In this document: positions 1 to 64,000 of the stretch, one piece after another | Layout of the letters: each line of letters opens with the position of its first letter | Numbering within the stretch: position 1 is the first letter of the stretch | The notes under the pieces: generated by a model | Database searches by the model: none | Seen by the model: only the letters and a program-made list of their open reading frames with translations | Told to the model about the DNA's origin: nothing | Translations under genes and position numbers: made by a program | IMG/VR virus record: IMGVR_UViG_3300024239_000011 | Location: 310,001 to 374,000 of that record | DNA: 64,000 nucleotides | Strand: one strand, 5' to 3'

Positions 1-2
1 CA

Positions 3-1874
3 GCGGACTACTATGGCTATAATACTTTATATGCGTCATCTGCTGCTAGTGGATATCAGGAAAGCTCAAAGGTCACCTTGCACTTGTACGAGGACATGAC
101 GACTGGAAAATTGAGCTTGCACGTCATAAACGACATGTCCCAGGGATTGGGTGATACCGGTGGTGGTGCTAACTATGTTGTGGTGGATAATCTTCCGACA
201 GGACATCAAGTAATTGCAGCGGATGATCCTGGCGAGGCATGGTCTAATAGTACGACACAGGCTATTGGTAATTTTGGATGGGGTGATTGCTGCACTGATG
301 GTATGGTAATCGATAATATTCAAGATATGACTGCAATTATGATTACCTGTTCTGGGTATAGCGGCGTTGATCAATTCAAGCTTGCGAGCTATGATGGACG
401 CATTCAATATCTCCCTCTGACAACAACACTAACAATCGAGAAGATTGTCGAAGAGATAGACGAAACATTGTTTTTACAAGAAAACCCGGTCGCAGGGCAA
501 TACACAGGTTCTCAAGTTGTATCTTTTACTAAGGCGGCGAATGTTACTGCTAAAATCGCGCTCAATGCCACCCCATCCAATTCAAAAATTATCGCATATG
601 ACGCCAATGAAAATCCATTCATTGCGGTCGTTGATGACGGGCGTGGACGTGTAGTCTTTGATGGCGGGTTCCCTAGATACTACAACTCAAATTGGAACGG
701 GGTTGGGTATTACACTCTGCTCAAAGCAGAGCATATGTTTCTCTATCAATGCATGAACTGGATTGTCAATCCGGTAAAGGTTCGTAATGGTAATAAGTCA
801 ATACTAATATTCAATGACAGCATCACTGGTGAGAATTACCCACTCAGTTCGTTTAATACAACATTGGATGGGGTTGCCGCGATTGCCGGTTATACTCTTG
901 TACACAAGGATCGGTCAAGCTTTGGGGCAGGAGATCAAGTAACAATCCCATTTGTTGAACTTGATCAGTATGCAGCGGTTATTGTGTTTTCAACAAGATA
1001 CTGGGGTTCGCCCAGTATTACGGCAGAAACCGGGGCAAATTTCAAGATATACCGGGAAGCCGGAAACGGTATTATGGTGATCACGGACCATTCCGATGGC
1101 ACAACGTCATTTCAGCATACCGCGAACGTTATTGCAAACCAGTTTGGGGCTAATTTTTACGGGTCTGTGGATAGAACCCCCGTCGCAGTTTCGACGTTGA
1201 AGCAAAATTATGGCGTCCATCCTCTTTGGAATAATATCCCTGGAAGTATTGTTGGGGGAGGTAGTGAAGGTAATATATCCGTCACCAATTTCCCTGATTA
1301 TAATGACACGTCGTGGGTAATTGATCCGGCAGACATTTACACCTTTAATGCTCTTGTCCAAGACGAGATTGGGTTCTTCTATCATTTCTCATTTGGATAT
1401 GCAATTGGCGTTGATGAACCGATACAATTGAATTTTTCACCGGAGACATTGAAGGATGTGGTGAACGTTGATTTCTACGTCGCTCAATATGCCGGTACTA
1501 CGAGTGGGTTTGTGATTGATGCCATCGGAAATGTCCTCGGGTCATTTCGTAATGATGGGACGTTCTCAATGACGTGGTACGATCCAGATTTCGCGACCGT
1601 ACAATTGACGAAAGGTGATGCGCCAATTGTAATCAATATTCGTGTTACGCATCCCTTCTCGTATACCAAGAAAGTTTCTCTGATACGCTATGTGAAGGCG
1701 TGCAATCCTTTAAGTTCATCTTCAATTCTTGATGCACTTCATGGTGCTGAGTTGCGGGATCATCTTGGATCACCAGCAAGGATTATTCGTGACTTCCGCG
1801 ATATTACCAATAATGATCCAAACAAGAAACCATCATTTGCGCTGTCATATCTGTACTACTATTTGCTTCCGTGA
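3..1874 (+). CDS. Virion structural / tail-associated protein, 5'-truncated by window edge
   Basis: Frame is open from base 3 to the stop at 1874. Gly/Thr/Asn/Tyr-rich, with a VVFDGGFPRYYN motif I recall from jumbo-phage virion proteins. Lies upstream of a tail-fibre gene. Confidence 0.6.
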   Translation, partial: ADYYGYNTLYASSAASGYQESSKVTLHLYEDMTTGKLSLHVINDMSQGLGDTGGGANYVVVDNLPTGHQVIAADDPGEAWSNSTTQAIGNFGWGDCCTDGMVIDNIQDMTAIMITCSGYSGVDQFKLASYDGRIQYLPLTTTLTIEKIVEEIDETLFLQENPVAGQYTGSQVVSFTKAANVTAKIALNATPSNSKIIAYDANENPFIAVVDDGRGRVVFDGGFPRYYNSNWNGVGYYTLLKAEHMFLYQCMNWIVNPVKVRNGNKSILIFNDSITGENYPLSSFNTTLDGVAAIAGYTLVHKDRSSFGAGDQVTIPFVELDQYAAVIVFSTRYWGSPSITAETGANFKIYREAGNGIMVITDHSDGTTSFQHTANVIANQFGANFYGSVDRTPVAVSTLKQNYGVHPLWNNIPGSIVGGGSEGNISVTNFPDYNDTSWVIDPADIYTFNALVQDEIGFFYHFSFGYAIGVDEPIQLNFSPETLKDVVNVDFYVAQYAGTTSGFVIDAIGNVLGSFRNDGTFSMTWYDPDFATVQLTKGDAPIVINIRVTHPFSYTKKVSLIRYVKACNPLSSSSILDALHGAELRDHLGSPARIIRDFRDITNNDPNKKPSFALSYLYYYLLP

Positions 1875-1913
1875 TTGTGGTTTGTGGGCGCACGCATTCA
1901 CCATACTCGAAGA

Positions 1914-1920
1914 ATAAATA
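1914..1920 (+). promoter_or_regulatory. Putative T4-like late promoter (ATAAATA)
   Basis: Intergenic ATAAATA about 30 nt before the fibre gene. The same (A/C/G)TAAATA core recurs before many structural and endonuclease genes. Confidence 0.55.
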
Positions 1921-1949
1921 CCAGGAATGTTTGAGTAGAGGGGTTGCGG

Positions 1950-3284
1950 ATGGTCTATTTTATTAACAAATACGATGGCACACAGGTAGCGGCAATTGCC
2001 GAAGGTGCAATGGACACCACCAGCACTTCATTGAAGTTGCTTGGGAGAAATTTTATCAACTATGGTGAGATCATCTCCGAGAACTTCGTTCATCTGATGG
2101 AGAATTTTGCCAGCCCAAACCCGCCTGCTGGGGTGCCATTATCTGGGCAGTTGTGGTTCAACACTACCGACAACAAAATGTATTTGTTTAATGGTACGAC
2201 TTGGGTTGTCGCCACCGCGATCAACGTGGGTAACACCGATGGTGATCCGAATAATAACGGGGATGGACCAAATGCATTACCACCGTCTGGTACAGCGGAA
2301 GGCGACCTCTATTGGGATGCCGATACGCAGCAGCTTTGGGGTTGGACCGAGATTGGCACCCCGCATTGGGTGTTGATTGGTCCGCCCGCACCGGACAGCG
2401 CAAATTCCAAGCTGGAATATCAGCAGATTGATGGTCATGATTGCCTTGTGATTACCATTGGTGGTCAATACATCGCCATCTGGTCAGCGGTATCGTTCAC
2501 TCCAACCACTGCTCCGTGGAATAGCATTTTCCCGGCTGCCGCTACCGGCGTTGAAGGTATTGTTGCCGGATTAACATTCCGCCGCGATGATATGAATAGT
2601 ATCAGAAGTGGTTCGCATTATCCGAGCAAGAACAATAGTTTCAACCTTGGTTCCGCGTCGTTGCGGTGGGATACACTGCATGCGCGTGTTGTAGTTGCTG
2701 ATAATATCCAGCAAACTGGTCAAGGAAGCATTGCTTTTAATAAATTCATGCGTACCGACCAAACCAATGTCCCCGATGTTAATGTGGCTTACGACCTTGG
2801 AAGCACAACGAATCGGTATTCAAAAGTTTACGCAACCGATTTCATGGGTACTTCCACCGCAACGCGCCTTGCCGACTTGGCAGAACGTTTTGCTGCGGAT
2901 GAGCCGATGGACGAAGGTACCGTTGTCAAGCTCGGGGGTTCCGCTGAAATTACCAAGACGACCGAAGCGGCAGATATCGATGTCCTCGGGGTGGTGTCCA
3001 CTCGTGCGGCATTCAAAATGAATGCCGAAGCTGGTGATGATAACTCCCATCCGTTCGTTGCTTTTGCTGGTCGAGTGCCATGCAAAGTTGTTGGTAAGGT
3101 CGAAAAGGGTGAACGTTTGATTACCTCCAATATTCCTGGGGTTGCTATTGGATTCAAAACAGCGTATCCGGAGATTGCTGGTTTTGGTACAAACCGCCAT
3201 GCGCTGGAAATTATTGGCCGTGCGCTTGAATGCAAAAACACTGACGAGGTGGGTTTGGTTATGATCGTGGTTGGTACGAAATAA
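1950..3284 (+). CDS. Tail fibre / baseplate-associated protein with C-terminal intramolecular-chaperone-like domain
   Basis: N-terminal LLGRNFINYGE..ENFVHLMENFA, repeats GQLWFNT..MYLFNGTTW and GDLYWD..LWGW, C-terminal ADLAERF..GTVV..VLGVVST..AGRVPCKV. Confidence 0.75.
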   Translation: MVYFINKYDGTQVAAIAEGAMDTTSTSLKLLGRNFINYGEIISENFVHLMENFASPNPPAGVPLSGQLWFNTTDNKMYLFNGTTWVVATAINVGNTDGDPNNNGDGPNALPPSGTAEGDLYWDADTQQLWGWTEIGTPHWVLIGPPAPDSANSKLEYQQIDGHDCLVITIGGQYIAIWSAVSFTPTTAPWNSIFPAAATGVEGIVAGLTFRRDDMNSIRSGSHYPSKNNSFNLGSASLRWDTLHARVVVADNIQQTGQGSIAFNKFMRTDQTNVPDVNVAYDLGSTTNRYSKVYATDFMGTSTATRLADLAERFAADEPMDEGTVVKLGGSAEITKTTEAADIDVLGVVSTRAAFKMNAEAGDDNSHPFVAFAGRVPCKVVGKVEKGERLITSNIPGVAIGFKTAYPEIAGFGTNRHALEIIGRALECKNTDEVGLVMIVVGTK

Positions 3285-3288
3285 TAAT

Positions 3289-3317
3289 TTGACGCATTCT
3301 AAATTTCACCCCATGAT
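3289..3317 (+). promoter_or_regulatory. Putative sigma70-type promoter of the radical SAM operon
   Basis: TTGACG-17 nt-CATGAT, followed by an AAGGAG RBS before the TTG at 3341. Confidence 0.5.
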
Positions 3318-3340
3318 CATCCACGCAAAGGAGCGAAGCG

Positions 3341-4483
3341 TTGAAGGAAATTGATCTCTATCTCGGTGGCTATTTGCTGTGCTGTGGCGACGTATTCGTT
3401 GACCTCGGTGATAAGCGATATGCTGATGCCGTATCGATACAGCCGCTTGCCGGGCGGTATGGCATCTACAACGTTCATCTGGATTCGAACCAGTTGAGCC
3501 TTATCCCCGAGCTTGAGCAGACCTTCCAGGGCGCTACGGTTCGGTTCTACGTCCGCCTGATTGATGGGAACGTCAATTACGCCCCGGCGCCGAACGTCAC
3601 GTTCTTCACCGATGATCAAGCGATCCTTGAACAGATGAATGCCGCAAACAGTGGACTTAATGTGACGTTCTTGCTCACCCCGGATGTTGCAATACAGCCA
3701 GTTGTTTCCCTGATTGAAACTTCGCAAAACACGATTCGCCTCCAACTGCTAGTGGTGAAGAATGGTACGGCTGTGAAGTGGAACCCAGGTACCCTGGATG
3801 AGGTGTTCTTTCACGTCTTTGATCATGTGGTTCGCACGGGTAATCCGCGTATCGTATTCGATTATCCGAGTATGCGTGGCGCAGAATACCATTGCTGGTT
3901 GGATCAGTATTATTTTGTCAATGGTGATACTGAGATTCAATGTCCACTAGTTGGGCATCTTCGCCCCTATGATTTAAATTATGAGCCACTAACCACCGAA
4001 TGCGCGTTATGTGCATTTAATAGTAAGTGCTTCAACTGTCGATGGGCGAACTATCATAATACCGCATCTTTTGTGAATACTGGATGTCGTGATGTGTCTG
4101 AGTTTTACGACAAATCATTGACTACCGTACACAACGTGCAATTATTTCAAGTGTTCAGTCAGATGTATGATAAATTCCGCGAGCAACCGGAAGAAATGCT
4201 CAAGGTTTATACGTTTCTGATATCGGAGAACCGCCCTGATCAATGGATTTCGGTGCGGGAGGTATTTGGTGAATTGCTCAAGGAAGCAACCACCAAGGAT
4301 TATGCATTTGATTTTATGGTTTCTGTGATCTCGGCATATACCGATCCGCTTGCGGTATTTTCCACGGAAACTGTGCATACCATTGGGCGAAATATGTTTG
4401 AGATTGCCGAACCAAATCTCAATCAGCTTTTAGGATACCTATTCCTTATCGAATACGCGAAGATTTACCACGGGGAAGGTTAA
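3341..4483 (+). CDS. Degenerate radical SAM/SPASM-like protein (no CxxxCxxC)
   Basis: Has a SPASM-like CALCAFNSKCFNC..GC cluster but no N-terminal CxxxCxxC. First gene of the translationally coupled rSAM run. Confidence 0.5.
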   Translation: MKEIDLYLGGYLLCCGDVFVDLGDKRYADAVSIQPLAGRYGIYNVHLDSNQLSLIPELEQTFQGATVRFYVRLIDGNVNYAPAPNVTFFTDDQAILEQMNAANSGLNVTFLLTPDVAIQPVVSLIETSQNTIRLQLLVVKNGTAVKWNPGTLDEVFFHVFDHVVRTGNPRIVFDYPSMRGAEYHCWLDQYYFVNGDTEIQCPLVGHLRPYDLNYEPLTTECALCAFNSKCFNCRWANYHNTASFVNTGCRDVSEFYDKSLTTVHNVQLFQVFSQMYDKFREQPEEMLKVYTFLISENRPDQWISVREVFGELLKEATTKDYAFDFMVSVISAYTDPLAVFSTETVHTIGRNMFEIAEPNLNQLLGYLFLIEYAKIYHGEG

Positions 4484-5703
4484 TGCATAAGATCACCGGG
4501 AAGGTTAAGGGGACGGTCCTGTTCTATGATGAAAGGACCGCGATTCTCTACGACCATGACATGGTTCCGATCACCCAGACCCGTGACTATCAACGGTCTA
4601 AGTTTGGTGGTGCTATTGGTTTGTATAACATCGCCAGCGTGCAGTTTGGGCAATTCTGTAATCTCCGATGCACATACTGCCTGCAACGCACTATAGGAAG
4701 TGTTGATAGCGTTCATACCCCGGAGCGTGGTACGAAAATCCAACAGACGGTTGAGTATATTAGACGTACACTTGATCCGTGTATTCCAACCAAGGTTGAT
4801 TTGTGGGGCGGCGAACCGCTGTTCTATTGGGATGATCTGAAGGAGGTTGTCACCAGCCTGGAACCGCATGGGCAGATGCACTTCACGGTGTTTACCAATG
4901 GTATGGCACTCAAGGAAGAACATCTGGCGTGGTTCGCCAGCCGTCCATCCAAATTCACGGTGTCATTAAGCCATGATGGGTTTGGACAAGCCGCGCGTGG
5001 TAAAGACGTTCTGGACAAAGTGCTTGATTTGTTTGCTCACATAATTGCACCGAATATTGATTATTCAATTGCAACTACTGTGTCAAATACCAACCACGAC
5101 CTTCTTGCGCTGAATGATTTGTTCATGGTAGCACTGGATCGTCATGGGCTGCGGGATAGGGCGAAGTGGATCATTGAAATCCCACTGGTGTTCAGCGCAA
5201 AGGATGCTTTTGACCCCAAGCAGTTGCATAAGTTTACCGAGAACCTTAGGGCGTTCTTAACAGAAAATGAGCGCGGAAACCCACGCATTCTTAACAACAC
5301 CTTATGGTCTACTTTCGATCTGTTCGGTATATTTGCCCTGCTGAATCGTTTCAACAGCAAACATATACCAGGGTTCTACCGGTGCCATTTGTCCTATGAT
5401 AATGCCGTGGTTGTCAACACCAATGGTGAAGTGCTTCTCTGTCCTCATTCAACTTCTCCGACGCATGTGTTGGGGTCGGTTGACGGCGGTCAGGTCAAAC
5501 ACAAATCCGAGGTGATTCGCACCGGATATGATCCGCGTTGCGACGGTTGCCTCGTTCGTGATTTTTGTCGAAGCAGTTGCCCAATCATTGGTGGTACTTT
5601 TGAAGATAATCACAAAGTAATGTGGGCGTACTTCTCGACGTTGTACGAGTTCGCCTTTAAGCGTCTTCTTATGGAAGATGAAGTCGTAATCGAGCGAGTG
5701 TGA
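4483..5703 (+). CDS. Radical SAM / SPASM-domain protein
   Basis: CNLRCTYC, WGGEP, FTNG, SHDG, and C-terminal CDGCLVRDFCRSSCP. Confidence 0.92.
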   Translation: MHKITGKVKGTVLFYDERTAILYDHDMVPITQTRDYQRSKFGGAIGLYNIASVQFGQFCNLRCTYCLQRTIGSVDSVHTPERGTKIQQTVEYIRRTLDPCIPTKVDLWGGEPLFYWDDLKEVVTSLEPHGQMHFTVFTNGMALKEEHLAWFASRPSKFTVSLSHDGFGQAARGKDVLDKVLDLFAHIIAPNIDYSIATTVSNTNHDLLALNDLFMVALDRHGLRDRAKWIIEIPLVFSAKDAFDPKQLHKFTENLRAFLTENERGNPRILNNTLWSTFDLFGIFALLNRFNSKHIPGFYRCHLSYDNAVVVNTNGEVLLCPHSTSPTHVLGSVDGGQVKHKSEVIRTGYDPRCDGCLVRDFCRSSCPIIGGTFEDNHKVMWAYFSTLYEFAFKRLLMEDEVVIERV

Positions 5704-5704
5704 T

Positions 5705-6976
5705 ATGAAATTCAAGATCAGCGCCTTGGATACCCAAGCAACCATCATCTATGACAACGAAGCTAACATCTTTTTTGACGACACGGGAGTGCCGCTCACA
5801 CAAACCGCGAATTACATTCGTAGACGCGCGGCCAATTGGGACAAAACGCCGACGTGGCAAACATCCACTAATATTCGGCAAATCAAAATTTCTCTTGGGC
5901 AGTTCTGCAACTATTCCTGTACCTACTGTATGCAGAGCCAAATCGGTGAAGTGGGTAAGGAAGGTTTTGCGAAGAACGTCAACACCGACCGCATCATCGA
6001 AATCCTCAAGACCAATTACACGGTCCCCGACAACGTTCGCATCGAACTGTGGGGTGGTGAACCATTCTTCTATTGGGAAGATATGGTCAAGCTCATGGAG
6101 GCGTTCGATCATGAAACTGCTGAATTCCAGATTTTCACCAACGGATCAACTTTGCGACGCAAGCACCTTGATTTTTTCAAGGGTTTGAAGAGCCGTAAGA
6201 TCGATCTGGGGCTGTCGCACGACGCAGCCAAACAGGAAACCACCCGTGGTAAAAACTATCTCGCTGAAAACCTTGAACTGCTTCGCGAGTATCGTGAATT
6301 TACGAATATCCAACCTTTCTTGAGTGCCACGTTGACCAACGTGAATTATGATTTGTTGGAAATCAATGACTACTTTCGTGCTATGTTGGAGGCGCACTAC
6401 GGGGATACGAACCTGTGGATCAACTTCGACGTGCCGATGATTCACGAAAAGCAGAGTCTCAAGTTCTCACAAGACCAGCTTGATGGTTATAGCGCCAACT
6501 TGCGCAAGTACCTTCAAGCGTGTTGGGAGGATAAGAATCACGAGCGTATGATCCGTGGTTCGTTTTTTGAAGGCGGACAGCCAAGCTTCAAGCGCATCAT
6601 GGAATCCTTCCATTCCAAGGATATTGAGTCATTCATCAAATGTGCAGTGGGTTCGCCTAATTCGTTGACCCTCGATCTGGAAGGCAATGTTAAAACCTGC
6701 CCACACGCCGGGGATGCACATATATTTGGGAACGTCCTTGAGAGCGAAGACCACATTTTCAAGAATGATCCCACCTATGTGCGCACGGTAGAATACGACC
6801 AGTGTCAAAAGTGCTTGGTGCGCCGCTTCTGCCAAGGCGGTTGCCCTATCGTGATTGATAAAAACACGTGGTACTCGTATCACCATGTTTTGTGGACCCA
6901 CTACAGCACCATGTTCCAACTGGCTATGGAATTGTTGCTAGGTAGCAAAAAAGTGATGATCACAAATGTTGACTGA
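5705..6976 (+). CDS. Radical SAM / SPASM-domain protein
   Basis: CNYSCTYC, WGGEP, FTNG, CQKCLVRRFCQGGCP. Paralog of the preceding gene (shared N-terminal YD..I.D..VP.TQT). Confidence 0.92.
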   Translation: MKFKISALDTQATIIYDNEANIFFDDTGVPLTQTANYIRRRAANWDKTPTWQTSTNIRQIKISLGQFCNYSCTYCMQSQIGEVGKEGFAKNVNTDRIIEILKTNYTVPDNVRIELWGGEPFFYWEDMVKLMEAFDHETAEFQIFTNGSTLRRKHLDFFKGLKSRKIDLGLSHDAAKQETTRGKNYLAENLELLREYREFTNIQPFLSATLTNVNYDLLEINDYFRAMLEAHYGDTNLWINFDVPMIHEKQSLKFSQDQLDGYSANLRKYLQACWEDKNHERMIRGSFFEGGQPSFKRIMESFHSKDIESFIKCAVGSPNSLTLDLEGNVKTCPHAGDAHIFGNVLESEDHIFKNDPTYVRTVEYDQCQKCLVRRFCQGGCPIVIDKNTWYSYHHVLWTHYSTMFQLAMELLLGSKKVMITNVD

Positions 6977-8009
6977 TCTGTGCCGCAACGTCTCTATCAT
7001 CAATTTGTTGCTGACCAAAAAGTGCAACTACTCTTGCTCATATTGTCACCAGCTTCACAAAGACGATGTGCGACTTGCGGTATCACCACCCGAGCGTATC
7101 CACGAAATTGTGGAAAAGCTTGCTACGATCAATGATATCCCGAAGAACGTGCGATTTTTCGGCGGGGAAACGCTACTGCGTTTCCCCGATATCAAAGCCT
7201 ATTTTGAGGCATACCAACCGAACTATCCGGCACTGGGGTTTAGTGTTTATTCGAACGGATCACTCCTAACTCCTGACATGGGCGAATTCCTCGCCAAGAA
7301 CGGCGTAGACCTCACATTATCCATCGATGGGTATACAGAGGACGGTCAGCTTGAAAAGGACTATAAACGCCTAGAAACCGTCTTCCCGGCGATCTATCGC
7401 ATCTACGCCACTCACGGACGTATGATATCGGTGTCGGTGACCATCGACATTGCCAAAGTTCAGGCAGCGAAGAACCTGATGGTGTTGTTTACTCGGCGTT
7501 TTCCACGCACCAAACTTTTCATTTCTCCCGTTTTCCATTCGAAGGGTGATGGGAATACCCCATGGAGCATGGATGCGATTGATGACCTTCTGGGGTTTGT
7601 GGAGACCATCAACCAACAACGGGCAACACCGATCCTACAGGGATTGAATGTGATCTCATCGCCTCAGAAATGTATTAGCGTGGATTGGACATTGGCAGTG
7701 GACCTGTCGGGCGATCTGTCCAGTTGCTTCTTCACGATCACCGACAAGCTGACCTTCCCCGAGTACGTCTATGGGAACCTGTTGGACGACCGATTTGACG
7801 CGCCCCAATATGCTGCGATCTTGGAGCGGAAGCGTCAGATGTTCGACAACCCGTATTGCGCGGCATGCAGGTTCAAAGAAACCTGCATATCTTGCTCGAC
7901 GTGCGGGATGCTGTTCAACGAGAACCGGTGGTTCGAAAACGGCGAATGCAAGCCCTTGGTACATTTCTTGTCTGGGATGCATCACATGACCAGGGATGAA
8001 CCACTATGA
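6966..8009 (+). CDS. Radical SAM / SPASM-domain protein
   Basis: CNYSCSYC, FGGET, SNG, SIDG, CAACRFKETCISCSTC. Confidence 0.9.
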   Translation: MLTDLCRNVSIINLLLTKKCNYSCSYCHQLHKDDVRLAVSPPERIHEIVEKLATINDIPKNVRFFGGETLLRFPDIKAYFEAYQPNYPALGFSVYSNGSLLTPDMGEFLAKNGVDLTLSIDGYTEDGQLEKDYKRLETVFPAIYRIYATHGRMISVSVTIDIAKVQAAKNLMVLFTRRFPRTKLFISPVFHSKGDGNTPWSMDAIDDLLGFVETINQQRATPILQGLNVISSPQKCISVDWTLAVDLSGDLSSCFFTITDKLTFPEYVYGNLLDDRFDAPQYAAILERKRQMFDNPYCAACRFKETCISCSTCGMLFNENRWFENGECKPLVHFLSGMHHMTRDEPL

Positions 8010-9511
8010 ATGAAATTACCACTCTGCTGCGTAGCCGTGGGGTCTTTCAAGTGGTACTCACCAATCGCTGCAACTACAATTGCAACTACTGCTATCAGGA
8101 ACGCAATTTTAAGAAGTTCCCGAACGAGTTCGATAGCGCCGAGCAACTTGATCGTGTTTGCGGTAAATTGGTCGAACACCGCAAGGACGACACCCACTTC
8201 GAGTTCCAATTTCTCGGCGGCGAACCGCTGTTGAAGAAAAATGTTTTAATGAATTTTATGCGGGATTATGCATGGAAATATCCCAAGGTAGTATTCAACG
8301 TAATCACCAATGGTAAACTTCTCGATCACGAAACGGCAGTAGAGTATATCACGAGTCACCCTCTGGCGAAAATCTATTTTTCCTGTGACGGTATTGACCT
8401 GAATACCAATACGCATCCCAAGACCTGGGAACGTATTGCGATACTGTATGACCGGCTCTATCAACGCTTCCCAGAGCGCATTGGCATCATCCCGGTACTA
8501 ACCAGCAGTACCATCCCTAATTACGTTGCCCTATTGGATTTGATGGCGGAAAAATATCCACTCAGTCATGTTCATGCATTGGCCGCAATCAGCGACCATT
8601 TCGATACCAACTTCGAATGGTCGCCCGAGCATATTCGCAGCGTCGGGGAACAAATCCGTCCGTTCTTCCTGAAACACCCAGGTTGGACCATTGACTATTA
8701 CATGTGGGATTATCCGCTCGATTCCTTCCTCGATTCGGCGGACGACCCGGCGGTGATGCCAAACGGTGACATACATCTGATGCCATCGTATTTTATGGGT
8801 GAAGCAGCAGACCTAAGCAATAAACCAGACTTCAATGTAATCACCGGGGAAGTATACCCGTACCTTGCCCAGAAACAGATCAAAGAGCGGTTGATTCAAG
8901 CGGCGAAAACTGCCAACTCGCGCTGTCAGACATGCCCGATTTCGGGGCATTGTCTTCCGATGAAATTCTTCACATTGGTACACTTACCGGACGAGCAAAT
9001 TACCGCAGAGACCGTGGTTGATGCAGAATGTAACACCATGCTTGATTTCTTCTGGAATATGCCGGTGTTCGCACATTTTCCCACCGGCATATTTCAGAAC
9101 CTTCAACAGCAAGTCCAACTGTTCCAGAAGTATCGGACACGATATGTTCGGGCGCTTTATGTTTTAGACCGTTTGGCTATTCCAGTTCTGCAACTTCTAA
9201 ATGACGATTTTGTTGAGAATATCGAAAAACTTGGCGTTGGAAAATATTTCTATCTAGATATGTATGGGGTTTCCCGCCATACCGAAGAAGTGCGCTCCGC
9301 ATATAATACTCCATTGCGGGATATTTTTTGTCATTTCAAGCATCATCCGAAACGTCGTCCACTTCACCCGGCATTGGTATGTAAAGTTGTTCGTGAATTG
9401 TTGGATAAACCGACCGACCATTTGTTTGAGTTAATTATTCCGAACCTTTACCACAAGGTCTATTATGGTCCAACGTGGCATTGGTCGTTTGACGACACTT
9501 ATAGGTGGTAA
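8006..9511 (+). CDS. Radical SAM protein with partial SPASM and C-terminal extension
   Basis: CNYNCNYC, LGGEP, ITNG, SCDG, CQTCPISGHC. Confidence 0.9.
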   Translation: MNEITTLLRSRGVFQVVLTNRCNYNCNYCYQERNFKKFPNEFDSAEQLDRVCGKLVEHRKDDTHFEFQFLGGEPLLKKNVLMNFMRDYAWKYPKVVFNVITNGKLLDHETAVEYITSHPLAKIYFSCDGIDLNTNTHPKTWERIAILYDRLYQRFPERIGIIPVLTSSTIPNYVALLDLMAEKYPLSHVHALAAISDHFDTNFEWSPEHIRSVGEQIRPFFLKHPGWTIDYYMWDYPLDSFLDSADDPAVMPNGDIHLMPSYFMGEAADLSNKPDFNVITGEVYPYLAQKQIKERLIQAAKTANSRCQTCPISGHCLPMKFFTLVHLPDEQITAETVVDAECNTMLDFFWNMPVFAHFPTGIFQNLQQQVQLFQKYRTRYVRALYVLDRLAIPVLQLLNDDFVENIEKLGVGKYFYLDMYGVSRHTEEVRSAYNTPLRDIFCHFKHHPKRRPLHPALVCKVVRELLDKPTDHLFELIIPNLYHKVYYGPTWHWSFDDTYRW

Positions 9512-10890
9512 TCATGGACAACCCTTTCAGTCAGGTCTATTGGATCAATCTGCTCCTGACTAATAAATGTAACAAGCAGTGTTCGTACTGCTATGAGCAG
9601 CATAAAGCCGAGTTTGAACGGTCGTACATCAATGCACATCGTGTGGATGAAATCTGCGCGAAGATGGACACCATGAACTCGCTTCAGAAAACCCTCCATT
9701 TTTTTGGCGGCGAACCCATGCTGAAGTTCGACACCATCATGGAGTACATGCGGGCATCGTCCCATAAATACCCCACATTGTCTTACGTGATTATCACCAA
9801 CGGCACGCTACTGACTCCTCAGAAATTCGAGGATTTCGTTTCGCACGGCGGCTCATTCTACATTTCCTGCGACGGCTGGGGGATCGATAACACTGACATC
9901 ACAACCAAGGATTTCAGTGCTATCAAGGATGTGGTTGAGGCATGCTTCCCGGTGGTCGCAGCCTATGATAAACGCATTACGTTCGACGTAGTTGTGCATC
10001 CCCGTGAGGTCGCGTCGTTCGGGCGGTTTATGCAGTACCTCGCCGGAAGTCCGCATTTCGAGCAAATCAATATCCACATCAAGCCATTGCTATACAGCAT
10101 GACCGATGGGTTGGTGCGCTGGGATGACGCAGCGATTAATCAATTCTTACAGGAATGTATGAATGCCATTGTGAAATCAAAGGGCATCAATTTCGAGATA
10201 GAAGGGTTCTACGAGAAGTCATGGGGCACGTGCATGACCATGGCAAACAACCTGAATGTTGATGTTGAGGGTAATTTTTCAGGGTGTTATTTTCTACTGA
10301 ACCAACATAAAGCCACCTCGGCATTCGATGATGCCATTTTTGGCAACATTCTAACCGGCGAGATTGATACTGCCAAAATCGCCAACTTTAAACGCCTGGA
10401 ACAGGAACTCTACCAGTCCTCTAAATGCCAATCTTGCGTATTGAACCCAAAATGCTTCCAGTGCAGTGCTGGACTGTACACAACCCTTGGAAAGTGGTAC
10501 GACAACGACAAGCATTGCGAAATCGTTATCCCATTCATCCAACGGTTGAATTCCTTCCAAGCCATGAAAGAGGATGCATATATCATTGGCTGCCTGAAGG
10601 AGAAAATCCAGGAACATGGGTCTGAGTGGTTTGTGACTCGCCTTAAGTATTGGACGACAGTTCACATGCAAGCGACGTTGCTGGAAATTTGTAATGCACA
10701 TATCCCAGCACAAAACATTATGGCGGGAAATGCGCCACTTGATTTGGGTCAGTGGCTCAGTGATGCGGGGGCAAAGCAAGTAGCAGAGCTTCATCACATT
10801 TTCACGCCTGCATTGGCTGATCTTTCTGCTCAAGATCAGTTTACGCTTTGCGTTGCGCGTGTGATTGAGAAAGAACATCCCAAAACCTAA
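9505..10890 (+). CDS. Radical SAM / SPASM-domain protein with C-terminal extension
   Basis: CNKQCSYC, FGGEP, ITNG, SCDG, CQSCVLNPKCFQC. Confidence 0.92.
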   Translation: MVIMDNPFSQVYWINLLLTNKCNKQCSYCYEQHKAEFERSYINAHRVDEICAKMDTMNSLQKTLHFFGGEPMLKFDTIMEYMRASSHKYPTLSYVIITNGTLLTPQKFEDFVSHGGSFYISCDGWGIDNTDITTKDFSAIKDVVEACFPVVAAYDKRITFDVVVHPREVASFGRFMQYLAGSPHFEQINIHIKPLLYSMTDGLVRWDDAAINQFLQECMNAIVKSKGINFEIEGFYEKSWGTCMTMANNLNVDVEGNFSGCYFLLNQHKATSAFDDAIFGNILTGEIDTAKIANFKRLEQELYQSSKCQSCVLNPKCFQCSAGLYTTLGKWYDNDKHCEIVIPFIQRLNSFQAMKEDAYIIGCLKEKIQEHGSEWFVTRLKYWTTVHMQATLLEICNAHIPAQNIMAGNAPLDLGQWLSDAGAKQVAELHHIFTPALADLSAQDQFTLCVARVIEKEHPKT

Positions 10891-10898
10891 TAGAAAAC

Positions 10899-10935
10899 CC
10901 TCCATGGACTGCTAAATACGTGCAGTCCATGGAGG
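10899..10935 (+). promoter_or_regulatory. Late promoter inside an RBS-sequestering hairpin
   Basis: Perfect 14-bp inverted repeat cctccatggactgc / gcagtccatggagg. TAAATA is in the loop and the GGAGG RBS is in the 3' arm. Confidence 0.75.
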
Positions 10936-10941
10936 TGCTTG

Positions 10942-11805
10942 ATGGTGGTAACGGTAATCAGCGGCGGTGATAATTCATCCAGCTATGCAAAAGACAAAGC
11001 TTTTGATAATTCGATAACGACATCCTGGCGAAGCTTACAGACCGGCGTTGATGTTGTAAATGCCGCATGGCTCGGTCAAGATTTCGGTATTCCAGTTTAC
11101 GTGATTTCTGCGAGCTACCGTAAAGGGTCATACGATCCGGCATCGGTTGCGATACAGTACAGTGATGATGGATTGTCATGGACGAATACTGGTGTAACGT
11201 TTACCAGTTTTAGCAACGCGGTGGAAAAGAAAAGTATAGCAGTGGGTACACCGCATCGTTACTGGCGTGCAATTGCCACAGGTGCCACGGCAGGTACCAA
11301 CCCATGGGAAATTGTAGAATTGACTTTCGGCATCGCCACAACAGGATTACCCAAGTACATAACGAAGGTAGTGTCTCTTGGCGCAATAACCAATTTGAAC
11401 GCAACGGCATTGAAGGCACGGGTGAATACGTTGAAGACAAAGTTTGTTCAGAACGGCATTCTCACGGCAGTAGATATGCAGGAATTTTGGAGCATTCTTC
11501 GGGATTTCAGCCAACACTACCACCCATACACGGAAACGAAGCAGGCGATTGATAATATTCAGGCTGGTATTGATGCTATTACCGATTCAACAACAAAGAC
11601 CAATGCCCAGAACGCCGCAAACCCTCATAAGGTAACCGTTTTGAGTAACACCGGTCCTATATTATTTGACAATCCGATCACATCTGGGTTTTCTGTGGGG
11701 TTTGTATTGGATAAAGTGACAATGAATACGTTTATTGAAATGATAAATGCATCCCAACGTCATAAACATAGTGTAACTGATCGTTTTTTTGACACAGCAG
11801 TCTAA
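10942..11805 (+). CDS. Discoidin (F5/8 type C)-like domain protein with two HxH fibre-like modules; probable virion protein
   Basis: KAFD..TSW..WLGQDFG..IQYSDDG..W..HRYWR..WEIVEL, then QHYHPYTE and RHKHSVTD. Preceded by a late promoter. Confidence 0.65.
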   Translation: MVVTVISGGDNSSSYAKDKAFDNSITTSWRSLQTGVDVVNAAWLGQDFGIPVYVISASYRKGSYDPASVAIQYSDDGLSWTNTGVTFTSFSNAVEKKSIAVGTPHRYWRAIATGATAGTNPWEIVELTFGIATTGLPKYITKVVSLGAITNLNATALKARVNTLKTKFVQNGILTAVDMQEFWSILRDFSQHYHPYTETKQAIDNIQAGIDAITDSTTKTNAQNAANPHKVTVLSNTGPILFDNPITSGFSVGFVLDKVTMNTFIEMINASQRHKHSVTDRFFDTAV

Positions 11806-11816
11806 GGAAGTCCGAT

Positions 11817-12200
11817 ATGGCTGAACAAAATGTTCCTTCGAATACCGATGCAGCAACGTATTCGACCACAGCAGCGGAAACCCCGCAAATCACCGCACCG
11901 CAAATACTGACGGCCAACATGTTCCAAAACATGTTGAATGTGCTGGAAAATGCTCTCGGTAGCCATACCCATACGCATCAAGATACCGCATTGAATGCGT
12001 GTACGTGTTGGAACTATACACCGTGTGACCGTTTAGTGACCAACCTTACCTGTGTTGATTGTTCGCCTGGAAATTGTGCTGGGCAGTGCCGCACGTGTGG
12101 TACCGCGCAATGTGGGACTTATGAGTGTGCCTGTGCTGATGTTCAGGGATGGGTTGATAATACTCCTGGGGGTAACGGGACACCCTGCACACTGCCTTGA
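11817..12200 (+). CDS. Cys-rich protein, putative radical SAM substrate (HxH leader plus 12-Cys core)
   Basis: Cys-free N-terminal half ending SHTHTHQD, then 12 Cys in about 66 aa. Adjacent to six rSAM-like genes. Confidence 0.65.
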   Translation: MAEQNVPSNTDAATYSTTAAETPQITAPQILTANMFQNMLNVLENALGSHTHTHQDTALNACTCWNYTPCDRLVTNLTCVDCSPGNCAGQCRTCGTAQCGTYECACADVQGWVDNTPGGNGTPCTLP

Positions 12201-12278
12201 ATAATTACCTAAACAAATTGACCAGAAACCTCGAACCATGCGATTTTGGACGAGGTTCTGGTTAATGAAGGTATTAGG

Positions 12279-12749
12279 ATGATCGAGTGTAAATCGGGTG
12301 AGAGCAATCCACGTTTTCAATTTGATATTACTCGCGGTGAGCGCGAGTATTTTGATGCTTTTGCTGCGGAATGCGAACTGTTGTTCAACTTTGAGCGACA
12401 ACTTGCCCTTGTAATGCAAACACCCGTACCCGACCCCGCCTTGCATTACCACGATACATTGTCGGTGCTGTTTCGGGTTGATAAAGCACCGACGCTTGAT
12501 CTTGACCATGCACGCGCATGGCTCGAAGAAAACAAACCTGATTTGCCGCCACAACTTATTTTTCGCCGAGTGTTCCCTGATGATGCGGAGGGTGAAGCGT
12601 GGTTGGCGGAATTGACAATCCCCGAAACGGTGTCGGTGTCGAAGCTTGGGTATGTTGATCCCATGACGTTTGATATTTGGACCATGTACCAGTTCGAATG
12701 CCCCACGGTTGATGATGCCGCTGTGGTTGGTCCACTGGTGGAGGTTTAA
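12279..12749 (+). CDS. Hypothetical protein
   Basis: ORF tiling at the start of the accessory run. Confidence 0.6.
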   Translation: MIECKSGESNPRFQFDITRGEREYFDAFAAECELLFNFERQLALVMQTPVPDPALHYHDTLSVLFRVDKAPTLDLDHARAWLEENKPDLPPQLIFRRVFPDDAEGEAWLAELTIPETVSVSKLGYVDPMTFDIWTMYQFECPTVDDAAVVGPLVEV

Positions 12750-12752
12750 TCC

Positions 12753-13037
12753 ATGACGGCAGTATCGCAAAGAGAATTCGAGCGTATGGCGCAAGCAGTT
12801 TACCAACAGGAATTGAAAACTCCATGGTTTGCGCCAGTGGGGTTGATGCGCAGCATCAACCCCACGGACTACAATCCGTGTGCGGAGATTGCGTCGGTAC
12901 CTTATATAAGCCTTCAAACCCGACTGAAGATGGCGGGGCTTGATACGTTCGAGGTCGTATGTGACGAGCGGAACAACACCACCGAAACAAAGTCCAAGGT
13001 TGATTACTTGGCAGCTATTCGAGAGGTAGTGGGATAA
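12753..13037 (+). CDS. Mini-protein of tail-sheath-like motifs with C-terminal DYL tag
   Basis: PWFAPVGLMR and FEVVCDERNNT resemble conserved T4 gp18-family motifs. Ends KVDYLAAIREVVG. Confidence 0.6.
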   Translation: MTAVSQREFERMAQAVYQQELKTPWFAPVGLMRSINPTDYNPCAEIASVPYISLQTRLKMAGLDTFEVVCDERNNTTETKSKVDYLAAIREVVG

Positions 13038-13351
13038 TGACGACCGTAGGCGCACTTATCACGGAGAAGGCATACTTGATTCTGTCCGAGCATCATAAGG
13101 ATTTATGGGATCGGCTTGGTATCGAGGTTATTGGGATTGAAGAACTTGACGGCGATGAAGTAGGTGACGAGGGTCCAAACCTACTTCTTGATTTGAAGGT
13201 AAAACGCGATCTCCCGGATGGCACTTTACTGTTCGTGCGGGTCGGGCGTGTGGTTGAAGGTGAAAACGGTCCCGTAATGGACAAGAGTGCCTATGGGGCA
13301 ACGCCACTCATTGATGGGGAGCGTCGGGACGATCTGACGTGGTGGGGATGA
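13037..13351 (+). CDS. Hypothetical protein
   Basis: TAATG-coupled ORF. Confidence 0.6.
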   Translation: MTTVGALITEKAYLILSEHHKDLWDRLGIEVIGIEELDGDEVGDEGPNLLLDLKVKRDLPDGTLLFVRVGRVVEGENGPVMDKSAYGATPLIDGERRDDLTWWG

Positions 13352-13560
13352 GTTGGACGAAGCATGTTGTTTTCTTCACGCCATTGTATCCAGCACTTCC
13401 TTGTGTTCCGGTGAACCAAACAAAAATTCTCCTTACCCAGGAAATAATTGACCGGATGCGTCAGGCATATATACAACACAAAAAACAAGAACTACTAGAC
13501 GATTCTATCGTCTACCAGCACTCATCCCCACGAGGAAAGATCGAATATTATGAGCAATAA
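13348..13560 (+). CDS. Hypothetical protein, weak resemblance to a portal (gp20-family) segment
   Basis: ATGA-coupled ORF. KKQELLDDSIVY recalls the portal ELLEDxxxIYR motif. Confidence 0.45.
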   Translation: MSWTKHVVFFTPLYPALPCVPVNQTKILLTQEIIDRMRQAYIQHKKQELLDDSIVYQHSSPRGKIEYYEQ

Positions 13561-13762
13561 AATAATATGCCTGGAAATCCAGGCAGTGGGGCGTGGACTT
13601 CGTGAGGTTTCAGGGTATATCGAATTCGTTAATTTTACACCGTCATGTGACGACGATGTGGAACTGGAACGTCTCGCAAACGATATTGAATCCTTGGAAA
13701 CCATTGAAACCGAACAGGTTGATTATCTTGGTATTATCCGACAAGTCATTGGGTCTAAATAA
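13550..13762 (+). CDS. Small protein with C-terminal DYL tag
   Basis: Ends QVDYLGIIRQVIGSK. Confidence 0.6.
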   Translation: MSNKIICLEIQAVGRGLREVSGYIEFVNFTPSCDDDVELERLANDIESLETIETEQVDYLGIIRQVIGSK

Positions 13763-13788
13763 GTCAAACTGTCAATCAGAGGTGGTAA

Positions 13789-14172
13789 ATGGTCAATTTT
13801 GATATGCGCATTCTGGTAGTCGATGACTATGCTACGATGCAGAAGATTGAGCGCAATTTGCTCAAGCAGATTGGTTTCGGGAATGTTGATACCGCAAATG
13901 ACGGCTCCCAGGCACTTCAAATGCTTCGGTTGCAGCACTATGATCTTATCCTGTCCGATTGGAACATGGAGCCGATGACCGGTCTGATGTTGTTGCGCGA
14001 AGTGCGCAATGACCCTGCCCTGAAGCATATCCCATTCATCATGGTAACTGCGGAAACTAAACAGGAAAATGTGATCGCTGCTCGGGAAGCAGGGGTGTCC
14101 AACTATATAATTAAACCCTTTACGGCGGATACATTAAAGAAGAAACTACAGTCGGTTATCGGGGATTTCTAA
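13789..14172 (+). CDS. cheY: Chemotaxis response regulator CheY
   Basis: Single receiver domain: ILVVDD, phosphoacceptor in SDWNMEPM, MVTAE, YIIKPF. GAGG RBS. Confidence 0.92.
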   Translation: MVNFDMRILVVDDYATMQKIERNLLKQIGFGNVDTANDGSQALQMLRLQHYDLILSDWNMEPMTGLMLLREVRNDPALKHIPFIMVTAETKQENVIAAREAGVSNYIIKPFTADTLKKKLQSVIGDF

Positions 14173-14624
14173 TGTTCTCTCGAAAGCGCGATGCGCTTGA
14201 ACTCCTATGCACGTTGTACGTCATTTTTAAACTGGCAAAAACCAAAGGCGACCTCGCCCTTGAGTCGCATTGCGAGCAACCAGAACACAGCCCGATATTT
14301 GTTAATTCCAGCTTGTCAAAAGCAGAAAAGGTCGTACTTGCGGATTCGATGCGACTCTTAACACTCGGGTTAGATAGTCCTGATGATGTGGAACGTTTTA
14401 TGGTCGGTATGTTTGTCATATCCGTCAAACATACCGACAGGATGGATGTGATTATTGAAGCATTTGTGGCACATTGCAAAGGCTATGCACCGCAAATTTC
14501 CATTGAATTTGCTCGTGCCGCGTTCGGTATTAAAAACCGCCCGACTTTTCAGGAAACTGAGGAAGCAATCACTAACCTCCTTCTTGATGATTATCAGTAT
14601 AAATGGCAACATCACGGGAAATAA
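14172..14624 (+). CDS. Soluble MotA-like protein (two cytoplasmic segments fused, no TM helices)
   Basis: LELLCTLY..LALESHCEQPEHSPIF..DSMRLLTLG and GYAPQISIEFAR..RPTFQETEE match the MotA cytoplasmic loop and C-tail. Coupled to cheY. Confidence 0.75.
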   Translation: MFSRKRDALELLCTLYVIFKLAKTKGDLALESHCEQPEHSPIFVNSSLSKAEKVVLADSMRLLTLGLDSPDDVERFMVGMFVISVKHTDRMDVIIEAFVAHCKGYAPQISIEFARAAFGIKNRPTFQETEEAITNLLLDDYQYKWQHHGK

Positions 14625-14701
14625 TCACGCGCATATGTTTCGTCTTTGCGATCTTCACAAACCCGTGCTAAAAATGGCCAAAATGGTTTTGTGAGGTCGA
14701 A

Positions 14702-15268
14702 ATGTTTAAGTGGCTGGGTAGACTGCGATGTGATGTTTCGGCTCAAGAGATTGAGCCGCCCTCGGTGGTAGTATCACCAACCCCAGAGGAATACCTGAAT
14801 CGGGATTTCCCGCCATTGTGTTCGGAATTCAATTCCAGTGGGGAAGTTGAGACGGCACGCACTGCGTGGGTACAATACCAGAATGAAAAACGGCGATCCG
14901 AGCAGCAGCCCGAATTAGACAAACTGATTACTCAAGACAATATCGACCGGGAAGCGGCACAAACCTTCAAACCGAACGTGAAGATCGTTCGGTACGCGGC
15001 TGGTGATTTTCTAGTTTACGAAGGGCAGGAATACCCTCGTAATTTCATTGAGTCCATTGTTATTACCAATCCTGGCGTCGAACCGCAAGTGGTGCAACTT
15101 CACTGGACGATGCGTTTTCCGGGAACATTTGCCGCTGTATTAGTTCCGGCATCAATAACGATGCGTTTGTGTTCGGGGACGGAAATCGTCATTACCTGTA
15201 ACCGGTGGAACGTGGATATTCTTCATAAAGCATTGATTCATGCATGGAAACATGGAGAGCCGGATTGA
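14702..15268 (+). CDS. Hypothetical protein
   Basis: GAGG RBS, ORF tiling. Confidence 0.6.
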   Translation: MFKWLGRLRCDVSAQEIEPPSVVVSPTPEEYLNRDFPPLCSEFNSSGEVETARTAWVQYQNEKRRSEQQPELDKLITQDNIDREAAQTFKPNVKIVRYAAGDFLVYEGQEYPRNFIESIVITNPGVEPQVVQLHWTMRFPGTFAAVLVPASITMRLCSGTEIVITCNRWNVDILHKALIHAWKHGEPD

Positions 15269-15570
15269 ACATTGTGCTGGTTTCATCGGATATGTGGGCA
15301 CGACTGCATGAGGTATTACCATCTCGCGATGCCATCATTATGATAGTGCGCGAGACAATGCAAACTGTTATGAATACCTATTTGTTCGAAATGGTTGATG
15401 AAAACACTCGGCAATCCCTTTCCTTACATATGAGGCGTCAATTGTCCGTTTTACCACTCGAAGATTTCGCAGTGTTTGCTAAATTTCAGGGCAATGGTAT
15501 TACGGTTGATGTCATGGTCAAACACAATGGGGAATGGATTTCGTTCCCCGGTAAGATGGGTACTTGCTGA
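15244..15570 (+). CDS. Small protein resembling the tail sheath C-terminal domain
   Basis: YLFEMVDENTRQSL..LEDFAV..ITVDVMVK resembles gp18-family LFExNDxxTR..DF.V..D(I/V)YVK. Confidence 0.5.
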   Translation: METWRAGLNIVLVSSDMWARLHEVLPSRDAIIMIVRETMQTVMNTYLFEMVDENTRQSLSLHMRRQLSVLPLEDFAVFAKFQGNGITVDVMVKHNGEWISFPGKMGTC

Positions 15571-16013
15571 TGTTTCTTGACCCAACCCCTGAAATTCGGA
15601 AGAAGCATCGATTTGCTTCAAACGAATATTTGTACGATGACAATGTTGTCGTGATTCATGCGGATTGGTTTGGGAACCGTACCATCGAGGTTGTGCGTCC
15701 ACATCACATTCCGACCAGCGATCTTACCGGCTCTGTTGTCGGTTTGTATCAGTGTTTTGCTGTATTACCACCCACCACGGCAACCATTATCGACACGCCA
15801 TTTGGGTTCTGTGTCGAAGACGGGAATCGGTACTACGCATCGGATTTTTACGACAGCAAAACTGATCCCTTGCTGGTGGTCGAGCAAGTTGCCGTGCATG
15901 TGATGGATCAAGCTCGTTGGCACATTACCGAGCGAATTCACGAGGCAGTCCAGTGTATCCTTGCGTTGGTTCCGGAACAATGCGATACTCGGCCAACCGA
16001 ATCTTCCATATGA
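15564..16013 (+). CDS. Hypothetical protein
   Basis: ORF tiling. Confidence 0.55.
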   Translation: MLMFLDPTPEIRKKHRFASNEYLYDDNVVVIHADWFGNRTIEVVRPHHIPTSDLTGSVVGLYQCFAVLPPTTATIIDTPFGFCVEDGNRYYASDFYDSKTDPLLVVEQVAVHVMDQARWHITERIHEAVQCILALVPEQCDTRPTESSI

Positions 16014-16192
16014 GTTTTGGTCAATGACTGAAATATGGGACTACAAACAACCAGAACCGTTTCGGTGTCCCCTCAATAGTAGCTGCCAAAGCTGTGACGA
16101 GGCATGTGTACCGTTAGTTCCGGAGGATTTTGAACAACAAATCAAGGCTTACAAAGACTTGATGGACGGCAGCAGCAACGATTGAGGCGAAC

Positions 16193-16366
16193 ATGACGAT
16201 AAGCGGTGGGTTGATGATTTTTGTGGCGGCTATGGCTATTGCCATTGTGATGTTTGGGCTGAAAGCGGCGGTGTTCTTGGCAATCGGTGCAACCGTCGTC
16301 TTGGTATTCTTGCGTCCAGAGGTGGGACGGACATGTATTACCAAGATTCGTGAGCATTTGAAATGA
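16193..16366 (+). CDS. Small membrane protein (57 aa, below ORF-track cutoff)
   Basis: GAGG RBS; translation MTISGGLMIFVAAMAIAIVMFGLKAAVFLAIGATVVLVFLRP...; stop overlaps the next ATG. Confidence 0.55.
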   Translation: MTISGGLMIFVAAMAIAIVMFGLKAAVFLAIGATVVLVFLRPEVGRTCITKIREHLK

Positions 16367-16632
16367 AGAAACTCACGTTCCTACTGGTGCTAATAGCACC
16401 GACCATCGCTCACGCCGATTACGCTTTGCTATACCCTGCGGGGCACTCTCGACCTGGGGTGCAATTGGAAACGATTGAGGCATGTCGTCGTGGCGCAGCA
16501 GAGATATACCATTTCTGGGATACGTCCGGTAGATATAGCTTCCTCTGCATGAACACTAAAACCGGGGTGATTGAGGAAGAAGTAAAATGCGACGACCGCA
16601 AATGCACCGCGTATCAGAAAGCCGACAAATGA
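16363..16632 (+). CDS. Secreted 4-Cys small protein (paralog 1)
   Basis: Signal peptide ending IAHA; pattern EAC..C..TG..C...C. Confidence 0.65.
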   Translation: MKKLTFLLVLIAPTIAHADYALLYPAGHSRPGVQLETIEACRRGAAEIYHFWDTSGRYSFLCMNTKTGVIEEEVKCDDRKCTAYQKADK

Positions 16633-16967
16633 TTCGATCCCTGCTTGCGCTTATGCTTATCAGTGTGCCGTCACTGGTGCATGCCGGTGAATACATACTG
16701 ACGATGGGTATTGGGTACAACACTGCAACAACAGCAACACTCAATAATATCGAAGCCTGCATCACAATGGCGGCTGAGTTACACGGGCGATGGCGCGGTG
16801 GTGAACGGTATCAGTGCTTCGACAAGGATACCGGGAAAATGGTTGTAAAAATCGGATGTAACGACAATCGCGAGTGTAAAGCCTGGGATCGCACCGAGCG
16901 GTTGGTTGCCATTGTAGATATCACCAACGATGGTAAGGAAACCTCATTGCGGGCGGTGATGCCGTAA
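16629..16967 (+). CDS. Secreted 4-Cys small protein (paralog 2)
   Basis: Signal peptide MIRSLLAL..VHA; same Cys pattern. Confidence 0.65.
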   Translation: MIRSLLALMLISVPSLVHAGEYILTMGIGYNTATTATLNNIEACITMAAELHGRWRGGERYQCFDKDTGKMVVKIGCNDNRECKAWDRTERLVAIVDITNDGKETSLRAVMP

Positions 16968-16988
16968 CTGTTTCAACAGGAGAAGATT

Positions 16989-17210
16989 GTGATCTATCCG
17001 ATTACCAAAGAACTGGAAGCGCAATTGAATAGCGACCAGCTTCATGCTTTGCGCGAGAAAATCGCTTCGACCAAAGTCCTTGCTCATTCGAGTAAAATGG
17101 ATATTTGGTTGAGTGACCCGCGCCCGTGTTATGCAAGCAAGCACATTGCCTATTTCACCATGGCGGTGATCGTGTCTGCATTCGCTGTATTCATTATCAG
17201 CTTCGCCTAA
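16989..17210 (+). CDS. Small protein with C-terminal TM helix
   Basis: GGAG RBS; hydrophobic C-terminus. Confidence 0.55.
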   Translation: MIYPITKELEAQLNSDQLHALREKIASTKVLAHSSKMDIWLSDPRPCYASKHIAYFTMAVIVSAFAVFIISFA

Positions 17211-17219
17211 GAGGGTGCT

Positions 17220-17579
17220 ATGAAGAAATTCTTGCTCGCAACCGTTTTGTTCTTCCCGTTGTTTGCCAACGCGGCAGATTTGGAACATACGCTGATTGTT
17301 GAAATGGGCTTTCAACATGCGGTCTCGGTGCCTGTTAGCGGATCGGAGGCGTGCAAGAATTTGGCGTTCGACATCTACGCGAAGAAGAATGGTAATAATG
17401 GCGCACCACGCGGGGCACAAACTCTTCGGGTTGGGTCTGCTAATGTTGATATTGGACAGCGTATCATCGACCCTTGGTTCTTCGATTGCGTCAACTCAAA
17501 ACTCGGTAAAATCACGCATAGCATTATGTGTGAAAAAGGCGAGTGCAGCGTCATTGAGTACAAGGGAGACATAAAATGA
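17220..17579 (+). CDS. Secreted 4-Cys small protein (paralog 3)
   Basis: Signal peptide ending FANA; EAC..DCVNSKLG..C...C. Confidence 0.65.
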   Translation: MKKFLLATVLFFPLFANAADLEHTLIVEMGFQHAVSVPVSGSEACKNLAFDIYAKKNGNNGAPRGAQTLRVGSANVDIGQRIIDPWFFDCVNSKLGKITHSIMCEKGECSVIEYKGDIK

Positions 17580-18169
17580 ACATTACCGGAGACACATTCA
17601 CTGCCGACGCCGAAGTTATCGAGTACGATTGTTTTCAAATTCCGATTTTCATTCATACCATCAAATCAGTGGCAGACCTTCGTGGTGGTTGGATGTTCGA
17701 AGATGGTATTCATTATGCGGTCAACGAGGTTCGGGATGAGAAGGCGCTTCGCAGCGTCCTCATTGAGAAACTGCACGAATCCTTGAATGATTTCAATGCT
17801 CCACCGGCTGGACATGTGCGGGGTGTGATTAACTCGGCGTTGTGCCATAGTAATCGGCTGACCCCGCATGATATTGACGAAATCTACGCCATGGGAATCA
17901 ATCCCATTCGATTTATCAATGGGGCATTGGTGATCTGGGGACAACGCATCGTCAACCGGGGTAGCCCCCAGAACATGTATTGGGACCGGGGTAGGGGGAA
18001 ATTTGACCTCAATCCATGGTTTGAGCAGTTCAGCACGACCACAAAGATACGTTGGGAGTTTCCCATGATTTGGGATATGTCGAAACTTTTGGCGTCCGCA
18101 CCCGCACCAGAAGCCCTGAAAACCGATTACCTTGCCGCCATCCATGACATCTGCAAGGCGGAACAATGA
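17576..18169 (+). CDS. Tail-sheath-fragment protein with C-terminal DYL tag
   Basis: PPAGHVRGVI..DEIYAMGINPIRFING..VIWGQR matches gp18-family PAG..RG..LY..GINP..V(I/L)WG. Ends KTDYLAAIHDICKAEQ. Confidence 0.7.
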   Translation: MNITGDTFTADAEVIEYDCFQIPIFIHTIKSVADLRGGWMFEDGIHYAVNEVRDEKALRSVLIEKLHESLNDFNAPPAGHVRGVINSALCHSNRLTPHDIDEIYAMGINPIRFINGALVIWGQRIVNRGSPQNMYWDRGRGKFDLNPWFEQFSTTTKIRWEFPMIWDMSKLLASAPAPEALKTDYLAAIHDICKAEQ

Positions 18170-18348
18170 GCCAGTATGGTTTTTATACGGCGATCACCTC
18201 GTCAGTAGTTGCATTGGTCAACACCGTGATCATGCAATTACTGCGACTGTGGTACGGGTTCGAAGCCATGATCGCTTACGGTGCAATTATCTTGCTGATC
18301 TGTATGACAATCATTTGGCAGATGTTCCGTAAAAAGGACAAGTCATGA
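18166..18348 (+). CDS. Small two-TM membrane protein
   Basis: Two hydrophobic segments and a basic tail. Confidence 0.55.
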   Translation: MSQYGFYTAITSSVVALVNTVIMQLLRLWYGFEAMIAYGAIILLICMTIIWQMFRKKDKS

Positions 18349-18707
18349 CCGAGAAACCGTTAGAAGTCCGGTTCACGGATTGGAGAGGGCATTACCGGGG
18401 CAACCCCGGTGATATCGCGATCACGGTGACGTATCCACGTTCTTTTACCAAACGACGCCAGAAAAACCTTATTAAGTTCTTTACGTTCATTGGACCATTG
18501 GCTGAATTTACCGAACCATATGTTGCTGATGGGCGCGTCGAGGTGTTCTTTTTGGACCAAAATCAATGGCAAAACCGGTTGGCGACTTTGACCTTTGTAT
18601 TCAAGGAACATCAACTGGCGACGTTGTTCCGGCTAAAATTTGACGGCGCGCTGGGTATCACGTTCAAAAACATTGAGAATCTGTCTCAAATTGTCCGGGT
18701 GGCATAG
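18345..18707 (+). CDS. Hypothetical protein (F..A..F.L.F/W family)
   Basis: FVFKEHQLATLFRLKF; motif shared with 19414 and 43848. Confidence 0.6.
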   Translation: MTEKPLEVRFTDWRGHYRGNPGDIAITVTYPRSFTKRRQKNLIKFFTFIGPLAEFTEPYVADGRVEVFFLDQNQWQNRLATLTFVFKEHQLATLFRLKFDGALGITFKNIENLSQIVRVA

Positions 18708-18715
18708 GAAATACC

Positions 18716-19063
18716 ATGACGTATCTCGGTGAAATCTTCGAACTACGCGAAGAGCATTTTGCTCTTCTTGCCGGGATGGCGGGCGCGTTGGAGTGGTGTG
18801 AGGAACCCTACGAAGGTATTCCTCTGTTCGACATCAAACGCCCCTACGGTAATTCCGGTCGTGTGGCTATTGCCGCAGATGTAGCGGTACAAGTCGGACA
18901 CGACCGGGAATACGTTGAGGATAACGAAGAGCGCATTGAAGAAATGTTGGCACTGCATCGGGAAACCGCCGATGCACTTCACATCATCCTCACGGTGCGC
19001 AACGCAACCCCCGGAAAATATCGGCGGATATTCCGGAATGAATGGCTACGGGTGGAAGGGTAA
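18716..19063 (+). CDS. Hypothetical protein
   Basis: ORF tiling; DIKRPYGNS motif. Confidence 0.6.
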   Translation: MTYLGEIFELREEHFALLAGMAGALEWCEEPYEGIPLFDIKRPYGNSGRVAIAADVAVQVGHDREYVEDNEERIEEMLALHRETADALHIILTVRNATPGKYRRIFRNEWLRVEG

Positions 19064-19069
19064 TTGGCG

Positions 19070-19417
19070 ATGAGTGACCAGTTCGAGAAGAAAGCCAGTG
19101 ATGTCCTGGCACGGTTCCCCGCTCCGTCCAATTGGGCGGCTGGCGTCAAAGCCCAGCGTCTTGAACTGGCGTTGACCAATGCTCTGCGTGAAACATTTGA
19201 GCAAGGTCGCGCCTCGGTCGGCGGAAACACGGACGGGCTGGTGGCAATTGCCAAAGCAACGAAAAAATTCTTGTTGGCGTTGCATGACTATCGCGAGCGC
19301 CCGCTTGATGAATACAATGTGGCAACCGATGACCGTATTTCCTGTGTTGAAGACCTCGAAGACGAACTGATCGATGTTGTGAATGCCAATAAGCATGTGT
19401 TCGGGGATCACCAATGA
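19070..19417 (+). CDS. Hypothetical protein
   Basis: ORF tiling. Confidence 0.6.
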   Translation: MSDQFEKKASDVLARFPAPSNWAAGVKAQRLELALTNALRETFEQGRASVGGNTDGLVAIAKATKKFLLALHDYRERPLDEYNVATDDRISCVEDLEDELIDVVNANKHVFGDHQ

Positions 19418-19962
19418 TTACGTTCTATACCTCCAAGCCTATTGGAATCTTGAAAAAAGAACGTCCATGGGTACGTTTGACGGTTGATCCTGATCTGGTT
19501 AGTAATCTCGCGACAACATTGAATAACGAGCGAAATATTTCGGCGGATGATCTTATTGCGCGTGCCCGGACATGGCAACGTGACCGCAACTGGGATACTT
19601 TCTTTACTGCGTTTGAATGGCTTGCTTCGTGTGGTGATGATGTTGCTGTTAAACGCGGCGGGTTTCCCAAAAGCTCTCTGTTGTTTTTCTTTCAAGACCC
19701 AAATATCGCCATCAAATTTCGTTTTAAATTTCAAAGCGAATTTGCGGTCGATGGTATTAGTGTGTTGGGCACGGGTAAATTGCGTATCCATGATACCAGC
19801 GAACTAAATTGGGAGCAAACCCAACAGTTTTTTGAGCGTTTTGCGCAAATGTATCCGCAGATGCTTGAACAATGTATTATCGAAGCTATGGGGTCGTCCC
19901 CAAATGATGCCGGTGGGATGAACCCATACGACGCAATCCATGCTGTGGTAGGGGCACGTTAA
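19414..19962 (+). CDS. Hypothetical protein (F..A..F.F family) with degenerate C-terminal tag
   Basis: FFFQDPNIAIKFRFKF; ends NPYDAIHAVVGAR. Confidence 0.6.
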   Translation: MITFYTSKPIGILKKERPWVRLTVDPDLVSNLATTLNNERNISADDLIARARTWQRDRNWDTFFTAFEWLASCGDDVAVKRGGFPKSSLLFFFQDPNIAIKFRFKFQSEFAVDGISVLGTGKLRIHDTSELNWEQTQQFFERFAQMYPQMLEQCIIEAMGSSPNDAGGMNPYDAIHAVVGAR

Positions 19963-19963
19963 T

Positions 19964-20791
19964 ATGAAGTTCAGTTTTAAATGGGAAATGGAGTACCAAG
20001 CCTATAATAGCTGGGCTGGTGGTAACGTGACCTACAACCGGTGGTATGACAAGGACATTGACGCTGAGAATATTACCGAAGCCTATGATATGTTTATGGA
20101 AAAGCGCACCCGCGCTGTCTCTGCCTGGATTTCAATTAAGGATGAAAATGGCATAGAATACTACAACTGCACGGTGAAGGTTATCCGGGGTTACCTGCGC
20201 CCGCGAATTACCGACATGATGGTGATGACCAAGCGTGCCGGGTTTGATGTTCAGCACAGCCCTGATGGGCTTTATAACGCCCTTTCGGGGCGCAAGATTA
20301 AACGGTACGTGGACATTGGCAACGGCTATGTCGTGTCTCCCGCTGACATGAAAGACGTAGTGTTGGAGCGGGTGGCTGCGTATCGGTACGGTAAGGACCG
20401 GGGTACGACAATTCCCTACATGACGTTCGAAGAGATTGTCGCGTATTTCCGCAGCAACCCCAAGGCTGGTATTTGGCGGTCGTCGCGTGATTACACGGTG
20501 ATCTCGGATCAATCCAATGGTCAGTCGGAGATTGGTTTTACCGACCGCACAACCAAGACCGCGTTGCAAGAACTTGGTCATTTGAGCGCCAACACTTACG
20601 GCGGTTTCAAAAATTATTATTCGTGCTACCACTGCATTCCTGAAGGTGAAACGGCGCCCGATGAAGTCGTACCGATGTGGTTGCAGTGCAATCGGGTCGC
20701 ACATAGCATGGCAGCGGCGACGGGGTTGCCCGCCGATATGTTCTCGTCTGAGGCGCTTACGGTAGTCCAGCATCAGAATGGGATGAAGTAA
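19964..20791 (+). CDS. Hypothetical protein
   Basis: 275-aa ORF in the operon direction. Confidence 0.65.
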   Translation: MKFSFKWEMEYQAYNSWAGGNVTYNRWYDKDIDAENITEAYDMFMEKRTRAVSAWISIKDENGIEYYNCTVKVIRGYLRPRITDMMVMTKRAGFDVQHSPDGLYNALSGRKIKRYVDIGNGYVVSPADMKDVVLERVAAYRYGKDRGTTIPYMTFEEIVAYFRSNPKAGIWRSSRDYTVISDQSNGQSEIGFTDRTTKTALQELGHLSANTYGGFKNYYSCYHCIPEGETAPDEVVPMWLQCNRVAHSMAAATGLPADMFSSEALTVVQHQNGMK

Positions 20792-20935
20792 TGACCGATA
20801 AACCCGCCACACAAGCTGCCCATGAGGCGGGAAGTTCGCAATCGGTGGTGACCATTGACAACTTGATGAGGGTCGGGACTTCGGTTCCTGGGTGGTCACC
20901 ATCGAGCGCCGAACACGAACCCAATAGAGGAACAT

Positions 20936-21286
20936 ATGTCTGAAAAACGCAACGTAACGGTGACCGTTTCATCTCAAGCGGGATGTGGCAAGACTGAGGT
21001 CATTTTTCGCATTGCCGATGCATTGCATCACCTCGGCTACGAAGTCGATATGGGCAATGCGCTGGATGAATTGTGCCCGGTTGGGGTCTACGAGCGCATG
21101 CGATATCCACGTGATCTTTCGGAGAAAATTCGGATCATCATGCGTGAGCAGTATAATCGTATTCCCTCGGATAATGCTCGTCTTCAAGCGGAAATCGCGA
21201 CGTTGACCGCGCAACTTCGCGTTGCCAAAGAAGAAGCGGATCATTGGCGATCCAAATACTACGAACCCAATCCCTGCCATTTGTGA
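20936..21286 (+). CDS. Hypothetical protein with P-loop-like N-terminus and coiled coil
   Basis: SQAGCGKT; GAGGA RBS. Confidence 0.55.
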   Translation: MSEKRNVTVTVSSQAGCGKTEVIFRIADALHHLGYEVDMGNALDELCPVGVYERMRYPRDLSEKIRIIMREQYNRIPSDNARLQAEIATLTAQLRVAKEEADHWRSKYYEPNPCHL

Positions 21287-21293
21287 GGGCATC

Positions 21294-21503
21294 ATGGACA
21301 ACAAAACACGACACAGCTTCAAGAAAGCCGAAGAGGGTATGGACCTCACGGAAGATGAGTTGACCAATTTGTATTGTGAGGCACCGATAGTGCTGCGCGA
21401 GCGTGACGGACTGGAAGAAATGCTGTGGAAGATCGCCACCATGCCCGAGCATATCGGCGCTGCCGAACTTCGTCACCTCGCTGGTCGGGCTATCGGTCTG
21501 TAG
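21294..21503 (+). CDS. Hypothetical protein
   Basis: GAGGG RBS before MDNKT. Confidence 0.55.
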   Translation: MDNKTRHSFKKAEEGMDLTEDELTNLYCEAPIVLRERDGLEEMLWKIATMPEHIGAAELRHLAGRAIGL

Positions 21504-21596
21504 TTTTGTGGCAAGAAATACTACGACCATCCACCTGTTATTGGCGCCCTATGGCTGACGAAATGTGATGGTCTGTTGGTAAAATTGTGAGGAACC

Positions 21597-21884
21597 ATGG
21601 GTGTGATTAAAGAAGTAATTATGTATGAAGTTGCAGGCGAAACATTTGCGGATAAAAAACAAGCACTGCGTCATGCTGCTGAATTAAAAATAGCTATTAT
21701 GATACATGACCATACTTTTGGGAATGATCCTTTATTTCGTGGTCGGATCAGCACTGCGGCGCGTGAAATCGCGTCCCATATTGTAGAGATATTCAACTTT
21801 TACAGTGAATCGGGCGAAGCCCTGCCGTTAGTTTCTGATGCATGGGTGATCTGGCAGAAAATTCACAAGGAGTCAAACCAATGA
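21597..21884 (+). CDS. Hypothetical protein
   Basis: GAGGA RBS. Confidence 0.55.
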   Translation: MGVIKEVIMYEVAGETFADKKQALRHAAELKIAIMIHDHTFGNDPLFRGRISTAAREIASHIVEIFNFYSESGEALPLVSDAWVIWQKIHKESNQ

Positions 21885-22123
21885 GCGACAATGTTTCTAC
21901 CGTCCTGGCGCGTGGATATTATCACGTTTGTAATGGCGGGGTAATGGTTGATGTGACTTTGGAGAATGGCATGGTTTCGGTGAATATTGACACCAGCACT
22001 CACGGGTTTGGTGGTCAGTTTAGTTTCAATCTTCCGAACCCCACGGAAGGGCTTGCTATGCTCGCGAAGGTATTCACTGACGCAGCAACAAATTATGAAA
22101 CTCGGAAACCTGACGATGAATAA
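21881..22123 (+). CDS. Hypothetical protein
   Basis: AAGGAG RBS, ATGA overlap. Confidence 0.55.
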   Translation: MSDNVSTVLARGYYHVCNGGVMVDVTLENGMVSVNIDTSTHGFGGQFSFNLPNPTEGLAMLAKVFTDAATNYETRKPDDE

Positions 22124-22328
22124 TTATCAGCGATACGTTATTGTACAACAAGGAGACGCATACCAGTTCTTTTACAATGCAAAAACGTTTCGTTGGACTA
22201 AAGGGATTGACAATGCGTCGTTCCACTCGTTGGAAGCTGCTAAAAAACAGGTAGATTTCTGGAAAGAGCATCGTATTGCTGATCTTTGTGACGCGGTGGT
22301 GATGAAGGTTGAATGCCATGACTTATAA
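22116..22328 (+). CDS. Hypothetical protein
   Basis: Overlap-coupled ORF. Confidence 0.5.
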   Translation: MNNYQRYVIVQQGDAYQFFYNAKTFRWTKGIDNASFHSLEAAKKQVDFWKEHRIADLCDAVVMKVECHDL

Positions 22329-22542
22329 GATCGACGGTGAACGCCCCAAATGGGGAACTCACCCTATCCGGTGTGGAAAACCCCGTTGCACATGGCGTGG
22401 TCATGAAACCGATCTTCTGTTGGTTACCGATGACGAAATCGGTGGCGAAGTGTATACGTGTCCAAAGTGCGGCAACAACGATTACATGTTCATGACCGAG
22501 CGCGAAATTGCCGCGTGGAACCGTAAAAAGGGTACAGTATGA
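22318..22542 (+). CDS. Small zinc-ribbon protein
   Basis: CGKPRC and CPKCG. Confidence 0.6.
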   Translation: MTYKIDGERPKWGTHPIRCGKPRCTWRGHETDLLLVTDDEIGGEVYTCPKCGNNDYMFMTEREIAAWNRKKGTV

Positions 22543-22919
22543 GCGGGCATCTTCTTGAAATCCAGGCGCGTCGTCTCTTAAAAATGCCGGAAGATTGGCT
22601 GGCGCACAAATGGGAGAAGGTCGGGAACGGCTTTCTGGTGTCCGGGTGCGTATGCACCGAGGTATACAAGCGCGGTCCCCGTAAAGGACAGCCGAACTTC
22701 TCAAAGCGCGACAAGACCACCGACATGGTGGCGGTAATCTCGTATGAGGCTGCTGATGCGTTCAGGCTCGAATGGGAACAGGAAACCGAGCTGTGCAGCC
22801 GGTGCATGGGTAAGAAGCAAATCGTCAACGCATGGCATCATATCAACGGCACAACCTATCGCGATTGCCCGCGTTGCAAAGGCACCGGACAGGCGCCCGT
22901 ATCGGAGGAAGCGGCATAA
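22539..22919 (+). CDS. Hypothetical protein with DnaJ-type CxxCxGxG zinc finger
   Basis: CSRCMGKK..CPRCKGTG. Confidence 0.65.
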   Translation: MSGHLLEIQARRLLKMPEDWLAHKWEKVGNGFLVSGCVCTEVYKRGPRKGQPNFSKRDKTTDMVAVISYEAADAFRLEWEQETELCSRCMGKKQIVNAWHHINGTTYRDCPRCKGTGQAPVSEEAA

Positions 22920-23119
22920 TGGTTGAAGTCGTAGGTAAAGATACGCGGAACATGAAGGAGATTACCTGCTCCCATTGTTCCTCCGTCCTCCGCTATAACC
23001 CGGTTGATATCAAGACCGGGAAAGTATCCGATCCGTGGGATCATCGGATGTGTGCTGAAACCGTTGAATATCGGTTCATCATCTGCCCATCTTGTACAAA
23101 TCAAGTTGGTATCAAATGA
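22919..23119 (+). CDS. Small zinc-ribbon protein
   Basis: CSHC..CPSC. Confidence 0.6.
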   Translation: MVEVVGKDTRNMKEITCSHCSSVLRYNPVDIKTGKVSDPWDHRMCAETVEYRFIICPSCTNQVGIK

Positions 23120-23349
23120 CCAATGATATATGGCAATCCATGGATACCGCCCCGAAAACCCTTCATGGGTTTCGGGCGCTGATGGCAGATGACACGATTC
23201 ACGAGGACGTGCATTGGGCAGAAGACATGAGCGGATCGGATCAGCCGCCGTTTCGGGGATGGTTTATTCCCGTGGTTCAGGACGGGAAGGTGGTTCGCTT
23301 TCAAGAGATTGAAACCCCGGCTAAGTGGATGCCCCGGAAGGATACGTAA
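23116..23349 (+). CDS. Hypothetical phage protein (WQSMDTAPK..WMP type)
   Basis: Common phage WQxxxTAPK start and WMP end. Confidence 0.6.
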   Translation: MTNDIWQSMDTAPKTLHGFRALMADDTIHEDVHWAEDMSGSDQPPFRGWFIPVVQDGKVVRFQEIETPAKWMPRKDT

Positions 23350-23685
23350 ATGTACACGGTCACCATCAAGGTAAAACACCGGGAAATCATTGGTCGGGAA
23401 TACTTCTTCGCGTCTCGGACCACGGTGATTCAAACCGAGGTTCCGATTATTAAGGGGTCAACGATTCTGTATCAGGGCAACCGTTACCGGATACCAGAGG
23501 ACGCCAATATAGAAATTGATGGGTCTGCTTACTTGGTTGAGTATGACCTGTACAAATTGGAAATGTCCGGGTGGTCCGCCGAGATGATCGCATCCAACTT
23601 CCCGGAACCCCAGTGGGTAGTTGCTCGATCCAAAATCTGCGATGTCCCGGACAAAAAACCAAAAAAAAGCTGGCTATTCTTCTAG
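23350..23685 (+). CDS. Hypothetical protein
   Basis: ORF tiling. Confidence 0.55.
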   Translation: MYTVTIKVKHREIIGREYFFASRTTVIQTEVPIIKGSTILYQGNRYRIPEDANIEIDGSAYLVEYDLYKLEMSGWSAEMIASNFPEPQWVVARSKICDVPDKKPKKSWLFF

Positions 23686-23695
23686 GAGATTACGG

Positions 23696-24010
23696 ATGTT
23701 TTCTAAAGCCCAAATCCAAGCCCTCGAAGATTTCATTGAGGCGAAAATCCGCGATCAAAATTCTCGTGATGTGGAAGATTCCATCTATCTGTCACGGTGC
23801 CGCGATGACCTCATGGAAGCCCTTGGGATTACGGAACCTGATATAACGCTCGAACAGATTGAACGGATTGACGAACTACGGCGTATTGTGTCAGGTATGG
23901 AAATCCCCATCAAGGTACCGACCGAACATGCTGCTGCCGGGGCTTATCTGATGGCATTGGTGTCCGCCGCGCCGGAACTGTTGAGCGCGGCCAAACGCGG
24001 TCTTTCGTAA
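23696..24010 (+). CDS. Hypothetical protein
   Basis: AGGAG RBS; C-terminal SAAPELL motif common in phage proteins. Confidence 0.55.
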   Translation: MFSKAQIQALEDFIEAKIRDQNSRDVEDSIYLSRCRDDLMEALGITEPDITLEQIERIDELRRIVSGMEIPIKVPTEHAAAGAYLMALVSAAPELLSAAKRGLS

Positions 24011-24035
24011 TGTTCATTCAGAAGGAAAGTTACAA

Positions 24036-24875
24036 ATGACCTCAATTTTTACCATTGATGTTGAGCGCATACAAATACAAAAGTACAGATTAACACAACA
24101 TCCGTTACTCCATGGTAATTATTACCTACGGACGATTGATGATTTGCGACTGTTCATGGAACACCATGTATGGTGTGTGTGGGACTTTATGAGCTTGTTA
24201 AAGACATTACAGGTAAATGTTGCACCTTCCTGTAATATATGGACACCAAAACGCAATATACCAAGTGAAGCTGTTCGGTTAATAAACGAAATCGTTTTGT
24301 GTGAAGAAAGTGACATTACTCCGGTTGAAAACCAGTACATGAGCCATTTCGATTTGTATTTGACTGCCATGCGTGAAATTGGTGCTAATTATACTCACGT
24401 ATTGACTTTTACTAAACGGCTCCACGAGCATCTGGAAAATAATAATTTTGATGAAAATACATGGAAGACTTTTCACGAATCTAATCCAGATATAATTTCA
24501 ACAATCCCGCCTGCTGCGTTGCGCTTTGTGACAAATACCATGAAGTGGTGTTTAGTGCCACATCACGCAGCCGCAGCTTTTTGCTATGGACGCGAAACAA
24601 TTATTCCAGCCATGTTTCAGAATTTGCTTCGGCAATTGAATATTGGGAGTCACAAGGCTCCATTTTTTCATTTTTATCTTGAGCGTCATATTCAAGTAGA
24701 TGGTGAAGAACACGGAAATGCCGCCGAACGACTTATTACAATTTTGTGCGGTAATGATCCTCACAAAATACTTGAAGCAGAGAAAATTGCATTAGATGCA
24801 ATAGAAACTCGTTTTCAATTATGGTCAGATGTAGAAAAATTATTGATAAAAAATATTCGTCAAACCGTACTATGA
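24036..24875 (+). CDS. DUF3050-family heme-oxygenase-like protein
   Basis: FMEHHVWCVWDFMSLLK, INEIVLCEESD, SHFDLY, GRETIIP, YLERHIQVDGEEHG. Confidence 0.85.
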   Translation: MTSIFTIDVERIQIQKYRLTQHPLLHGNYYLRTIDDLRLFMEHHVWCVWDFMSLLKTLQVNVAPSCNIWTPKRNIPSEAVRLINEIVLCEESDITPVENQYMSHFDLYLTAMREIGANYTHVLTFTKRLHEHLENNNFDENTWKTFHESNPDIISTIPPAALRFVTNTMKWCLVPHHAAAAFCYGRETIIPAMFQNLLRQLNIGSHKAPFFHFYLERHIQVDGEEHGNAAERLITILCGNDPHKILEAEKIALDAIETRFQLWSDVEKLLIKNIRQTVL

Positions 24876-24882
24876 GGTTCCT

Positions 24883-25197
24883 ATGATAACAGTTCGCATT
24901 CCCGGTGTAAGAACCGAGGAAGAATGGCGTACAGTTGCCATTTCCGATAATATTGAAATATTGTCGAATGTTTCGTGGGAGCAAGAAGAAGGGCGACGCC
25001 AATTTTTGCGTCTTTGGCAGTATCTTCTAAAAGGATGCCTCTTTGACTTTTATAGCATTACATCTTCAAGTGGTAAAGTAATTATTACTGCCATCAATCC
25101 TAATTGGTTTGATTTTGTAATTGAGACTGTACCGGATAAACATATGGTTGATTTTTTTGAAGATCAACGCGAAGCAGCAAATCGCTGTCTCGATTAA
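24883..25197 (+). CDS. Hypothetical protein (paralog of next gene)
   Basis: Shared ILSN..W..G..FV..PD..MVDFFE.QR. Confidence 0.6.
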   Translation: MITVRIPGVRTEEEWRTVAISDNIEILSNVSWEQEEGRRQFLRLWQYLLKGCLFDFYSITSSSGKVIITAINPNWFDFVIETVPDKHMVDFFEDQREAANRCLD

Positions 25198-25215
25198 TAT
25201 CAAACGGTTGGTGCT

Positions 25216-25497
25216 ATGGAAAATGATCTAAATTCCTATGAGGGGAAGGTAGACTTCCTTTCTAACGACCCCGATGAGCTTGCTTGTGCAAAGAAAGAAT
25301 GGGACATCTTCTGGCAATCTCTGATTGCTGGAACGGTACATGATAACTATAATTTTCATAATGATGCCCATGGACGTATTCTGATAATCCCGCGTAACGG
25401 CGACTTGATGACGTTCGTGGTCGATAAACGCCCAGACGAAAACATGGTTGATTTCTTTGAAGCGCAACGCCAAGAGGCGATCCGCGATCTCGACTAA
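25216..25497 (+). CDS. Hypothetical protein (paralog of previous gene)
   Basis: Same motifs as the previous gene. Confidence 0.6.
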   Translation: MENDLNSYEGKVDFLSNDPDELACAKKEWDIFWQSLIAGTVHDNYNFHNDAHGRILIIPRNGDLMTFVVDKRPDENMVDFFEAQRQEAIRDLD

Positions 25498-25503
25498 AGG
25501 CAT

Positions 25504-25531
25504 CCTTCGCTAAATATTCGGTTAGCGAGGG
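25504..25531 (+). promoter_or_regulatory. Late promoter with RBS-sequestering hairpin
   Basis: ccttcgctaa / ttagcgaggg inverted repeat overlapping CTAAATA and the RBS. Confidence 0.6.
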
Positions 25532-25539
25532 AAATTGTC

Positions 25540-26079
25540 ATGTCAAATGATTTTCGTAAATGGATGAGCATTATTTCCGAGGGTGAGGTCGTCCCATTCG
25601 GGAAGAAACCCCCATTATCACCCCTCATGCAGGCGATGCGAGAAGACCCGCCTATCGAACATGAGAGTATTGAGGTTGTTGAGCGCCATTGGCATCAACC
25701 GACCATCCAAATTGTATGGAACGATCATGGGTTTGTCGCCAACATCACCAAAGAAACCGTGCTTGCACTGATGCGGTTGGCTGATAACCAGTCGGTTGTA
25801 GTAGAAGACTTACTCACTACGTCATACAAACGCGAAAAGAAAACCCACAACGACTACAAATACAAAATTACGCGCAAGGGTGCGACGTTCGTATTTCAGC
25901 CAAGCTATTGGTCAACCGAAATGGGTGGAGAACGCACGCAGAAATTCGTAGCAAGTGAATATTCGGTTCCGCGCTACGACTTGGCCACTAGTACACAAAA
26001 ACTAAAAACGTACAGGTCTAGCTACAAAATTAAGGATTTACCACTTAAGCAACCAGTTATACCATTTACATCAGAATAA
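25540..26079 (+). CDS. Late protein, possible internal head protein
   Basis: Late promoter; N-terminus MSNDFRKWMSIISE resembles capsid-targeting leaders ending in E. Confidence 0.5.
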   Translation: MSNDFRKWMSIISEGEVVPFGKKPPLSPLMQAMREDPPIEHESIEVVERHWHQPTIQIVWNDHGFVANITKETVLALMRLADNQSVVVEDLLTTSYKREKKTHNDYKYKITRKGATFVFQPSYWSTEMGGERTQKFVASEYSVPRYDLATSTQKLKTYRSSYKIKDLPLKQPVIPFTSE

Positions 26080-26168
26080 AGAAAGGGGGCATTAAGCCCC
26101 CTTTCGTGTAGATGCGGCGCAAATGTTTATCACCTCCTAAAGGAATTATCCGGCACCGCCATCTGAGG
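26075..26168 (-). ncRNA. Candidate sRNA displaying a perfect Shine-Dalgarno sequence
   Basis: Minus-strand TTGACC-17-TAACTT promoter (26202-26174); stem 26153-26164 with 26110-26120 enclosing AGGAGGTGAT; terminator 26081-26105 with U tail. Confidence 0.5.
26081..26105. terminator. Bidirectional intrinsic terminator
   Basis: gaaagggggc-attaa-gccccctttc. Confidence 0.8.
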
Positions 26169-26290
26169 ATTCAAAGTTACTGTACCATTACTATCCGGTC
26201 AATTTAAAAGTATTTTACGTCGAAACTAAATACATTAAGCACGACCATCCACGTAGTGGGGCGTGCTTTTGTTTTTTTTGGGGAAGTGTT

Positions 26291-26632
26291 ATGTACGATC
26301 AGAACGAAGTAAATCATCAGCAGGTTCTTGATGACCTCACGGTACTCTCTCAAATCAGCGGTAATATTCGACCGGAAATACGCCTACATGCGATAAGCCA
26401 TATCGATTACGATTCCAATGTATATGCGAATATGGGTAATGTTCACCTAGGTTCCCAAATGGAAACAGAAAGCAACCACAATTGGCATAATTGGGTTGAC
26501 CATCTTGATGGGAAAAATGACACCCATCGTAGTATGGAAGGTTGGATTGCGAGTGATCTTACGGGCGCGTCCACCCATCGAATTGATTTCGATGATTCTG
26601 ACGCGGGACGTGTTGAGAAATTGACGTGGTAA
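26291..26632 (+). CDS. Hypothetical protein
   Basis: ORF after CTAAATA and a hairpin/poly-T leader. Confidence 0.45.
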   Translation: MYDQNEVNHQQVLDDLTVLSQISGNIRPEIRLHAISHIDYDSNVYANMGNVHLGSQMETESNHNWHNWVDHLDGKNDTHRSMEGWIASDLTGASTHRIDFDDSDAGRVEKLTW

Positions 26633-26655
26633 TAGGAATAAAACGCCCACTACTC

Positions 26656-26684
26656 TTGACAATTTAGACATGTATTGGTACATT
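26656..26684 (+). promoter_or_regulatory. Sigma70-type promoter
   Basis: TTGACA-17-TACATT. Confidence 0.65.
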
Positions 26685-26709
26685 GGGCATCGCAGCAAGG
26701 AAACCAACC

Positions 26710-26964
26710 ATGTTCACGACCAGCATGTTCCACTACGATGCCAATCGCAAAGTTCTGTCGTGCTATGCGAGCGAACTGGGCATGATCCGGTTCCCGGAAA
26801 CGATCACCATTACCAGCGACCAAACCGGTCAGAAGGTGACGTTCACTGCGGACAAGGAAGCTGCTATCGCCGCCGAGTTCTGGGATGGCGAGTTGATGGA
26901 GTACGTGCCGGTTCAGGACGGTACTCCGATCAACGCCGAACGTCTGGTGATTATGGCGGGGTAA
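26710..26964 (+). CDS. Hypothetical protein
   Basis: AAGGA RBS downstream of the promoter. Confidence 0.6.
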   Translation: MFTTSMFHYDANRKVLSCYASELGMIRFPETITITSDQTGQKVTFTADKEAAIAAEFWDGELMEYVPVQDGTPINAERLVIMAG

Positions 26965-26967
26965 CGC

Positions 26968-27732
26968 TCACCATTGAAAATGGTATGTTTTGAAAAACGC
27001 CCGCCAATGTGTGCATTCATTGGCGGCGAAAGTTTCGCGCATGAACAAGTAGTTTCCGGTGGATGTTGATAGGTAATGCGCCGGGGCGTCGAACTGGATG
27101 CCCATGGCGATATCCTCCATTCCTTTGTACAAGACTGAGACGATATTCGTGGGTACACGCTCGTCTTCAATGACATACATACTGTCGTTGATGATAAAGG
27201 AAACCGGTTTCCCACCGAACGAGACATCAGACACGGCACACATAGCACTCGTGGTTCTGCGTTCGAATAAGTCGAGTGCGGTAGCATGATTCATCATGAC
27301 CACATTACCACGACCTCGGCGCGTTTTTGCGGCGCACAAGTTTCCGCCTCGATTTATGATGATGAACGGTGAAACACCATCGCCCCCGCAAAAGGTAAAT
27401 TTTCGCGGTGAATAATAGGCTGTCAGGTCAACTGCCTCTGGGTCAGCCGTGATAAGGCTGATAAAGTATTTCTCTGCTTCAGCTAGATCGGTTACTTTGA
27501 CCCACGTGCCTTTTCCATCAAACGGGCGACACACATCCATGCGCAGTTTGATCGTTGGGCGAGGCGCATCCGGTGCATATGCTTTGGTAATGAACCAAGC
27601 TGTATACTGACGCTCGAATTCGGTTGTCGGATTTGTTGGTGGTTGTGGGTATTCCCGTGGCGTTTGATCTACCATGGTCACCAATGCCGATACCGTGTCT
27701 CCGGTATGGATACCAAGAAATGGATGCTGCAT
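26968..27732 (-). CDS. Truncated, divergent major-capsid (gp23-family)-like protein
   Basis: INRGGNLCAAKTRRGRGNVVMM and VSVLYKG..DA resemble gp23 ANxIAxxTRRGKGN and VGYKG..DAG. Confidence 0.6.
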   Translation of the reverse strand: MQHPFLGIHTGDTVSALVTMVDQTPREYPQPPTNPTTEFERQYTAWFITKAYAPDAPRPTIKLRMDVCRPFDGKGTWVKVTDLAEAEKYFISLITADPEAVDLTAYYSPRKFTFCGGDGVSPFIIINRGGNLCAAKTRRGRGNVVMMNHATALDLFERRTTSAMCAVSDVSFGGKPVSFIINDSMYVIEDERVPTNIVSVLYKGMEDIAMGIQFDAPAHYLSTSTGNYLFMRETFAANECTHWRAFFKTYHFQW

Positions 27733-28628
27733 TAGAACTTTCCCACTATTTCTTTGATCTGGTCGATGGCTGACGCAAAGCGGGTTTTCTGCTTATAATG
27801 CGATGAATGATGCGGTAGATCGTACTCTGGTCGATCCAAGCGAAACCGCAATGCGCGTGTCATGTTATGCCAATATGGACGCTCGTTTTTGTACAACAGG
27901 TTCTCCACGGGCAAGCAAAGCCACAGATCGTTGTCATGCCCCGTACAGACGTATCCGACCGCATCAATCTCGCCCGGTCCCTTATAGAATTGATGAACCA
28001 CGTCAGGCTTAACGTCGTCGGAGGTAACAAAATGACATCCACCTACCTGTCCTATAACCGGGTATCCTGCCATTTCATCAAGCCATGGATATCCCTTGTA
28101 GTCGGCAAGAGAACTCACATCCGGTTTGGTAAACAGAGACTTGACCATATGCGGTCGCGGATCACCGCCCAGAACCCGATGGTACGTCTCAGCCTGGGCG
28201 AACCATGTCCCGGCGAACCCGCGTCGGTTTTCTTGCCCCAGAGTGTTGGCCCGGCTAATCATCCAATGAATATGGGCTTCGGTGGGGTTACGCCGTTCAT
28301 ATCGGAACGCAAAATCAGCGAGACTATCCCAGTCCTGTAGCCGTTCTTCTGCGCTCCGCTGAAGAACGATTTGTTCGGCATGCTTAATCGAATTGACCTT
28401 GTGCCATTCTGCACGCGGATCGCCAATCTCAAGTGTTACGACTTTGATATTGAGGCGGGGATCAGGGCTAAGATACCCCTTGGCAATAGACCATGGATTG
28501 ATGGGATCGGTCGGTGGTTCTATTTCAGGATAAATCAATTCCATTATCAACGCATGTACTTTACCCACACTTCCTTTTGTGGTCTGTATACCCAAAAATG
28601 GGTGTAGAAATTCTGATCGGTTGGTCAT
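27732..28628 (-). CDS. Truncated, divergent major-capsid (gp23-family)-like protein
   Basis: GIQTTKGSVGKVHAL (cf. GVQPMTGPTGxxFAL), ANTLGQENRRG, FYKGPGEIDAVGYVC. Ends AIDQIKEIVGKF. Confidence 0.6.
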   Translation of the reverse strand: MTNRSEFLHPFLGIQTTKGSVGKVHALIMELIYPEIEPPTDPINPWSIAKGYLSPDPRLNIKVVTLEIGDPRAEWHKVNSIKHAEQIVLQRSAEERLQDWDSLADFAFRYERRNPTEAHIHWMISRANTLGQENRRGFAGTWFAQAETYHRVLGGDPRPHMVKSLFTKPDVSSLADYKGYPWLDEMAGYPVIGQVGGCHFVTSDDVKPDVVHQFYKGPGEIDAVGYVCTGHDNDLWLCLPVENLLYKNERPYWHNMTRALRFRLDRPEYDLPHHSSHYKQKTRFASAIDQIKEIVGKF

Positions 28629-29350
28629 GATATCATCCCCTGGAACATGCTAATGTCTACAGCACAGGCATAGTTGCGCCAATCATCGCGAATGTATAAC
28701 GCGAGATCATCGTTTTTCCGAAATATATTGGTAACCAAAAATGCGGGAGCAATATGTTGACCGGTGCCGCGCCATAATACAATGCAACGATCAGGTGGTA
28801 TTCGTTCATCCAGATACCCGAAGAAATAAGAGCGGAAAAAATCGCCGCCATGCCCGCGTTCTTCGTTCCAGCAAACGTTCTCGATTTTCTCTCGCCAAAC
28901 CGGATTCAACATACGTGTATTGGCGCCTTGCCGATTTAGCCGTATTAGATAATTCGCAGCACGATTCCACGTTTTTTCGATGTGGTCGCTGGTCGTGTCA
29001 GGTTCGAGAACGTTTGTAAGCACTTTCTCAATAAAAATGCTTTCCGCTTCATCAATACTTGAAACTCGTACCCATTCGCCTTTCTGATCCCACCATGCTT
29101 TATCCATGATTGGAGCATAGTCACATGTCGTTTGACACCGCTCAACGACCCCATTCTGTTGCTTGTCCCATTCCATGGCGCGTTCGTAGGGCACGATCTT
29201 CAATACATGTACCGAACCAGTCTGAATACCGAACAGGTGGTGTTGTTGCTTAATTGTCCCTGATCGGTCTGCCACAAGATTGGAGATAGTCAAACTGTCT
29301 CGGAGGACATCAATCCATGCACGGAACCCATTGTCGTTTTCGGAAGTCAT
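28625..29350 (-). CDS. Third gp23-like paralog
   Basis: FGIQTGSVHVL, RAANYLIRLNRQGAN, DERIPP..VLWRG align with the two downstream paralogs. Confidence 0.5.
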   Translation of the reverse strand: MTSENDNGFRAWIDVLRDSLTISNLVADRSGTIKQQHHLFGIQTGSVHVLKIVPYERAMEWDKQQNGVVERCQTTCDYAPIMDKAWWDQKGEWVRVSSIDEAESIFIEKVLTNVLEPDTTSDHIEKTWNRAANYLIRLNRQGANTRMLNPVWREKIENVCWNEERGHGGDFFRSYFFGYLDERIPPDRCIVLWRGTGQHIAPAFLVTNIFRKNDDLALYIRDDWRNYACAVDISMFQGMIS

Positions 29351-29359
29351 GATTGATCC

Positions 29360-29405
29360 TATGTTAAACGGAAATCCCACAATGATAAATATTGAAGGGA
29401 AGTCC
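29360..29405 (+). promoter_or_regulatory. Late promoter flanked by two thyA-like 18-mers
   Basis: ATAAATA at 29385-29391. 29360-29377 and 29388-29405 each match thyA 30644-30661 at 15/18 positions. Confidence 0.6.
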
Positions 29406-29422
29406 AACGATTAGGTGAAGCA

Positions 29423-30364
29423 ATGTCTAGTGGTATATATCGTATTCGCAATGTAATCAATAATAAATCTTACTACGGTAGTTCGAAAGATATCGAAAAA
29501 AGATGGTGTCAGCATCAAAGTAATCTCAATTGCGAACGACATATCAACCCACATCTACAACGTGCTTGGAAAAAATACGGAGCAGACAATTTCGTGTTCG
29601 AGATAGTTGAACTCGTGGAGGTCGATTTATTACTTGATGTTGAGCAGCAATACTTGGATGAAAACGTAGGTGGGTATAACATCGCACCGGCTGGTGGTGG
29701 CGATACAACCTCTAAACATCCAGATCGTGAGGCGATTATTGCTAAGCGCGTTGAAAGTGTTATCAATCGAAATGCTAAGTTATGCCCCGAGGAATATGCA
29801 AGGATTTATTGTGGGAAAATTGGTGAAAAGAACGGGATGTATGGAAAAACACACACGGAAGATGTAATAAGAAAAATCAAAGAAAAACTTCACAGTTGGT
29901 ATTCAGAAAATGATGGATACCGTAAAGGTAAGACGTTCGAAGAAGTGCATGGTGCCGAGATTGCTGAACACTTAAAACGAAAATTAAGTGAGTTTGCGTC
30001 TACCAGAACCGGTGCCAAAAATCCATTCTACGGTAAACATCATTCGGACGAAGCCAAACAAAAAATACGAGAAAAACACCTTGGCAAACCGCTATCTCAA
30101 TCAGCTAAACTGGCTATTACCGGAGAAAATTCTGCAAAATTTCAAGGATACTACCACACCCCATGGGGTGTGTTTCCTTCCACCCCACAAGCACAAAAGG
30201 CTCACCCATATCTATTATCCAACACCATTAACACTTGGTGCAAGAAATGTGATGTGGTAATTTCAAGAACTGGAAGATCGCGATACCTTCAGGAAATCGG
30301 GGAAAGTGTCGTGGGAAAAACCTACCGCGAAATTGGGTTTTGGTTTGAAGAAAAGGGCGCGTGA
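29423..30364 (+). mobile_element. Free-standing GIY-YIG homing endonuclease with NUMOD3 repeats
   Basis: SGIYRIRN..SYYGSS..RWCQH; repeats KNGMYGKTHT and KNPFYGKHHS. Convergent on thyA. Confidence 0.9.
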
Positions 30365-30385
30365 TGTACGCGCCCTTTCTTTTTA
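30351..30385. terminator. Bidirectional terminator
   Basis: aaagggcgcgt-gatgt-acgcgcccttt. Confidence 0.75.
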
Positions 30386-31216
30386 TACCGAAATCGGCAT
30401 GTCAATTTTGGGGTAACATTGGTAATTTTCGAGTTTGAAATCTTCGTATTTGAAATCGAAGATGTTCTTGACCTCGGGATTAATCCACATACGCGGCAAC
30501 GGATATGGTTCTCGGGTTAATTGAAGGTCGATCTGCTCGATGTGGTTGGTGTAGATATGTGCATTCATAATCGAGTGTACAAATTCACCCGGTTCAAGGT
30601 CGCATACTTGCGCCACCATCATGGTCAATAATGCATAGCTGGCTATATTAAAGGGAATTCCGAGTCCTACGTCCCCTGAACGTTGAAACAGTTGGCATGA
30701 CAATCTACCATTAGTTACAGCAAACCCAAAAGTTGTATGGCACGGGGGGAGCGCCTGAAGCCCGACAGCAGCGTTCTCATGTGGTTTCTTCTTGGGATCG
30801 GGTAGCAGAGCCGGATTCCACCCAGACACAATCAGACGGCGGCTGTCGGGGTTGCTCTTGATCTCTTTGATCAGGTCCGCGATCTGGTCGATGGTCTGTC
30901 CACAATTTCCGGGCCAAGACCGCCACATCTTGCCATAGACGGGACCAAGGTCACCCTCGGGTGTTGCCCATTCGTTCCATATATTAACGCCGTTGTCGGT
31001 CAGGTATTTGATGTTCGTGTCGCCCGCCAGGAACCACAGCAGTTCATGGATGATCCCCTTGGTGAAGACCTTTTTGGTTGTCACCAGCGGGAAACCCTCG
31101 GACAGATCAAAGCGCATCTGGTACCCGAACACCGAATAGGTACCGGTACCGGTGCGGTCCTGCTTGTACACGCCGTTTTCACGGATGTGTTTCAAAAGTT
31201 GAAGATACTGTTTCAT
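30383..31216 (-). CDS. thyA: Thymidylate synthase
   Basis: [37 protein letters not shown]. Confidence 0.97.
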
Positions 31217-31458
31217 TATAGCATATCCTCGATAATCTGCGATAACACGGTTTCATAATCCATTGCTGGCTGTCCAACCAACGCAAGTTGACGATTCAAC
31301 TCATCGAGGTTACGCCCAACCAATGACGCAAGAAAACGTGCGTAAAGATCACGTTCGTCGTCGGTGAATTTGGTGGGGTTGTCACGGCAATCTTTGATAA
31401 ACATTCTAACAAGAACGCGCATCATATCAGCACGGGTATGCACTACATTAGTCGTCAT
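31216..31458 (-). CDS. Hypothetical protein
   Basis: Fills the dhfr-thyA gap, coupled to thyA. Confidence 0.5.
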
Positions 31459-31462
31459 ATTT

Positions 31463-31948
31463 TCACACTCGCACCATTTTGTTGAATACAAATGCCGGGT
31501 GGGTGTCGGTGGCTTGGTAATAGCCAGCATCGACGGTGCGCCATACGGCTTTGTCTATTTCAGGGAAGAACGCATCTGCATCGGGAACGTCTACTTCGAC
31601 TTGTGTGACGTAGAGTTTGTTCGCACGATGTATGGACTGTGCGTAAATCTGGGCACCACCAATGACCATAATCTCGTCGCTGGTAGCCGCCTCAAACGCA
31701 GAGTCAAGGGACCGGACGACGGTTGCACCGGGGATCGCCAATTCTGGATTGGTAGAAACCACGATGTTGTGCCTATTGGGAAGAACTCGCCCGATTGATT
31801 CGAACGTCTTCCGACCCATGATGATCGACTTGTTCTGGGTGACTTGCTTGAAGTACCGAAGATCGGTGGGGATATGCCAAAGAAGCTTGTTATCCTTGCC
31901 GATTGCCATGTTGCGAGACACCGCAACTATCAGAGATACCGTTCCCAC
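31463..31948 (-). CDS. folA: Dihydrofolate reductase
   Basis: AIGKDNKLLWHIPTDL..IMGRKTFESI..LPNR..VIGGAQIY..DAFFP. Confidence 0.96.
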   Translation of the reverse strand: MGTVSLIVAVSRNMAIGKDNKLLWHIPTDLRYFKQVTQNKSIIMGRKTFESIGRVLPNRHNIVVSTNPELAIPGATVVRSLDSAFEAATSDEIMVIGGAQIYAQSIHRANKLYVTQVEVDVPDADAFFPEIDKAVWRTVDAGYYQATDTHPAFVFNKMVRV

Positions 31949-32225
31949 TTACCACGTCCCTATGCAGATTTTTCAACGTCCTAACAAGTATCTTTTCAAT
32001 CAATGTGTAATCCAGATCGGCAGTGATCCCGACCAACATTTCTGCGTTGTCCACCCCCGGCTCTTCTAACAACTCCAAGAAACCCGAGAGGTTATGATTT
32101 ACGACCTTACCTGATTCGTAAGTGATCTGTACATTTTTAACGAAACGTGGATTTACTTTTGCAAAATCGATAACAATCCCAGTAAACGCATAGTCTAAAT
32201 GTGATGGGGGCTTCATGATAACCAC
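31890..32225 (-). CDS. Hypothetical protein
   Basis: ORF upstream of dhfr. Confidence 0.5.
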   Translation of the reverse strand: MVIMKPPSHLDYAFTGIVIDFAKVNPRFVKNVQITYESGKVVNHNLSGFLELLEEPGVDNAEMLVGITADLDYTLIEKILVRTLKNLHRDVVSGNGISDSCGVSQHGNRQG

Positions 32226-32300
32226 TCATAAAATACACACATAATAATTGGGAATATACCAGTAAATATTACCGGTCGCATTCCAATCAGTAGGTCTAAT

Positions 32301-33242
32301 ATGGCTAAACTAACGAGAGAAGAATTCATTGATCGTAGCATTGCAATTCATGGCGACAAATATGATTATTCACTGTGTGAATATCATAACTGTGATACCC
32401 CTGTCATTATTTTGTGCAGGGAGCATGGTACGTTTTCACAAACTCCATACCTTCATATGAAAGGGAGGGGCTGCCGCAAATGTGGTTATTTGAAAGTATC
32501 CAAATTTACATCAGAGAATAATAAGAAGAGGATAGTTCCGATTGAGCAAATTAGACTGCGACTTGCTGAAAAATACCCGTTATATAATTACGATAAAGCT
32601 GAACTATTCGGGAATACGCTTCAAGATATTTGGTGCCCAAAACACGGTTATTTTGAATTAAACTATCGATTACATGCTCATACCAATCGCCAATCAAAAT
32701 GCCCGAAATGCGCCCTCGAAATCAGAACTGGTAAACTCCGTCATACCCTTGATGATTTTATTCGCAAATCACAAGATGTGCATGGTAACAAGTATAATTA
32801 TTCAGCATCAACATATCTGGGGGATAGTTATAAAATTGAGATTGAATGCCCAGAACATGGTGTGTTTGCTCAAAAAGCAAATAACCATTTAAACGGGCAT
32901 GGGTGTCCAAAATGCGCCAACCGCTGGAAAATGCAAGATTTGTGGCTTGACCATCTTGGTCTTCCGCGATCATCCACACACCGACAAATACATCTTACAA
33001 TCGGTGATTATAAATTCATAGCAGATGGGTTTGATCCGGTTCAAAACACCGTCTATGAATTTTGGGGTGATTATTGGCACGGCAATCCAAGAAAATATAA
33101 TGCAGCAGCGACAAATCACTTCGGTAAAACCTTTGGAGATTTGTACACTGCTACATTAGAAAAACGCCGTGTCATCTTGACCAAATTTCAGTTGATTGAA
33201 ATTTGGGAGGATGAATACTTACTTCAACAACCCACGCTCTGA
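32301..33242 (+). mobile_element. Putative homing endonuclease (DUF723-like zinc repeats plus C-terminal nuclease)
   Basis: Repeats HGxKYxYS..CxxHGxF..GCxxC; C-terminal ADGF..YEFWGDYWHG. Opposite strand to its neighbours. Confidence 0.8.
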
Positions 33243-33488
33243 CATCATATCAAGATGTTCGTATGCTGCCAGTAAAATTGCAGAAGATTTTGTAATAATC
33301 TCTGCAAATTCGTCAGCATCTAATGGAACCGCATGATTGGCGTTTGATGCCAGTTGAAAAAGGTATTTCCCAACAATAGCACACCAATCATTTGGGGTAT
33401 TTGTGCGGTCCCACTCGCTCCCAAAACGATCAAGCTGATGCTCACGCTCAAGCAAAACCCGATCCAAGAATTCAGTTCGCTTGCTCAT
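33219..33488 (-). CDS. MazG-like small helical protein
   Basis: ERxxQ..WD..NTPNDW..AILLAA pattern. Confidence 0.45.
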   Translation of the reverse strand: MSKRTEFLDRVLLEREHQLDRFGSEWDRTNTPNDWCAIVGKYLFQLASNANHAVPLDADEFAEIITKSSAILLAAYEHLDMMSERGLLK

Positions 33489-33498
33489 GGTTTGACCT

Positions 33499-34287
33499 TT
33501 ACGCAGCAGCCTGCTTACGAGCAGGTTTCTTTGCAACGGTCTTCTTAGCCGTAGTGGGCTTCCGCGCTGGTTTTGTCACCGTAGCAGTATCCGAACTAAC
33601 CGACTGAGCAGCAGGGGCGGATACCGGGGCAGCAACCTGGGCAACAACTTCACGCGGACGAAGGCTAGGGGCGATCTTGTACGCCTGCTCGCGCTTACGA
33701 GCAGCTTCACCTTCGAGCATTTCGGCTTCAAGGATGATGTTGTGTGCAATCGCAATGTTCTCTTCAACACGACCGGCCACGGTGTTGTGGGCATGGGGGT
33801 TGAAGGTGTCAATAACCGCATTGCTCATCGGCTCCGGGGCTTCCATCGGCGGGCGGATGCTCTGGTTTGACTGTGCCTGAACGAGGTTCTGTTCATGCTG
33901 AGCAGCTTCCATCATCTGTTGGATGGTAGGCTGTGCTGAAGACCGACCCAAGGCAACTGCCAGCGGGATCGGCATATTCGGACGTGGGAACAGGGTGACG
34001 TTCTCAATCGGCTGTGCCTGAAGCGCACTAATGGCGAACAGGGTATTCATCAGGTCTACACCGGTATCGGTGAATACACGACGCTGAAGTACATTCGCGA
34101 GAACGTTGGTAGTCTGCCCTTCCTTCTGAACTACGTCCATCAGGGCGTCATGCAAACGGGGCGGAAGGGCATCGGTATCAACCACCAAAGCCATATTCGG
34201 GTTATGGGGATTGGTCGGGTAGACAACCACGCAGCGCCGATCAGTGTTATTCAGCTTACCAACGTGGTGGACAATATCGTTACTCAT
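33499..34287 (-). CDS. Conserved-looking jumbo-phage hypothetical protein with basic tail
   Basis: Strong coding bias; HVGKL..CVVV..LVVDTDALP; K/A-rich C-terminus. Confidence 0.7.
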   Translation of the reverse strand: MSNDIVHHVGKLNNTDRRCVVVYPTNPHNPNMALVVDTDALPPRLHDALMDVVQKEGQTTNVLANVLQRRVFTDTGVDLMNTLFAISALQAQPIENVTLFPRPNMPIPLAVALGRSSAQPTIQQMMEAAQHEQNLVQAQSNQSIRPPMEAPEPMSNAVIDTFNPHAHNTVAGRVEENIAIAHNIILEAEMLEGEAARKREQAYKIAPSLRPREVVAQVAAPVSAPAAQSVSSDTATVTKPARKPTTAKKTVAKKPARKQAAA

Positions 34288-34576
34288 GTTCGTTCCTCTC
34301 AAATACCTTGGTGTTATCTACTGCGAGAGTTAATATACGCTGTGCAACTTCAAGTTCATCCGGTTCGACTAACGCAAGATCAGTAACGTGGGGGCATATT
34401 GCCCCCACGTTTTCGATAACATCAACAGATGCGTTGATCAAATAAAGGGGACCACCCTCTACATCGTGCTTACCCAGCACCGTGCAGAAGCCCCGAACCG
34501 AACGACCCTCGGCGTCAATGTAATTAACCAACGCTTTATCACCGGGAGAGAAGTGGGGGTCGTATATGGCGTTCAT
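34280..34576 (-). CDS. Hypothetical protein
   Basis: ORF tiling. Confidence 0.55.
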   Translation of the reverse strand: MNAIYDPHFSPGDKALVNYIDAEGRSVRGFCTVLGKHDVEGGPLYLINASVDVIENVGAICPHVTDLALVEPDELEVAQRILTLAVDNTKVFERNEHE

Positions 34577-34585
34577 GGGACGCCT

Positions 34586-34885
34586 TTACTTCTTTGCCGA
34601 CTTCTTGGCAGGAGCCTTCTTCTTCGGCTCTTCGGCTGCTGCGGGAACTTCATCAGTACCAGCCGCAACCGCTTCGCCCTCAACCTGCGTATCATAATGT
34701 GCGACAAAAGCCCGCAGACGGTCATAAACATAACCAATACTGGACAGTTCAGCCGCCTTCACAGTGGAGCGTTCCGTAAGAAACTCGATCACCTTGATTG
34801 CGTTCTTGATATCGACAAGTTTCAAATCAGGTCCAGCAGCCTGCTCGACGGGGTTTTCACCTTCAACAACAGTAGTCTCAGTCAT
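34586..34885 (-). CDS. Hypothetical protein
   Basis: GAGGG RBS; CTAAATA upstream on the minus strand. Confidence 0.65.
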   Translation of the reverse strand: MTETTVVEGENPVEQAAGPDLKLVDIKNAIKVIEFLTERSTVKAAELSSIGYVYDRLRAFVAHYDTQVEGEAVAAGTDEVPAAAEEPKKKAPAKKSAKK

Positions 34886-35010
34886 CTGTTTTCCCTCAAA
34901 AAATCACAGATCGTGATTGAAATTATGAGCGCATTTTATCCGCGCTATCCAATGCTCCGCAATATTTTTGTTCACGGTGCATTCCCGGTATGTTCCTATT
35001 TAGGAAAAAT

Positions 35011-35041
35011 AAAAACCGGCTATTTGAAATAGCCGGTTTTT
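35011..35041. terminator. Intrinsic terminator
   Basis: aaaaaccggctatt-tga-aatagccggttttt. Confidence 0.8.
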
Positions 35042-35054
35042 AACGGTCTGGTGA

Positions 35055-35630
35055 TCATATTATACGCTGAAACTCGCGACGAGCTTCTTCATATCGGGGT
35101 ATGATCAAGCTCGGTTCCCAACCCAGGTATTCGTTCCACGAGGGGTGAAACGAAATGATGGGCAGTTTCTTCCGCTTGTTAACCATTTCCCAATAGTCCG
35201 GACGGCGCGGCTTGGAACGTGGTAGGCGATCAAGAAAGTGTGCCTTATCGCGATTGCATTCCATACAACACGCCACGACGTTCGACCAATTGGTTTTGCC
35301 GCCGTGGTATCGGGGCTTAACGTGGTCGAGGGTCAGTTCATCCTTTGGAAATTTCTTCCGACAATACTGGCACGTAAACTCGTCACGCAGATACACATTG
35401 TACCTGCTGAACTTCACATGTAGTTCTGGCTTAATAAATTTGCGCAGCATCACGACCGCCGGTACGGTAATCGTCATCCGGGGTGAGTGAACCTGCCAAT
35501 CGTCATAGAACGCCAAAGCATCAGCCCGTTCTTCGAAAACGGAAATAATAGCTTCTTTCCATGTCGTTACCGACAGGGGCATGATCTTTAGAGGGCTGGC
35601 ATCAGCGTTAAGAACGAGGCAGGCACACAT
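35055..35630 (-). CDS. HNH endonuclease (McrA-like)
   Basis: LVLNAD..NVYLRDEFTCQYC..LTLDHVKPRYHGG..WSNVVACCMECNRDK. Confidence 0.9.
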   Translation of the reverse strand: MCACLVLNADASPLKIMPLSVTTWKEAIISVFEERADALAFYDDWQVHSPRMTITVPAVVMLRKFIKPELHVKFSRYNVYLRDEFTCQYCRKKFPKDELTLDHVKPRYHGGKTNWSNVVACCMECNRDKAHFLDRLPRSKPRRPDYWEMVNKRKKLPIISFHPSWNEYLGWEPSLIIPRYEEARREFQRII

Positions 35631-35800
35631 TTACTAAACCTTTACAAAAGCATTTCCATGAGGTTTGAGGTTTGAGGTTGTCGTGGATAACAAGATACTT
35701 TGTCATAATCACCCGCGCAATGACAAGAAAATTTAATAGCCGTTTCATCAGATGACACATTCCGTCACACCTAGGGGGTGATTTGTCACCAATGTATTTC

Positions 35801-35829
35801 TTGACCTTGTACTCTAAATACGGTACGTT
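35801..35829 (+). promoter_or_regulatory. Overlapping sigma70-type and late promoters of the diguanylate cyclase
   Basis: TTGACC-17-TACGTT with CTAAATA (35814-35820) inside the spacer. Confidence 0.5.
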
Positions 35830-35849
35830 GCACAATAATTTTTACCCTG

Positions 35850-37175
35850 GTGTGTAATGTGAATACGCCCGAACTTCTAGCCAAAGCACTTGAATCGCTA
35901 CAGGATGGTGTGATCGTCACCGACGCTTCGCAAACCATAGTGTTCGTCAACGATTCGGTGTTGGCACAGACTGGGTACACCAGGGAGGAAGTGGTTGGAC
36001 AAACCCCCAAACTCTTCCAGTGTCATCAAACAACGGATACCTTTAAAAATTCAATACGCGCTACCCTTGCGCGTGGCGATTCCTTTATTGGGACGACGGT
36101 GAACCGTCGTAAAGACGGTACCACGTATCATGTTGAATTATATGTTGCTCCGATCCACGGGGAGGGTGGGATAACTCATTACGTTGGTACTCAACGCGAT
36201 ATTATCCGCCGAGGCGGAAGACATTTTGAATCATTTTTTGATGTATCCACCCACCTTCTAATTATCCTTGATGTGGATGGTACTCGTATCCGCATAAACA
36301 CCATTAATGCATTGGCAGAGAAATACCTTAATCCAGAATGGTGTACCTGCCGTGGTTTGGATATTTCGTTTCAATGCGCTGGGTTGGAGGAATTCGTCAT
36401 CCATGCCAAATTATGCACGGAGACGTGTGAGGTAACTCGCTTTGAGCAGGTTATCAATACCAATCAGGGTGAGCGCGTTGTTGAGTTCACGTTAGTCCCG
36501 GTAGTTGATGGTAATGGTGTATGTGTCGGTTTGAATTGCGTTGGTGAGGATATCACCAGCGAAAAAGAGGCTTTGGAACATATTCATTTCTTGGCCTACC
36601 ATGACAGCCTTACCGAACTTCCAAACCGCGTCCTCATGACGCAACGCATGAATGCTGAGATTGAACGTTCTCGGCGTTTTGGGCACCCGTTTGCGTTGCT
36701 GTTTCTTGATCTTGATAATTTCAAACAGGTCAACGACACGATGGGTCATGGGGTTGGTGATAAACTTCTCAAAAAGGTTGCGAAGCGTCTTTCTAGTGCT
36801 GTACGCAAGAATGATCTGGTGGCACGATTAGGTGGTGATGAATTCGCTGTCATCATGACAACGGACGGAGATGCTTTAGCTGATGCGGAAACGTTGGCGA
36901 CCCGAATCATTGCCGCATTATCACTACCGTTCGAGGTTGATGAACACCGGATCGATAATATCGGCGTGAGTGTTGGGGTTGCACTATTCCCCAATCATGC
37001 AACTTCGAGAGACGAGTTATTTCGCAACGCCGACATAGCGATGTATCACGCTAAACGCACACACGGAAATTGTCATACCGTTTTTGTAGATGTATTTGGT
37101 GGGTGTAAAAAAGATTGCGAACACTGTGATCTAAAAGTTCGATGCTTCGGAGATAGCTTCGTTCTCACCCCGTAA
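35850..37175 (+). CDS. PAS-PAS-GGDEF diguanylate cyclase
   Basis: PAS motifs (TGYTREEVVGQTP, NRRKDG); HDSLTELPNR, DLDNFKQVNDTMGH, RKND I-site, RLGGDEF. Confidence 0.95.
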   Translation: MCNVNTPELLAKALESLQDGVIVTDASQTIVFVNDSVLAQTGYTREEVVGQTPKLFQCHQTTDTFKNSIRATLARGDSFIGTTVNRRKDGTTYHVELYVAPIHGEGGITHYVGTQRDIIRRGGRHFESFFDVSTHLLIILDVDGTRIRINTINALAEKYLNPEWCTCRGLDISFQCAGLEEFVIHAKLCTETCEVTRFEQVINTNQGERVVEFTLVPVVDGNGVCVGLNCVGEDITSEKEALEHIHFLAYHDSLTELPNRVLMTQRMNAEIERSRRFGHPFALLFLDLDNFKQVNDTMGHGVGDKLLKKVAKRLSSAVRKNDLVARLGGDEFAVIMTTDGDALADAETLATRIIAALSLPFEVDEHRIDNIGVSVGVALFPNHATSRDELFRNADIAMYHAKRTHGNCHTVFVDVFGGCKKDCEHCDLKVRCFGDSFVLTP

Positions 37176-37221
37176 AAGCGGTGATATGGAAACTGGTGGG
37201 AGTTACCTCCCACCAGCAACT

Positions 37222-38559
37222 TTAGAACCGCATGATCTCATTCATTTTAAGAAGATCGTTACCGGTGAACTTCACCGTTACCATGGTCAGTGGTCCACCC
37301 TTCCCGCATCCAGTATCCGCGAACACAACCTTCCCGCCATTGGGGTTGGTGTAGATGTCCGGGTTTCCATCCACCGCACGGCTGTAATCGTGCCCGACAA
37401 TGGCGATCTGGTGTGCCGGAATGTTGTCCATCCAGTCATAAAGACGGGTAGGAAACTCTTTACCGGTCGCCGGATCGACAGTCTTGGTCCCATCCGTTTG
37501 ACCAAACATTGCCATGTTTTCCAACATGCCGTGTAACCGATGGGCATAACTGTTCAACATACCGGGATGAATGGCACCGTGGACGAAAGTCAGGTTACCG
37601 ATCCGCAGATGATGGCGTGCAAGACTGTACAACGCCATGAACTTACGTTCCCAGGATTGGCGCTGTTCCATCGGCAAAGCTTCGATCACGTTGAAAGTTT
37701 CACGGGTACCATGGGTGAACATGACCGTGATGTTGTCTTCAGTGCGCTCGTAACCTTCGACTTCGGCTTTCCCAAGCTGCTCGATGACCTTCTTGTATTT
37801 CCGCTCGTGATTACCCAGGATCATCATGCCGCGTCCGGTAGTCACCAAATCGTACATAAAGTCAACGGTACCCACCGGGTCGGGTCCATAGTCCACCACA
37901 TCACCCAACTGAACCACGAACAGGTTGTTCTCCTTGGCGTATTCCAAGGCATCCATCAACTGCTCAGACATATTGTGGACATCACCGATCACCGCGATAC
38001 CGGCAAACCCCTTCTCCTTGATCCACGTCAGTAAATCATAGTGATTGGGCTTTTGTACGACCACGAATTCATCGGTGCGCGCATCAACGACCAAGCGGTT
38101 CGGGGCATTATCGCCTCGAAGGATCGCCTGCTCATTTGCCTTGAATGTCTCGTGATGTGCTTCCACGAGCGTCTTGTCCTTGATAATCACACCATGACGC
38201 CACCCTTGTGTCTTCATTTTCTCGGGCAACGGGCGGTCATATACCAGATAAACCACAGGTACACCAGCATCAACGCCAATTTTAGCCGAGGATTCGCGGT
38301 CGCGCGTCTTCAGGTGCGTTGCATCAATAACGACACGTTCACCAACAGAAAGTTTCAACGCGGCACGGTGGCGCACTTCGTCAAAGACGATTTCGTTGAT
38401 ATCCTGGCGCATGTGGTCATTGACCAATTCGGCACGGATTGCGTCAGTCGAGATTACTTCATATGGACGAAAATGCTGCTCACAAAGGGTGGATTTCCCC
38501 GCACCTGATGGACCTACTAACAATACAAGTGCGTGAAGTGGAATAGATTTTACAGACAC
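37222..38559 (-). CDS. Polynucleotide kinase-phosphatase (P-loop kinase plus metallophosphoesterase)
   Basis: GPSGAGKS, STDAIR; GDVH, GDVVDYGP, GNHE, VHG, DTGCGKGG. The GTG start is a judgement call. Confidence 0.88.
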   Translation of the reverse strand: MSVKSIPLHALVLLVGPSGAGKSTLCEQHFRPYEVISTDAIRAELVNDHMRQDINEIVFDEVRHRAALKLSVGERVVIDATHLKTRDRESSAKIGVDAGVPVVYLVYDRPLPEKMKTQGWRHGVIIKDKTLVEAHHETFKANEQAILRGDNAPNRLVVDARTDEFVVVQKPNHYDLLTWIKEKGFAGIAVIGDVHNMSEQLMDALEYAKENNLFVVQLGDVVDYGPDPVGTVDFMYDLVTTGRGMMILGNHERKYKKVIEQLGKAEVEGYERTEDNITVMFTHGTRETFNVIEALPMEQRQSWERKFMALYSLARHHLRIGNLTFVHGAIHPGMLNSYAHRLHGMLENMAMFGQTDGTKTVDPATGKEFPTRLYDWMDNIPAHQIAIVGHDYSRAVDGNPDIYTNPNGGKVVFADTGCGKGGPLTMVTVKFTGNDLLKMNEIMRF

Positions 38560-38622
38560 GATACAAAACCTTTTTCTTTTCTTGGCCCTCCTTATACCGT
38601 GAACAATTTTCAAAGATCAATT

Positions 38623-38874
38623 TTAAAACTTTGTCTCATTAGCAACCCGTAGTCCCGTAGCAAGATGTTCGACTACACCGATTACCTGTCCTTTACGCAA
38701 AATTTTGTATTTTTTTTGTGCAGACATGATATTATCTAAAGTAATCCGATCACCGTTGGTGAGATAATAAACTCGTCCACCATCAGGCAATTGATCAACT
38801 TTCTCAATACCGTTAGGATACAACTTGGGCATGCATCTCGTCCGTTCTTGGTTAAGTTGATCGTACAATAACAC
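38623..38874 (-). CDS. Hypothetical protein
   Basis: ORF with RBS. Confidence 0.5.
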   Translation of the reverse strand: MLLYDQLNQERTRCMPKLYPNGIEKVDQLPDGGRVYYLTNGDRITLDNIMSAQKKYKILRKGQVIGVVEHLATGLRVANETKF

Positions 38875-38923
38875 ATTTATTCCCCTTCATAAATACTGTC
38901 GTTCTACGACAATTGAGCCGCAC

Positions 38924-39370
38924 ATGTCGAAATTCATTCCATCATTGATTGTTACGTTGTTAGTGTCGTCACCGTCCTACGGTCTGGACATTTCGGGGAA
39001 AATTACAGTTTTGGGGGAATGCCAAGCGACATATGCGCAATTGGTCATGATTTCCAATCTAACTGCCGGTTTCTTAACCATGTCTAATGCACCATCCGAA
39101 CAGGTACTCGGTTTTGCGCGTATTGGGCAGCACGCATTGGATGGGTTTGATCAAGCCGACGCAGAAGCCGAACGAATCATTGGAAATGCATCACCAAAGG
39201 ATCGAATTCGGCTTGATGTGATTAATAATCAAACTTTTCAAGAAACCACCAAGACGTGGGAAGAATTAAAAGTGTCGCTTACCACCGGGGCGTCCACCGC
39301 AACAATGTTCATGAAAAATTTGGTGGAAAAATCAAATCAGTGTGATGGTATATTGTCACAGATCGACTAA
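38924..39370 (+). CDS. Putative secreted protein
   Basis: Signal-peptide-like N-terminus; ATAAATA upstream. Confidence 0.55.
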   Translation: MSKFIPSLIVTLLVSSPSYGLDISGKITVLGECQATYAQLVMISNLTAGFLTMSNAPSEQVLGFARIGQHALDGFDQADAEAERIIGNASPKDRIRLDVINNQTFQETTKTWEELKVSLTTGASTATMFMKNLVEKSNQCDGILSQID

Positions 39371-40308
39371 GCGATATTCGCTCTGAGGCAATCATGAATA
39401 TGAATTACACCCATCACCTGATCGGCATCTACCACAATCAAGCTCGTAATGGTACGATCTGTCATCAGCTTCAGAGCATCCACCGCAAATGTATCAGGGG
39501 ACACCGTTTTAGGGTTCCGGGTCATGAAAACATCCACAGGCGTAGTCAACGGAACATGATCGATATTTCGACGGATATCCCCATCCGTGACTAGCCCTAA
39601 TAGCGTATTATCGTCATCCACCACAACCGCACACCCAAGTGCTTTTTTTCCAATGACGAGAATGGCGTCCTTCATCGTCGCGTGAATACACACTAAAGGC
39701 ATTGCTGGTCCTTGATGCATGATCTGCTTGACCAACAGCAATTCCCGCCCAAGCTTTCCACCGGGATGATAATGACCAAATTCTCGTTCGGTCAGTGTCT
39801 CGCTGTAAAGTGCCACTGCCAGCGCATCACCCAATGCTAACGACATCGTGGTTGAGGTCGTTGGTACCAATCCAAGTGGACATGCTTCGCGTTTTGGGAG
39901 GGTTAAAACGACCGTAGCTGCTGCGCCGATGGTGCTACTGGGGTTGGAAGTGATTACTACCACGGGTATCGCCCGGCGCCGACAGTAGTGCATTAGGTTG
40001 AACATTTCCCCGGTTTCGCCGGAATTCGAAATCCCAATGACCGCATCGCCCGGTTGGATCATCCCCATATCACCGTGGTTCGCCTCGGCGGGATGAACGA
40101 AGACCGCCGGTTTCCCTACTGATGATAATGTGGCCGCAATCTTACGGGCAATATGCCCGCTTTTGCCCATACCGGTAACGATTATTCGCCCACTCACTCC
40201 GGTAAGAACTTCACAGGCAGAAGTAAACCTTCCATCAAGGGTATTCGCCAGTTCTTGAATACCATCAGCTTCTTCTTTTAGTGTACGCTTTGCAATGTCG
40301 ATATACAT
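39367..40308 (-). CDS. kpsF: KpsF/GutQ arabinose-5-phosphate isomerase (SIS plus 2 CBS)
   Basis: VTGMGKSGHIARK, HPAEANHGDMG, SNSGET, PTTSTT, HPGGKLG, CBS pair. GAGGTG RBS before MYIDI. Confidence 0.93.
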   Translation of the reverse strand: MYIDIAKRTLKEEADGIQELANTLDGRFTSACEVLTGVSGRIIVTGMGKSGHIARKIAATLSSVGKPAVFVHPAEANHGDMGMIQPGDAVIGISNSGETGEMFNLMHYCRRRAIPVVVITSNPSSTIGAAATVVLTLPKREACPLGLVPTTSTTMSLALGDALAVALYSETLTEREFGHYHPGGKLGRELLLVKQIMHQGPAMPLVCIHATMKDAILVIGKKALGCAVVVDDDNTLLGLVTDGDIRRNIDHVPLTTPVDVFMTRNPKTVSPDTFAVDALKLMTDRTITSLIVVDADQVMGVIHIHDCLRANIA

Positions 40309-40348
40309 ATATTTCACCTCAATACATGAACATATACATACTGCTGAC

Positions 40349-40377
40349 TTGACATGCGGACAATTATTTTCTATACT
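40349..40377 (+). promoter_or_regulatory. Sigma70-type promoter
   Basis: TTGACA-17-TATACT. Confidence 0.7.
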
Positions 40378-40402
40378 GGTTAAAGTCAAGGAGAAAATCC
40401 CC

Positions 40403-40621
40403 ATGCGTTCAATTACCAAAGCCGACGTGGAACACTATTACGGCGGGATGGTTATGACGATGGCACGTTCGTTGGCAACCAAACCGTGGGATGATTTGAC
40501 TTTTAGATCGCGTCAGCGGCTTTTGAACAAAGCAGTAAAAGCACTTCATGCCATGCTCAATAACAAAGAGTGCGTGAGTGCATTGTTCACGTTTACCAGG
40601 GATCGTCTTACCAATAAGTAG
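40403..40621 (+). CDS. Hypothetical protein
   Basis: Has a promoter, AAGGAG RBS and downstream hairpin. Confidence 0.6.
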   Translation: MRSITKADVEHYYGGMVMTMARSLATKPWDDLTFRSRQRLLNKAVKALHAMLNNKECVSALFTFTRDRLTNK

Positions 40622-40661
40622 AAGGGAGCTTACGCCCCCTTCTGCCTACGGAAACCCTAGT

Positions 40662-41057
40662 TTATTCAGCAGCCGCCCCAAGGCGAGCCGCCTCCCGTTG
40701 TTCGTGTGCCATTTCCTTAGCGAAGAAGCGCAGGAACATCAGGTTGCGGGCACGATCCCGAAGGTTCTGACGTTCGATAGCAGCCCAAGAATCGTAGTCC
40801 GGATTAATCCCGATGTTCTTCTTGGTGGTCTGCGCCCGTTCACCCATGATAGTCTTGATCACTTCCCACAGGCACTTCTTGCGCTTACCCTTACAGGCGC
40901 GGATTTCCTGATTGATCTCAGCCAAATCCGCCTTCCAAGCCTTCAGCCACGCAAGGTACTGATCCTTGTTGGTAAAATCGAGCGCCTTACGTGCAGCTTC
41001 ACGCTCATAGGTTTCGTTGAAAGCGGTACCGAAAATCTGAGTGAAAGTCTTTAACAT
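40662..41057 (-). CDS. Hypothetical protein
   Basis: GGAG RBS; FTNKDQYLAW..WK motif. Confidence 0.65.
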   Translation of the reverse strand: MLKTFTQIFGTAFNETYEREAARKALDFTNKDQYLAWLKAWKADLAEINQEIRACKGKRKKCLWEVIKTIMGERAQTTKKNIGINPDYDSWAAIERQNLRDRARNLMFLRFFAKEMAHEQREAARLGAAAE

Positions 41058-41114
41058 GATACTTCTCCATTCTGTGCGGCATCTTGCCGCGATTGATTAA
41101 CCCACCATTGGGTT

Positions 41115-41495
41115 TTACTGGGTGAACTCTTTCGTGAGTTCTTCAAACTGACGACGGCGCTCTTCTTTTTTACGAGCTTCTTCCGCCGACCGCTTGTTTT
41201 CTTCTTCAAGTTGAAGCTGGAATTCAGCTTCTTCGCACTCTCCGAAGTATTCCTTCCGGGCATCCTCATTCCATAACAGGTCAGCATTGATGTATTCGTA
41301 GTCAATGTCGTTGCAGCATCCGCACCGCGCACTGTTGTAACTGAATTCAATCATCCCATTGTTGAATTTGATGCCTTCAAGCTTCCATTTGTGGTAGCCC
41401 ATGGCTGCAAGACGACGTTCCGCAAGTTGTTCGGCCAACATGTAGATGTCGTCCAGAATTTCAGCCGCAGCCTTAATCTGTTCATTAGTCGCCAT
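41115..41495 (-). CDS. Hypothetical protein
   Basis: CGCC motif and coiled-coil tail. Confidence 0.6.
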   Translation of the reverse strand: MATNEQIKAAAEILDDIYMLAEQLAERRLAAMGYHKWKLEGIKFNNGMIEFSYNSARCGCCNDIDYEYINADLLWNEDARKEYFGECEEAEFQLQLEEENKRSAEEARKKEERRRQFEELTKEFTQ

Positions 41496-41496
41496 G

Positions 41497-42021
41497 TTAG
41501 ATGCTCCCCGCCAGACGCGCCGCGTCTTCCAACCGACGCGCCACTTCATCGTTGATGTACTGGTTGATCCCACTAACCATTTTCTTGTCGATAATGTCCT
41601 TGATCTGCGATTCAATGTGACGTTGAACCATGCTGGCACGCTCTTCGATCTTACCAGCCGCCTCATTCACATTCCGGTGGACTTCCTGGCGGGCGAGGTT
41701 GATCAGGTCGTGTTCATCAACCGCCGCTTTCGCCATCGCTTTGATCTCAGCCTGAATTTCCGGGTTGAGGACAAACTTCTTCTGGTTCGAATATCCACCC
41801 TTGATCTGTTCCCAACGACCGAACAACCCGAGGACTTCTTCTTCGAACTGCTTGCGAACGGTTTCATCAATCAGACGCTTGGTATCGTCATTGAGGAAAA
41901 TCTTATGGCTCGCAGCAGCAGCCGAGATTACGGCTCGGCGCATTTCCAGCTTGAATTCCTCGCCTTCAGAAGCGATGAAGTGGTTGAGAGCTTTGGTATC
42001 CAGAGTGATTTGAATGGTCAT
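41497..42021 (-). CDS. Hypothetical helical protein
   Basis: GAGGA RBS, coding bias. Confidence 0.65.
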   Translation of the reverse strand: MTIQITLDTKALNHFIASEGEEFKLEMRRAVISAAAASHKIFLNDDTKRLIDETVRKQFEEEVLGLFGRWEQIKGGYSNQKKFVLNPEIQAEIKAMAKAAVDEHDLINLARQEVHRNVNEAAGKIEERASMVQRHIESQIKDIIDKKMVSGINQYINDEVARRLEDAARLAGSI

Positions 42022-42036
42022 GATGCGATCCTCTTT

Positions 42037-42480
42037 TTACTTGGCAGTGAAACGGATGTTGCGAGAGCGATACTTGTCAACGACGCCGCTAAGGCTGTTC
42101 GGGTTCGGTTGGTTGGCATCGAGCCACCCGTCCCAATCGAGAACCACCGGCAGAGCCTCGGCGTTGCGAGCGTCGTAGATGCGGAAGGCGAGGTCGGGGC
42201 GGGATTTCGACCAGCTTTCCAAGTCGCGCTGCGCCATCGCCAAACCGTCCACCTTAAACTTGCCACCGAAATTCGACGTGGCATTGTCGGACGACCAGTT
42301 GAACTGGACGAACGCGGGGGACAGACCGAGCGAGAACGAGTTCTCAACCGTACCGTAGAACCGCTGTTCTTCCGCCGACCACCCGAGAACGACGTAGCCG
42401 GGCAGTGCCATCAGGCGTTCGTCACGCTCATTGAACGAGCGAAGCGGGGGAAGACCCTTGATGGTGATGTGTTCGGACAT
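42037..42480 (-). CDS. Hypothetical protein
   Basis: GGAGG RBS. Confidence 0.65.
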   Translation of the reverse strand: MSEHITIKGLPPLRSFNERDERLMALPGYVVLGWSAEEQRFYGTVENSFSLGLSPAFVQFNWSSDNATSNFGGKFKVDGLAMAQRDLESWSKSRPDLAFRIYDARNAEALPVVLDWDGWLDANQPNPNSLSGVVDKYRSRNIRFTAK

Positions 42481-42497
42481 GACTGATCCTCCCCGGC

Positions 42498-42884
42498 TTA
42501 CAGCGAGCTAAAACGCTTGGTGATGTGATGTATGTCAGACCGGCGTGCGGGACCGATACCCAGCGCGGTGATGATGGGGTTGCCATCAAAATGCGGGGGT
42601 AGGATATGACCGCTATCGGTGATGAGGGCGCAGGGCAGCCCAGCCCGTTCCGCTTCTTCCTTGGCGCGGAGAAGCTGGTTCAGGTTCTTGGCTTTCAAAA
42701 CACATTTCGTTCCGTGCCGATCCCCCAAATATTCAGTCGCATGACTTGGGGTTTCCGCGTGGGCTTTGAGGAACGTATCAAGAAAAGCATGTCCGCATTG
42801 CGCAGCAGCTTTGCCCGGCGGCATATCAAGATCGCCGCGAATAATGGCATACAATCGAAGGGTGGGATCAGGAATCTACGACAT
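42498..42884 (-). CDS. Peptidyl-tRNA hydrolase, PTH2 type, with in-frame TAG at codon 3
   Basis: LYAIIRGDLDMPPGKAAAQCGHA..KCVLKA..ITDSG..TALGIGP. GGAG RBS then ATG TCG TAG ATT CCT GAT. Confidence 0.85.
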
Positions 42885-42965
42885 GGTACATACTCCAAGT
42901 TCTTAGGGTTTAGACATAAGTTCTTTGCTTTTAGATAAATAATTTATCAGGCAAGGAACTACTCA

Positions 42966-43646
42966 ATGTACGATACGTCAGAACACTATTTTGTGTATAT
43001 TTTGCTTAATCCGTTAAAAGACTATCTTCCATTTTACGTTGGTAAAGGGTCGCGGAACCGCATAAAAGAACATCTTTGGGAGACAGCAGAAACAACGTCG
43101 AATCGCCACAAATTCAATACTGTAAAGAAAATCCTCGCTTCCGGATTTGATGAAATACCATTCGTTAAATGGATCGACGGTATTGACGAAGAAACTGCAT
43201 ATAGAATTGAAGAAGTTTTAATTCGATGGTATGGGCGACGGGTAGACGGGGGGATTTTAACGAACTTGTCATTATCGCAACGCCCGCCGTCACGTTTTGG
43301 TATGACACACTCAGATGAAACTAAATGTCTTATATCCAAAAACCGCAAGGGGAAAGGACGAGGTTCCCCGTCAGCAGAACACCGTCGTAAAATTGCAGTC
43401 GCTTTGAAGGGGAAACCTAAATCGCCCGAAACAATCGAAAAACGACGCGAGACGATGAAGGCAAAATCAGAGGAAGAGATTGAAAACATGCGCACCAAAA
43501 TGCGACATGCTCGTTCCGAACAAATTTTCACAGCCGAATCCAACCGCAAACGCGCATTGGCGAATACGGGGAAAAAACGGTCTGAAGAAACAAAACGGAA
43601 AATTTCGGAAGCACTAAAACGGCGACATGCGGAAATGCCAACCTGA
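42966..43646 (+). mobile_element. Free-standing GIY-YIG-like homing endonuclease with NUMOD3 repeats
   Basis: YFVYILL..PFYVGKG..RIKEH; repeats HSDETK, KSPET, RSEETKRKISEAL. Preceded by late promoter ATAAATA in hairpin 42919-42960. Confidence 0.85.
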
Positions 43647-43654
43647 ATTGTGCA

Positions 43655-43795
43655 GTGCCCGGCTTGTGATGCTGTCTTTCCACTACTCATGTCAAGGTCG
43701 CCACGAGCAATGGCGTAGAGACGCAGGGTGGGATCGCCACCCAGATTAGGGATCGAAGTAGAAATCTACGTGTCAGCGGCACTGATATGGGTCAT
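43655..43795 (-). pseudogene. Orphaned 5' fragment of pth
   Basis: GGAGG RBS, then MTHISAADT*ISTSIPNLGGDPTLRLYAIARGDLDMSSGKTASQAGH, which breaks off at the endonuclease 3' end. Confidence 0.8.
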
Positions 43796-43847
43796 AGGAA
43801 CCTCCGGTTTTCGATAATCCTATTTATAAACACCTGAGTTATGGGTG

Positions 43848-44213
43848 TCAATAGATTTTTTCTTCTTTCCGGTACCATTCCAGTTTAAAGCGGGCAGCCT
43901 CAAGTTTTTTCTCGAAACGAAAAGTCAATGTAATGCTTCGGTCCTTGTTTTCATCGACCGACACATAGGACCGCCCTCGGGTGTTCTTCCGCAGCCAGTC
44001 CTTCATGATTGAAATGTCTTCGCGGTAGCCAATTCCGGCTTTAATTCGGACGACGTACTTGCACGTCTTGTATATTTCTTCCGTTATCTCGTGTGGAGTT
44101 TTCTGTTCCGCAAGGATATTCCCTTTGGTTTTGACAACCAACACGATGAAAGAGAACAGAATAATCACATAACCAATTGCGAACAAAGGTCCGGTAAACG
44201 AATCCAGCCACAT
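43848..44213 (-). CDS. Membrane-anchored hypothetical protein (F..A..FKL.W family)
   Basis: N-terminal TM helix; FRFEKKLEAARFKLEW. Confidence 0.6.
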   Translation of the reverse strand: MWLDSFTGPLFAIGYVIILFSFIVLVVKTKGNILAEQKTPHEITEEIYKTCKYVVRIKAGIGYREDISIMKDWLRKNTRGRSYVSVDENKDRSITLTFRFEKKLEAARFKLEWYRKEEKIY

Positions 44214-44263
44214 ATGTAGTTCTCACAAAGGGTTGGGGTGGGCGAACCCACCCCGTCCCGTAT

Positions 44264-46681
44264 TTACGCCTCTGCCATCTTCTGGATGGTCGCATAGTCG
44301 GTCTTGCCGGTGCCCAGCAACGGGATGGCATCGACCACCTTGATCACCGCCGGAACCGACAGGGCACTGATGCCCTTACTCTTGGCATCTTCCGCCAAGG
44401 CAGCGCGGTTCGCATCCGGATTGGTCGTGAAGAGGACCAACTGTTCGCCCTTCTTCTCGTCCTTGATAGCGACCACGGCGTGCTGGTGTTGTACCCACAG
44501 CGCCGATACCTGGGTTTCGACGGCGGTCAACGACACCATTTCGCCCGCGATCTTGGCGAACCGCTTGGCACGCCCGCGAATGGTGATGAAACCCTGATCG
44601 TCCAGGCTCACCATGTCGCCGGTATCATACCAGCCATCCTCGGGCTGCTGGATGACGCCGGGGTTGTCCGCCTTGAGATAACCCAGCATGACGTTCGGAC
44701 CCCGGACGATCAGGCGGAAAGCATCCTCGACGCCGGGCACCGTGACCAACTTGTAGTCGATCAGGGGCATCAGGCGCCCAACAGTCCCGGAGCGATAGTG
44801 CATCGGGGTGTTGGTGGCGATGACAGGGGCGCATTCGGTCGCGCCGTAGCCCTCGTAGATCGCCCGCTGGAACTTCTCCATGTAGAGCGCGCGAGTGCTG
44901 TCCTTGACCTTCTCAGCGCCCGCAAAGATGTAGCGGATGCTGCGGAAATCATAGGGGTGCGCTTGCTTGGCGTAGCCGTTCAGGAACGTGTCCGTACCAA
45001 ACATGATGGTCACGTTGCGGTCATAGACCAGTTCCGGGATGACTTTGTAGTTCAAAGGGTTCGGGAACAGGAACACCTTGATGCCATTCAGGAACGGCAA
45101 TAGCGTGCCCGCCGTCAGACCAAAGCTGTGGAACATGGGCAGAGCGTTCAGTACGATGTCCTGCGGCGAGAAATCGACCGAGGCAGCCAACTGGTACATG
45201 TTGGATAGCAGGTTCTTGTGCGACAGTACGACGCCCTTCGGGACGCCCTCCGACCCACTGGTGAAAATCACAACCGCCGGGGTATGCGCGGTCAGGTCTT
45301 CGCTGTCATGCAGACTATACGGGGGACGTGTTGCATCATAGTGAATCGCACGGGCATCGGTATAGTCCAAGAATTTACCACGCAACTTGGCGATCAGCCC
45401 GATATTAGCACCGATATCTTCGAGGTAGACCACGTTGACGCCATTCAGTGAATCGTTCTCACCGTTTTCCAACCCCTTGATCACGTCCTGAAGCTTCGCC
45501 TGTTCAACGAAGAACCGGCTGGTGATCACGGTCTTGATCTCCGCTGCTCGGATTGACGCCTGAATATTGCGCAACCCGGTACTGAAATTCAACATGGCGG
45601 GCACACGACCGAACGCCTGAAGGGCAAAGAACGTTACGGCAGTCTTGATGCTGTTGGGCAGCAAAACACCGATAAATTCACCCTGGTTGGTAAACTGGCT
45701 CAATTGACGACCTAGAACCAGTGTCCCCACAATGAAATTCTTGTAGGTTATCGCGGTGATTTCCTTGGTCGTAGGGTCGATGTTTTCCGCAATCACGGTC
45801 TTTTCGCCGTAGGATGCCGATGCATCAAGCAAACCTTCATACAACGTTTGATCAGCACGATCAGTGGCAGCCATCATGGCAACCATTTCATCGTACAGCC
45901 AATTACCAATGGCAATGCGGCGGGTTTTGCCACGCATCGGTACATGACCCGTACCATCACACCGCTCGCATAGGCGACGGTTGTCACCCGGATACAAACC
46001 AGATGCAAAAATGATATCACCGTCGCCATCGCATACAGGGCATTGCTGCTGCCCGATATTGACCTTACGGGGCGGAAGCATGGTCATTTCGAACGGATGC
46101 CCATAATGTACTGGGTTCCGCCCGCGCAGCCGCGACAATGGCGTGAAATGGACACCTTCCAGACGGATGGGGACAATGTTGGCATCCGCTTTATCCGCGA
46201 TCATACCGGGACCGTCGTAAACCTTCATCAGACCATTGGTGACAGTCAATCGTCCCTCTGGAAAAATCACAACCGGCTTGCCGTCCTTAACCAGATTGAC
46301 GAGCGCCTTGATCGCCATTGGGTTGCGTGTGTCGAGGGTCACACAGTTGAAAAACGGCATAACCAATTGCATCCACCACCACTTCGACGCACCAAGATTA
46401 ACGGCGAACGTCGGGTTCCCCGGAATGTAGGTGGCGAGGATGGCAGCATCCACGAAGCTGACATGATTGGCGATATAGATGACGCGATCCCCGGCGAGTT
46501 TGGCGTTTTCCAGCCCCTTCACCGTGATGTTGTTGTGCAGAGCAAAGACAATACGCAAACCCAGACGAACAAAAGGACCGCCGATTTTCTTCAGCACGGC
46601 AAACCACATGTCGATCATACACCGCAACATGTGGTCGATCATCCAGTTATAGACAGTGTTTTTAATCTCACGATCAGTCAT
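44264..46681 (-). CDS. aas: Bifunctional acyltransferase / acyl-ACP synthetase (Aas-like)
   Basis: PlsC motifs ANHVSFVD and IFPEGR; AMP-binding FTSGSEGVPKG, YEGYGATE, WYDTGD, GKTDY. Confidence 0.92.
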   Translation of the reverse strand: MTDREIKNTVYNWMIDHMLRCMIDMWFAVLKKIGGPFVRLGLRIVFALHNNITVKGLENAKLAGDRVIYIANHVSFVDAAILATYIPGNPTFAVNLGASKWWWMQLVMPFFNCVTLDTRNPMAIKALVNLVKDGKPVVIFPEGRLTVTNGLMKVYDGPGMIADKADANIVPIRLEGVHFTPLSRLRGRNPVHYGHPFEMTMLPPRKVNIGQQQCPVCDGDGDIIFASGLYPGDNRRLCERCDGTGHVPMRGKTRRIAIGNWLYDEMVAMMAATDRADQTLYEGLLDASASYGEKTVIAENIDPTTKEITAITYKNFIVGTLVLGRQLSQFTNQGEFIGVLLPNSIKTAVTFFALQAFGRVPAMLNFSTGLRNIQASIRAAEIKTVITSRFFVEQAKLQDVIKGLENGENDSLNGVNVVYLEDIGANIGLIAKLRGKFLDYTDARAIHYDATRPPYSLHDSEDLTAHTPAVVIFTSGSEGVPKGVVLSHKNLLSNMYQLAASVDFSPQDIVLNALPMFHSFGLTAGTLLPFLNGIKVFLFPNPLNYKVIPELVYDRNVTIMFGTDTFLNGYAKQAHPYDFRSIRYIFAGAEKVKDSTRALYMEKFQRAIYEGYGATECAPVIATNTPMHYRSGTVGRLMPLIDYKLVTVPGVEDAFRLIVRGPNVMLGYLKADNPGVIQQPEDGWYDTGDMVSLDDQGFITIRGRAKRFAKIAGEMVSLTAVETQVSALWVQHQHAVVAIKDEKKGEQLVLFTTNPDANRAALAEDAKSKGISALSVPAVIKVVDAIPLLGTGKTDYATIQKMAEA

Positions 46682-46871
46682 GAAGGCAATCCTGCGGCAG
46701 GTTAAGAGGTGAGTTTTAACGAACACCATCCCAACTAGCAAGACCTTAAATATGGCTTTTGCACTTGTTCCTATGGTAAATAAGGTTCGCCGCTGATGCT
46801 CAAACCACACCATAGGCAGGGCATGGTGGCACCCTCACAACCTCCAAACTACACCAAGCAGGAGAGAGTTT

Positions 46872-47948
46872 ATGTCTGATTTGTTTACAGCGGAAACGCT
46901 GGCAAAATTTGTCAGCAATCAATCGTTTCTCATCATGCTCATTTCGATCATGGTGATTTCCGGGATCATGAAGACCAAGGGTATTCTTGAACCCATCTAT
47001 AGCATTCTCGTGAAGTACATACCGAATCGTCGCGTGCTGTTGAGCATCCTCACGACGATCTATGGTGTCCTTCCGGTCCCGTCCCGTGTTACTGTCACAG
47101 CCGCGTTGCTAGACACCATGGTGGACAAAACCAAGGACAACCGCAAAATGGGTCTGCTGTCGTACATCGCGACCCACCATTACTATCTGTGGAGTCCGCT
47201 TGAAAAAAGCGTGCTGATCTGTATGGCGGGTCTCGGTCTGACATATTCGGCGTTTATCGGCTACATGATCATACCGGTTATCCTTAGCTTCGCAGTCATC
47301 TTTGGCTATATTTTCTGGTGCATCAAGGATGAGGATATCATTGGTTTTCACGTCGATGAAAATGCTCAGATGTCATGGAGCAAGCGCGTCGATTTTCTGC
47401 TATTGACGTTTTTCCTCATTCTTAACGCATGTAGCGTTTTCGCTGATATCAAGCTAGGATCGATAAAAATTAGCGGAATGGCGTGGAGCGCCGCTTTCTT
47501 TGCGATCTATCTGGTGTTCAAACATATCCCGTCGCGTGCTGAACTGGCGTCGTTTGTAAATTGGAAATTGGTCAGCTTCACTGCCCTCGTAATCACAGCC
47601 GGTTGGTTGGTTGGGTTCTATGCCAATTCAATTCAAGATTTTATCAAAGCAAATGCCCAAGGTTATGGGGTATTTGGCGCGTTGATTATCGGCTTTGCTG
47701 CTGCCTTCGCGTTGGGGTCGAGCAGCCGCTATGCCGCGATTGCGGTCATCCTGACCAAGATATTCGGGATGCCTTTCTTCCTGCTGTTCTTCATCGTTGA
47801 ATATGCGGGATACCTACTTAGCCCCACCCATAAGTGCATGGCAATCGGGCAGTTGTACTTCAATACCCGCCTGCGGGATACCTATGCGGTTGTCGGATTT
47901 CTTGTGGTGGTTCTCATCACGTTTGCCACCGTATACACGCTCGTCTAA
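46872..47948 (+). CDS. Multi-TM membrane protein (DUF401 / ion-transporter superfamily-like)
   Basis: About 10 hydrophobic segments; GYLLSPTHKC motif. Confidence 0.65.
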   Translation: MSDLFTAETLAKFVSNQSFLIMLISIMVISGIMKTKGILEPIYSILVKYIPNRRVLLSILTTIYGVLPVPSRVTVTAALLDTMVDKTKDNRKMGLLSYIATHHYYLWSPLEKSVLICMAGLGLTYSAFIGYMIIPVILSFAVIFGYIFWCIKDEDIIGFHVDENAQMSWSKRVDFLLLTFFLILNACSVFADIKLGSIKISGMAWSAAFFAIYLVFKHIPSRAELASFVNWKLVSFTALVITAGWLVGFYANSIQDFIKANAQGYGVFGALIIGFAAAFALGSSSRYAAIAVILTKIFGMPFFLLFFIVEYAGYLLSPTHKCMAIGQLYFNTRLRDTYAVVGFLVVVLITFATVYTLV

Positions 47949-47954
47949 ACGCGA

Positions 47955-47983
47955 AAATGGGTGGGGTTATCCCCACCCATTTT
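47955..47983 (+). terminator. Intrinsic terminator
   Basis: aaaatgggtgggg-ttat-ccccacccatttt. Confidence 0.75.
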
Positions 47984-48032
47984 CCATTGCAACCCACTAT
48001 AGCAAACCCTATAATAGGGTACGAGGTGGGTG

Positions 48033-48464
48033 ATGAAATACGTAGATTGTCATTTAGCTGATCAAATTTACACACATATCGATCCAACTGATGGAACGGT
48101 ACGTCATTTCAATGCGTCCGCAATGATTGATGCATGCAAAACCGGTCACTGTCCGTTCAAACGTCTAATAATTCCCATTGAACCATTATTTGTCCAACTT
48201 TGTCTTGAACAGCGCGGAATTGAACCACATCGGTTGGTTCGACTTACTACAGAACAACTTGATGACCCAATTCTTGGCGCACGGTTTCCCGATGGAACAA
48301 CGCTGACAGTTGATGGTCATCATCGTTATGTTCGGCGGTACCAACTAAATCATAAAACCATCACCATGTGGGTCATGTTTCCACTTCATTGGAAACGATT
48401 TTTGATTGATGATTTACCAACGACCAATAGTGCCGATCTTCTTTCTGAATACTCGGGGTTGTAA
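48033..48464 (+). CDS. ParB/Srx-like domain protein
   Basis: PIL..TLTVDGHHR. Confidence 0.55.
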   Translation: MKYVDCHLADQIYTHIDPTDGTVRHFNASAMIDACKTGHCPFKRLIIPIEPLFVQLCLEQRGIEPHRLVRLTTEQLDDPILGARFPDGTTLTVDGHHRYVRRYQLNHKTITMWVMFPLHWKRFLIDDLPTTNSADLLSEYSGL

Positions 48465-48465
48465 A

Positions 48466-48891
48466 ATGTCCATACTTGAAATCAATGACGTTGTTCGGGT
48501 GCAAATGCGCGAGATCATCACCCGTGCGTCAGTGAACCCATATACACAGGCGCAAATTGAGGCATTGATGCGCCTCGGGTCGGCTTCCGGTACTGCCGCC
48601 GACCCTGCGGAAAGAAACAAACTTTTCACTATGACGGTTCCTCACGGGTTTAATGTAACATACACCCATGAGCATCAACCATTTGGTCTTGCACGGCATT
48701 TGTCAGTGAGCGTGCTACGCAAAGGTCGTGTGCCGAATGTTCCCGCTATGGAAATGATCATGCAGGAATTCGGTTTCACATCCGATTTTCAATTGTGTAT
48801 AAACAACGGAACTGTATGGAACGAGAAAATTCCCAACGGAAATTATGCTATCAATGTCATCGAACCAGTTGAAGGATGGGGTGCGGTTTAG
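48466..48891 (+). CDS. Hypothetical protein
   Basis: RHLSVS..GRVP motif; ORF tiling. Confidence 0.6.
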   Translation: MSILEINDVVRVQMREIITRASVNPYTQAQIEALMRLGSASGTAADPAERNKLFTMTVPHGFNVTYTHEHQPFGLARHLSVSVLRKGRVPNVPAMEMIMQEFGFTSDFQLCINNGTVWNEKIPNGNYAINVIEPVEGWGAV

Positions 48892-49241
48892 CTTTCTAGC
48901 CCTTCGGCACATGAAATATTGATCGCGATGAGCGTATCGAGTTTTTCTGGTGTTGGGTTCTCGTAGATTTCCAAGGTTCTACGATCCACGAATGCCGATA
49001 ACCGCAGCAAGTTGGTTCGAAGGTCCGCCGGAAGTGGGCAGTCGTCGGACATCGCATCAGCCTGTACAACCGTCCAGAAACGCTGATTGTACTTTAACGC
49101 ATCGTTGAGGTTGTCGGGGTTCCAGTTATTACGAAGGTCTTGTAATCGCCCAATAGCCGTGCGCAATACACGTGCTTGCACTAGGCGATCACTAGCAAGT
49201 ACCCGATTTGCTTTTTGATATGCGCCGATCCCATTAGACAT
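48888..49241 (-). CDS. flaF: Flagellar biosynthesis regulator FlaF
   Basis: AYQ..ALKYNQRFWT..PLPADLRTNLLRLSAFV..LIAINISCAEGL. Confidence 0.9.
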   Translation of the reverse strand: MSNGIGAYQKANRVLASDRLVQARVLRTAIGRLQDLRNNWNPDNLNDALKYNQRFWTVVQADAMSDDCPLPADLRTNLLRLSAFVDRRTLEIYENPTPEKLDTLIAINISCAEGLES

Positions 49242-49617
49242 TTAGAAGCTCTCCTTCGTACTCGATCAGTTTTTGGCATTCGCGTAGGGCTTTGTAATAC
49301 TGCCCAGCAACAAGATGTTGTTGGATTGCGATAATGAAGGGGTACATAGATGGTGCCGCTTTCATGAGTTCGCCAACGTGATCAAAGAAATCTGTTTGGT
49401 ATTTTTCGATATTGTCCGTGTCTACGTACATCATCTGAATGAACAGGTACGCGACTTTCGATGGGGTGTCGGCGGTTTCAACCGTCAGCACATCTTTCTG
49501 ACGAAGAATTGGCACATCATTGTGGATAGTAATTTCCGTTTTACCGGTTTCAGCACCGGTAATCACGGCGGTACCGACAATGATTTTCTCATTGGGTTTG
49601 AGAACAAGTTTTAGCAT
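49234..49617 (-). CDS. flbT: Flagellin translational regulator FlbT
   Basis: LKLVLKPNEKIIVG..ILRQKDVL..ADTP..YLFIQMMY..YYKALRECQKLIEYE. Confidence 0.92.
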   Translation of the reverse strand: MLKLVLKPNEKIIVGTAVITGAETGKTEITIHNDVPILRQKDVLTVETADTPSKVAYLFIQMMYVDTDNIEKYQTDFFDHVGELMKAAPSMYPFIIAIQQHLVAGQYYKALRECQKLIEYEGELLNV

Positions 49618-49664
49618 TTCATTTGCTCCGCAAGGTCGGGGGTGCCAAAGCACCCCCTATCCTA

Positions 49665-50504
49665 TTAACCGAAAAGACGCAGAACGCCTTGAGCGGACTG
49701 ATTCGCCATGCTCAGCGAGTTAAGAGCAAGCTGGCTACGGGTCTGAAGGGCGAGCAGCTTGGCGCTTTCGTCATTCATGTCCGCATTGGTCAGATCATCG
49801 GCACCAGCACGGTGAGTGGTGATCATGTTCTTGGTGAAATCCGAGCGAATCTTCAGCAAGCTATTGGAGCTACCCAGTGTTGCTGCCGTTGAACGGACGG
49901 TGGACATCGCAGTAGACAAAAGCGCAATGTCGGCATCGATTGCAGCAGTACCAGTTGCCAGGGTCGCATTACCCCAGTCCCCAGCCGCAGTCACCGCCAA
50001 TCCGGTTGCATCACTAGCCGTACCGGTGACAGACATTGATGCGGAACCATCACGATTGAAAGTGACCGTGAGACTGTCCGGGGTACCCTTGATGAGGTTC
50101 ACACCGTCATAGGTAGAGTCCGATGCAATCTTGTCCAACTGAGTACGAAGTGCATCGTACTGAGTTTTGAAAGCAGTGCGGTCAGCCGCAACCGAAGATG
50201 CCTTAGCTTGCTCAGCAAGACCCTTCATTTGTTTCAAAACACCTTCAATGGCGGTTAGACCATCGGTTGCAGTCTTAACGGTATTCATGGCATTGGTAAT
50301 GCCATCCTTTAGAGAAAACAAGTCGTCGGCAGTATCATAGAGATTTTTGGCCCGGAAATAGTTCACCGGGTCATCAATTGCACTGGCAACTCGCTTACCA
50401 GATGCTAAGCGTCCTTGTACGACGCTCATATCACTGTCCGTCCGTTGAAGAGACAGCAGAACATTGCGAACACTTGCATTGAGGGAAATGTTGTCCGTAG
50501 ACAT
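49665..50504 (-). CDS. Flagellin (short alphaproteobacterial type)
   Basis: SVRNVLLSLQ..RLASGKRVASAIDDP, YDGVNL, ADMNDESAKLLALQTRSQL..SMANQSAQGVLRLF. Confidence 0.95.
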   Translation of the reverse strand: MSTDNISLNASVRNVLLSLQRTDSDMSVVQGRLASGKRVASAIDDPVNYFRAKNLYDTADDLFSLKDGITNAMNTVKTATDGLTAIEGVLKQMKGLAEQAKASSVAADRTAFKTQYDALRTQLDKIASDSTYDGVNLIKGTPDSLTVTFNRDGSASMSVTGTASDATGLAVTAAGDWGNATLATGTAAIDADIALLSTAMSTVRSTAATLGSSNSLLKIRSDFTKNMITTHRAGADDLTNADMNDESAKLLALQTRSQLALNSLSMANQSAQGVLRLFG

Positions 50505-50513
50505 GATAGACCT

Positions 50514-50565
50514 CCTCCTGAGGGTATGTTAGTGGATTACTTCCACCACAAATATTTACAGGAGG
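50514..50565 (-). promoter_or_regulatory. Late promoter with RBS-sequestering inverted repeat upstream of flagellin
   Basis: Minus strand reads cctcctG-TAAATA ... caggagg (RBS). Confidence 0.6.
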
Positions 50566-50609
50566 GGGTACTACTTTTACGTAGGTTTTAATTATTCCAT
50601 ACACGCCAC

Positions 50610-50840
50610 GTGATGTTGACCGTCGAACGACTCACCAACCCACGGTTCCCCAGTAAAATTACGGACGAGTACGGGTTTGACCCAACAATCTGGTACCACG
50701 GCACGCGGAGACGATTTGAACAATTCCGTGATCCCGAGAAAGAAACTCACAAATCACAAATTGAGGAACTTGGACCGGTACCAGACCAACTGGTGGTGTT
50801 CAAACCCGAGGATGTTCGAATCCTCGCACGCCACAAATGA
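50610..50840 (+). CDS. Internally deleted ADP-ribosyltransferase-like mini-protein or relic
   Basis: WYHGT..FEQF and VVFKPEDVR, the two ends of an ART-like domain, within 76 aa. Confidence 0.4.
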   Translation: MMLTVERLTNPRFPSKITDEYGFDPTIWYHGTRRRFEQFRDPEKETHKSQIEELGPVPDQLVVFKPEDVRILARHK

Positions 50841-50851
50841 AAAAGGGAGGC

Positions 50852-51211
50852 TTAAGCCTCCCCGTCCTCTTCAAGGTCTGACAACTGAGTATTGGCGCTA
50901 TCAAGAGCGCGAAGTTCCTGCATGGTCAGGATATTATATCCACCCGCACCAAGACGGTTGCGCGGATTACCGCACATATAACAGGAACAAACCTTCAGGT
51001 GATCGTGATTACGCCGAGCGAAGTAATCGCGCTTTTCGAAAACCTCATCCCAGGTTTCCTGACGCACGATAAAGCGGCGTTTAACACGATCAATCCAATC
51101 ATAATGATGCTCTGGCTGACGATGCCAACGAGAGGCAACACGGCGCCCACGAGCAATCATACGTTCGCGGTCGCGAATACGACGTGCGCGTTTTGGTTCT
51201 TTAAAAGACAT
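50852..51211 (-). CDS. Small basic protein with CSCxMCGNPR motif
   Basis: Arg-rich; GGAGG RBS inside a long hairpin; downstream terminator. Confidence 0.7.
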   Translation of the reverse strand: MSFKEPKRARRIRDRERMIARGRRVASRWHRQPEHHYDWIDRVKRRFIVRQETWDEVFEKRDYFARRNHDHLKVCSCYMCGNPRNRLGAGGYNILTMQELRALDSANTQLSDLEEDGEA

Positions 51212-51366
51212 TCTTCTTCCTCCGAGTTCGCTCTAGAGCGAGCCGCCGGAAGAAATAACCGACCGCCCTAGAGCATGTTTCGGAGGAAGAAGGGATTTTG
51301 TATGTTCTGATCCATGCTGCTATTTACGCTAAATAGGTCTAGAATGTCAACCGGGAGATTTGATAA

Positions 51367-53349
51367 ATGGGAATTTCTTTTGGCGGTGGGGTGAACCCAT
51401 TTGGTACGTTTAAAATACGCACTAACATCCCACCTTCATGGGGCACCAATAGTGGTACAATTGGTTCGGCTAATGGTGGAATTCCCTACAATTTCACATT
51501 TGTTGCCACTGACATCGATCACGGACCTATTCCTCTATCGATTCACTTGGCTTCTGGAACGCTTCCTGCTGGGTTGAATATATCGGATATGAGCATAGTC
51601 GGAACACCAGTTAATATCCCAGGAACCTATGTGTTTACCTTACGGCTGACCGATGGATTGGCGGAAGCATTTCGAACTTTTAGTCTTGATGTCACCAACC
51701 AGAATCCAATATGGCAAACCAACGCCGGTTCTCTCGGGACGTTTTATACAAATACTGCGGTAAACCAAACATTATTGGCAACCGACCCTAATAACGATTC
51801 GATCACGTTTGGTGTTGTTGAGGGGGCACTCCCGCCAGGAATTACATTATCAAGTGCAGGAAACCTTAGCGGTACTCCAACCATGACTGGTATTACCAAT
51901 TTCACAGTACGCGCGTCCGATAATCACGGCGGTGCCGTTGATCGTGTTTTTACAATGACCGTTTCCGAAAACATCCCAATGACTGGTTTGGTTGGTTGGT
52001 GGGACACATCTACGGTGACGGCATCTACGGGACAAACTGTCACAACCCTGACCGATCTCAGCGGTGCTGGTAATCACATGACCGGTAATGGAACATGCTC
52101 CATCGGACCAAATAGTATGAAAGTCGCAAGTGGGTCATTTACGGCTCCACATAGTACGACATTTAATCATAATGGCGAATACACCACGTTTACGGTATAC
52201 AAATCCACCGTTCCGAATAACACATGGAGTTCTATTGGGTTTAACAAAGACGCTTATCCATCTGGGGCAACTCAATACCAGAACTATGTTTACACCAATG
52301 GCAGTGTTCCAACGGTATATGCATCTATAGCAACAGTCCCCGGCACTGCAAGTTACGCACAGAATTATGCCCATACAAATAATGAATGGACTATTGGGTG
52401 TTTCCGTGTGAACTACAATGGAACCCAGTCATGGTTGAATTATTACAAAAATGGTATTAATCATGGTGATGGTGCTAAAATTACCGGGAAGACGGAAAAC
52501 AATACTTCGAACGCAGTATTGAATATTGGTTCTGGCACCCTTGCCGAATGCTTGGTGTACACTCGTAAACTTACAGATACCGAACGAATTCAGGTCGAGA
52601 ACTACCTATCATCAAAATGGGGATTGTGGGTTGCTTCGAACAACACCATGATGAAAACAGATGGTCTACTCTTTGATTTTGATGCCACCGCCATTTCCGC
52701 GACAGATGGGCAAACAATTACTGCATGGAATGATCGGTCTCAGTACGGGCATCATTTGACCGGAAGCGGAAAATATTTAACCAATCAAGTTGGCGGCAAA
52801 CCGGTGCTGGAAATCAGCAGTGGTCAAAGTTTTTATCGCGCCAATCAAGCAACTCTTCACCACAACGGTGAATACTCCGGATTTTATGTATATAAACAGA
52901 ATGGCTGGGATCAATATACCCCTCTCATCATAAAATCGGATTGGAGTAATAACGGACCAACCGAATTTCAATTTGCGCAGACCCAAAATGACAATTCAAC
53001 ATGGTACGGGTACTGCGGTGGAAATGGTGGTCGTGGCGGGAATGTTATTTCGGTAAGCACTCTTCAGCCTCAAAATACGTTTAGCATCGTTGCACAAACG
53101 GTCACCTACAATGGTTCTACCAGCTTGATGTCGTTCTTTCGTAATGGCGTTTCTAAAGGGTCCGGGTCACAAACAGGTAAAACAAATCAAGCAGCAGCAG
53201 GGCTATCAGTTGGTGGTGTAAATGCGACCACCACAAAACAATACATTGCTCAAATTATTATGTTTACTCGTCGCCTATCTAATGCGGAGCAGAATTGGGT
53301 TCAAGGCTATTTGTCCTCCAAATACGATATCGCAGTGACACAATCATAA
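51367..53349 (+). CDS. Virion fibre/decoration protein: two Ig-like repeats plus two LamG/concanavalin-like domains
   Basis: SGTLPAGL..GTP and GALPPGITLS..GTP; duplicated (G/F)WD..W.D.S..G.H..VE.YLSSK(W/Y). CTAAATA at 51329-51335. Confidence 0.75.
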   Translation: MGISFGGGVNPFGTFKIRTNIPPSWGTNSGTIGSANGGIPYNFTFVATDIDHGPIPLSIHLASGTLPAGLNISDMSIVGTPVNIPGTYVFTLRLTDGLAEAFRTFSLDVTNQNPIWQTNAGSLGTFYTNTAVNQTLLATDPNNDSITFGVVEGALPPGITLSSAGNLSGTPTMTGITNFTVRASDNHGGAVDRVFTMTVSENIPMTGLVGWWDTSTVTASTGQTVTTLTDLSGAGNHMTGNGTCSIGPNSMKVASGSFTAPHSTTFNHNGEYTTFTVYKSTVPNNTWSSIGFNKDAYPSGATQYQNYVYTNGSVPTVYASIATVPGTASYAQNYAHTNNEWTIGCFRVNYNGTQSWLNYYKNGINHGDGAKITGKTENNTSNAVLNIGSGTLAECLVYTRKLTDTERIQVENYLSSKWGLWVASNNTMMKTDGLLFDFDATAISATDGQTITAWNDRSQYGHHLTGSGKYLTNQVGGKPVLEISSGQSFYRANQATLHHNGEYSGFYVYKQNGWDQYTPLIIKSDWSNNGPTEFQFAQTQNDNSTWYGYCGGNGGRGGNVISVSTLQPQNTFSIVAQTVTYNGSTSLMSFFRNGVSKGSGSQTGKTNQAAAGLSVGGVNATTTKQYIAQIIMFTRRLSNAEQNWVQGYLSSKYDIAVTQS

Positions 53350-53378
53350 GAAAAGGGCGGGATTTCTCCCGCCCTTTT
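53350..53378. terminator. Bidirectional terminator
   Basis: aaaagggcggga-tttc-tcccgccctttt. Confidence 0.8.
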
Positions 53379-53790
53379 ACACTACGTCCCGAATGCATTG
53401 GAGGTAATCAACCGGTGCAAATACCGCATCAGATTCAATCTCGGTCGCCGCCAGTTTCATAAACTGACCATGGCGATCCTTGAGAACCTTGTAGCCATCA
53501 GGGCAGTCTTCGAGAATAAGATCGGGAATTGCAGACATTTCCCGTGGACCACGAATGGTACGTACTTCTTTGTCAGCGTGTCGTAAGAAATCAGTGGAAC
53601 GCACCATCAAGCACAGAGATTTCCGGTCTATTTGTGATTGAGTATGTGCGTTAAGAATGGTTTCCGCCATAGTATTGAAGGAGCGAACCCCAAAAAATCC
53701 AGCCGCACGAATTTCCCCTGCGGTAATCACCCTATAACGATCACCAAGCAGCCCCGTAACTTCTATTTGAGACAATAACCGCTGTGTCAT
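53377..53790 (-). CDS. Small protein with C-terminal DYL tag (paralog of 54097)
   Basis: Ends PVDYLQCIRDVV; IPDLIL..YKVLKDRHG. Confidence 0.6.
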   Translation of the reverse strand: MTQRLLSQIEVTGLLGDRYRVITAGEIRAAGFFGVRSFNTMAETILNAHTQSQIDRKSLCLMVRSTDFLRHADKEVRTIRGPREMSAIPDLILEDCPDGYKVLKDRHGQFMKLAATEIESDAVFAPVDYLQCIRDVV

Positions 53791-54113
53791 TCTACAACTT
53801 CCTTCGTGATTTGTAAAAAATCAACCCCATCCGCGATGGCTTCGTTAACCAGCTTTGCCCAGCGGTCGTCGTAATCGTGATCCGACCACCCGGCACACTC
53901 AGGCTGCCCACGGAGCCAATTCCGAACCTGCATACCTTCCCGGAAATGAACCGGGTGTGGAATGTAGGGACCGGACGGATTCATGGGATGGGTGGTCGAA
54001 ATGACCGGTGAAACCGTACCAAATTCCTTCTTGTAATCGCGGAAGAGGGAAATCCCATCATTCCCCAACCATTCTTTCAAACGTTGAATAAGCATCTTAG
54101 CCACCTTGTACAC
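53787..54113 (-). CDS. Small protein with C-terminal DFL tag
   Basis: HFREGMQVRNWLR; ends GVDFLQITKEVVE. Confidence 0.6.
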   Translation of the reverse strand: MYKVAKMLIQRLKEWLGNDGISLFRDYKKEFGTVSPVISTTHPMNPSGPYIPHPVHFREGMQVRNWLRGQPECAGWSDHDYDDRWAKLVNEAIADGVDFLQITKEVVE

Positions 54114-54480
54114 ATTGTTTGATACAATCTAAGTAGTCAACCGGAGGACGTAGGGCGGATTCCCATAATGTCCCCTCAACATCTCTCAATATTTTGTATC
54201 CAGTATATCCCCGCTGGATGACCAAATCCGGAATTTTTAATAATGGGACTATGAAAACCGGCACCACAAAGAGATCATCCGGGGCGCCGAAGTATGGGAT
54301 ATGAAGGCACAGTTTCTTACCCGATGTATGAGCCTCGTCATAATGCTCTTCAAGTGCCGGAACGGTATCGTGAGCCGTATGAATAAGTTCTCGGTATGAT
54401 ACCGTCAGGTACCGTTTCCCCATTAGACGATCTAATTCTGGTTGCGTTAGTATCCGGCGCATAACGTAGAATTCAAGCAT
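54097..54480 (-). CDS. Small protein with C-terminal DYL tag (paralog of 53377)
   Basis: Ends PVDYLDCIKQCVQGG; IPDLVI..YKILRD. Confidence 0.6.
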   Translation of the reverse strand: MLEFYVMRRILTQPELDRLMGKRYLTVSYRELIHTAHDTVPALEEHYDEAHTSGKKLCLHIPYFGAPDDLFVVPVFIVPLLKIPDLVIQRGYTGYKILRDVEGTLWESALRPPVDYLDCIKQCVQGG

Positions 54481-55438
54481 GAACGTTCTCGAACAGAGGG
54501 TTGAGATACCGTGCCACCTTGTCCTCATGCATGAACATGAGATCATATTCTTCGACCGGCTTCCCAAAGTAATATTTGATCACCTGAGGAAGGACGAAGA
54601 CTGGCACGTTACGGAATTTCGGGGTGGCACCATCCCATTCCTTGACGAAGAAATCATGGTCGGGATGGATACGACGCAACCAGAACGGCTCCACCCGTAA
54701 ATTGAATGCCCCCTCAACTTTATCACGGTACCGGCGGAACAACGATCCAGTGTGATTAGTGGAAGTAAGCTCCCAATCGCTGACAAAATCCTTCTCGCTG
54801 GACACAACAATCAGTTCATCAGACCCTAGCAGGCGTAAACGCTCTTCGGGGATTCCGGCTTCGATGACCGACTGCAACACATGGTTCAGCATCCACCGAT
54901 TGATGTGCTGCTGACGGGTAGGTGATAGTTTCCCGAAGATGGACTGCCGCAGGTTCTTTGACTTCGCGAAGTACGCCGGGTGGTCGGTGAATCTGCCTAC
55001 AAAATCCTCGTATGACGCACACCCATCCACAAAATCCGCATCAAAATACCGAAGCGACTGGAAATTTGCGGTTTTGATGTCGATGCTGATAAACAGCGTG
55101 TCCGCGTTCCCGGCATGATAAATGCCTTCCTGGCGCACCCCGAGGTCACGGACCTTCATCTTACCAATGAAGTCATCTTCATTCTTCGCGAAGGCTTGGT
55201 ACCGAGGCTTGTTTTCGACGTGGCTGATGATGCGATCTCGAAGATCAGCACCAGCCACGAAGAATTGTTCCTCACCGCCGTAGTGGTTCACCGCATCCAC
55301 CAGCAACTTGTAATACCCCTCCGTCGAATACAAGGGGTCATACAGTTCTAGATAGTATTCAAAGTACGGGTCGGTAAGAACCGGGATTTGAAGCGAAAAA
55401 TCCTTAACGAATCTACGCCGAGTCTGATCGGTTAGCAC
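54473..55438 (-). CDS. Hypothetical protein with polymerase-palm-like motifs
   Basis: FISIDIKTANF, SKNLRQSIFGKL, LGSDELIV. Confidence 0.55.
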   Translation of the reverse strand: MLTDQTRRRFVKDFSLQIPVLTDPYFEYYLELYDPLYSTEGYYKLLVDAVNHYGGEEQFFVAGADLRDRIISHVENKPRYQAFAKNEDDFIGKMKVRDLGVRQEGIYHAGNADTLFISIDIKTANFQSLRYFDADFVDGCASYEDFVGRFTDHPAYFAKSKNLRQSIFGKLSPTRQQHINRWMLNHVLQSVIEAGIPEERLRLLGSDELIVVSSEKDFVSDWELTSTNHTGSLFRRYRDKVEGAFNLRVEPFWLRRIHPDHDFFVKEWDGATPKFRNVPVFVLPQVIKYYFGKPVEEYDLMFMHEDKVARYLNPLFENVHA

Positions 55439-55528
55439 GACTTTGGTCCTTTTGCCTTTTCGGTCTTATATGACAGAGGGGGCCAAACTGCAAGGAAAAT
55501 GCGCCCCTCCGAAGAAGGGCGCCCTCAG

Positions 55529-56743
55529 TTAGAAAGTATACCAATTCAACGGAATCAGATCGCGGATGCTCTCGATCTTGGTTGAGGTGCCTGTGTTCTT
55601 CAGCACGAAGTCACGGACCATAGCGAAGGCGTTCTTGCCATCCCAAACTTGGAACGACAACGGACGAAGGCGGCTGTCCAACTTCTGCGAAGCCCCCAGT
55701 GCGTATTCCTTCTTCGCCTGCTTTTCATCGCCGCCCACTGCCTTCAGAATCTCTTCTTTGGCGGTCGCGACGTAGGTTTCCAACTGCTTGGCTTGTTTGG
55801 CGATTTCATGGTTCAACGCATCGGTGAATGCACTCAGTCGGTTGCGATCAGCTTCCTCCATGAATGCCATGGCGTCATCCATACTCTCGCTGAGAACGAG
55901 TTCCCACACGTTCTTCTCAATGGCGATAAGTTCTTTCGCCTTGTGAATACGGCAGTAATGTTCGTTCTTGACCTTGTACATCCGCCCATCAGCAAAGCGG
56001 ATCACATAACCTTCGCCTTCAGTTTCCCCCTTTGTTCTCTCCAAGAAAGCCTGGATATCTGCAATACTCGACCCGAACACCTCGACTACCGGAATACCAA
56101 ACGGCTGTGCCATCTGCACCATGTCTTCATAGGGCACGTAGTAGCCCTTGATCATATGTCGAATAGCGGTCAACACCAGCATGTCTTCCGGGTAATCTAC
56201 GACAATTCTTTGTTTACGCGAACACCACTCAAAGATAGGGGTAAAGCCGTTCTCCAACATGGATGCCATGAAATTTACGTAGCCAATTTCATCATGCCCG
56301 AACGCAAATTCCTGCGCAGGGATAGCAACGTCAGTCGGACCCATCTTGGTGCAGAGGATCATCTTTCCGCCCAGAATCATGGGATGGATCATGCTGCCAT
56401 CCATCTTCGCCATGATGCGGAGATCAGACGACCAATTGACCTGATGCGGTTGAGTTTCCTCGCGTTCACCCACATTGAAGAATTTGTGATAAACACGTGC
56501 CAAAATCTTCCCCGTGGCAGAGCAGAACTTGATGCCACGAGCTTCCCGACGAACAATCGCCTTTAGACGATCACGGGGATCATCTATAGAAATCAAATCA
56601 GGGAAAGTATGGGCGAAGTTGACCGCGTAATTCACAACGGTAAAGCCGTCGCGCTCGCCTACAATCCACTCTTCACCACGGACGCCATTCTCGTCGGTCA
56701 ACGCCCACAACAGGTCGTCTATATGCTGTATTTGCGGAAACAC
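55529..56743 (-). CDS. T4 Rnl1-type RNA ligase
   Basis: REARGIKF, YHKFFNVGE, KMDGSMI, TPIFEW, EGYVI, YKVK. Confidence 0.9.
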   Translation of the reverse strand: MFPQIQHIDDLLWALTDENGVRGEEWIVGERDGFTVVNYAVNFAHTFPDLISIDDPRDRLKAIVRREARGIKFCSATGKILARVYHKFFNVGEREETQPHQVNWSSDLRIMAKMDGSMIHPMILGGKMILCTKMGPTDVAIPAQEFAFGHDEIGYVNFMASMLENGFTPIFEWCSRKQRIVVDYPEDMLVLTAIRHMIKGYYVPYEDMVQMAQPFGIPVVEVFGSSIADIQAFLERTKGETEGEGYVIRFADGRMYKVKNEHYCRIHKAKELIAIEKNVWELVLSESMDDAMAFMEEADRNRLSAFTDALNHEIAKQAKQLETYVATAKEEILKAVGGDEKQAKKEYALGASQKLDSRLRPLSFQVWDGKNAFAMVRDFVLKNTGTSTKIESIRDLIPLNWYTF

Positions 56744-56835
56744 CGAATCTCTCCTTATCAGATTCGGACAAATATATTGGAGAGCGTTCTTTGACTGTTA
56801 TTTCTTTCTTACGAAGTCAAAGTACCGGGTTTGGG

Positions 56836-56864
56836 TTGACCAAAATGCGTTCGATTGATATAAA
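56836..56864 (+). promoter_or_regulatory. Sigma70-type promoter
   Basis: TTGACC-17-TATAAA. Confidence 0.6.
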
Positions 56865-56893
56865 GACCCAAATTCTCACAATGGGCATGGACG

Positions 56894-58156
56894 ATGGAAT
56901 TCACCCCTCTTGAAATTCTCACCATTCTGCTTGGTATTTCGACCGCTTGTTATTCTGCGGTTCGAAAATTCACCAAGCTACCGCTGACCATCGGTATGGT
57001 CATGGCGTCGCTGGCTGCGTCTTACGGGATGATTGGGCTGGAAATGCTATTCCCCGGCTCGGGTATTCGCGCCATGGTCGAGGGCATCATCGGCAGCGGG
57101 AACTTCTCGAAGATCGTACTGGAATTCGCGCTGACCCCGTTGGTCTTTGCTACCGCGATGGAAGTGGACATCGACCAACTCAAGAGCCGGTGGAAATCCG
57201 TGCTGGTGCTTTCCACGGTCAGCGTGCTGATTTCCACCGCACTGTTCGGGATGCTGTTGCCTTCGGCTGCACTGATCGTGGGTAGCTCGATGACCGTGAT
57301 GGGCGCCTTGCTGCTTGGGTCGATGCAGTCGGCAACCGACCCGGTGGCGGTCAACGCGCTGCTGAAGGAACTCCCGTTCGTCCCCGACAGCCTCAAGATC
57401 AAAATTTCTGGTGAAAGCTTGGTCAATGATGGCGTTGCCGTTGTGGTCTACCTCGTCATGCTCTCGATGGCACAAGCTGCGGGAAATGCCGATCTGAGCT
57501 ACAGCCAAGCCGGGTGGTTGTTTGTTCAAGAAGCTGGCGGGGGGCTGGTCATCGGTGGGTTGGTCGCCGCCTTTATTTACCGTTGGACAAAAGCGCATGA
57601 CGAAGGTGAACTGGAATTCCTAATCACGCTGTTCGGTGTTCTGATCCTGATCGTGGTCGGTATCCGTTTGCACGTCAGCGCGCCGCTTGCTGCCCTGGTG
57701 GTGGGGATCGTGATTGGAAATTGGGGTGTTCGTTTCGCCATGAGCGATACCACTCATCAAGTCGTCCACACAGTCTGGCGGGTGATTGACGTAACTCTGA
57801 ATGCGATCCTGTTCACGCTGATCGGCACCGTCGTGATCATCATCAACCATGACGCCAAACATGTGTTGTTCTCAGTTGCCGCAATCGCCGTGTCGCTGGT
57901 GGCGCGGTTTGTATCGGTGGCAATACCGCTCAAACTGCTTGGATGGTTTACCAATGAAAAACCCACCAAAGGTGCGACCCGTGTGTTGACTTGGGGCGGT
58001 TTACGAGGTGGTATTCTGGTGGCGTTGGCGCTGTCATTACCCGACACCATCCCCGGCAAGAGCTACATTCTCGCGGGTGCTTACGGTATCGTTCTATGGA
58101 CCATCATCGTCCAAGGGCTAACCGTGAAATGGCTAATCCTGCGAGTGGTCAAGTAG
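56894..58156 (+). CDS. CPA1-family Na+/H+ antiporter (NhaP-like)
   Basis: SATDPVAV, GESLVNDG, WGGLRG; about 12 TM segments. Confidence 0.92.
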   Translation: MEFTPLEILTILLGISTACYSAVRKFTKLPLTIGMVMASLAASYGMIGLEMLFPGSGIRAMVEGIIGSGNFSKIVLEFALTPLVFATAMEVDIDQLKSRWKSVLVLSTVSVLISTALFGMLLPSAALIVGSSMTVMGALLLGSMQSATDPVAVNALLKELPFVPDSLKIKISGESLVNDGVAVVVYLVMLSMAQAAGNADLSYSQAGWLFVQEAGGGLVIGGLVAAFIYRWTKAHDEGELEFLITLFGVLILIVVGIRLHVSAPLAALVVGIVIGNWGVRFAMSDTTHQVVHTVWRVIDVTLNAILFTLIGTVVIIINHDAKHVLFSVAAIAVSLVARFVSVAIPLKLLGWFTNEKPTKGATRVLTWGGLRGGILVALALSLPDTIPGKSYILAGAYGIVLWTIIVQGLTVKWLILRVVK

Positions 58157-58307
58157 AATCGTCCAACGTTTCCTTGACCTTGGCAAGCTCGTCAGGTGCC
58201 ACCCAGCTTTCAAACAGGCGGGGTGGCGTTTCTTTTGCGGTTTTAAGCTTGCCTGGGCACCCGGAAGACCATCCAGTACAACATCAGCGGGAAAACTGGG
58301 CACAGGG

Positions 58308-58667
58308 TCATAAAATCGGGTACAGGATGGGTATATCAGGGAAGAGTTCCATCTGACGGTCATCGGGGATCACCCCGGTATACGGGTGGATGGAATCGCC
58401 GTATCCCCACCGCGCCCGATGCCGAACGACATCGGGCGCGGTGGACATCACATAGACCAAGAATTCGCTTTTGTTGTCCTCACACACCTCGTCCCAATGG
58501 ACTTCGGTGATGGGGTCGCGCTCTTCCTCGGTTACACCGGTACTGACCACATAGACGTAGGCGACCTTCTCGATACCAGTCAAGACAGCGGGAACCCAAC
58601 GTTCCCGCTCCGTGATATCGGGGTGCTTAAACAGCACCCAATCACCTATGCGAAGGTAGTCAGACAT
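58308..58667 (-). CDS. Hypothetical protein
   Basis: Follows clpP closely. Confidence 0.55.
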   Translation of the reverse strand: MSDYLRIGDWVLFKHPDITERERWVPAVLTGIEKVAYVYVVSTGVTEEERDPITEVHWDEVCEDNKSEFLVYVMSTAPDVVRHRARWGYGDSIHPYTGVIPDDRQMELFPDIPILYPIL

Positions 58668-58670
58668 TGG

Positions 58671-59258
58671 TTACGGACGCTTCGAGATCACGTCGTCAAC
58701 CAGACCCAGCGCCTTCGCCTCTTCGGCTGACAGAAACGTATCGCGGTCCAACTTGTCTTCCCATACCTCAAGGGCAACGCCGGTATGTTCGGCATACTTC
58801 TTGGTCAGCTTGTCCTTGATGTTCTGAATTTCCTTCGCCTGGATTTGGATGTCACTACACATACCACCAGCACCACCGGACGGCTGGTGTACCATGACGC
58901 GAGCATTTGGCAGGATGAAACGCTTACCCTTAGCACCAGCCATGAGTAAGAACGAACCCATCGATGCTGCCTGACCAATACACACAGTTGAGACATCCGG
59001 CTTGATGAACTGCATCGTGTCGTAAATGGCAAGACCGGAGGTTACTACACCGCCCGGTGAATTGATGTACATATGAATGTCCGCGTTCGGATCATCACTC
59101 TCCAAGAAAAGAAGCTGGGCACAAACCAGTTCAGCAGTGTGGTCATCAATAGCACCATTGATGAACAGCACTCGTTCTTTCATCAATCTGCTGAAAAGAT
59201 CGTAGCTGCGTTCACCGCGACCACTCTGTTCAACAACAATCGGAACAAGATTCGACAT
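58671..59258 (-). CDS. clpP: ATP-dependent Clp protease proteolytic subunit
   Basis: YDLFSRL, YINSPGG, AASMGS, MVHQP, DRD. Confidence 0.97.
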
Positions 59259-59363
59259 TAGACCCTCTCAGGATTATGAATGCCCTGACCGTATCAGAGC
59301 ATGGAAGTTTCGGCCAATTTGTTTTATGGATAGAGCGGTAATCAAGTTGATCTGATCCATGGG

Positions 59364-60656
59364 TTAAGACCCACCGTTCGACGGGATATATGGCACAGTA
59401 GTCCCAAACGGAGCTTCAATCTTGCTTCCCTTGTTATTAATAATGAACAAGGTGTCGCAGAAATAAGGATCACCCCATCCTTTATTTGGCAATCCATCAG
59501 TAAACATGACGAACTGCTCTGGTACCATATCCATTCGACGCATAAATTCCCAATTTGCCTCGAATCGGGTACCACCACCACCTTTCACCCATTGATAATC
59601 GAACATCGTGTCAGCGTTGTCCGGGGTGAAAATGTGATAGCTGTCCTTGTAGACTTTGGTGTCAAACGACCAGATATGGATTTTGTAGTCCGGGAACTGA
59701 TCCATAATTCCTTTCGTTTCCGTCAGAAAATCACGAATCATTTCCTCGGTAATACTAGCAGATGCATCAATACCAACGTGGATTTCAATAGTGTCCTCGT
59801 AGATCATACCGGGAAGAATGATTCCGAGGTGAGCGCACTTACGGCTTGGCTTGGTGTAGCTGTAATCCTCTTTGACAAGGCTCTGTACTGTGCGATTGAG
59901 CATTTGGCGCCAGTCAAGCTGCGGATCAGCGATATCCGCAATTAGGCGTCGTAAAGACGCCGGGACAGCACCAGCCCCGACCACCTGAGCCGCATTGATC
60001 ATGGCGTTCCGTATTTCGTTGCGGACTTGCTGCAACTCTTCCTCGGACATTTCCGGCGGACCATTACCGTCGCCTTGGATACGAACCTTGACTTTCTTCT
60101 GCCCACTTCCGGTATCGGCGCCTAGGTCAAGATGCATGTCCATCGTCATTTCGACTTCAACGCCACGCTTCTTCAGGTCTTCATAAACCTGCTCGGACGA
60201 CCACGGCTCGGGGAACATGAACCGTTCATCGTACAGCCCGACGCGCTGGACCTTACCATCCTTGTCCTTGCTGTCCTTGTCCTTGACCCGCAATTTCTCG
60301 CGAACCGGCATGCTTCCGATGTCTTCCTTCATCAGCATGCCGTTCACAACGTAATCGTTGGCGTTGTTCCACAGCCCCGGATCACGTTCGCCCCGCCGCC
60401 CGAAGTGGTCGAGAATGCAATGCCCGACCTCATGTACCAATACGAACACAAGTTCAGGCTTGGTCAGTGACGCCACAAATTCCGGATTGTAATAGAGTTT
60501 GCGGAAATCGGTTGCCATGGTGGGGCACCAATCACTCGCTTCCTCAAGCTCCATATGGGAAATGATGTTCCCAAAGAACGTGTGCTTGAAAAGCAGATGC
60601 GTCTTGGCAAACACAATCTGTTTTTCAATCTCATCCTTGAACAAATTCGAAGTCAT
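59364..60656 (-). CDS. DUF2201-type metallopeptidase plus VWA-like protein
   Basis: TMATD, HEVGH, WNNANDYVVN; VWA IDASAS, FDT, GGGTRF, FTDG. Confidence 0.88.
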   Translation of the reverse strand: MTSNLFKDEIEKQIVFAKTHLLFKHTFFGNIISHMELEEASDWCPTMATDFRKLYYNPEFVASLTKPELVFVLVHEVGHCILDHFGRRGERDPGLWNNANDYVVNGMLMKEDIGSMPVREKLRVKDKDSKDKDGKVQRVGLYDERFMFPEPWSSEQVYEDLKKRGVEVEMTMDMHLDLGADTGSGQKKVKVRIQGDGNGPPEMSEEELQQVRNEIRNAMINAAQVVGAGAVPASLRRLIADIADPQLDWRQMLNRTVQSLVKEDYSYTKPSRKCAHLGIILPGMIYEDTIEIHVGIDASASITEEMIRDFLTETKGIMDQFPDYKIHIWSFDTKVYKDSYHIFTPDNADTMFDYQWVKGGGGTRFEANWEFMRRMDMVPEQFVMFTDGLPNKGWGDPYFCDTLFIINNKGSKIEAPFGTTVPYIPSNGGS

Positions 60657-60657
60657 A

Positions 60658-60861
60658 TTACCAACCTTCGGAAATTACATCTCTGATCAACGTTAGATAA
60701 TTGATACTGTCGTTTTTAGGCGACGCAAACACTACCCATTTACACCCATCAAACAAATAAAGGTTTCCATCTATTGTGTTGAGGTAAACGTCATTGCGGG
60801 TAGGTGATGGCAAGTGTTCAGCAGACGGCGTGTGATAAGTAATTGTTTCAATGATCATCAA
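60658..60861 (-). CDS. Mini-protein: one tail-fibre repeat plus C-terminal NYL tag
   Basis: NDVYLNTIDGNLYLFDGCKWVV matches GQLWFNTTDNKMYLFNGTTWVV of the fibre at 1950. Ends INYLTLIRDVISEGW. Confidence 0.65.
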   Translation of the reverse strand: MMIIETITYHTPSAEHLPSPTRNDVYLNTIDGNLYLFDGCKWVVFASPKNDSINYLTLIRDVISEGW

Positions 60862-62192
60862 GTTGCTTTCGTGGCTTTGTACCGATTGTACTCTATATGT
60901 GCTTCGTCTTCAGTAAATCTATGCTTATTACTATCATAGATCATGTATTGAAATGCATATCCATTTCCTATAACCGCCTCTCGTTTGGCGTTATTTCGAG
61001 GAAAACTATCCCCAAACGTGAACACACTTTTCACTTCAATGATCAGCTTTTCGGATGGTACATAAATGTCAGGATGATACAAACGTTCACGACCCATATA
61101 ATTGTAGCGGAAAGATGGTACATCTTTTCCAAAATAAAGGAGTTGTTCTTGGTAATGCATTAAGAGATCGTCACATGCCCAATCTTCATACCCCTGAACC
61201 TTGATAACCTTTCCTGAGGGCAACACGTAGTCTTTGTTACGATAGCAACCCTTCCTCGTTGCGTCCCACCATGCATCACTTCGGATCATGGTTCGAAAAG
61301 CATCAGTATGAGCGAAATGTTCGACCCCATAACGGTCGAGCATCGTGCGGCGTGCTTTGATGAATACACTACCACCCGTCCGCATGCAATTTTCACCATA
61401 TACTTGACGCCGAGTTGCCATCATTTTCGTTGAGAATTGTTGCCGAACTCCATCATCCTTGTATTTCTCAATCATTATTTCAGAACGATGTGTTTTTGCA
61501 CTGGGGCATTCTTGGTAATATGGCGAACAACACCATTTCGAGTTGTCGTACCCAGATGTCATGAGTTCATAATGCGCTGCCTGCCCACAGCCGTAATCAC
61601 AAACATGATTGCTATTCTCATGAAATACCCCTTCGCGTTTTTTACCACGTAATGCTTCGCTGATTTTGCGTCCGTAGCCGGGGCAATCCGATATTTGTTC
61701 TACACATCGCCATTGCCACGTTACTTCACTGAAATGCGTCCCGGTTGCCCCACAGTGCGCGCAAATCGGCGGTGGGATTTCACGAGCATTCAACTGTCCA
61801 GGGTTGGTTACGCCATATCGTTCGACCAGCGTCTTTTCAATTTTGTCCCGAACCTCCGGGGTGCGTTGGGCAAATTCATCACCGTACCGATCCCGGTTGG
61901 TTGCTTTTCGCTTCTCAAGAGTTTGTGTATTCGTAGCCGCGCATTTCTCCGAACAATACCGGGAGTACCCTTTATCTCGACCCGGCACTTTCCACTGCGT
62001 GGCGCTTCCACACGTCGGGCAACACGGAATGTCATCACCATGGATCACGTGCCAACATTTTCGCTGCAAACACCAATCATCGGGATACATCACCAAATAG
62101 GTCGCAAGTTCTTCCCAGTGATCCCACTTAGGAAGGTTGTACCATTTCATACGATTTGACGTATTAAGGTAATCAATAAGACGCGATTTCAT
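60858..62192 (-). mobile_element. Putative homing endonuclease (zinc fingers, RYG repeats, PD-(D/E)XK nuclease)
   Basis: Repeats ERYGV/DRYG; VQGYE, YHPDIY..IIEVKS. TATAAATA at 62236-62243 overlaps a 14-bp hairpin at 62203-62238. Confidence 0.75.
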
Positions 62193-62252
62193 GGTGTTCT
62201 CCATAGTCAGGTGGACTTTTAGTTGTCCACCTGACTATTTATACAACTTCCG

Positions 62253-63362
62253 TCAAGCTTCTAATATAAGTTCTTCGTATTTATCAGAAAACCACTCCCA
62301 GTTGCGCATCAAATCCGGCATAAACGGTAGGTTCTCTGACTTCAACGCGATACGTACAGCCAGGATGATCATTTCGCGCTGGAAGTTCTTGTCCACGAAA
62401 GCGAGGAAGTTGTCAGCCATTTCGAACCACGGCGTCAAATCGCTGCGGTCCTGGGCAAGCTTCAACTGCTTCTTCAACTCGTAGCACAGCGAAGTGGTCA
62501 GCGAATACTTCACATCAAGACGGAGATCGGAGGGGATCGTCTTACGTTCACCAGTAAGAATGGTGATGGCGCGCGGTAGCTTGACCGTGTGACGCAGAAC
62601 CGCCATGAAACGCAGGGCGGCGGCATCACCGACGCAACCAGCGATCCACTTCAGAAGGTCTTCGTCCTGCTGGGGCGACATTTCTTCCGTGAATTCTTCG
62701 TCCCACAGCGCCTCGGACACGAACGACCATGTGCGAGGGGTCTGGAAACCACGGCTGGCAGAGCGAGGATTGAACTGGAAAAGATCGTCTTCTTTGGCGC
62801 TCAAATAACCAACCACGTCCGGATGGATGCCGTTTTCATATGCCCACTTCTGCCAATCCGGGAACCAACGCATAAGCTCAAAATGTACCAGACGGTTGGC
62901 AAGGGCGCTCGGCATGCTAACCGCAACAGCGCGGTCAGATTCGCGGTTACCAGCGGCTAGGAGGGCGCAATTCGGCGGGAGGTGGTATTCACCGATCTTG
63001 CGATCCAACACCCACTGTAGCGCCGCGCCCATGACCATCTTCGGGGCAGCGTTGATTTCGTCCAAGAAAATGATTGCGGAGCTATCGGGATCATCCGGCA
63101 ATTCGCTCGGATGTGCGTATTCCATCTTGTTGGTTTTTGGGTTGTAGAACGGAATGCCGCGAAGGTCGCTGGCTTCCTTGAGCAGCAAACGAATATCAAT
63201 GACCGGACGGTTCTGTTCTATTGCAATCTGCTTAACGATATCAGATTTGCCTAGACCCGGCGGACCCCAGATCATAGCAGGACGCTTGAGGCGAATCGAC
63301 TTGCGTAGCTGGCGCTTCAACGCGCTGGGGATAACGCGAAGAGGTTCGTGCGACGTACTCAT
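62253..63362 (-). CDS. MoxR-like AAA+ ATPase
   Basis: WGPPGLGKS, DLRGIP, FLDEIN, AAGNR, ALANR, TPRTW. Typical partner of DUF2201/VWA proteins. Confidence 0.9.
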   Translation of the reverse strand: MSTSHEPLRVIPSALKRQLRKSIRLKRPAMIWGPPGLGKSDIVKQIAIEQNRPVIDIRLLLKEASDLRGIPFYNPKTNKMEYAHPSELPDDPDSSAIIFLDEINAAPKMVMGAALQWVLDRKIGEYHLPPNCALLAAGNRESDRAVAVSMPSALANRLVHFELMRWFPDWQKWAYENGIHPDVVGYLSAKEDDLFQFNPRSASRGFQTPRTWSFVSEALWDEEFTEEMSPQQDEDLLKWIAGCVGDAAALRFMAVLRHTVKLPRAITILTGERKTIPSDLRLDVKYSLTTSLCYELKKQLKLAQDRSDLTPWFEMADNFLAFVDKNFQREMIILAVRIALKSENLPFMPDLMRNWEWFSDKYEELILEA

Positions 63363-63455
63363 TAAAAATCCTTCCACCAAATGCCATGCGGTAAACCCGC
63401 GCAAACAGTTGATGGAGGATCACATAGCCGGTAATCCGGTGTCACTAAACTTTTT

Positions 63456-64000
63456 TTACTTGAATTCGCGCACAAATTCTAAGAAATCATCAGCGGGCAT
63501 CGGGCGTGCAAAGTAATATCCTTGAACAATGCGGACGTTATGCTGACGCATAAAATCAATTTGTGCTTCTGTTTCCACACCTTCTGCAACCATTTCGAGA
63601 TCAAGACTTTTGGCAATGGAAATAATCGCCTCGACTAACTTGGTATTTCCAGAAAGCACTTTATCAACAAACGATTTATCAATCTTCAAAACGTCTAGTG
63701 GAAATTCTGATAGATAGGCAAGGCTAGACCACCCAGTACCAAAATCGTCAATCGCGATGGTAACACCCAACTTACGCAGATGACGCAATACCGTAATGGC
63801 ATTGTGCTGGTTGCTCATAAAACTACTTTCGGTAATTTCCAGTTCAAGATTGGCTGGTGAAATTCCAGTTTCCAACAAGACATCACGAACATTACGTTCA
63901 AGTGAATTATGGACAAACTGTTGCGGTGCAACGTTCACTGCTAATTTAAGATCGATGCCATGTCCAGATAATACTTTGGCAAACTCACACGCTTTCCGCA
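63456..64000 (-). CDS. EAL-domain c-di-GMP phosphodiesterase (5' part outside window)
   Basis: AVNV, LELEITES, IAIDDFGTG, LKIDKSFV, VAEGVET, QGYYFARP. Frame open to the window edge. Confidence 0.93.
   Translation of the reverse strand, partial: RKACEFAKVLSGHGIDLKLAVNVAPQQFVHNSLERNVRDVLLETGISPANLELEITESSFMSNQHNAITVLRHLRKLGVTIAIDDFGTGWSSLAYLSEFPLDVLKIDKSFVDKVLSGNTKLVEAIISIAKSLDLEMVAEGVETEAQIDFMRQHNVRIVQGYYFARPMPADDFLEFVREFK

What the first reader, a model, noticed from the sequence alone, without database searches (positions are those of the whole stretch)
26968..29350. Tandem trio of shrunken, divergent major-capsid (gp23-like) paralogs
Seen: three coupled minus-strand ORFs of about 240-300 aa share H(P/L)F(L)GI(Q/H)T..V.(A/V)L, W.(K/R)V....AE..., R..N....(T/N)R(R/Q)G, D..(V/I).P..V...(Y/W)(K/R)G. 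From knowledge, these match T4-type gp23 landmarks in the right order (GVQPMTGPTG..FAL; ANxIAxxTRRGKGN; VGYKG..DAG). The proteins are roughly half capsid length and sit next to thyA rather than in a head operon. The middle one ends in a degenerate tag. Inference: capsid mimics (decoys for capsid-sensing defences; the GVQP segment overlaps the Gol region sensed by Lit in T4), or minor vertex-like proteins.
Basis: partly seen in the sequence, partly recalled or inferred. Interest (0 to 1): 0.75.

Follow-up and report, generated by a model that had tools for sequence, protein, structure and literature searches.

The report
Three shrunken capsid-protein copies in a giant phage
A 543-kb phage carries, far from its head genes, three back-to-back genes that are stripped-down but well-preserved copies of its own shell protein; they probably do not build the shell and may act as soluble capsid look-alikes, which has not been described before but is untested.

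Summary
Window 26968-29350 (minus strand) has three start/stop-overlapping genes of 254, 298 and 241 aa. They are paralogs of each other and of the genome's real gp23-type major capsid protein (MCP, 399 aa), which lies 131 kb away.

- **Homology:** BLASTP to the MCP gives 3e-12 and 3e-6. A family profile hits MCPs at 1e-12 to 1e-17 and T4 gp23 at 1e-5.
- **Fold:** AF2 models (pLDDT 77-78) align to T4 gp23 residues ~106-521 at Z 13.2-13.5, a full HK97 core. The whole N-arm/delta region is missing (about 80 residues), the spine helix is less than half as long, and the MCP stretch after it is largely gone.
- **Selection:** an 8-kb metagenome contig carries the same trio after thyA. dN/dS is about 0.05-0.08 for two copies. 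The third copy has diverged to 26% identity.
- **Distribution:** only a handful of members turned up in billions of proteins. The family is absent from 10 complete or near-complete relatives whose MCPs are 68-86% identical.

A vertex or minor-capsid role is therefore unlikely, and the "degenerate tag" is a conserved C-terminal helix. My best guess, at low confidence, is soluble capsid mimics that titrate an MCP-recognising factor such as host capsid sensors. Assembly modulation is the main rival. Function is untested.

The parts
26968..27732 (-). mini-MCP 1 (P0001, 254 aa): HK97-fold paralog of the phage's gp23-type MCP, lacking the N-arm; the copy most like the MCP
   Evidence: BLASTP to own MCP gives 3e-12, 38% identity over 112 aa. 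Pfam Gp23 scores 17 bits, below the cut-off; its ortholog P0006 scores 27.1 bits, above it. AF2 model pLDDT 76.9. VIA Z 13.2 to T4 gp23 7vrt, model 1-254 against gp23 106-520. dN/dS 0.08 against the L004 ortholog.
27732..28628 (-). mini-MCP 2 (P0002, 298 aa): same fold plus a conserved C-terminal helix (residues ~276-297); it belongs to the more widespread subfamily
   Evidence: BLASTP to MCP gives 3e-6, spanning MCP 82-340. AF2 pLDDT 77.8, Z 13.5 to gp23 107-521. The ortholog P0008 is 76% identical with dN/dS 0.05. Relatives are P0010, P0011 and P0012/P0135.
28625..29350 (-). mini-MCP 3 (P0003, 241 aa from the ATG at 29350; a TTG at 29407 is possible): the fastest-evolving copy, with a unique ~35-aa N-terminal extension
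   Evidence: BLASTP to P0001 gives 1e-7 over ~200 aa. There is no significant direct hit to the MCP. The positional ortholog P0007 is only 26% identical, yet itself passes the Pfam Gp23 cut-off at 26.7 bits. An RBS-like AGGA precedes the ATG.
29423..30364 (+). GIY-YIG/NUMOD3 homing endonuclease gene inserted, in the opposite orientation, between thyA and the trio; preceded by a T4-late-like ATAAATA at -38
   Evidence: Pfam GIY-YIG 3.4e-9 and NUMOD3 1.5e-12. Absent at this position in L004. Motif position.
30352..30378 (.). GC-rich hairpin with T-runs between the GIY-YIG and thyA gene ends (terminator-like)
   Evidence: Consensus scan only.
30383..31216 (-). thyA (thymidylate synthase), the ancestral upstream neighbour of the trio
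   Evidence: In L004 the order is DHFR - 80-aa ORF - ThyA - trio, with Pfam PF00303 on the ortholog. The two ThyA proteins are 84% identical.
31463..31948 (-). dfr (dihydrofolate reductase), in the same-strand gene run
   Evidence: The L004 ortholog carries PF00186. The two proteins are 90% identical.
24883..25497 (+). two small ORFs (104 and 93 aa) ending in ..MVDFFE.QR.EA...LD. Small ORFs at G000:C1:254.6-255.9 kb end in related tails (FFE/FFD-type), and three consecutive ORFs there, two of them with such a tail, carry MCP N-terminal or spine-helix peptides; a possible link, not shown

Best explanation
The three genes encode 'mini-MCPs', pared-down copies of the phage's own gp23-type major capsid protein. 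They keep the HK97 core: the P-domain strands, a slightly shortened E-loop, and the A-domain with its NR.AN..RRG.GN and YKG.GE.DA motifs. They have lost the ~80-residue delta/N-arm region, more than half of the spine helix and most of the MCP stretch after it. In HK97-type shells the N-arm is generally needed for scaffold-guided, inter-capsomer lattice assembly. This much is shown. Inferred: they are soluble, non-lattice accessory proteins made from the thyA/dfr-side transcription unit rather than the head operon. I infer that they work by mimicry, presenting the most conserved MCP surfaces to a factor that normally recognises the MCP and titrating or blocking it. The most plausible such factor is a host capsid-sensing defence, either a fold-wrapping sensor of the Avs7/8/10 type or a motif sensor of the Lit/CapRel type. 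Tandem duplication and the fast divergence of copy 3 would then reflect diversification against different sensors.
For: - **Homology and fold:**
- **Missing N-arm and shortened spine helix:** alignments, and the secondary structure.
- **Functional constraint:** pN is 0.17-0.19 against saturated pS of 0.73-0.74, giving dN/dS of about 0.05-0.08 for copies 1 and 2. This is similar to thyA.
- **Accessory, sporadic distribution:** the family profile finds only the full-length MCP in 5 IMG/VR relatives (four rated 100% complete, one 68%), one 91%-complete record, 17 fragments and 4 isolates: Phosso, Atu_ph07, PA5oct and Vibrio 2.275.O. Only a handful of members exist among 1.8-5.8 billion proteins.
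- **Tandem arrays recur:** they are seen in G000, L004/L005 and L009.
- **Fast evolution of copy 3:** only 26% identity between positional orthologs.
- **Non-structural neighbourhood:** radical-SAM genes, thyA/dfr, GGDEF, RNA ligase and homing endonucleases.
- **No late-type promoter:** no T4-late-like ATAAATA precedes the trio on its strand, whereas the motif peaks at -30 to -41 before 77 other ORFs.
- **Plausible targets exist:** Avs7/8/10 wrap the HK97 MCP and contact the conserved A-domain, while Lit and CapRel read short MCP motifs (bioRxiv 10.64898/2026.01.04.697583). Gol is the most conserved gp23 region (PMC3014915).
Against: - No experiment or computation here addresses binding to any sensor, and the host and its defences are unknown.
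- A protein that keeps the sensed epitope might trigger a sensor rather than block it.
- Only the distal half of the Gol-equivalent segment is kept.
- Expression timing is not known. L004 has a hairpin plus T-run between thyA and the first mini-MCP, and in G000 a homing-endonuclease gene separates them.
- I found no published precedent for a capsid-protein decoy.
- The AF2 models used alignments that include full-length MCPs, so part of the fold signal is inherited from them.
Confidence: 0.35

Rival explanations
1. They are capsid-assembly modulators or minor shell components. On this reading the mini-MCPs co-assemble with the real MCP, for example at special positions or by capping or altering capsomers, and tune head size, shape or stability. 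This would be analogous to the satellite protein Ccm, an MCP homolog that redirects helper capsid assembly, or to T4 gp24.
For: They keep the A-domain capsomer-forming motifs and an E-loop. The nearest ESM-Atlas cluster by shape is 'putative capsid vertex protein' at TM 0.62, and gp24 (1yue) scores Z 10.5-10.8. There is a precedent: SaPIbov5 Ccm is a capsid-protein homolog that changes capsid shape (PMC8569155).
Against: There is no N-arm or delta domain, so no obvious scaffold or protease handling. The family is absent from 10 complete or near-complete relatives whose MCPs are 68-86% identical, so it is not needed to build this kind of head. It is encoded 131 kb from the head genes among accessory genes. 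The complex prediction for the trio gave no verdict.
Confidence: 0.25
2. They are inter-phage weapons. On this reading the mini-MCPs are dominant-negative subunits that poison capsomer or lattice formation of co-infecting related phages.
For: The distribution is sporadic and fast-evolving, with tandem amplification. Capsomer-interface motifs are retained while lattice-forming parts are absent.
Against: The MCP of this clade is 80-93% identical across many phages, so a poison would be expected to hit the producer's own MCP. No immunity determinant is evident.
Confidence: 0.1
3. The fold has been exapted for a job unrelated to capsid recognition, for example an organiser or partner of the neighbouring folate/thymidylate enzymes, or a small compartment.
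For: In G000 and L004 the trio follows thyA/dfr. In L007 the single copy is next to a phosphoribosyltransferase. A second locus with MCP-derived micro-ORFs lies beside a FolD-domain ORF.
Against: The evidence is purely positional, and jumbo-phage accessory regions mix many functions. No cargo-type signal or binding evidence was found. Phosso has thyA-dfr without any mini-MCP.
Confidence: 0.12
4. They are decaying leftovers of MCP gene duplications with no function.
For: They are truncated, highly divergent and rare. Copy 3 is only 26% identical between two phages. A short duplicated MCP C-terminal fragment lies just downstream of the MCP gene at G000:C1:205886-205933.
Against: The reading frames are intact in both phages, gene order and overlapping start/stop junctions are conserved, and dN/dS is 0.05-0.08 for copies 1 and 2 despite saturated synonymous change. 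Family-specific motifs such as the N-terminal HPF(L/I)GIQ and W.KV.SI.EAE are conserved across four or more distant phages. No variants were seen across samples.
Confidence: 0.05

Closest known systems
T4-type major capsid protein gp23 (Pfam PF07068; PDB 7vrt, 6uzc, 5vf3) and this genome's own MCP at G000:C1:205997-207193
   Same: The proteins are homologous over MCP residues ~82-340. They share the HK97 core and the motif blocks G[IV]Q..[VI]H.L, NR.AN..RRG.GN and YKG.GE.DA.
   Different: They lack the first ~80 residues (delta domain and N-arm), more than half of the spine helix and most of the stretch after it. They are 241-298 aa against 399 aa and only 20-38% identical. They are encoded 131 kb away among accessory genes and are absent from close relatives.
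T4 gp24 head vertex protein (PDB 1yue), the classic gp23 paralog
   Same: Both arose by duplication of the MCP gene within the phage. The structural match is Z 10.5-10.8.
   Different: gp24 is full-length with an N-terminal region, sits in the head module and occupies the pentons. The mini-MCPs have no N-arm, come as a tandem trio and are dispensable across the clade. This genome shows no other full-length gp23-like gene.
SaPIbov5 Ccm, a capsid-protein homolog that redirects helper phage capsid assembly (PMC8569155)
   Same: It is an extra HK97-fold MCP homolog whose role is not to be the main shell protein.
   Different: Ccm is encoded by a satellite, is a near full-length capsid protein and co-assembles into shells. 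The mini-MCPs are encoded by the phage itself and lack the N-arm.
Gol region of T4 gp23, the trigger of the Lit protease (review PMC3014915)
   Same: The mini-MCPs start inside the equivalent of this most-conserved gp23 segment and keep its distal G-[IV]-Q..[VI]-H-x-L part.
   Different: The proximal half (RRxxP..IA..) is missing from the mini-MCPs. Copies of that half occur instead in separate micro-ORFs at G000:C1:254.6-255.0 kb. No Lit-type interaction was tested.

Membership tests
Pfam PF07068 Gp23 / T4-type MCP superfamily (by descent) | Significant sequence match to the family model or to bona fide members | tested here: met
   P0001 scores 17.1 bits, below the 24.4 cut-off, and P0002 and P0003 give no Pfam hit. 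The orthologs P0006 and P0007 score 27.1 and 26.7 bits, above the cut-off. BLASTP to the own MCP gives 3e-12 and 3e-6. The family profile hits MCPs at 1e-12 to 1e-17 in 28 records. The match covers only profile positions ~201-319 of 376.
Pfam PF07068 Gp23 / T4-type MCP superfamily (by descent) | HK97 fold: P-domain, E-loop, spine helix and A-domain | tested here: met
   AF2 models have pLDDT 77-78 and pTM 0.74-0.77. All top Foldseek hits are HK97 capsid proteins. VIA Z is 13.2 and 13.5 to T4 gp23, with 213-216 residues aligned. Caveat: the alignments used for modelling included MCPs.
Functional major capsid / shell-forming protein | N-terminal delta domain and N-arm for scaffold interaction, protease processing and inter-capsomer contacts | tested here: not met
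   The alignments start at MCP residue ~80-82, equivalent to T4 gp23 ~106. Copy 3 has an unrelated 35-aa extension.
Functional major capsid / shell-forming protein | Encoded in the head module and conserved in all relatives | tested here: not met
   The trio lies 131 kb from the MCP/scaffold genes. It is absent from 10 complete or near-complete relatives.
Functional major capsid / shell-forming protein | Present in virions | not testable with these tools
   The phage is uncultured and known only from subsurface, wastewater and sludge metagenomes. No proteome exists.
gp24-type vertex protein | Full-length gp23 paralog forming pentons, syntenic with head genes | tested here: not met
   The proteins are truncated and non-syntenic. 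The structural similarity to 1yue is no better than that to gp23.
Gol-type Lit trigger | The complete ~29-residue Gol-equivalent segment of gp23 | tested here: inconclusive
   Only the distal part is present at the N-terminus. The review gives the length of the region and its conservation. Its exact T4 coordinates are from my memory (about 93-122).
Anti-defence decoy/sponge | Binds and neutralises a host immune sensor | not testable with these tools
   The host and its sensors are unknown. No anti-defence profile library was available, and PHROGs gave no informative hit.

The most novel reading that the evidence does not exclude
A giant phage has turned its own capsid protein into a set of soluble decoys. 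The N-arm-less mini-MCPs, and perhaps also the micro-ORFs that carry the MCP N-terminal/Gol-like and spine-helix peptides at 254.6-255.3 kb, would be made apart from the head operon. They would soak up or jam host sensors that detect the HK97 capsid fold or its conserved motifs. This would be the first case of molecular self-mimicry of a capsid protein as counter-defence.
Probability: 0.25. Interest if true: 0.85.

Novelty: new variant of a known kind. Interest (0 to 1): 0.6.

Why it matters
Capsid proteins are now known to be major triggers of bacterial immunity (Lit, CapRel, Avs7/8/10), yet no phage counter-measure based on mimicking the capsid protein has been described. This locus offers a concrete and easily cloned candidate set. 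It comprises three conserved HK97-core proteins that have lost the parts needed for lattice building but keep the most conserved MCP surfaces. If they turn out instead to be assembly modulators, they would be a phage-encoded counterpart of satellite capsid-redirecting MCP homologs, in a clade with some of the largest known phage heads. Either way, this shows that the gp23 fold can be trimmed to about 240 residues and kept under selection outside the virion module.

Tried and rejected
- **Complex prediction:** the complex-prediction job on the three proteins together scored 0.00, with no verdict and no controls run. This is no evidence for or against binding.
- **hhalign of separate parts:** the N- and C-terminal thirds of the MAFFT family profile, tested alone against the MCP profile, were not significant. 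The N-terminal homology was rescued only by pairwise BLAST with the L004 P2 ortholog at 2e-5 and by the structural alignments.
- **ESM Atlas stored models:** these were poor, with pLDDT 0.32 and 0.42. Only P0001 pointed to Gp23 clusters.
- **Searches that found nothing:**
  - PHROGs gave no informative hit.
  - Megablast of the region against phages gave none.
  - tblastn of P0002 and P0003 against 50,697 phage records gave none.
  - The search for related loci with P0001 in IMG/VR gave none.
  - The profile search of the 5.8-billion-protein set returned only three proteins.
- **Sequencing runs:** identical short pieces occur in wastewater, sludge and subsurface runs. The one 'RNA' run is probably DNA, so there is no expression information.
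- **Promoter and terminator scans:** these were at shuffle level and not informative.
- **Linking MCP divergence to the L004 phage:** the attempt failed because the 93%-identical MCP comes from a different sample.
- **Rejected ideas:** pseudogenes for copies 1 and 2, because of dN/dS; an encapsulin-like shell, because there is no N-arm and no cargo signal; and a product of the GIY-YIG insertion, because the trio exists without that gene in L004.
Full report
**What is there.** The window is G000:C1:310001-374000 of a 543,035-bp IMG/VR virus record that CheckV rates complete. On the minus strand lie three ORFs: 26968-27732 (P0001, 254 aa), 27732-28628 (P0002, 298 aa) and 28625-29350 (P0003, 241 aa). 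P0003 starts at an ATG with an AGGA 6 nt upstream; a TTG at 29407 would add 19 residues. BLASTP gives 2e-7 for P1-P2, 1e-7 for P1-P3 over ~200 residues, and only 0.64 for P2-P3.

**They derive from the capsid protein.** The same genome has one full-length gp23-type MCP (P0004, 399 aa, Pfam Gp23 270 bits) at C1:205997-207193. It lies directly after a coiled-coil scaffold-like gene and 131 kb from the trio.
- BLASTP of P0004 gives 3e-12 to P0001 (38% over MCP 235-339) and 3e-6 to P0002 (one alignment spanning MCP 82-340). It gives nothing significant to P0003.
- hhalign of the trio, or of a nine-member family profile, against the MCP gives 97-98% probability, with E-values of 2e-11 to 1.5e-14.
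- The family profile finds the MCP gene at 1e-12 to 1e-17 in every related genome searched. It finds T4 gp23 in the PDB (6uzc, residues 354-450) at 1.3e-5.
- Pfam itself is below its cut-off for P0001 (17.1 against 24.4 bits) and silent for P0002 and P0003. It is above the cut-off for two orthologs from another phage, at 27.1 and 26.7 bits.
- On profile statistics alone, only the central ~100 residues (A-domain core) are significant.
- The N-terminal block is nevertheless homologous. The P2 ortholog P0008 aligns its first 61 residues to MCP 74-139 at 2e-5. That alignment includes G[IV]Q, [VI]H[AT]LR and a near-identical LSPF[DE]IA..YSG.

**Fold.**
- AF2 with alignments of 18 sequences (family plus MCPs) gave pLDDT 76.9 and pTM 0.74 for P0001, and 77.8 and 0.77 for P0002.
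- Every top Foldseek hit in the PDB is an HK97-fold capsid protein. The best is T4 gp23 at E 3e-6 and probability 1.0.
- VIA-align gives Z 13.2 for P0001 (216 residues aligned, model 1-254 against gp23 106-520).
- It gives Z 13.5 for P0002 (model 7-265 against gp23 107-521).
- gp24 (1yue) scores Z 10.5-10.8, and HK97 gp5 and encapsulins score Z ~8-9.
- The ESM-Atlas shape search finds Gp23-family clusters.

The secondary-structure order is:
1. an N-terminal hairpin;
2. a helix;
3. a 20-residue hairpin equivalent to the E-loop, about 4 residues shorter than in the MCP;
4. a 12-15-residue spine helix, against about 40 residues in the MCP;
5. the A-domain helices and sheet;
6. the returning P-domain strands.

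P0002 adds a C-terminal helix at residues 276-297.

What is missing is the entire delta/N-arm region (MCP 1-80), more than half of the spine helix and most of the MCP stretch after it. One caveat applies: MCP rows in the alignments contribute to the fold signal.

**The 'degenerate tag'.** The last ~35 residues of P0002 are conserved in P0008 and P0133. Other members end in DY(L/M).AIR.I-type helices, and the MCP ends in ADYLGLVGI. This is a conserved C-terminal element, not a degenerate tag.

**Conservation and distribution.**
- An 8-kb ENA contig (L004), and a Logan copy of it (L005), carry DHFR, an 80-aa ORF, ThyA and then the same three genes in the same order. There is no homing endonuclease between thyA and the trio there.
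- Against those orthologs, amino-acid identity is 66% for P1, 76% for P2, 84% for ThyA and 90% for DHFR. pN is 0.17-0.19 and pS is saturated at 0.73-0.74, so dN/dS is about 0.08 and 0.05, like thyA at 0.05.
- The third copy is only 26% identical to its positional ortholog.
- A tree groups P1 with P3 types, and P2 with single genes from three other contigs. The duplications therefore predate the G000/L004 split.
- The family is tiny. phmmer of P0002 against 1.84 billion representatives found four real relatives. Two searches of the 5.8-billion set found two and three proteins.
- One relative sits alone among small genes next to a phosphoribosyltransferase on a 31-kb jumbo-phage-like contig (L007).
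- Another relative (L009) is preceded by a second, partial family member. Its true N-terminus again reads HPFIGIQ.
- The real MCP, in contrast, is 80-93% identical across thousands of metagenomic proteins. It is 81% identical to Sinorhizobium phage Phosso and 69% to Atu_ph07 and PA5oct. That places the phage in the gp23-type 'group 2.2' jumbo phages (PMC7824862).
- None of the relatives searched has a mini-MCP; in each, only the full-length MCP matches. They were 5 IMG/VR records of 290-608 kb (four rated 100% complete, one 68%), one 91%-complete record, 17 fragments and 4 isolates.
- Phosso has thyA-dfr without them.

**Context and expression.**
- The surrounding 64 kb is accessory rather than structural. 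It holds five tandem radical-SAM genes, DUF3050, thyA/dfr and GIY-YIG and HNH endonucleases.
- It also holds a PAS-GGDEF cyclase, a kinase-phosphatase, a SIS-CBS isomerase, an acyltransferase/AMP-ligase fusion and an RNA ligase.
- A T4-late-like ATAAATA lies within 70 nt upstream of 77 of 728 crude ORFs genome-wide, mostly at -30 to -41. In the 72-bp gap upstream of the trio it points to the GIY-YIG gene, not to the trio.
- In L004 a GC hairpin plus a T-run lies between thyA and the first mini-MCP, leaving no room for a promoter. The trio is probably read through from the thyA unit.
- Timing therefore remains inferred.
- Public runs show identical short pieces in subsurface, wastewater and sludge samples, but they give no usable RNA evidence.

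**Interpretation.**
- *Shown:* these are MCP-derived proteins with an HK97 core and no N-arm. Two of them are under strong purifying selection, they form a recurrent tandem array, and they are accessory and rare.
- *Inferred:* without an N-arm, and with less than half of the spine helix, they should not build a lattice. Their absence from relatives with near-identical MCPs means this head type does not need them. That disfavours a vertex or minor-capsid role.
- *Best guess:* retention of the most conserved MCP surfaces, sporadic occurrence, amplification and one rapidly diverging copy fit proteins engaged in conflict. Capsid-sensing defences that wrap the HK97 fold (Avs7/8/10) or read short MCP motifs (Lit, CapRel) are documented. 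My best guess (0.35) is soluble capsid mimics that titrate an MCP-recognising factor.
- *Rivals:* the main rival (0.25) is modulation of capsid assembly, for which the satellite protein Ccm is a precedent. Poisoning of competitors, a role tied to the neighbouring nucleotide enzymes, and functionless decay are less likely.
- *Untested binding:* a three-chain complex prediction gave no verdict.

**Related oddity.** Elsewhere in the same genome (C1:254.6-255.3 kb), three consecutive overlapping small ORFs carry short MCP-derived peptides.
- One carries MCP 189-207 (spine helix).
- One carries MCP 1-19 fused to 62-80.
- One carries MCP 70-98, the Gol-equivalent region.

These are largely the parts the mini-MCPs lack. 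Two of them share a C-terminal FFE/FFD-type tail with two small ORFs 1.5 kb from the trio (window 24883-25497). The locus also abuts a FolD-domain ORF. Individually the matches are marginal (E 0.02-0.16), but they cluster within 470 bp. Whether this belongs to the same story is open.

Noticed in passing
G000:C1:254590-255260 (outside the window; locus L122:787-1459, minus strand): Three consecutive overlapping small ORFs (82, 73 and 69 aa) contain short MCP-derived peptides: spine helix 189-207; N-terminus 1-19 fused to N-arm 62-80; and N-arm plus the Gol-equivalent 70-98. Each match is marginal (E 0.02-0.16), but all three lie within 470 bp. Relatives show only their MCP gene, plus one extra place in G003.
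   Followed up: partly
window 24883-25197 and 25216-25497 (+); L122:787-2065: A small-protein family ends in ..(V)DFFE.QR.EA...D(L)D. It occurs only at these two loci, both of which hold MCP-derived genes and both of which lie next to folate/thymidylate genes: thyA/dfr here, and a FolD C-terminal-domain ORF (PF02882, 1.6e-42) there.
   Followed up: partly
window 4483-10890 (+): Five tandem radical-SAM/4Fe-4S genes in a row, unusual cargo for a phage.
   Followed up: no
window 35850-37175 (+): A phage-encoded PAS-GGDEF diguanylate cyclase (GGDEF 7e-49).
   Followed up: no
window 29423-30364 (+), 32301-33242 (+), 35055-35630 (-): Mobile-element-type genes flank the thyA/dfr block. A GIY-YIG/NUMOD3 endonuclease is inserted between thyA and the trio and is absent in L004. 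There is also a zinc-ribbon/DUF723 protein and an HNH endonuclease.
   Followed up: partly
L004:688-3020: The related phage contig carries an IS1595-family DDE transposase and an IS605 OrfB/TnpB (Cas12f-like) gene just upstream of its DHFR-ThyA-trio block.
   Followed up: no
G000:C1:205886-205933: A short duplicated fragment of the MCP C-terminus (..GNAADYLG.., with stops) lies just downstream of the MCP gene.
   Followed up: no
table, row P0004: The exact MCP sequence of this 543-kb record is also recorded on a contig of 869,618 bp, and an 86%-identical MCP on one of 853,705 bp. Either larger relatives exist or these are concatenated assemblies.
   Followed up: no
BFVD hits to model m233dc50e6b49: The best structural matches among viral proteins are two unnamed short proteins with neighbouring UniProt accessions, A0A345MM67 (328 aa, E 1e-9) and A0A345MM72 (250 aa). 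This may be another phage with short MCP paralogs.
   Followed up: no
window 44264-46813 (-), 39367-40419 (-), 37222-38613 (-), 55529-56743 (-): Further auxiliary genes: an acyltransferase plus AMP-binding fusion (849 aa), a SIS-CBS sugar-phosphate isomerase, an AAA_33 kinase plus metallophosphatase, and a T4-type RNA ligase.
   Followed up: no

What the first reader, a model, noticed from the sequence alone, without database searches (positions are those of the whole stretch)
42855..43795. In-frame amber codon conserved in both copies of the peptidyl-tRNA hydrolase 5' end
Seen: the functional copy reads GGAG-8 nt-ATG TCG TAG ATT CCT GAT CCC ACC CTT CGA TTG TAT (TAG at 42876-42878). The orphan copy reads GGAGG-5 nt-ATG ACC CAT ATC AGT GCC GCT GAC ACG TAG ATT ... 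GAT CCC ACC CTG CGT CTC TAC (TAG at 43766-43768). The leaders differ in length and sequence, yet both keep an in-frame stop in the same CG-TAG-ATT context, and DPTLRLY is conserved after it. The TTG that could restart copy 1 is CTC in copy 2. TAG is a normal stop elsewhere in the window. Inference: programmed readthrough makes Pth only when UAG termination fails or a suppressor tRNA is present, a feedback analogous to prfB. Alternatively the upstream minigene senses peptidyl-tRNA drop-off, as with lambda bar minigenes.
Basis: partly seen in the sequence, partly recalled or inferred. Interest (0 to 1): 0.76.

Follow-up and report, generated by a model that had tools for sequence, protein, structure and literature searches.

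The report
Amber-gated peptidyl-tRNA hydrolase of huge phages
A 543-kb phage carries a stop codon two codons into its peptidyl-tRNA hydrolase gene; some fifty related huge phages share this feature and encode a suppressor tRNA that matches the stop, usually right next to the gene, but no such tRNA was found in this phage.

Summary
On the minus strand, a full PTH2-family gene (42498-42884) and a 5' fragment of a second allele (43655-43795) each start with Shine-Dalgarno, ATG, a few codons and an in-frame TAG. The fragment is a relic of a GIY-YIG homing endonuclease insertion (42966-43646).

The TAG is not chance, an assembly error or genome-wide recoding. In 57 other distinct related loci the same layout recurs: a 1-8 codon leader, an in-frame stop, a coding linker, then Pth2. 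The stop is TAG in 52, TGA in 4 and TAA in 1. The base after the stop is a purine in 57 of all 59 leaders.

The stop's identity co-varies with a phage-encoded suppressor tRNA: CUA, UCA or UUA. This tRNA sits on the same strand, often 12-100 nt upstream. It is absent next to 17 uninterrupted Pth2 genes.

The prfB-like feedback and bar-minigene sensing are not.

This genome is the exception. No suppressor tRNA was found in its 543 kb, so here the gene is either silent, leaky, or restarted at the downstream TTG.

The papers I found on three cultured jumbo phages report a suppressor tRNA without an identified target. None of the papers found links one to pth.

The parts
42498..42875 (-). Pth2 reading frame after the TAG: 7-codon linker (IPDPTLR), then the PTH2 domain, with the stop codon at 42498-42500. 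Gene callers start it at TTG 42854-42852 (118 aa).
   Evidence: PF01981 E 1.6e-23, profile 2-113/115. Matches solved archaeal Pth2 2zv3 at E 6.6e-15, whose residue 2 aligns to the R of TLRLY. All invariant columns of a 32-sequence alignment are present.
42876..42896 (-). Leader of copy 1: GGAG (42896-42893), 8 nt, ATG (42884-42882), TCG, in-frame TAG (42878-42876), followed by A at +4.
   Evidence: Read directly. The same layout occurs in 57 other distinct loci. Identical in independent assemblies.
42966..43646 (+). GIY-YIG / NUMOD3 homing endonuclease gene (226 aa) on the opposite strand, between the two pth 5' ends.
   Evidence: NUMOD3 PF07460 38.5 bits (cut-off 20.4), LEM-3-like GIY-YIG PF22945 28.7 bits (cut-off 27), GIY-YIG PF01541 19.8 bits (below 22.6). 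A 45%-identical paralog lies at genome 53447-53821.
43655..43768 (-). Copy 2 after its TAG (43768-43766): 15-codon linker plus the first 21 codons of a diverged Pth2 domain. Homology ends after the His codon of the QxGH motif at 43655, 8 nt from the endonuclease stop codon.
   Evidence: Over the 27 shared codons, 9 are identical, 12 differ synonymously and 6 non-synonymously. PF01981 profile 2-25 only. Alignment A1.
43769..43851 (-). Copy 2 promoter-like site and leader: TTGACA 43851-43846, 17 nt, TATAAA 43828-43823, GGAGG 43805-43801, ATG 43795-43793, and 9 codons before the TAG.
   Evidence: Read directly. The scan tool does not call the promoter because its rule needs T at position 6 of the second hexamer. 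Relatives show similar TTGAC-type sites upstream of their leaders.

Best explanation
The TAG is an inherited, programmed feature of a clade of huge-phage Pth2 genes. Translation starts at a normal SD-ATG, meets a stop after 1-8 codons, and continues into the hydrolase only when the phage's own suppressor tRNA reads that stop. That tRNA has an anticodon matching the stop and usually lies on the same strand beside the gene. Synthesis of the hydrolase is thus gated by suppressor tRNA activity.

Shown: the stop is conserved, one coding frame runs across it, the tRNA is linked to the gene, and stop and anticodon co-vary. Inferred: actual readthrough, the amino acid inserted, and the purpose. My guess at the purpose is that it ties the supply of Pth2 to the time and level of phage tRNA or suppressor activity.

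In this window two such alleles lie side by side. A GIY-YIG homing endonuclease cassette, which brought its neighbouring pth 5' end with it, entered the resident gene just after the QxGH codons. That left the resident promoter, leader, TAG and first 21 domain codons as a relic (copy 2), upstream of an intact gene (copy 1).

No suppressor tRNA was detected in this genome. Copy 1 is therefore an orphaned gated gene. Most likely it is made only at a low level, by near-cognate readthrough or by restart at the TTG 21 nt past the stop, or not at all.
For: Conserved stop. 59 distinct leaders, counting the two here, have an in-frame stop 2-40 codons before the domain: TAG 54, TGA 4, TAA 1. An in-frame ATG lies within 12 codons upstream in 51, and 43 of these have an SD-like site.

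One translated frame. In 8 related phages the 45 nt upstream are variable at 41 sites. The 7-codon leader varies at 4 third, 2 first and 1 second codon positions. The 23-codon linker varies at 16 third, 6 first and 5 second positions. In the first 59 sequences tabulated, which include a few later set aside, 50 have no ATG, GTG or TTG in the linker.

Context. The base after the stop is a purine in 57 of 59, against about half at ordinary TAG stops (Fisher 2e-11). From established E. coli work, a purine there favours nonsense suppression.

tRNA linkage. Of 52 distinct interrupted loci, 26 have a stop-matching suppressor tRNA within 1.5 kb. All are on the same strand, 12-1181 nt upstream or 343-458 nt downstream of the stop, and none mismatches. 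Another 19 have one elsewhere on the contig. The 7 without are contigs rated 6-79% complete. None of 17 uninterrupted Pth2 loci has one (Fisher 9e-5).

Co-variation. TGA goes with UCA in Agrobacterium phage Atu_ph07, L015, L016 and L169. TAA goes with UUA in L054. TAG goes with CUA elsewhere, including Sinorhizobium phage Phosso. The switches occur inside subclades.

Nearest relatives. L205 (66% identity) and L206 (64%) have a CUA tRNA 20-50 nt upstream of an ATG-X-TAG leader.

Relic.
Against: No CUA, UCA or UUA tRNA was found in the window's 543-kb record. I tried ARAGORN at several thresholds, Infernal RF00005, two motif scans, and BLAST with 41 relatives' suppressors. The mechanism therefore cannot operate here as it does in relatives, unless the record is incomplete or the tRNA comes from elsewhere.

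There is no protein or ribosome-profiling evidence anywhere.

TAG ends 17% of long ORFs here and 22% in Phosso. An efficient suppressor would extend many phage proteins, so suppression must be partial or context-dependent.

The codon after the stop is ATT, ATC, GTT, GTG, GTA or CTG in 35 of 59 leaders. Restart at that codon is therefore not excluded. Eight leaders lack an obvious ATG. The loci are phylogenetically related, so the counts overstate independent events. The purpose of the gating is inference only.
Confidence: 0.7

Rival explanations
1. Termination and restart. The leader is a real mini-ORF that loads ribosomes. After release at the stop, the ribosome restarts at the adjacent near-cognate codon, or in this window at the TTG 21 nt downstream. 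The hydrolase is then made without any readthrough.
For: 35 of 59 codons after the stop are ATT, ATC, GTT, GTG, GTA or CTG. Three of the four TGA leaders have GTG right after the stop. Copy 1 has a TTG seven codons after the TAG and no suppressor tRNA in the genome. Gene callers use that TTG.
Against: This does not explain why the stop's identity tracks the anticodon of a neighbouring tRNA. It does not explain why TAA, the commonest stop, is nearly absent. It does not explain why the leader peptide is conserved in the same frame. 24 of 59 codons after the stop (GAA, GAT, AAC, ACT and others) cannot start translation. At the TTG position, start-capable codons are no commoner than Leu codon usage predicts: 7 TTG among 33 Leu codons, against 23% genome-wide. 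There is no SD before the TTG.
Confidence: 0.12
2. One reading: no suppressor is needed. Natural leaky termination at UAG makes Pth2 in proportion to failure of release factor 1, a feedback like prfB. Alternatively the two-codon minigene senses peptidyl-tRNA drop-off as lambda bar does.
For: UAG and UGA, each read by a single release factor, are strongly preferred over UAA. Copy 1's leader has the form of a bar minigene: SD, AUG, one sense codon, stop. This genome has no suppressor tRNA and no release factor gene.
Against: In relatives a cognate suppressor tRNA is linked to the gene and co-varies with the stop. That would be unnecessary under pure release-factor sensing. Pth2 has no known action on stop-codon recognition, so there is no closed loop as in prfB. 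There is no frameshift site or stimulatory structure (z-scores +1.3 and -0.6). Leaders range from 2 to 9 codons and are translated in frame with the enzyme.
Confidence: 0.08
3. Decay. Having lost its suppressor tRNA, this phage's pth is a dead gene on its way to erosion, and the two TAGs are merely inherited.
For: No suppressor tRNA in the genome. A homing endonuclease has invaded the locus. One population variant changes the conserved D of the DPTLR motif.
Against: The 125-codon frame after the TAG is intact, with every invariant family residue. The endonuclease event left a complete gene with its own SD-ATG leader. This is not really a rival for why the TAG exists, only for whether it still works here.
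Confidence: 0.08
4. The phage uses an alternative genetic code in which TAG is a sense codon throughout (code 15 type).
For: Other large phages do this with suppressor tRNAs (bioRxiv 10.1101/2021.08.26.457843).
Against: TAG ends 114 of 658 long ORFs. Reading TAG as sense adds no more ORF length than reading TAA as sense. A genome-wide scan finds no other convincing gene with a leader stop, here or in Phosso. No CUA tRNA is present.
Confidence: 0.01

Closest known systems
Stop-codon recoding in phages with phage-encoded suppressor tRNAs (crAss-like, Lak, Agate, Jade; Borges et al., bioRxiv 10.1101/2021.08.26.457843)
   Same: A phage-encoded suppressor tRNA whose anticodon matches in-frame stops in phage genes. 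The proposed use is as a translational gate that opens once the phage's tRNAs are expressed.
   Different: There, many late genes carry many recoded stops and the recoded codon is depleted as a terminator. Here a single gene carries usually one stop in a short N-terminal leader, and the rest of the genome uses that codon as an ordinary stop (17-22% of long ORFs). The tRNA gene sits next to its one evident target. The target is a translation-rescue enzyme, not a lysis or structural gene.
prfB (release factor 2) autoregulatory recoding
   Same: An early in-frame stop in a translation-factor gene that must be bypassed to make the protein.
   Different: prfB uses a +1 frameshift at a slippery site with an internal SD, and its product reads the very stop that gates it. 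Here the frame is unchanged, no such signals exist, and the gate is opened by a separate tRNA gene.
Lambda bar minigenes
   Same: Copy 1's leader has the same form: SD, AUG, one sense codon, stop. There is also a thematic link to peptidyl-tRNA hydrolase.
   Different: bar minigenes are stand-alone and act by sequestering tRNA through drop-off. Here the sequence after the stop is an in-frame enzyme under coding constraint, and leader lengths vary from 2 to 9 codons.
ArfA synthesis controlled by tmRNA
   Same: In logic only: a ribosome-rescue factor whose own synthesis depends on an abnormal termination event.
   Different: ArfA is made from a truncated non-stop mRNA when tmRNA fails. No mRNA cleavage or tagging is implied here.
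Free-standing GIY-YIG homing endonucleases of T4-like phages (Seg, Mob)
   Same: A GIY-YIG plus NUMOD3 endonuclease gene sits beside or inside a conserved phage gene, with diverged flanking sequence as expected from co-conversion.
   Different: The insertion left a tandem partial duplication of the target's 5' end, so the gene stays whole without splicing. The cleavage site and homing were not tested.

Membership tests
PTH2 peptidyl-tRNA hydrolase (PF01981) | Full-length match to the family profile above the curated cut-off | tested here: met
   83.6 bits against a cut-off of 23, profile 2-113 of 115; 82.8 bits in the six-frame genome search.
PTH2 peptidyl-tRNA hydrolase (PF01981) | Sequence relationship to solved Pth2 structures and conservation of family-invariant residues | tested here: met
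   2zv3 E 6.6e-15, 1rzw, 1wn2, 1q7s, 1xty. The invariant columns of alignment A2 (including the GK..Q.GHA block and the D and H further on) are all present.
PTH2 peptidyl-tRNA hydrolase (PF01981) | Hydrolysis of peptidyl-tRNA | not testable with these tools
   Needs an enzyme assay.
Suppressor-tRNA-dependent in-frame stop (programmed nonsense suppression) | In-frame stop conserved among homologs | tested here: met
   59 distinct leaders: 54 TAG, 4 TGA, 1 TAA.
Suppressor-tRNA-dependent in-frame stop (programmed nonsense suppression) | Coding constraint in one frame on both sides of the stop, without an alternative start | tested here: met
   Third-position-biased variation in leader and linker against a saturated upstream region. 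The two window copies differ by 12 synonymous and 6 non-synonymous codons. 50 of the first 59 sequences tabulated have no canonical start in the linker.
Suppressor-tRNA-dependent in-frame stop (programmed nonsense suppression) | Cognate suppressor tRNA encoded in the same genome | tested here: not met
   Not met for the window's genome. Met in relatives: 45 of 52 contigs, every record rated at least 90% complete, and the cultured phages Atu_ph07 and Phosso.
Suppressor-tRNA-dependent in-frame stop (programmed nonsense suppression) | Full-length protein containing an amino acid at the stop position | not testable with these tools
   Needs mass spectrometry or reporter assays.
prfB-type autoregulatory recoding | Frameshift site with an internal SD, and a gene product that acts on the gating stop | tested here: not met
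   The frame is unchanged across the stop. There is no structure beyond shuffled controls. Pth2 is not known to act on stop recognition (established knowledge).
Lambda bar-type minigene | SD, AUG, one or two sense codons, then a stop | tested here: met
   Copy 1 reads GGAG, 8 nt, ATG TCG TAG. Sixteen leaders in the family have this two-codon form.
Lambda bar-type minigene | Stand-alone element acting through drop-off and toxic when Pth is limiting | tested here: not met
   The stand-alone criterion fails: the stop is followed by an in-frame conserved enzyme. Toxicity is not testable here.
Genome-wide TAG reassignment (code 15) | TAG depleted as a terminator and present in frame in many genes | tested here: not met
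   TAG ends 17% of long ORFs and gives no special gain when read as sense. No other leader-stop genes were found.
GIY-YIG homing endonuclease | GIY-YIG catalytic domain plus a NUMOD-type DNA-binding module | tested here: met
   PF22945 at 28.7 bits (cut-off 27) and PF07460 at 38.5 bits (cut-off 20.4). The generic PF01541 is below its cut-off (19.8 against 22.6).
GIY-YIG homing endonuclease | Cleavage of the endonuclease-free allele and homing | not testable with these tools
   No endonuclease-free allele of this phage was found; both other assemblies carry it. No close relatives of the endonuclease turned up in the viral contig scan.

The most novel reading that the evidence does not exclude
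Huge phages that otherwise use the standard code carry a dedicated two-part translational switch. One part is a suppressor tRNA gene. Beside it is a Pth2 gene whose short leader ends in the matching stop, so the ribosome-rescue enzyme is made only when, and as much as, the phage's suppressor tRNA is active. This would give the suppressor tRNAs of these jumbo phages a first concrete, conserved target. It would also be the smallest known case of phage stop-codon recoding (one codon in one gene) and a possible starting point for wider recoding. The window's phage would be a natural 'tRNA-less' state of the switch.
Probability: 0.6. Interest if true: 0.85.

Novelty: new variant of a known kind. 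Interest (0 to 1): 0.8.

Why it matters
Three papers on cultured jumbo phages report a suppressor tRNA without a target. [quoted passage not shown] For Agrobacterium phage Atu_ph07 (PMC6102473) and Ralstonia phage RsoM2USA (PMC8504454) the papers only note that many stops could be affected.

The present comparison points to one conserved target, pth2. It also explains why GenBank records of Atu_ph07 and Phosso annotate that gene from an internal Met.

The result links two translation-related gene classes of huge phages, tRNAs and Pth2, into one regulatory unit. It offers a natural, compact tRNA-and-leader switch. It gives a one-gene example of the recoding that in other phages spans whole late regions.

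Two of the phages are cultured, so the idea can be tested directly.

For annotation pipelines the lesson is that a conserved early stop next to a suppressor tRNA should not be treated as a truncated gene.

Tried and rejected
Genome-wide recoding was rejected on stop usage and ORF statistics.

Sequencing or assembly error was rejected using independent assemblies and runs.

A hidden suppressor tRNA in this genome was sought in several ways. I ran ARAGORN at default and relaxed thresholds, with and without introns. I ran Infernal with the Rfam tRNA model over the whole genome and all Rfam families around the locus. I scanned for anticodon-loop plus T-loop motifs. I ran BLAST with 41 relatives' suppressor tRNAs. 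I then read by eye every Infernal hit that ARAGORN had missed, including three tRNAs with 39-44 nt insertions and two truncated tRNA-like remnants. None can carry CUA. A low-threshold 'tRNA-Stop(tta)' call at window 59913-59987 has a poor cloverleaf and no Infernal support, so I dismissed it.

A wider set of leader-stop genes was sought here and in Phosso. The hits other than pth were gene junctions or antisense frames.

A readthrough-stimulating RNA structure was not found.

A conserved internal start at the TTG position was rejected on codon counts.

The amino-acid identity of the suppressors could not be inferred from similarity to other tRNAs.

Close relatives of the endonuclease were not found in viral contigs (the first attempt failed because the machine was busy). 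No endonuclease-free allele was found.

The 'RNA' runs that hold part of the locus are flagged as probably DNA and only show presence.
Full report
WHAT IS THERE. The window is bases 310001-374000 of a 543,035-bp virus record (48.7% G+C, rated complete) with 66-68 tRNA genes.

The finding lies on the minus strand. Reading 5' to 3' on that strand, the features are as follows:
- a TTGACA-17-TATAAA promoter-like site (43851-43823);
- GGAGG, 5 nt, then ATG at 43795;
- eight further codons and TAG at 43768-43766;
- a 15-codon linker and the first 21 codons of a PTH2 domain, ending after the His codon of the QxGH motif at 43655;
- the antisense of a 226-aa GIY-YIG/NUMOD3 homing endonuclease gene, which is encoded on the plus strand at 42966-43646;
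- GGAG, 8 nt, ATG at 42884, TCG, and TAG at 42878-42876;
- a 7-codon linker and a complete PTH2 domain ending at 42498.

NOT AN ARTEFACT, NOT A CODE CHANGE. Two assemblies from other samples are 100% and 99.95% identical over 1900 nt and carry both TAGs. So do contigs of public runs. TAG ends 114 of 658 ORFs of 150 aa or more. Treating TAG as sense adds no more ORF length than treating TAA as sense. A genome-wide scan for 'SD-ATG, up to 12 codons, stop, long frame' finds only the two pth copies as convincing cases.

WHY THERE ARE TWO COPIES. The copies share 27 codons, from DPT to GH. Of these, 9 are identical, 12 differ synonymously and 6 non-synonymously. They therefore come from two diverged, functional alleles and are not a recent in-place duplication. 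Similarity also covers the SD and ATG region, with 5-, 14- and 24-nt length differences.

Homology of copy 2 stops 8 nt from the endonuclease stop codon, inside the most conserved motif of the enzyme. I read this as a homing-type event. A cassette made of the endonuclease gene plus the adjoining pth 5' end of a donor phage replaced the region downstream of a break in the resident gene. The resident promoter, leader and first codons were left as a relic. The breakpoint is shown; the mechanism is inferred. The genome has a second endonuclease of this kind, 45% identical. No insertion-free allele was found.

Yes. Two scans of viral contigs returned 80 loci. In those at 39-62% identity, the frame upstream of the domain reads Met, 1-8 residues, stop, a 2-40 residue linker, then Pth2. 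Four more loci fetched through protein hits show the same.

After removing duplicates and five ambiguous or conventional loci, there are 59 distinct leaders, counting the two here. TAG occurs in 54, TGA in 4 and TAA in 1. An in-frame ATG lies within 12 codons in 51, with an SD-like site in 43.

More distant Pth2 genes (37% identity or less) and one closer subfamily (L170) start at an ordinary ATG with no stop.

GenBank records of two cultured members annotate the gene only from the internal Met. These are Agrobacterium phage Atu_ph07 and Sinorhizobium phage Phosso. The annotation leaves a gap of about 190-230 nt that holds the leader.

THE STOP IS INSIDE A TRANSLATED FRAME. In eight related phages the 45 nt upstream of the ATG vary at 41 positions. 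The leader peptide (M-L/I-T-N-S-F-L) and the linker are conserved across the TAG. The variation is concentrated at third codon positions. The counts at third, first and second positions are 4, 2 and 1 in the leader, and 16, 6 and 5 in the linker. The first 30 codons of the domain give 16, 3 and 2. In one search's first tabulation of 59 sequences, 50 have no ATG, GTG or TTG in the linker. Uninterrupted homologs contain the same DPTLR-type motif as part of the protein.

THE PARTNER. ARAGORN on the fetched loci finds a tRNA whose anticodon matches the stop within 1.5 kb in 26 of 52 distinct interrupted loci. It is always on the same strand. Its 3' end lies 12-1181 nt upstream of the stop, or it lies 343-458 nt downstream. 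No mismatching suppressor tRNA was found nearby. A pattern search of the parent contigs, followed by ARAGORN, finds a matching suppressor tRNA in 19 more. The seven without are contigs rated 6-79% complete. Every record rated at least 90% complete has one. None of 17 uninterrupted Pth2 loci has any suppressor tRNA nearby, even one that sits in a nine-tRNA array (Fisher 9e-5).

CO-VARIATION. The four TGA leaders (Atu_ph07, L015, L016, L169) go with tRNA-UCA. The single TAA leader (L054) goes with an adjacent tRNA-UUA. Phosso (TAG) has two tRNA-CUA, one of them 4.6 kb upstream of pth.

The switches lie inside subclades. L014 (TAG/CUA) and L169 (TGA/UCA) have closely similar linkers. Phosso (TAG/CUA) and Atu_ph07 (TGA/UCA) belong to one subclade. 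The UUA tRNA of L054 is 71% identical to the CUA tRNA of its relative L047. The UCA tRNA of L016's genome is 78% identical to a CUA tRNA of L012's genome.

This is the codon-anticodon equivalent of compensatory change. It is the main reason I hold that the stop is read by the phage tRNA.

The base after the stop is a purine in 57 of 59 leaders, against 49-56% at ordinary TAG stops. From classical E. coli genetics, a purine there favours suppression over release.

WHAT IT IS NOT. There is no RNA structure beyond shuffled controls around either leader. There is no frameshift site. This genome has no release-factor gene. Phosso, which carries suppressor tRNAs, uses TAG to end 22% of its long ORFs, and pth is its only convincing leader-stop gene. 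The tRNA and the leader therefore look like a dedicated pair in a standard-code genome. Suppression must be partial or context-dependent.

THE WINDOW'S OWN GENOME IS THE ODD ONE OUT. Its two nearest relatives with DNA (66% and 64% identity) have a CUA tRNA 20-50 nt upstream of an ATG-X-TAG leader. Here no CUA, UCA or UUA tRNA was found by any method. There is only one pth2 gene plus the fragment.

Three states are possible, and I cannot separate them:
- low-level readthrough by near-cognate tRNAs (the phage encodes Gln-CUG, Tyr, Lys-CUU, Trp and Leu-CAA tRNAs);
- restart at the TTG 21 nt after the TAG, which has no SD and whose codon is no more than expected from Leu codon usage;
- a silent gene.

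In a genome without a suppressor tRNA, the relic copy 2 would yield only a nine-residue peptide. With suppression it would run on into a 243-codon frame, most of it antisense to the endonuclease gene.

HOW IT LIKELY WORKS, AND HOW SURE I AM.
- Shown: conservation of the stop, one coding frame across it, physical linkage and anticodon co-variation of the tRNA, and context bias.
- Inferred, with my probability: the tRNA reads the stop in relatives (about 0.85); this genome lacks the tRNA (about 0.8); copy 2 is a relic of an endonuclease insertion (about 0.8).
- Speculative (about 0.35): the gate ties Pth2 supply to the moment and level of phage tRNA or suppressor activity. That could compensate for extra stalled or rescued ribosomes when stops are read through. 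It could also simply delay the enzyme until the phage's tRNAs have accumulated, as proposed for late genes of recoded phages.

LITERATURE. Pth2 in jumbo phages is known (PMC7824862, PMC3622015). Suppressor tRNAs are reported in XacN1, Atu_ph07, RsoM2USA and AP-J-162 with no identified target; in AP-J-162 the tRNA is labelled 'Pyl'. Six full-text searches found no paper that connects the two. The library lacks most subscription journals, so priority cannot be excluded.

VERDICT. This is a new variant of a known kind, namely phage stop-codon suppression reduced to one gene with an adjacent dedicated tRNA. Interest is high. The local puzzle of the missing tRNA is unresolved.

Noticed in passing
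window 42966-43646 (+); paralog outside the window at genome 53447-53821 (-): A GIY-YIG/NUMOD3 homing endonuclease is inserted in pth on the opposite strand. It has a 45%-identical paralog elsewhere in the genome. The insertion kept the host gene whole by leaving a tandem partial duplication of its 5' end.
   Followed up: partly
outside the window: genome 79179-79289 (-), 80141-80252 (-), 100668-100784 (+): Three tRNA genes found by Infernal carry 39-44 nt hairpin insertions in or beside the anticodon loop. These are far shorter than group I introns. Their anticodons are ambiguous (Val or Gly; Ala or Thr; Ile), and none can be CUA.
   Followed up: partly
outside the window: genome 96422-96505 (-) and 96860-96940 (-): Two paralogous tRNA-like genes have odd D and anticodon arms and long variable regions. 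ARAGORN gives one a four-base anticodon 'ctta'. Infernal scores them at 26-29 bits.
   Followed up: no
outside the window: genome 84144-84207 (-) and 19838-19899 (-): Two truncated tRNA-like remnants. One lacks the 3' half of its T arm (loop CTCCTAA). The other lacks a pairing acceptor stem. Whether either is a decayed suppressor tRNA could not be decided.
   Followed up: partly
L060:1395-1480, L047:1391-1480, L051:1384-1480: In some relatives the suppressor tRNA ends only 12-18 nt before the in-frame stop. In L060 the leader's SD (AGGAG) lies inside the 3' strand of the tRNA acceptor stem, and the ATG starts 3 nt after CCA. In L047 there is no start codon between the tRNA and the TAG. tRNA processing and leader translation may be coupled.
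   Followed up: no
L020:895-1244: A phage-encoded tmRNA gene (tag ADALPMAA) lies directly upstream of a TAG-interrupted pth2. This is a second ribosome-rescue function at the same locus.
   Followed up: no
L050, L063 (about 1435-1500); L054 (1411-1480): L050 and L063 have two in-frame stops before the Pth2 domain. L054 has a second in-frame stop about 20 codons further upstream.
   Followed up: no
L083:1343-1530 (Atu_ph07, MF403008) and L084:1302-1530 (Phosso, PV764938): The GenBank CDS for pth2 starts at the internal Met of the DLxM motif in both cultured phages. The SD-ATG leader, the stop and the linker are left unannotated.
   Followed up: yes
window 44264-46813 (-) and 39367-40419 (-): The phage carries host-like metabolic genes next to the locus. 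One is an acyltransferase fused to an AMP-binding acyl-ACP-synthetase-like domain (PF01553 + PF00501). The other is a SIS+CBS sugar-phosphate-isomerase-like gene (PF01380 + PF00571).
   Followed up: no
window 43034-43690 (-): A 218-codon ATG-started ORF runs antisense through the endonuclease gene, in frame with copy 2. The frame is open for 243 codons from copy 2's TAG. It is probably an accident of the antisense frame, but it would be translated if copy 2's TAG were suppressed.
   Followed up: no

What the first reader, a model, noticed from the sequence alone, without database searches (positions are those of the whole stretch)
48888..50565. Phage-encoded flagellin-flbT-flaF operon rewired to a phage late promoter
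Seen: an intact 279-aa flagellin followed by flbT and flaF. Upstream is GTAAATA, with a 5' cctcctg able to pair with the caggagg RBS, the same late-control design as the structural genes. A GC hairpin (49638-49657) separates flagellin from flbT. Established: FlbT and FlaF control flagellin translation and export in alphaproteobacteria. Inference: the phage remodels or silences the host filament late in infection (excluding flagellotropic competitors or avoiding progeny re-adsorption), or uses flagellin as a virion component.
Basis: partly seen in the sequence, partly recalled or inferred. Interest (0 to 1): 0.78.

Follow-up and report, generated by a model that had tools for sequence, protein, structure and literature searches.

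The report
Giant phage carries a flagellin module
A very large T4-like phage, and a whole group of its relatives, carries an intact bacterial flagellin gene with its two dedicated regulators, and has put it under its own late promoter, so a lytic virus probably alters its host's swimming filament during infection.

Summary
On the minus strand lie an intact flagellin gene (50504-49665), flbT (49617-49234) and flaF (49241-48888). A GC hairpin (49657-49638) follows the flagellin gene, and GTAAATA sits 48 nt before its ATG.

The record is a fragment of a T4-like huge phage, with a Gp23 capsid protein, a gp55-type late sigma factor and 66 tRNAs. The locus is not a chimera: at least six independent assemblies show it with the same neighbours.

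TAAATA is the phage's late-promoter core. It occurs in 145 of 887 upstream regions against 24 expected, and precedes the portal, sheath and baseplate genes. The flagellin site has weak flanks, but all 8 phage flagellin genes examined carry TAAATA, against 7 of 65 bacterial ones.

The arm 5' of the promoter pairs with the ribosome-binding site (-32.9 kcal/mol, z -4.3). This layout is enriched genome-wide (15 genes against 1.7 expected). It marks endonuclease and spanin genes rather than structural genes, as in T4 genes e, 49 and I-TevI.

The cassette was captured whole from a Rhodospirillaceae-like bacterium. The bacterial leader was kept and the promoter replaced.

The phage flagellins form one clade that conserves a surface loop which varies in bacteria. 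What the flagellin does (most likely export and filament remodelling) is inferred, not shown.

The parts
49665..50504 (-). Flagellin gene, 279 aa, short D0-D1 type
   Evidence: Pfam Flagellin_N and Flagellin_C. Aligns end to end with Caulobacter flagellins, E 2e-46. AF2 model pLDDT 84.6; TM 0.77-0.79 to FljK/M/N/L filament subunits. All family-invariant columns are kept.
49234..49617 (-). flbT, 127 aa, post-transcriptional regulator of flagellin synthesis
   Evidence: PF07378, E 3.3e-37, over the full profile. All invariant columns are kept. Natural variants: 7 synonymous, 5 nonsynonymous.
48888..49241 (-). flaF, 117 aa, flagellin secretion chaperone family; overlaps flbT by 8 nt
   Evidence: PF07309, E 8.5e-27. 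All invariant columns are kept. Natural variants: 15 synonymous, 2 nonsynonymous.
50553..50559 (-). GTAAATA: T4-type late-promoter core (TAAATA at 50558-50553); predicted start of the late transcript near G 50547
   Evidence: TAAATA occurs in 145 of 887 upstream regions against 24 expected, with a purine 6 nt downstream. A gp55-type sigma factor is encoded. The motif precedes portal, sheath, baseplate and giant virion protein genes. It is present before 8 of 8 phage flagellin genes. The flanks of this site score low.
50559..50574 (-). 5' arm (anti-Shine-Dalgarno), lying just upstream of the late promoter and so absent from the late transcript
   Evidence: Pairs with 50520-50505. The long form folds at -32.9 kcal/mol, z -4.27. 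The design is enriched genome-wide, 15 genes against 1.7 expected.
50505..50520 (-). Ribosome-binding region (CAGGAGGAGG plus spacer), the 3' arm of the sequestering hairpin
   Evidence: It is open in the short form that starts at 50547 (z -1.2).
50531..50547 (-). Hairpin at the 5' end of the predicted late transcript; part of the leader inherited from bacterial flagellin genes
   Evidence: Fold. A leader hairpin with an AGAA-type loop occurs in 47 of 65 bacterial leaders (12 expected) and 6 of 7 phage leaders (1.4 expected). The loop in this copy is a weak match.
49638..49657 (-). GC hairpin between flagellin and flbT, 8 bp, no T-run; a likely attenuator or 3' stabiliser that sets flagellin well above the regulators
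   Evidence: A hairpin at the same place in relatives L007, L012 and L010 is followed by T-runs there.
50844..50863 (-). Terminator-like hairpin with T-run after the upstream minus-strand gene (51211..50852); insulates the flagellin unit
   Evidence: This is a consensus scan only.

Best explanation
This is a bacterial flagellin expression cassette (flagellin, FlbT, FlaF). An ancestor of a clade of T4-like jumbo phages captured it whole from a Rhodospirillaceae-like alphaproteobacterium, and the clade has kept it under selection since.

The phage replaced the bacterial promoter with its own gp55-type late promoter (TAAATA). It kept the bacterial 5' leader, which carries the likely FlbT-responsive elements.

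In this phage the promoter sits inside a long hairpin. The 5' arm of that hairpin hides the ribosome-binding site on any transcript that starts further upstream. Only late transcripts, which start about 6 nt after TAAATA, should therefore be translated. T4 uses the same trick for genes e, 49 and I-TevI.

The hairpin after the flagellin gene lets only part of the transcription reach flbT-flaF.

Inferred steps:
- FlaF delivers the phage flagellin to the host's flagellar export machine.
- FlbT couples translation of the flagellin to that export.
- The phage-type subunit, with its own conserved outer loop, is built into the host filament late in infection and changes the filament surface or properties.

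Shown: gene identity and integrity, phage origin, clade-wide conservation, the promoter motif and the hairpin.
Inferred: timing, export, incorporation into the filament, and the benefit to the phage.
For: Identity and integrity.

Phage, not chimera:
- Gp23 capsid protein, gp55-type sigma factor, 66 clustered tRNAs.
- The same neighbours appear in six or more assemblies, and DNA contigs span the locus.

Late promoter:
- Motif enrichment and sequence logo.
- The motif precedes portal, sheath, baseplate and virion protein genes.
- 8 of 8 phage flagellin genes against 7 of 65 bacterial ones, Fisher p 4.8e-7.

Hairpin:
- Fold z -4.27.
- 15 genes against 1.7 expected genome-wide.
- The other bearers are endonuclease VII-like, HNH and spanin genes, matching the T4 cases in PMC3014915.

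Capture of the whole cassette:
- The same gene order occurs in 44 of the 80 bacterial loci.
- The tree nests a phage-only clade (SH-aLRT 96) inside Rhodospirillaceae-type flagellins.
- The best bacterial identity is 48%.

Leader kept.

Selection:
- 22 synonymous against 7 nonsynonymous variants in flaF plus flbT.
- Relatives at 53-65% identity are still intact.

Phage-specific isoform: the surface loop, residues 161-180, is 69% identical within the phage clade against 32% among the bacterial set.

Roles of FlaF and FlbT in Caulobacter: PMC7591256.
Against: - The flanks of the flagellin TAAATA site score low (-2.37), and G at -1 is a minority base (12%).
- There is no direct expression or transcript-start data.
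- The one RNA-labelled run that could be laid out holds a piece reaching 50566, upstream of the predicted start, and the tool rates the run as probably DNA.
- The anti-Shine-Dalgarno arm is not conserved in relatives.
- Three relatives also have sigma-70-like -35 boxes, so they may also express the gene early.
- Many relatives carry flagellin without flbT-flaF nearby.
- The complex prediction gave no answer.
- Flagellin adds only at the distal tip of a filament, so late synthesis could change only newly grown filament (established knowledge).
Confidence: 0.5

Rival explanations
1. Maintenance of motility (the psbA-type logic). The phage shuts down host gene expression and supplies flagellin so that the infected cell can keep growing and repairing its filament and keep swimming. 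The aim is not to alter the filament.
For: T4-like phage with late expression. The cassette comes complete with chaperone and regulator, and the host-type leader is kept.
Against: Phage flagellins are at most 48% identical to any bacterial flagellin found. They share a phage-specific conserved surface loop. A simple replacement copy would be expected to track the host protein.
Confidence: 0.2
2. Silencing. The phage FlbT, with the phage flagellin as co-repressor (as FljJ acts with FlbT in Caulobacter), represses translation of host flagellin mRNAs. This saves resources or stops filament growth.
For: The FlbT-FljJ co-repression precedent (PMC7591256). Host and phage leaders share the AGAA hairpin and the AGAA-GGAG motif, so one FlbT could act on both.
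Against: The phage also carries FlaF, which in Caulobacter removes the co-repressor by secretion (PMC7591256). Many related phages have flagellin but no flbT nearby. The flagellin keeps all the features of a structural subunit. The complex prediction gave no information on FlbT.
Confidence: 0.12
3. Virion or intracellular structural use. The flagellin is a late phage structural protein, for example a fibre or decoration, that assembles without export.
For: It shares the late promoter with structural genes. In relative L010 it lies beside the Gp23, scaffold and prohead-protease genes. The surface loop is conserved in the phage clade, and the D0 ends are somewhat less conserved than in bacteria. 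Flagellin occurs alone in several relatives.
Against: All phage copies keep the long bacterial leader with its control motifs (48-85 nt, against 20-40 nt for most late genes). This phage keeps the export chaperone FlaF under purifying selection. In L010 the gene is on the opposite strand from the capsid genes. No virion flagellin turned up in the paper library.
Confidence: 0.13
4. Artefact or passenger. The locus is a host-phage misassembly, or a recently acquired gene set with no function for the phage.
For: The genes are of bacterial type, and the record is a metagenome assembly.
Against: At least six assemblies from different samples give the same junctions. GC content is even across the locus. 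Phage promoter and hairpin are in place. Diverged phage relatives keep the gene. Variants are mostly synonymous.
Confidence: 0.03

Closest known systems
Flagellin Remodelling prophages (FR-phi) of Enterobacter, with TldR and FliC-P (PMC13418256)
   Same: The phage carries its own flagellin isoform together with a regulator of flagellin expression. That paper also notes related loci that add the post-transcriptional regulator CsrA.
   Different: Those phages are temperate siphoviruses acting in lysogeny. Their regulator is an RNA-guided, nuclease-dead TnpB relative that blocks host fliC transcription. Here the phage is a T4-like huge phage with no integrase found in the 543-kb record. The partners are FlbT and FlaF. 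Expression is from a late lytic promoter. The two TnpB genes in the genome keep the catalytic D-E-D triad and lie 168-298 kb away.
Caulobacter crescentus flagellin checkpoint: FljJ-FlbT co-repression and the FlaF secretion chaperone (PMC7591256)
   Same: The same three protein families, and the same short D0-D1 flagellin fold (TM 0.77-0.79). A leader-based control is likely to be kept.
   Different: The module is encoded by a virus and driven by a viral sigma factor. Which role the phage flagellin plays, structural or FljJ-like, is unknown.
T4 genes e, soc, 49 and I-TevI: late promoter inside a hairpin that hides the ribosome-binding site (PMC3014915)
   Same: TAAATA-type promoter, with the 5' arm upstream of it, so that early read-through RNA is silent and late RNA is translated. 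In this phage the same design marks endonuclease VII-like, HNH and spanin genes.
   Different: Here it is applied to a flagellin gene of bacterial origin. Whether transcripts from upstream exist has not been shown.
Host-derived auxiliary genes of T4-like cyanophages such as psbA (own knowledge)
   Same: A T4-like phage carries a copy of a highly expressed host structural protein.
   Different: The phage flagellin is far from any known host copy and has its own conserved surface.

Membership tests
Bacterial flagellin (Pfam PF00669 + PF00700) | N- and C-terminal helical domains above the curated cut-offs | tested here: met
   65.6 and 38.2 bits against cut-offs of 26.6 and 23.
Bacterial flagellin (Pfam PF00669 + PF00700) | D0-D1 fold of a filament subunit | tested here: met
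   AF2 model pLDDT 84.6. TM 0.77-0.79 to Caulobacter FljK/M/N/L filament structures.
Bacterial flagellin (Pfam PF00669 + PF00700) | Export through the flagellar type III system and polymerisation into a filament | not testable with these tools
   Needs filament or secretome proteomics, or complementation.
FlbT (PF07378) | Full-length profile match and the family's invariant residues | tested here: met
   127.7 bits, profile positions 1-125 of 125. All 10 invariant columns are kept.
FlbT (PF07378) | Binds the flagellin mRNA leader and controls translation | not testable with these tools
   Only indirect evidence: the bacterial-type leader motifs are kept.
FlaF (PF07309) | Full-length profile match and the family's invariant residues | tested here: met
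   93.8 bits. All 13 invariant columns are kept.
FlaF (PF07309) | Binds flagellin as a secretion chaperone | tested here: inconclusive
   Complex prediction returned 'no answer'.
T4-type late promoter | TATAAATA-like -10 element with no -35 element, enriched before late genes | tested here: met
   TAAATA in 145 of 887 upstream regions against 24 expected. It precedes portal, sheath and baseplate genes. The flagellin site has the core but weak flanks.
T4-type late promoter | A phage-encoded gp55-family sigma factor | tested here: met
   phrog_12791 E 3.9e-83 and phrog_234 E 1.1e-20 at G000 258632-259477.
T4-type late promoter | A transcript start a few nt downstream, active late and dependent on replication (gp33, gp45) | not testable with these tools
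   gp33 and gp45 were not searched for. No usable transcript data.
T4 e / I-TevI type RBS-sequestering hairpin | The 5' arm upstream of the late promoter pairs with the Shine-Dalgarno sequence or start codon | tested here: met
   About 14 bp, -32.9 kcal/mol, z -4.27. Genome-wide, 15 genes against 1.7 expected.
T4 e / I-TevI type RBS-sequestering hairpin | Upstream-initiated early transcripts run into the gene | tested here: inconclusive
   A weak sigma-70-like site lies at 50619-50591, but such sites are no more frequent than in shuffles. A piece from run X5 reaches 50566, but the run may be DNA.
FR-phi / TldR flagellar remodelling system | A phage-encoded flagellin isoform distinct from the host's | tested here: met
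   Phage-only clade, at most 48% identical to bacterial flagellins, with its own conserved loop.
FR-phi / TldR flagellar remodelling system | An adjacent nuclease-dead TnpB-like repressor (TldR) | tested here: not met
   The two TnpB genes lie far from the locus and keep the RuvC D-E-D triad when aligned to ISDra2 TnpB.
FR-phi / TldR flagellar remodelling system | Temperate phage acting in lysogeny | tested here: not met
   No tyrosine integrase in the 543-kb record, and a T4-like core. The record is incomplete, so this rests on part of the genome.

The most novel reading that the evidence does not exclude
A lineage of lytic T4-like jumbo and mega phages has domesticated flagellin into a phage-specific late protein with its own conserved outer surface. 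Either it turns the infected cell's flagellum into a virus-designed filament, for example to block flagellum-dependent phages, to stop progeny sticking to debris, or to steer the infected cell. Or it has been taken over as a virion or other phage-built structure. Either would be a kind of host-organelle takeover not described for lytic phages.
Probability: 0.3. Interest if true: 0.85.

Novelty: new variant of a known kind. Interest (0 to 1): 0.7.

Why it matters
Phage-encoded flagellin is so far known from temperate prophages that reshape the flagellum of their lysogen (PMC13418256). This locus shows the idea in a very different setting.

- It is a clade of lytic, T4-like huge phages of alphaproteobacteria, found in subsurface and wastewater samples.
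- The flagellin type is different, and so are the regulators (FlbT, FlaF).
- It has strict late-only control of the kind T4 uses for lysis and nuclease genes.

If the protein is exported, lytic phages can edit a host surface organelle during infection. That bears on superinfection exclusion, on the arms race around flagellum-dependent phages, and on the behaviour of infected cells.

The locus also offers a natural promoter-swap experiment. The bacterial leader, with its recurring AGAA hairpin and AGAA-GGAG motif, has been kept for a long time without the bacterial promoter. That points to where FlbT acts.

Tried and rejected
- blastn of the locus and tblastn of the flagellin against GenBank phages found no relative. 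The only hits were two unannotated Listeria contigs at 22% identity.
- A viral-contig scan with FlbT alone found nothing.
- T4 gp55 as a single protein found nothing in the genome. The PHROG profiles did find the sigma factor.
- Terminase_6N is absent from the 543-kb record. This was explained later: the record is truncated, and the terminase lies just beyond its end on the 869-kb contig.
- Rfam has no family for the flagellin leader.
- Complex prediction of flagellin, FlbT and FlaF gave 'no answer', so it is not used as evidence.
- The sigma-70 consensus scan found no more sites than in shuffles, so an early promoter upstream of the hairpin is not claimed.
- NeuB and tyrosine integrase were not found in the 543-kb part.
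- Three wastewater runs labelled RNA-Seq hold parts of the flagellin gene. In the one run that was laid out, only the flagellin gene and its leader were covered, not the flanks. The tool rates that run as probably DNA, and its contigs carry no strand. This is suggestive at most.
- The chimera hypothesis is rejected.
- The TldR-type reading is rejected.
Full report
WHAT IS THERE

The three genes lie on the minus strand.
- Flagellin, 50504..49665, 279 aa.
- flbT, 49617..49234, 127 aa.
- flaF, 49241..48888, 117 aa.

All three match their Pfam families over the full length and well above the curated cut-offs.

The flagellin aligns end to end with the short D0-D1 flagellins of Caulobacter (E 2e-46). 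Its AlphaFold model (pLDDT 84.6) superposes on the FljK, FljM, FljN and FljL filament subunits with TM 0.77-0.79. All columns that are invariant in alignments with bacterial homologues are kept in the three phage proteins.

GTAAATA is at 50559-50553, 48 nt before the ATG.

THE GENOME

The window is part of a 543,035-bp IMG/VR virus record with 48.7% GC and 66 tRNA genes, most in one cluster. The record encodes:
- a T4-type major capsid protein, Gp23;
- a gp55-family late sigma factor, phrog_12791 E 3.9e-83;
- portal, tail sheath, baseplate wedge and giant virion proteins.

No tyrosine integrase was found. It is therefore a T4-like huge phage.

The locus is not a chimera.
- The identical flagellin, with the same neighbours on both sides, occurs in at least six independent assemblies from ENA, JGI and Logan.
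- A 10.6-kb contig of a DNA run spans 48368-53000.
- GC content does not change across the locus.

THE PROMOTER

GTAAATA as a 7-mer is not enriched (60 copies against 73 expected). The hexamer TAAATA is:
- It is the most enriched word in the 100 nt before genes, present in 145 of 887 upstream regions against 24 expected.
- It lies mostly 20-40 nt before the start codon.
- A or C is preferred at -1, and a purine lies 6 nt downstream.

This is the core of the T4 late promoter TATAAATA (PMC3014915), and the matching sigma factor is present.

I scanned the ten largest genes that the motif precedes outside the window. Six are virion genes: portal, tail sheath, baseplate wedge, a tail-fibre-like protein and a giant virion protein. 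The giant virion protein uses the same GTAAATA variant. One is a homing endonuclease, and none is a replication gene.

The flagellin site has the core but poor flanks, scoring -2.37 against a median of 1.51 for upstream sites. Taken alone it would be an uncertain call. Comparison with relatives settles it. All 8 flagellin genes found in phage contexts have TAAATA 48-85 nt before the ATG, two of them as a perfect TATAAATA, against 7 of 65 bacterial flagellin genes (Fisher p 4.8e-7). Three relatives (L007, L012, L101) also have sigma-70-like -35 boxes, so they may be transcribed early as well.

THE HAIRPIN

The 16 nt just 5' of TAAATA (50574-50559) pair with the ribosome-binding region up to 1 nt before the AUG.
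- A transcript that includes this arm folds at -32.9 kcal/mol (z -4.27, none of 200 shuffles as good).
- A transcript starting at the predicted late start (G 50547) leaves the ribosome-binding site open.

I tested whether this is a recurring design. Among the 126 TAAATA sites lying 15-70 nt before a start codon, 15 have at least 7 nt of perfect complementarity between the 16 nt before the motif and the ribosome-binding region. Permuting the pairings gives 1.7.

I scanned ten of the other bearers. They include an endonuclease VII-like protein, an HNH endonuclease, an Rz-like spanin and a SAM decarboxylase. These are the gene classes for which T4 uses this device: e, 49, I-TevI and soc (PMC3014915).

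It does not mark structural genes. Whether transcripts enter from upstream is open: a terminator-like hairpin lies at 50863-50844, and the sigma-70-like site at 50619-50591 is no better than chance. The arm is not conserved in relatives.

ORIGIN

The closest proteins in the 5.8-billion-protein collection are 53-65% identical.

Every close homologue whose context I read lies in phage-like DNA.
- L010 has Gp23, scaffold, prohead protease and UvsY beside it.
- L012, L099, L100, L010 and L103 share other genes with this genome, up to 80% identical, whereas the bacterial control loci share only the flagellar genes.
- L103 is a 230-kb IMG/VR contig.
- L007 and L101 lie in ORFan-rich DNA with phage-type genes: ClpX, IF3 and T4 RNA ligase in L007; ClpX, ribosomal protein S21 and ClpS in L101.

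In a maximum-likelihood tree the window's flagellin sits in a 15-member clade and a 22-member clade, both with SH-aLRT 96 and neither with any named bacterium. These are nested in a clade dominated by Rhodospirillaceae. The best identity to a genome of a named species set is 48%.

In bacteria the order flagellin, flbT, flaF on one strand is common: 44 of the 80 bacterial loci have all three within 3 kb. The cassette was therefore taken whole.

Bacterial flagellin leaders carry two recurring features:
- a hairpin with an AGAA-type loop, in 47 of 65 leaders against 12 expected from shuffles;
- a (C)YAGAA-N-GGAG ribosome-binding region.

The phage copies keep both: 6 of 7 have the hairpin, against 1.4 expected. 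The phage thus kept the leader and changed the promoter. No Rfam family covers this leader.

SELECTION AND A PHAGE-SPECIFIC FEATURE

Strain variants in one DNA run are mostly synonymous: flaF 15 to 2, flbT 7 to 5.

Along the flagellin, the stretch 161-180 is an extended loop between the beta-hairpin and the C-terminal D1 helix in the model, which I infer to be outward-facing. It is the second most conserved 20-residue block of the phage clade (69% pairwise identity, after the C-terminal block 241-260) and the least conserved in the Rhodospirillaceae-type set (32%). The D0 ends are somewhat less conserved in phages than in bacteria.

This argues for a distinct phage isoform rather than a copy that tracks the host. 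flbT-flaF accompany the flagellin only in part of the clade.

HOW IT MOST LIKELY WORKS

Shown: a late-type promoter, a hairpin that can silence longer transcripts, an intercistronic hairpin, an intact subunit, and an intact regulator and chaperone.

Established for the families: FlaF is the flagellin secretion chaperone. FlbT, with the flagellin FljJ, represses flagellin translation until secretion starts (PMC7591256).

Inferred:
- Late in infection the phage makes its own flagellin.
- FlaF hands the flagellin to the host export machine, and FlbT ties its translation to export.
- The filament that grows from then on carries the phage surface.

I put about 0.5 on export and incorporation with a changed filament. 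The rivals are plain motility maintenance (0.2), a virion or intracellular structural role (0.13), silencing of host flagellin (0.12), and passenger or artefact (0.03).

The retained long leader in all phage copies, and FlaF under purifying selection, favour use of the host flagellar pathway over a virion role. The distance from any host flagellin and the conserved loop favour remodelling over maintenance.

The complex prediction gave no answer. Three runs labelled RNA hold parts of the flagellin gene; in the one run that was laid out, only the flagellin gene and its leader were covered, and that run may be DNA.

COMPARISON WITH WHAT IS KNOWN

The nearest described system is the Flagellin Remodelling prophage of Enterobacter (PMC13418256): a phage flagellin plus a regulator of flagellin expression.

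This locus fails two defining features of that system.
- No adjacent nuclease-dead TnpB relative. The genome's two TnpB genes keep the catalytic triad and lie far away.
- No sign of lysogeny.

It works like that system in outline but is not a member. Searches of the paper library for flagellin together with huge phages, jumbo phages or viral auxiliary genes found no description of such a locus. The GenBank phage collection has no homologue.

VERDICT

I rate it a new variant of a known kind, interest 0.7.

Noticed in passing
Whole record (G000), left end; locus L118: The 543,035-bp record is not the whole genome. An ENA contig of 869,618 bp (ERZ27245855 k141_178484) is 100% identical over G000 1-11912. 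It then continues at least 9.2 kb into DNA that G000 lacks, including the terminase large subunit. If collinear, it extends about 81 kb and 245 kb past the two ends. If it is not a misassembly, the phage genome is at least about 870 kb, larger than the largest phage genome I recall (about 735 kb, own knowledge).
   Followed up: partly
G000 62078-62278 (+) and 191984-192184 (-); loci L132, L133: Two diverged copies (83% nt identity over 1.36 kb) of a 392-aa TnpB gene. They align end to end with ISDra2 TnpB (E 3.9e-73) and keep the RuvC D-E-D residues. These are RNA-guided nuclease genes inside a huge phage.
   Followed up: partly
window 4483-10890 (+): Five consecutive radical SAM genes (phrog_1802, E 1e-25 to 3.5e-38) lie directly after virion and tail-fibre-like genes.
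   Followed up: no
window 48025-48368: Minor contigs in two DNA runs skip 342 nt, removing most of ORF 48033-48464, two genes downstream of flaF. This is a presence/absence variant in the population.
   Followed up: no
L103 4001-4824 (IMGVR_UViG_3300023235_000008, 230 kb): In this related jumbo phage the flagellin homologue (53% identical) is split between two reading frames near codon 56, in all three contigs from three samples. This is either a frameshift, a pseudogene or a shared assembly error. The record holds no FlbT.
   Followed up: partly
window 44264-46813 (-), 56894-58156 (+), 55529-56743 (-), 58671-59258 (-), 39367-40419 (-): Host-like cargo surrounds the locus: a fused acyltransferase/AMP-binding protein (about 820 aa), a Na+/H+ exchanger, T4 RNA ligase 1, ClpP, and a SIS+CBS sugar isomerase (gene tables).
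   Followed up: no
G000 151302-151673 (-) and 201975-203135: A SAM decarboxylase gene, with a hairpin-embedded late promoter, and an ornithine/DAP decarboxylase gene that is 80% identical in relative L012. Together they suggest phage-encoded polyamine synthesis.
   Followed up: no
Bacterial loci L019-L098, 5' leaders of flagellin genes: A recurring leader architecture: a hairpin with an AGAA loop, then (C)YAGAA-N-GGAG at the ribosome-binding site. It occurs in flagellin genes of Rhodospirillaceae and other lineages that have FlbT and FlaF, and no Rfam family covers it. It is a candidate FlbT recognition element.
   Followed up: partly
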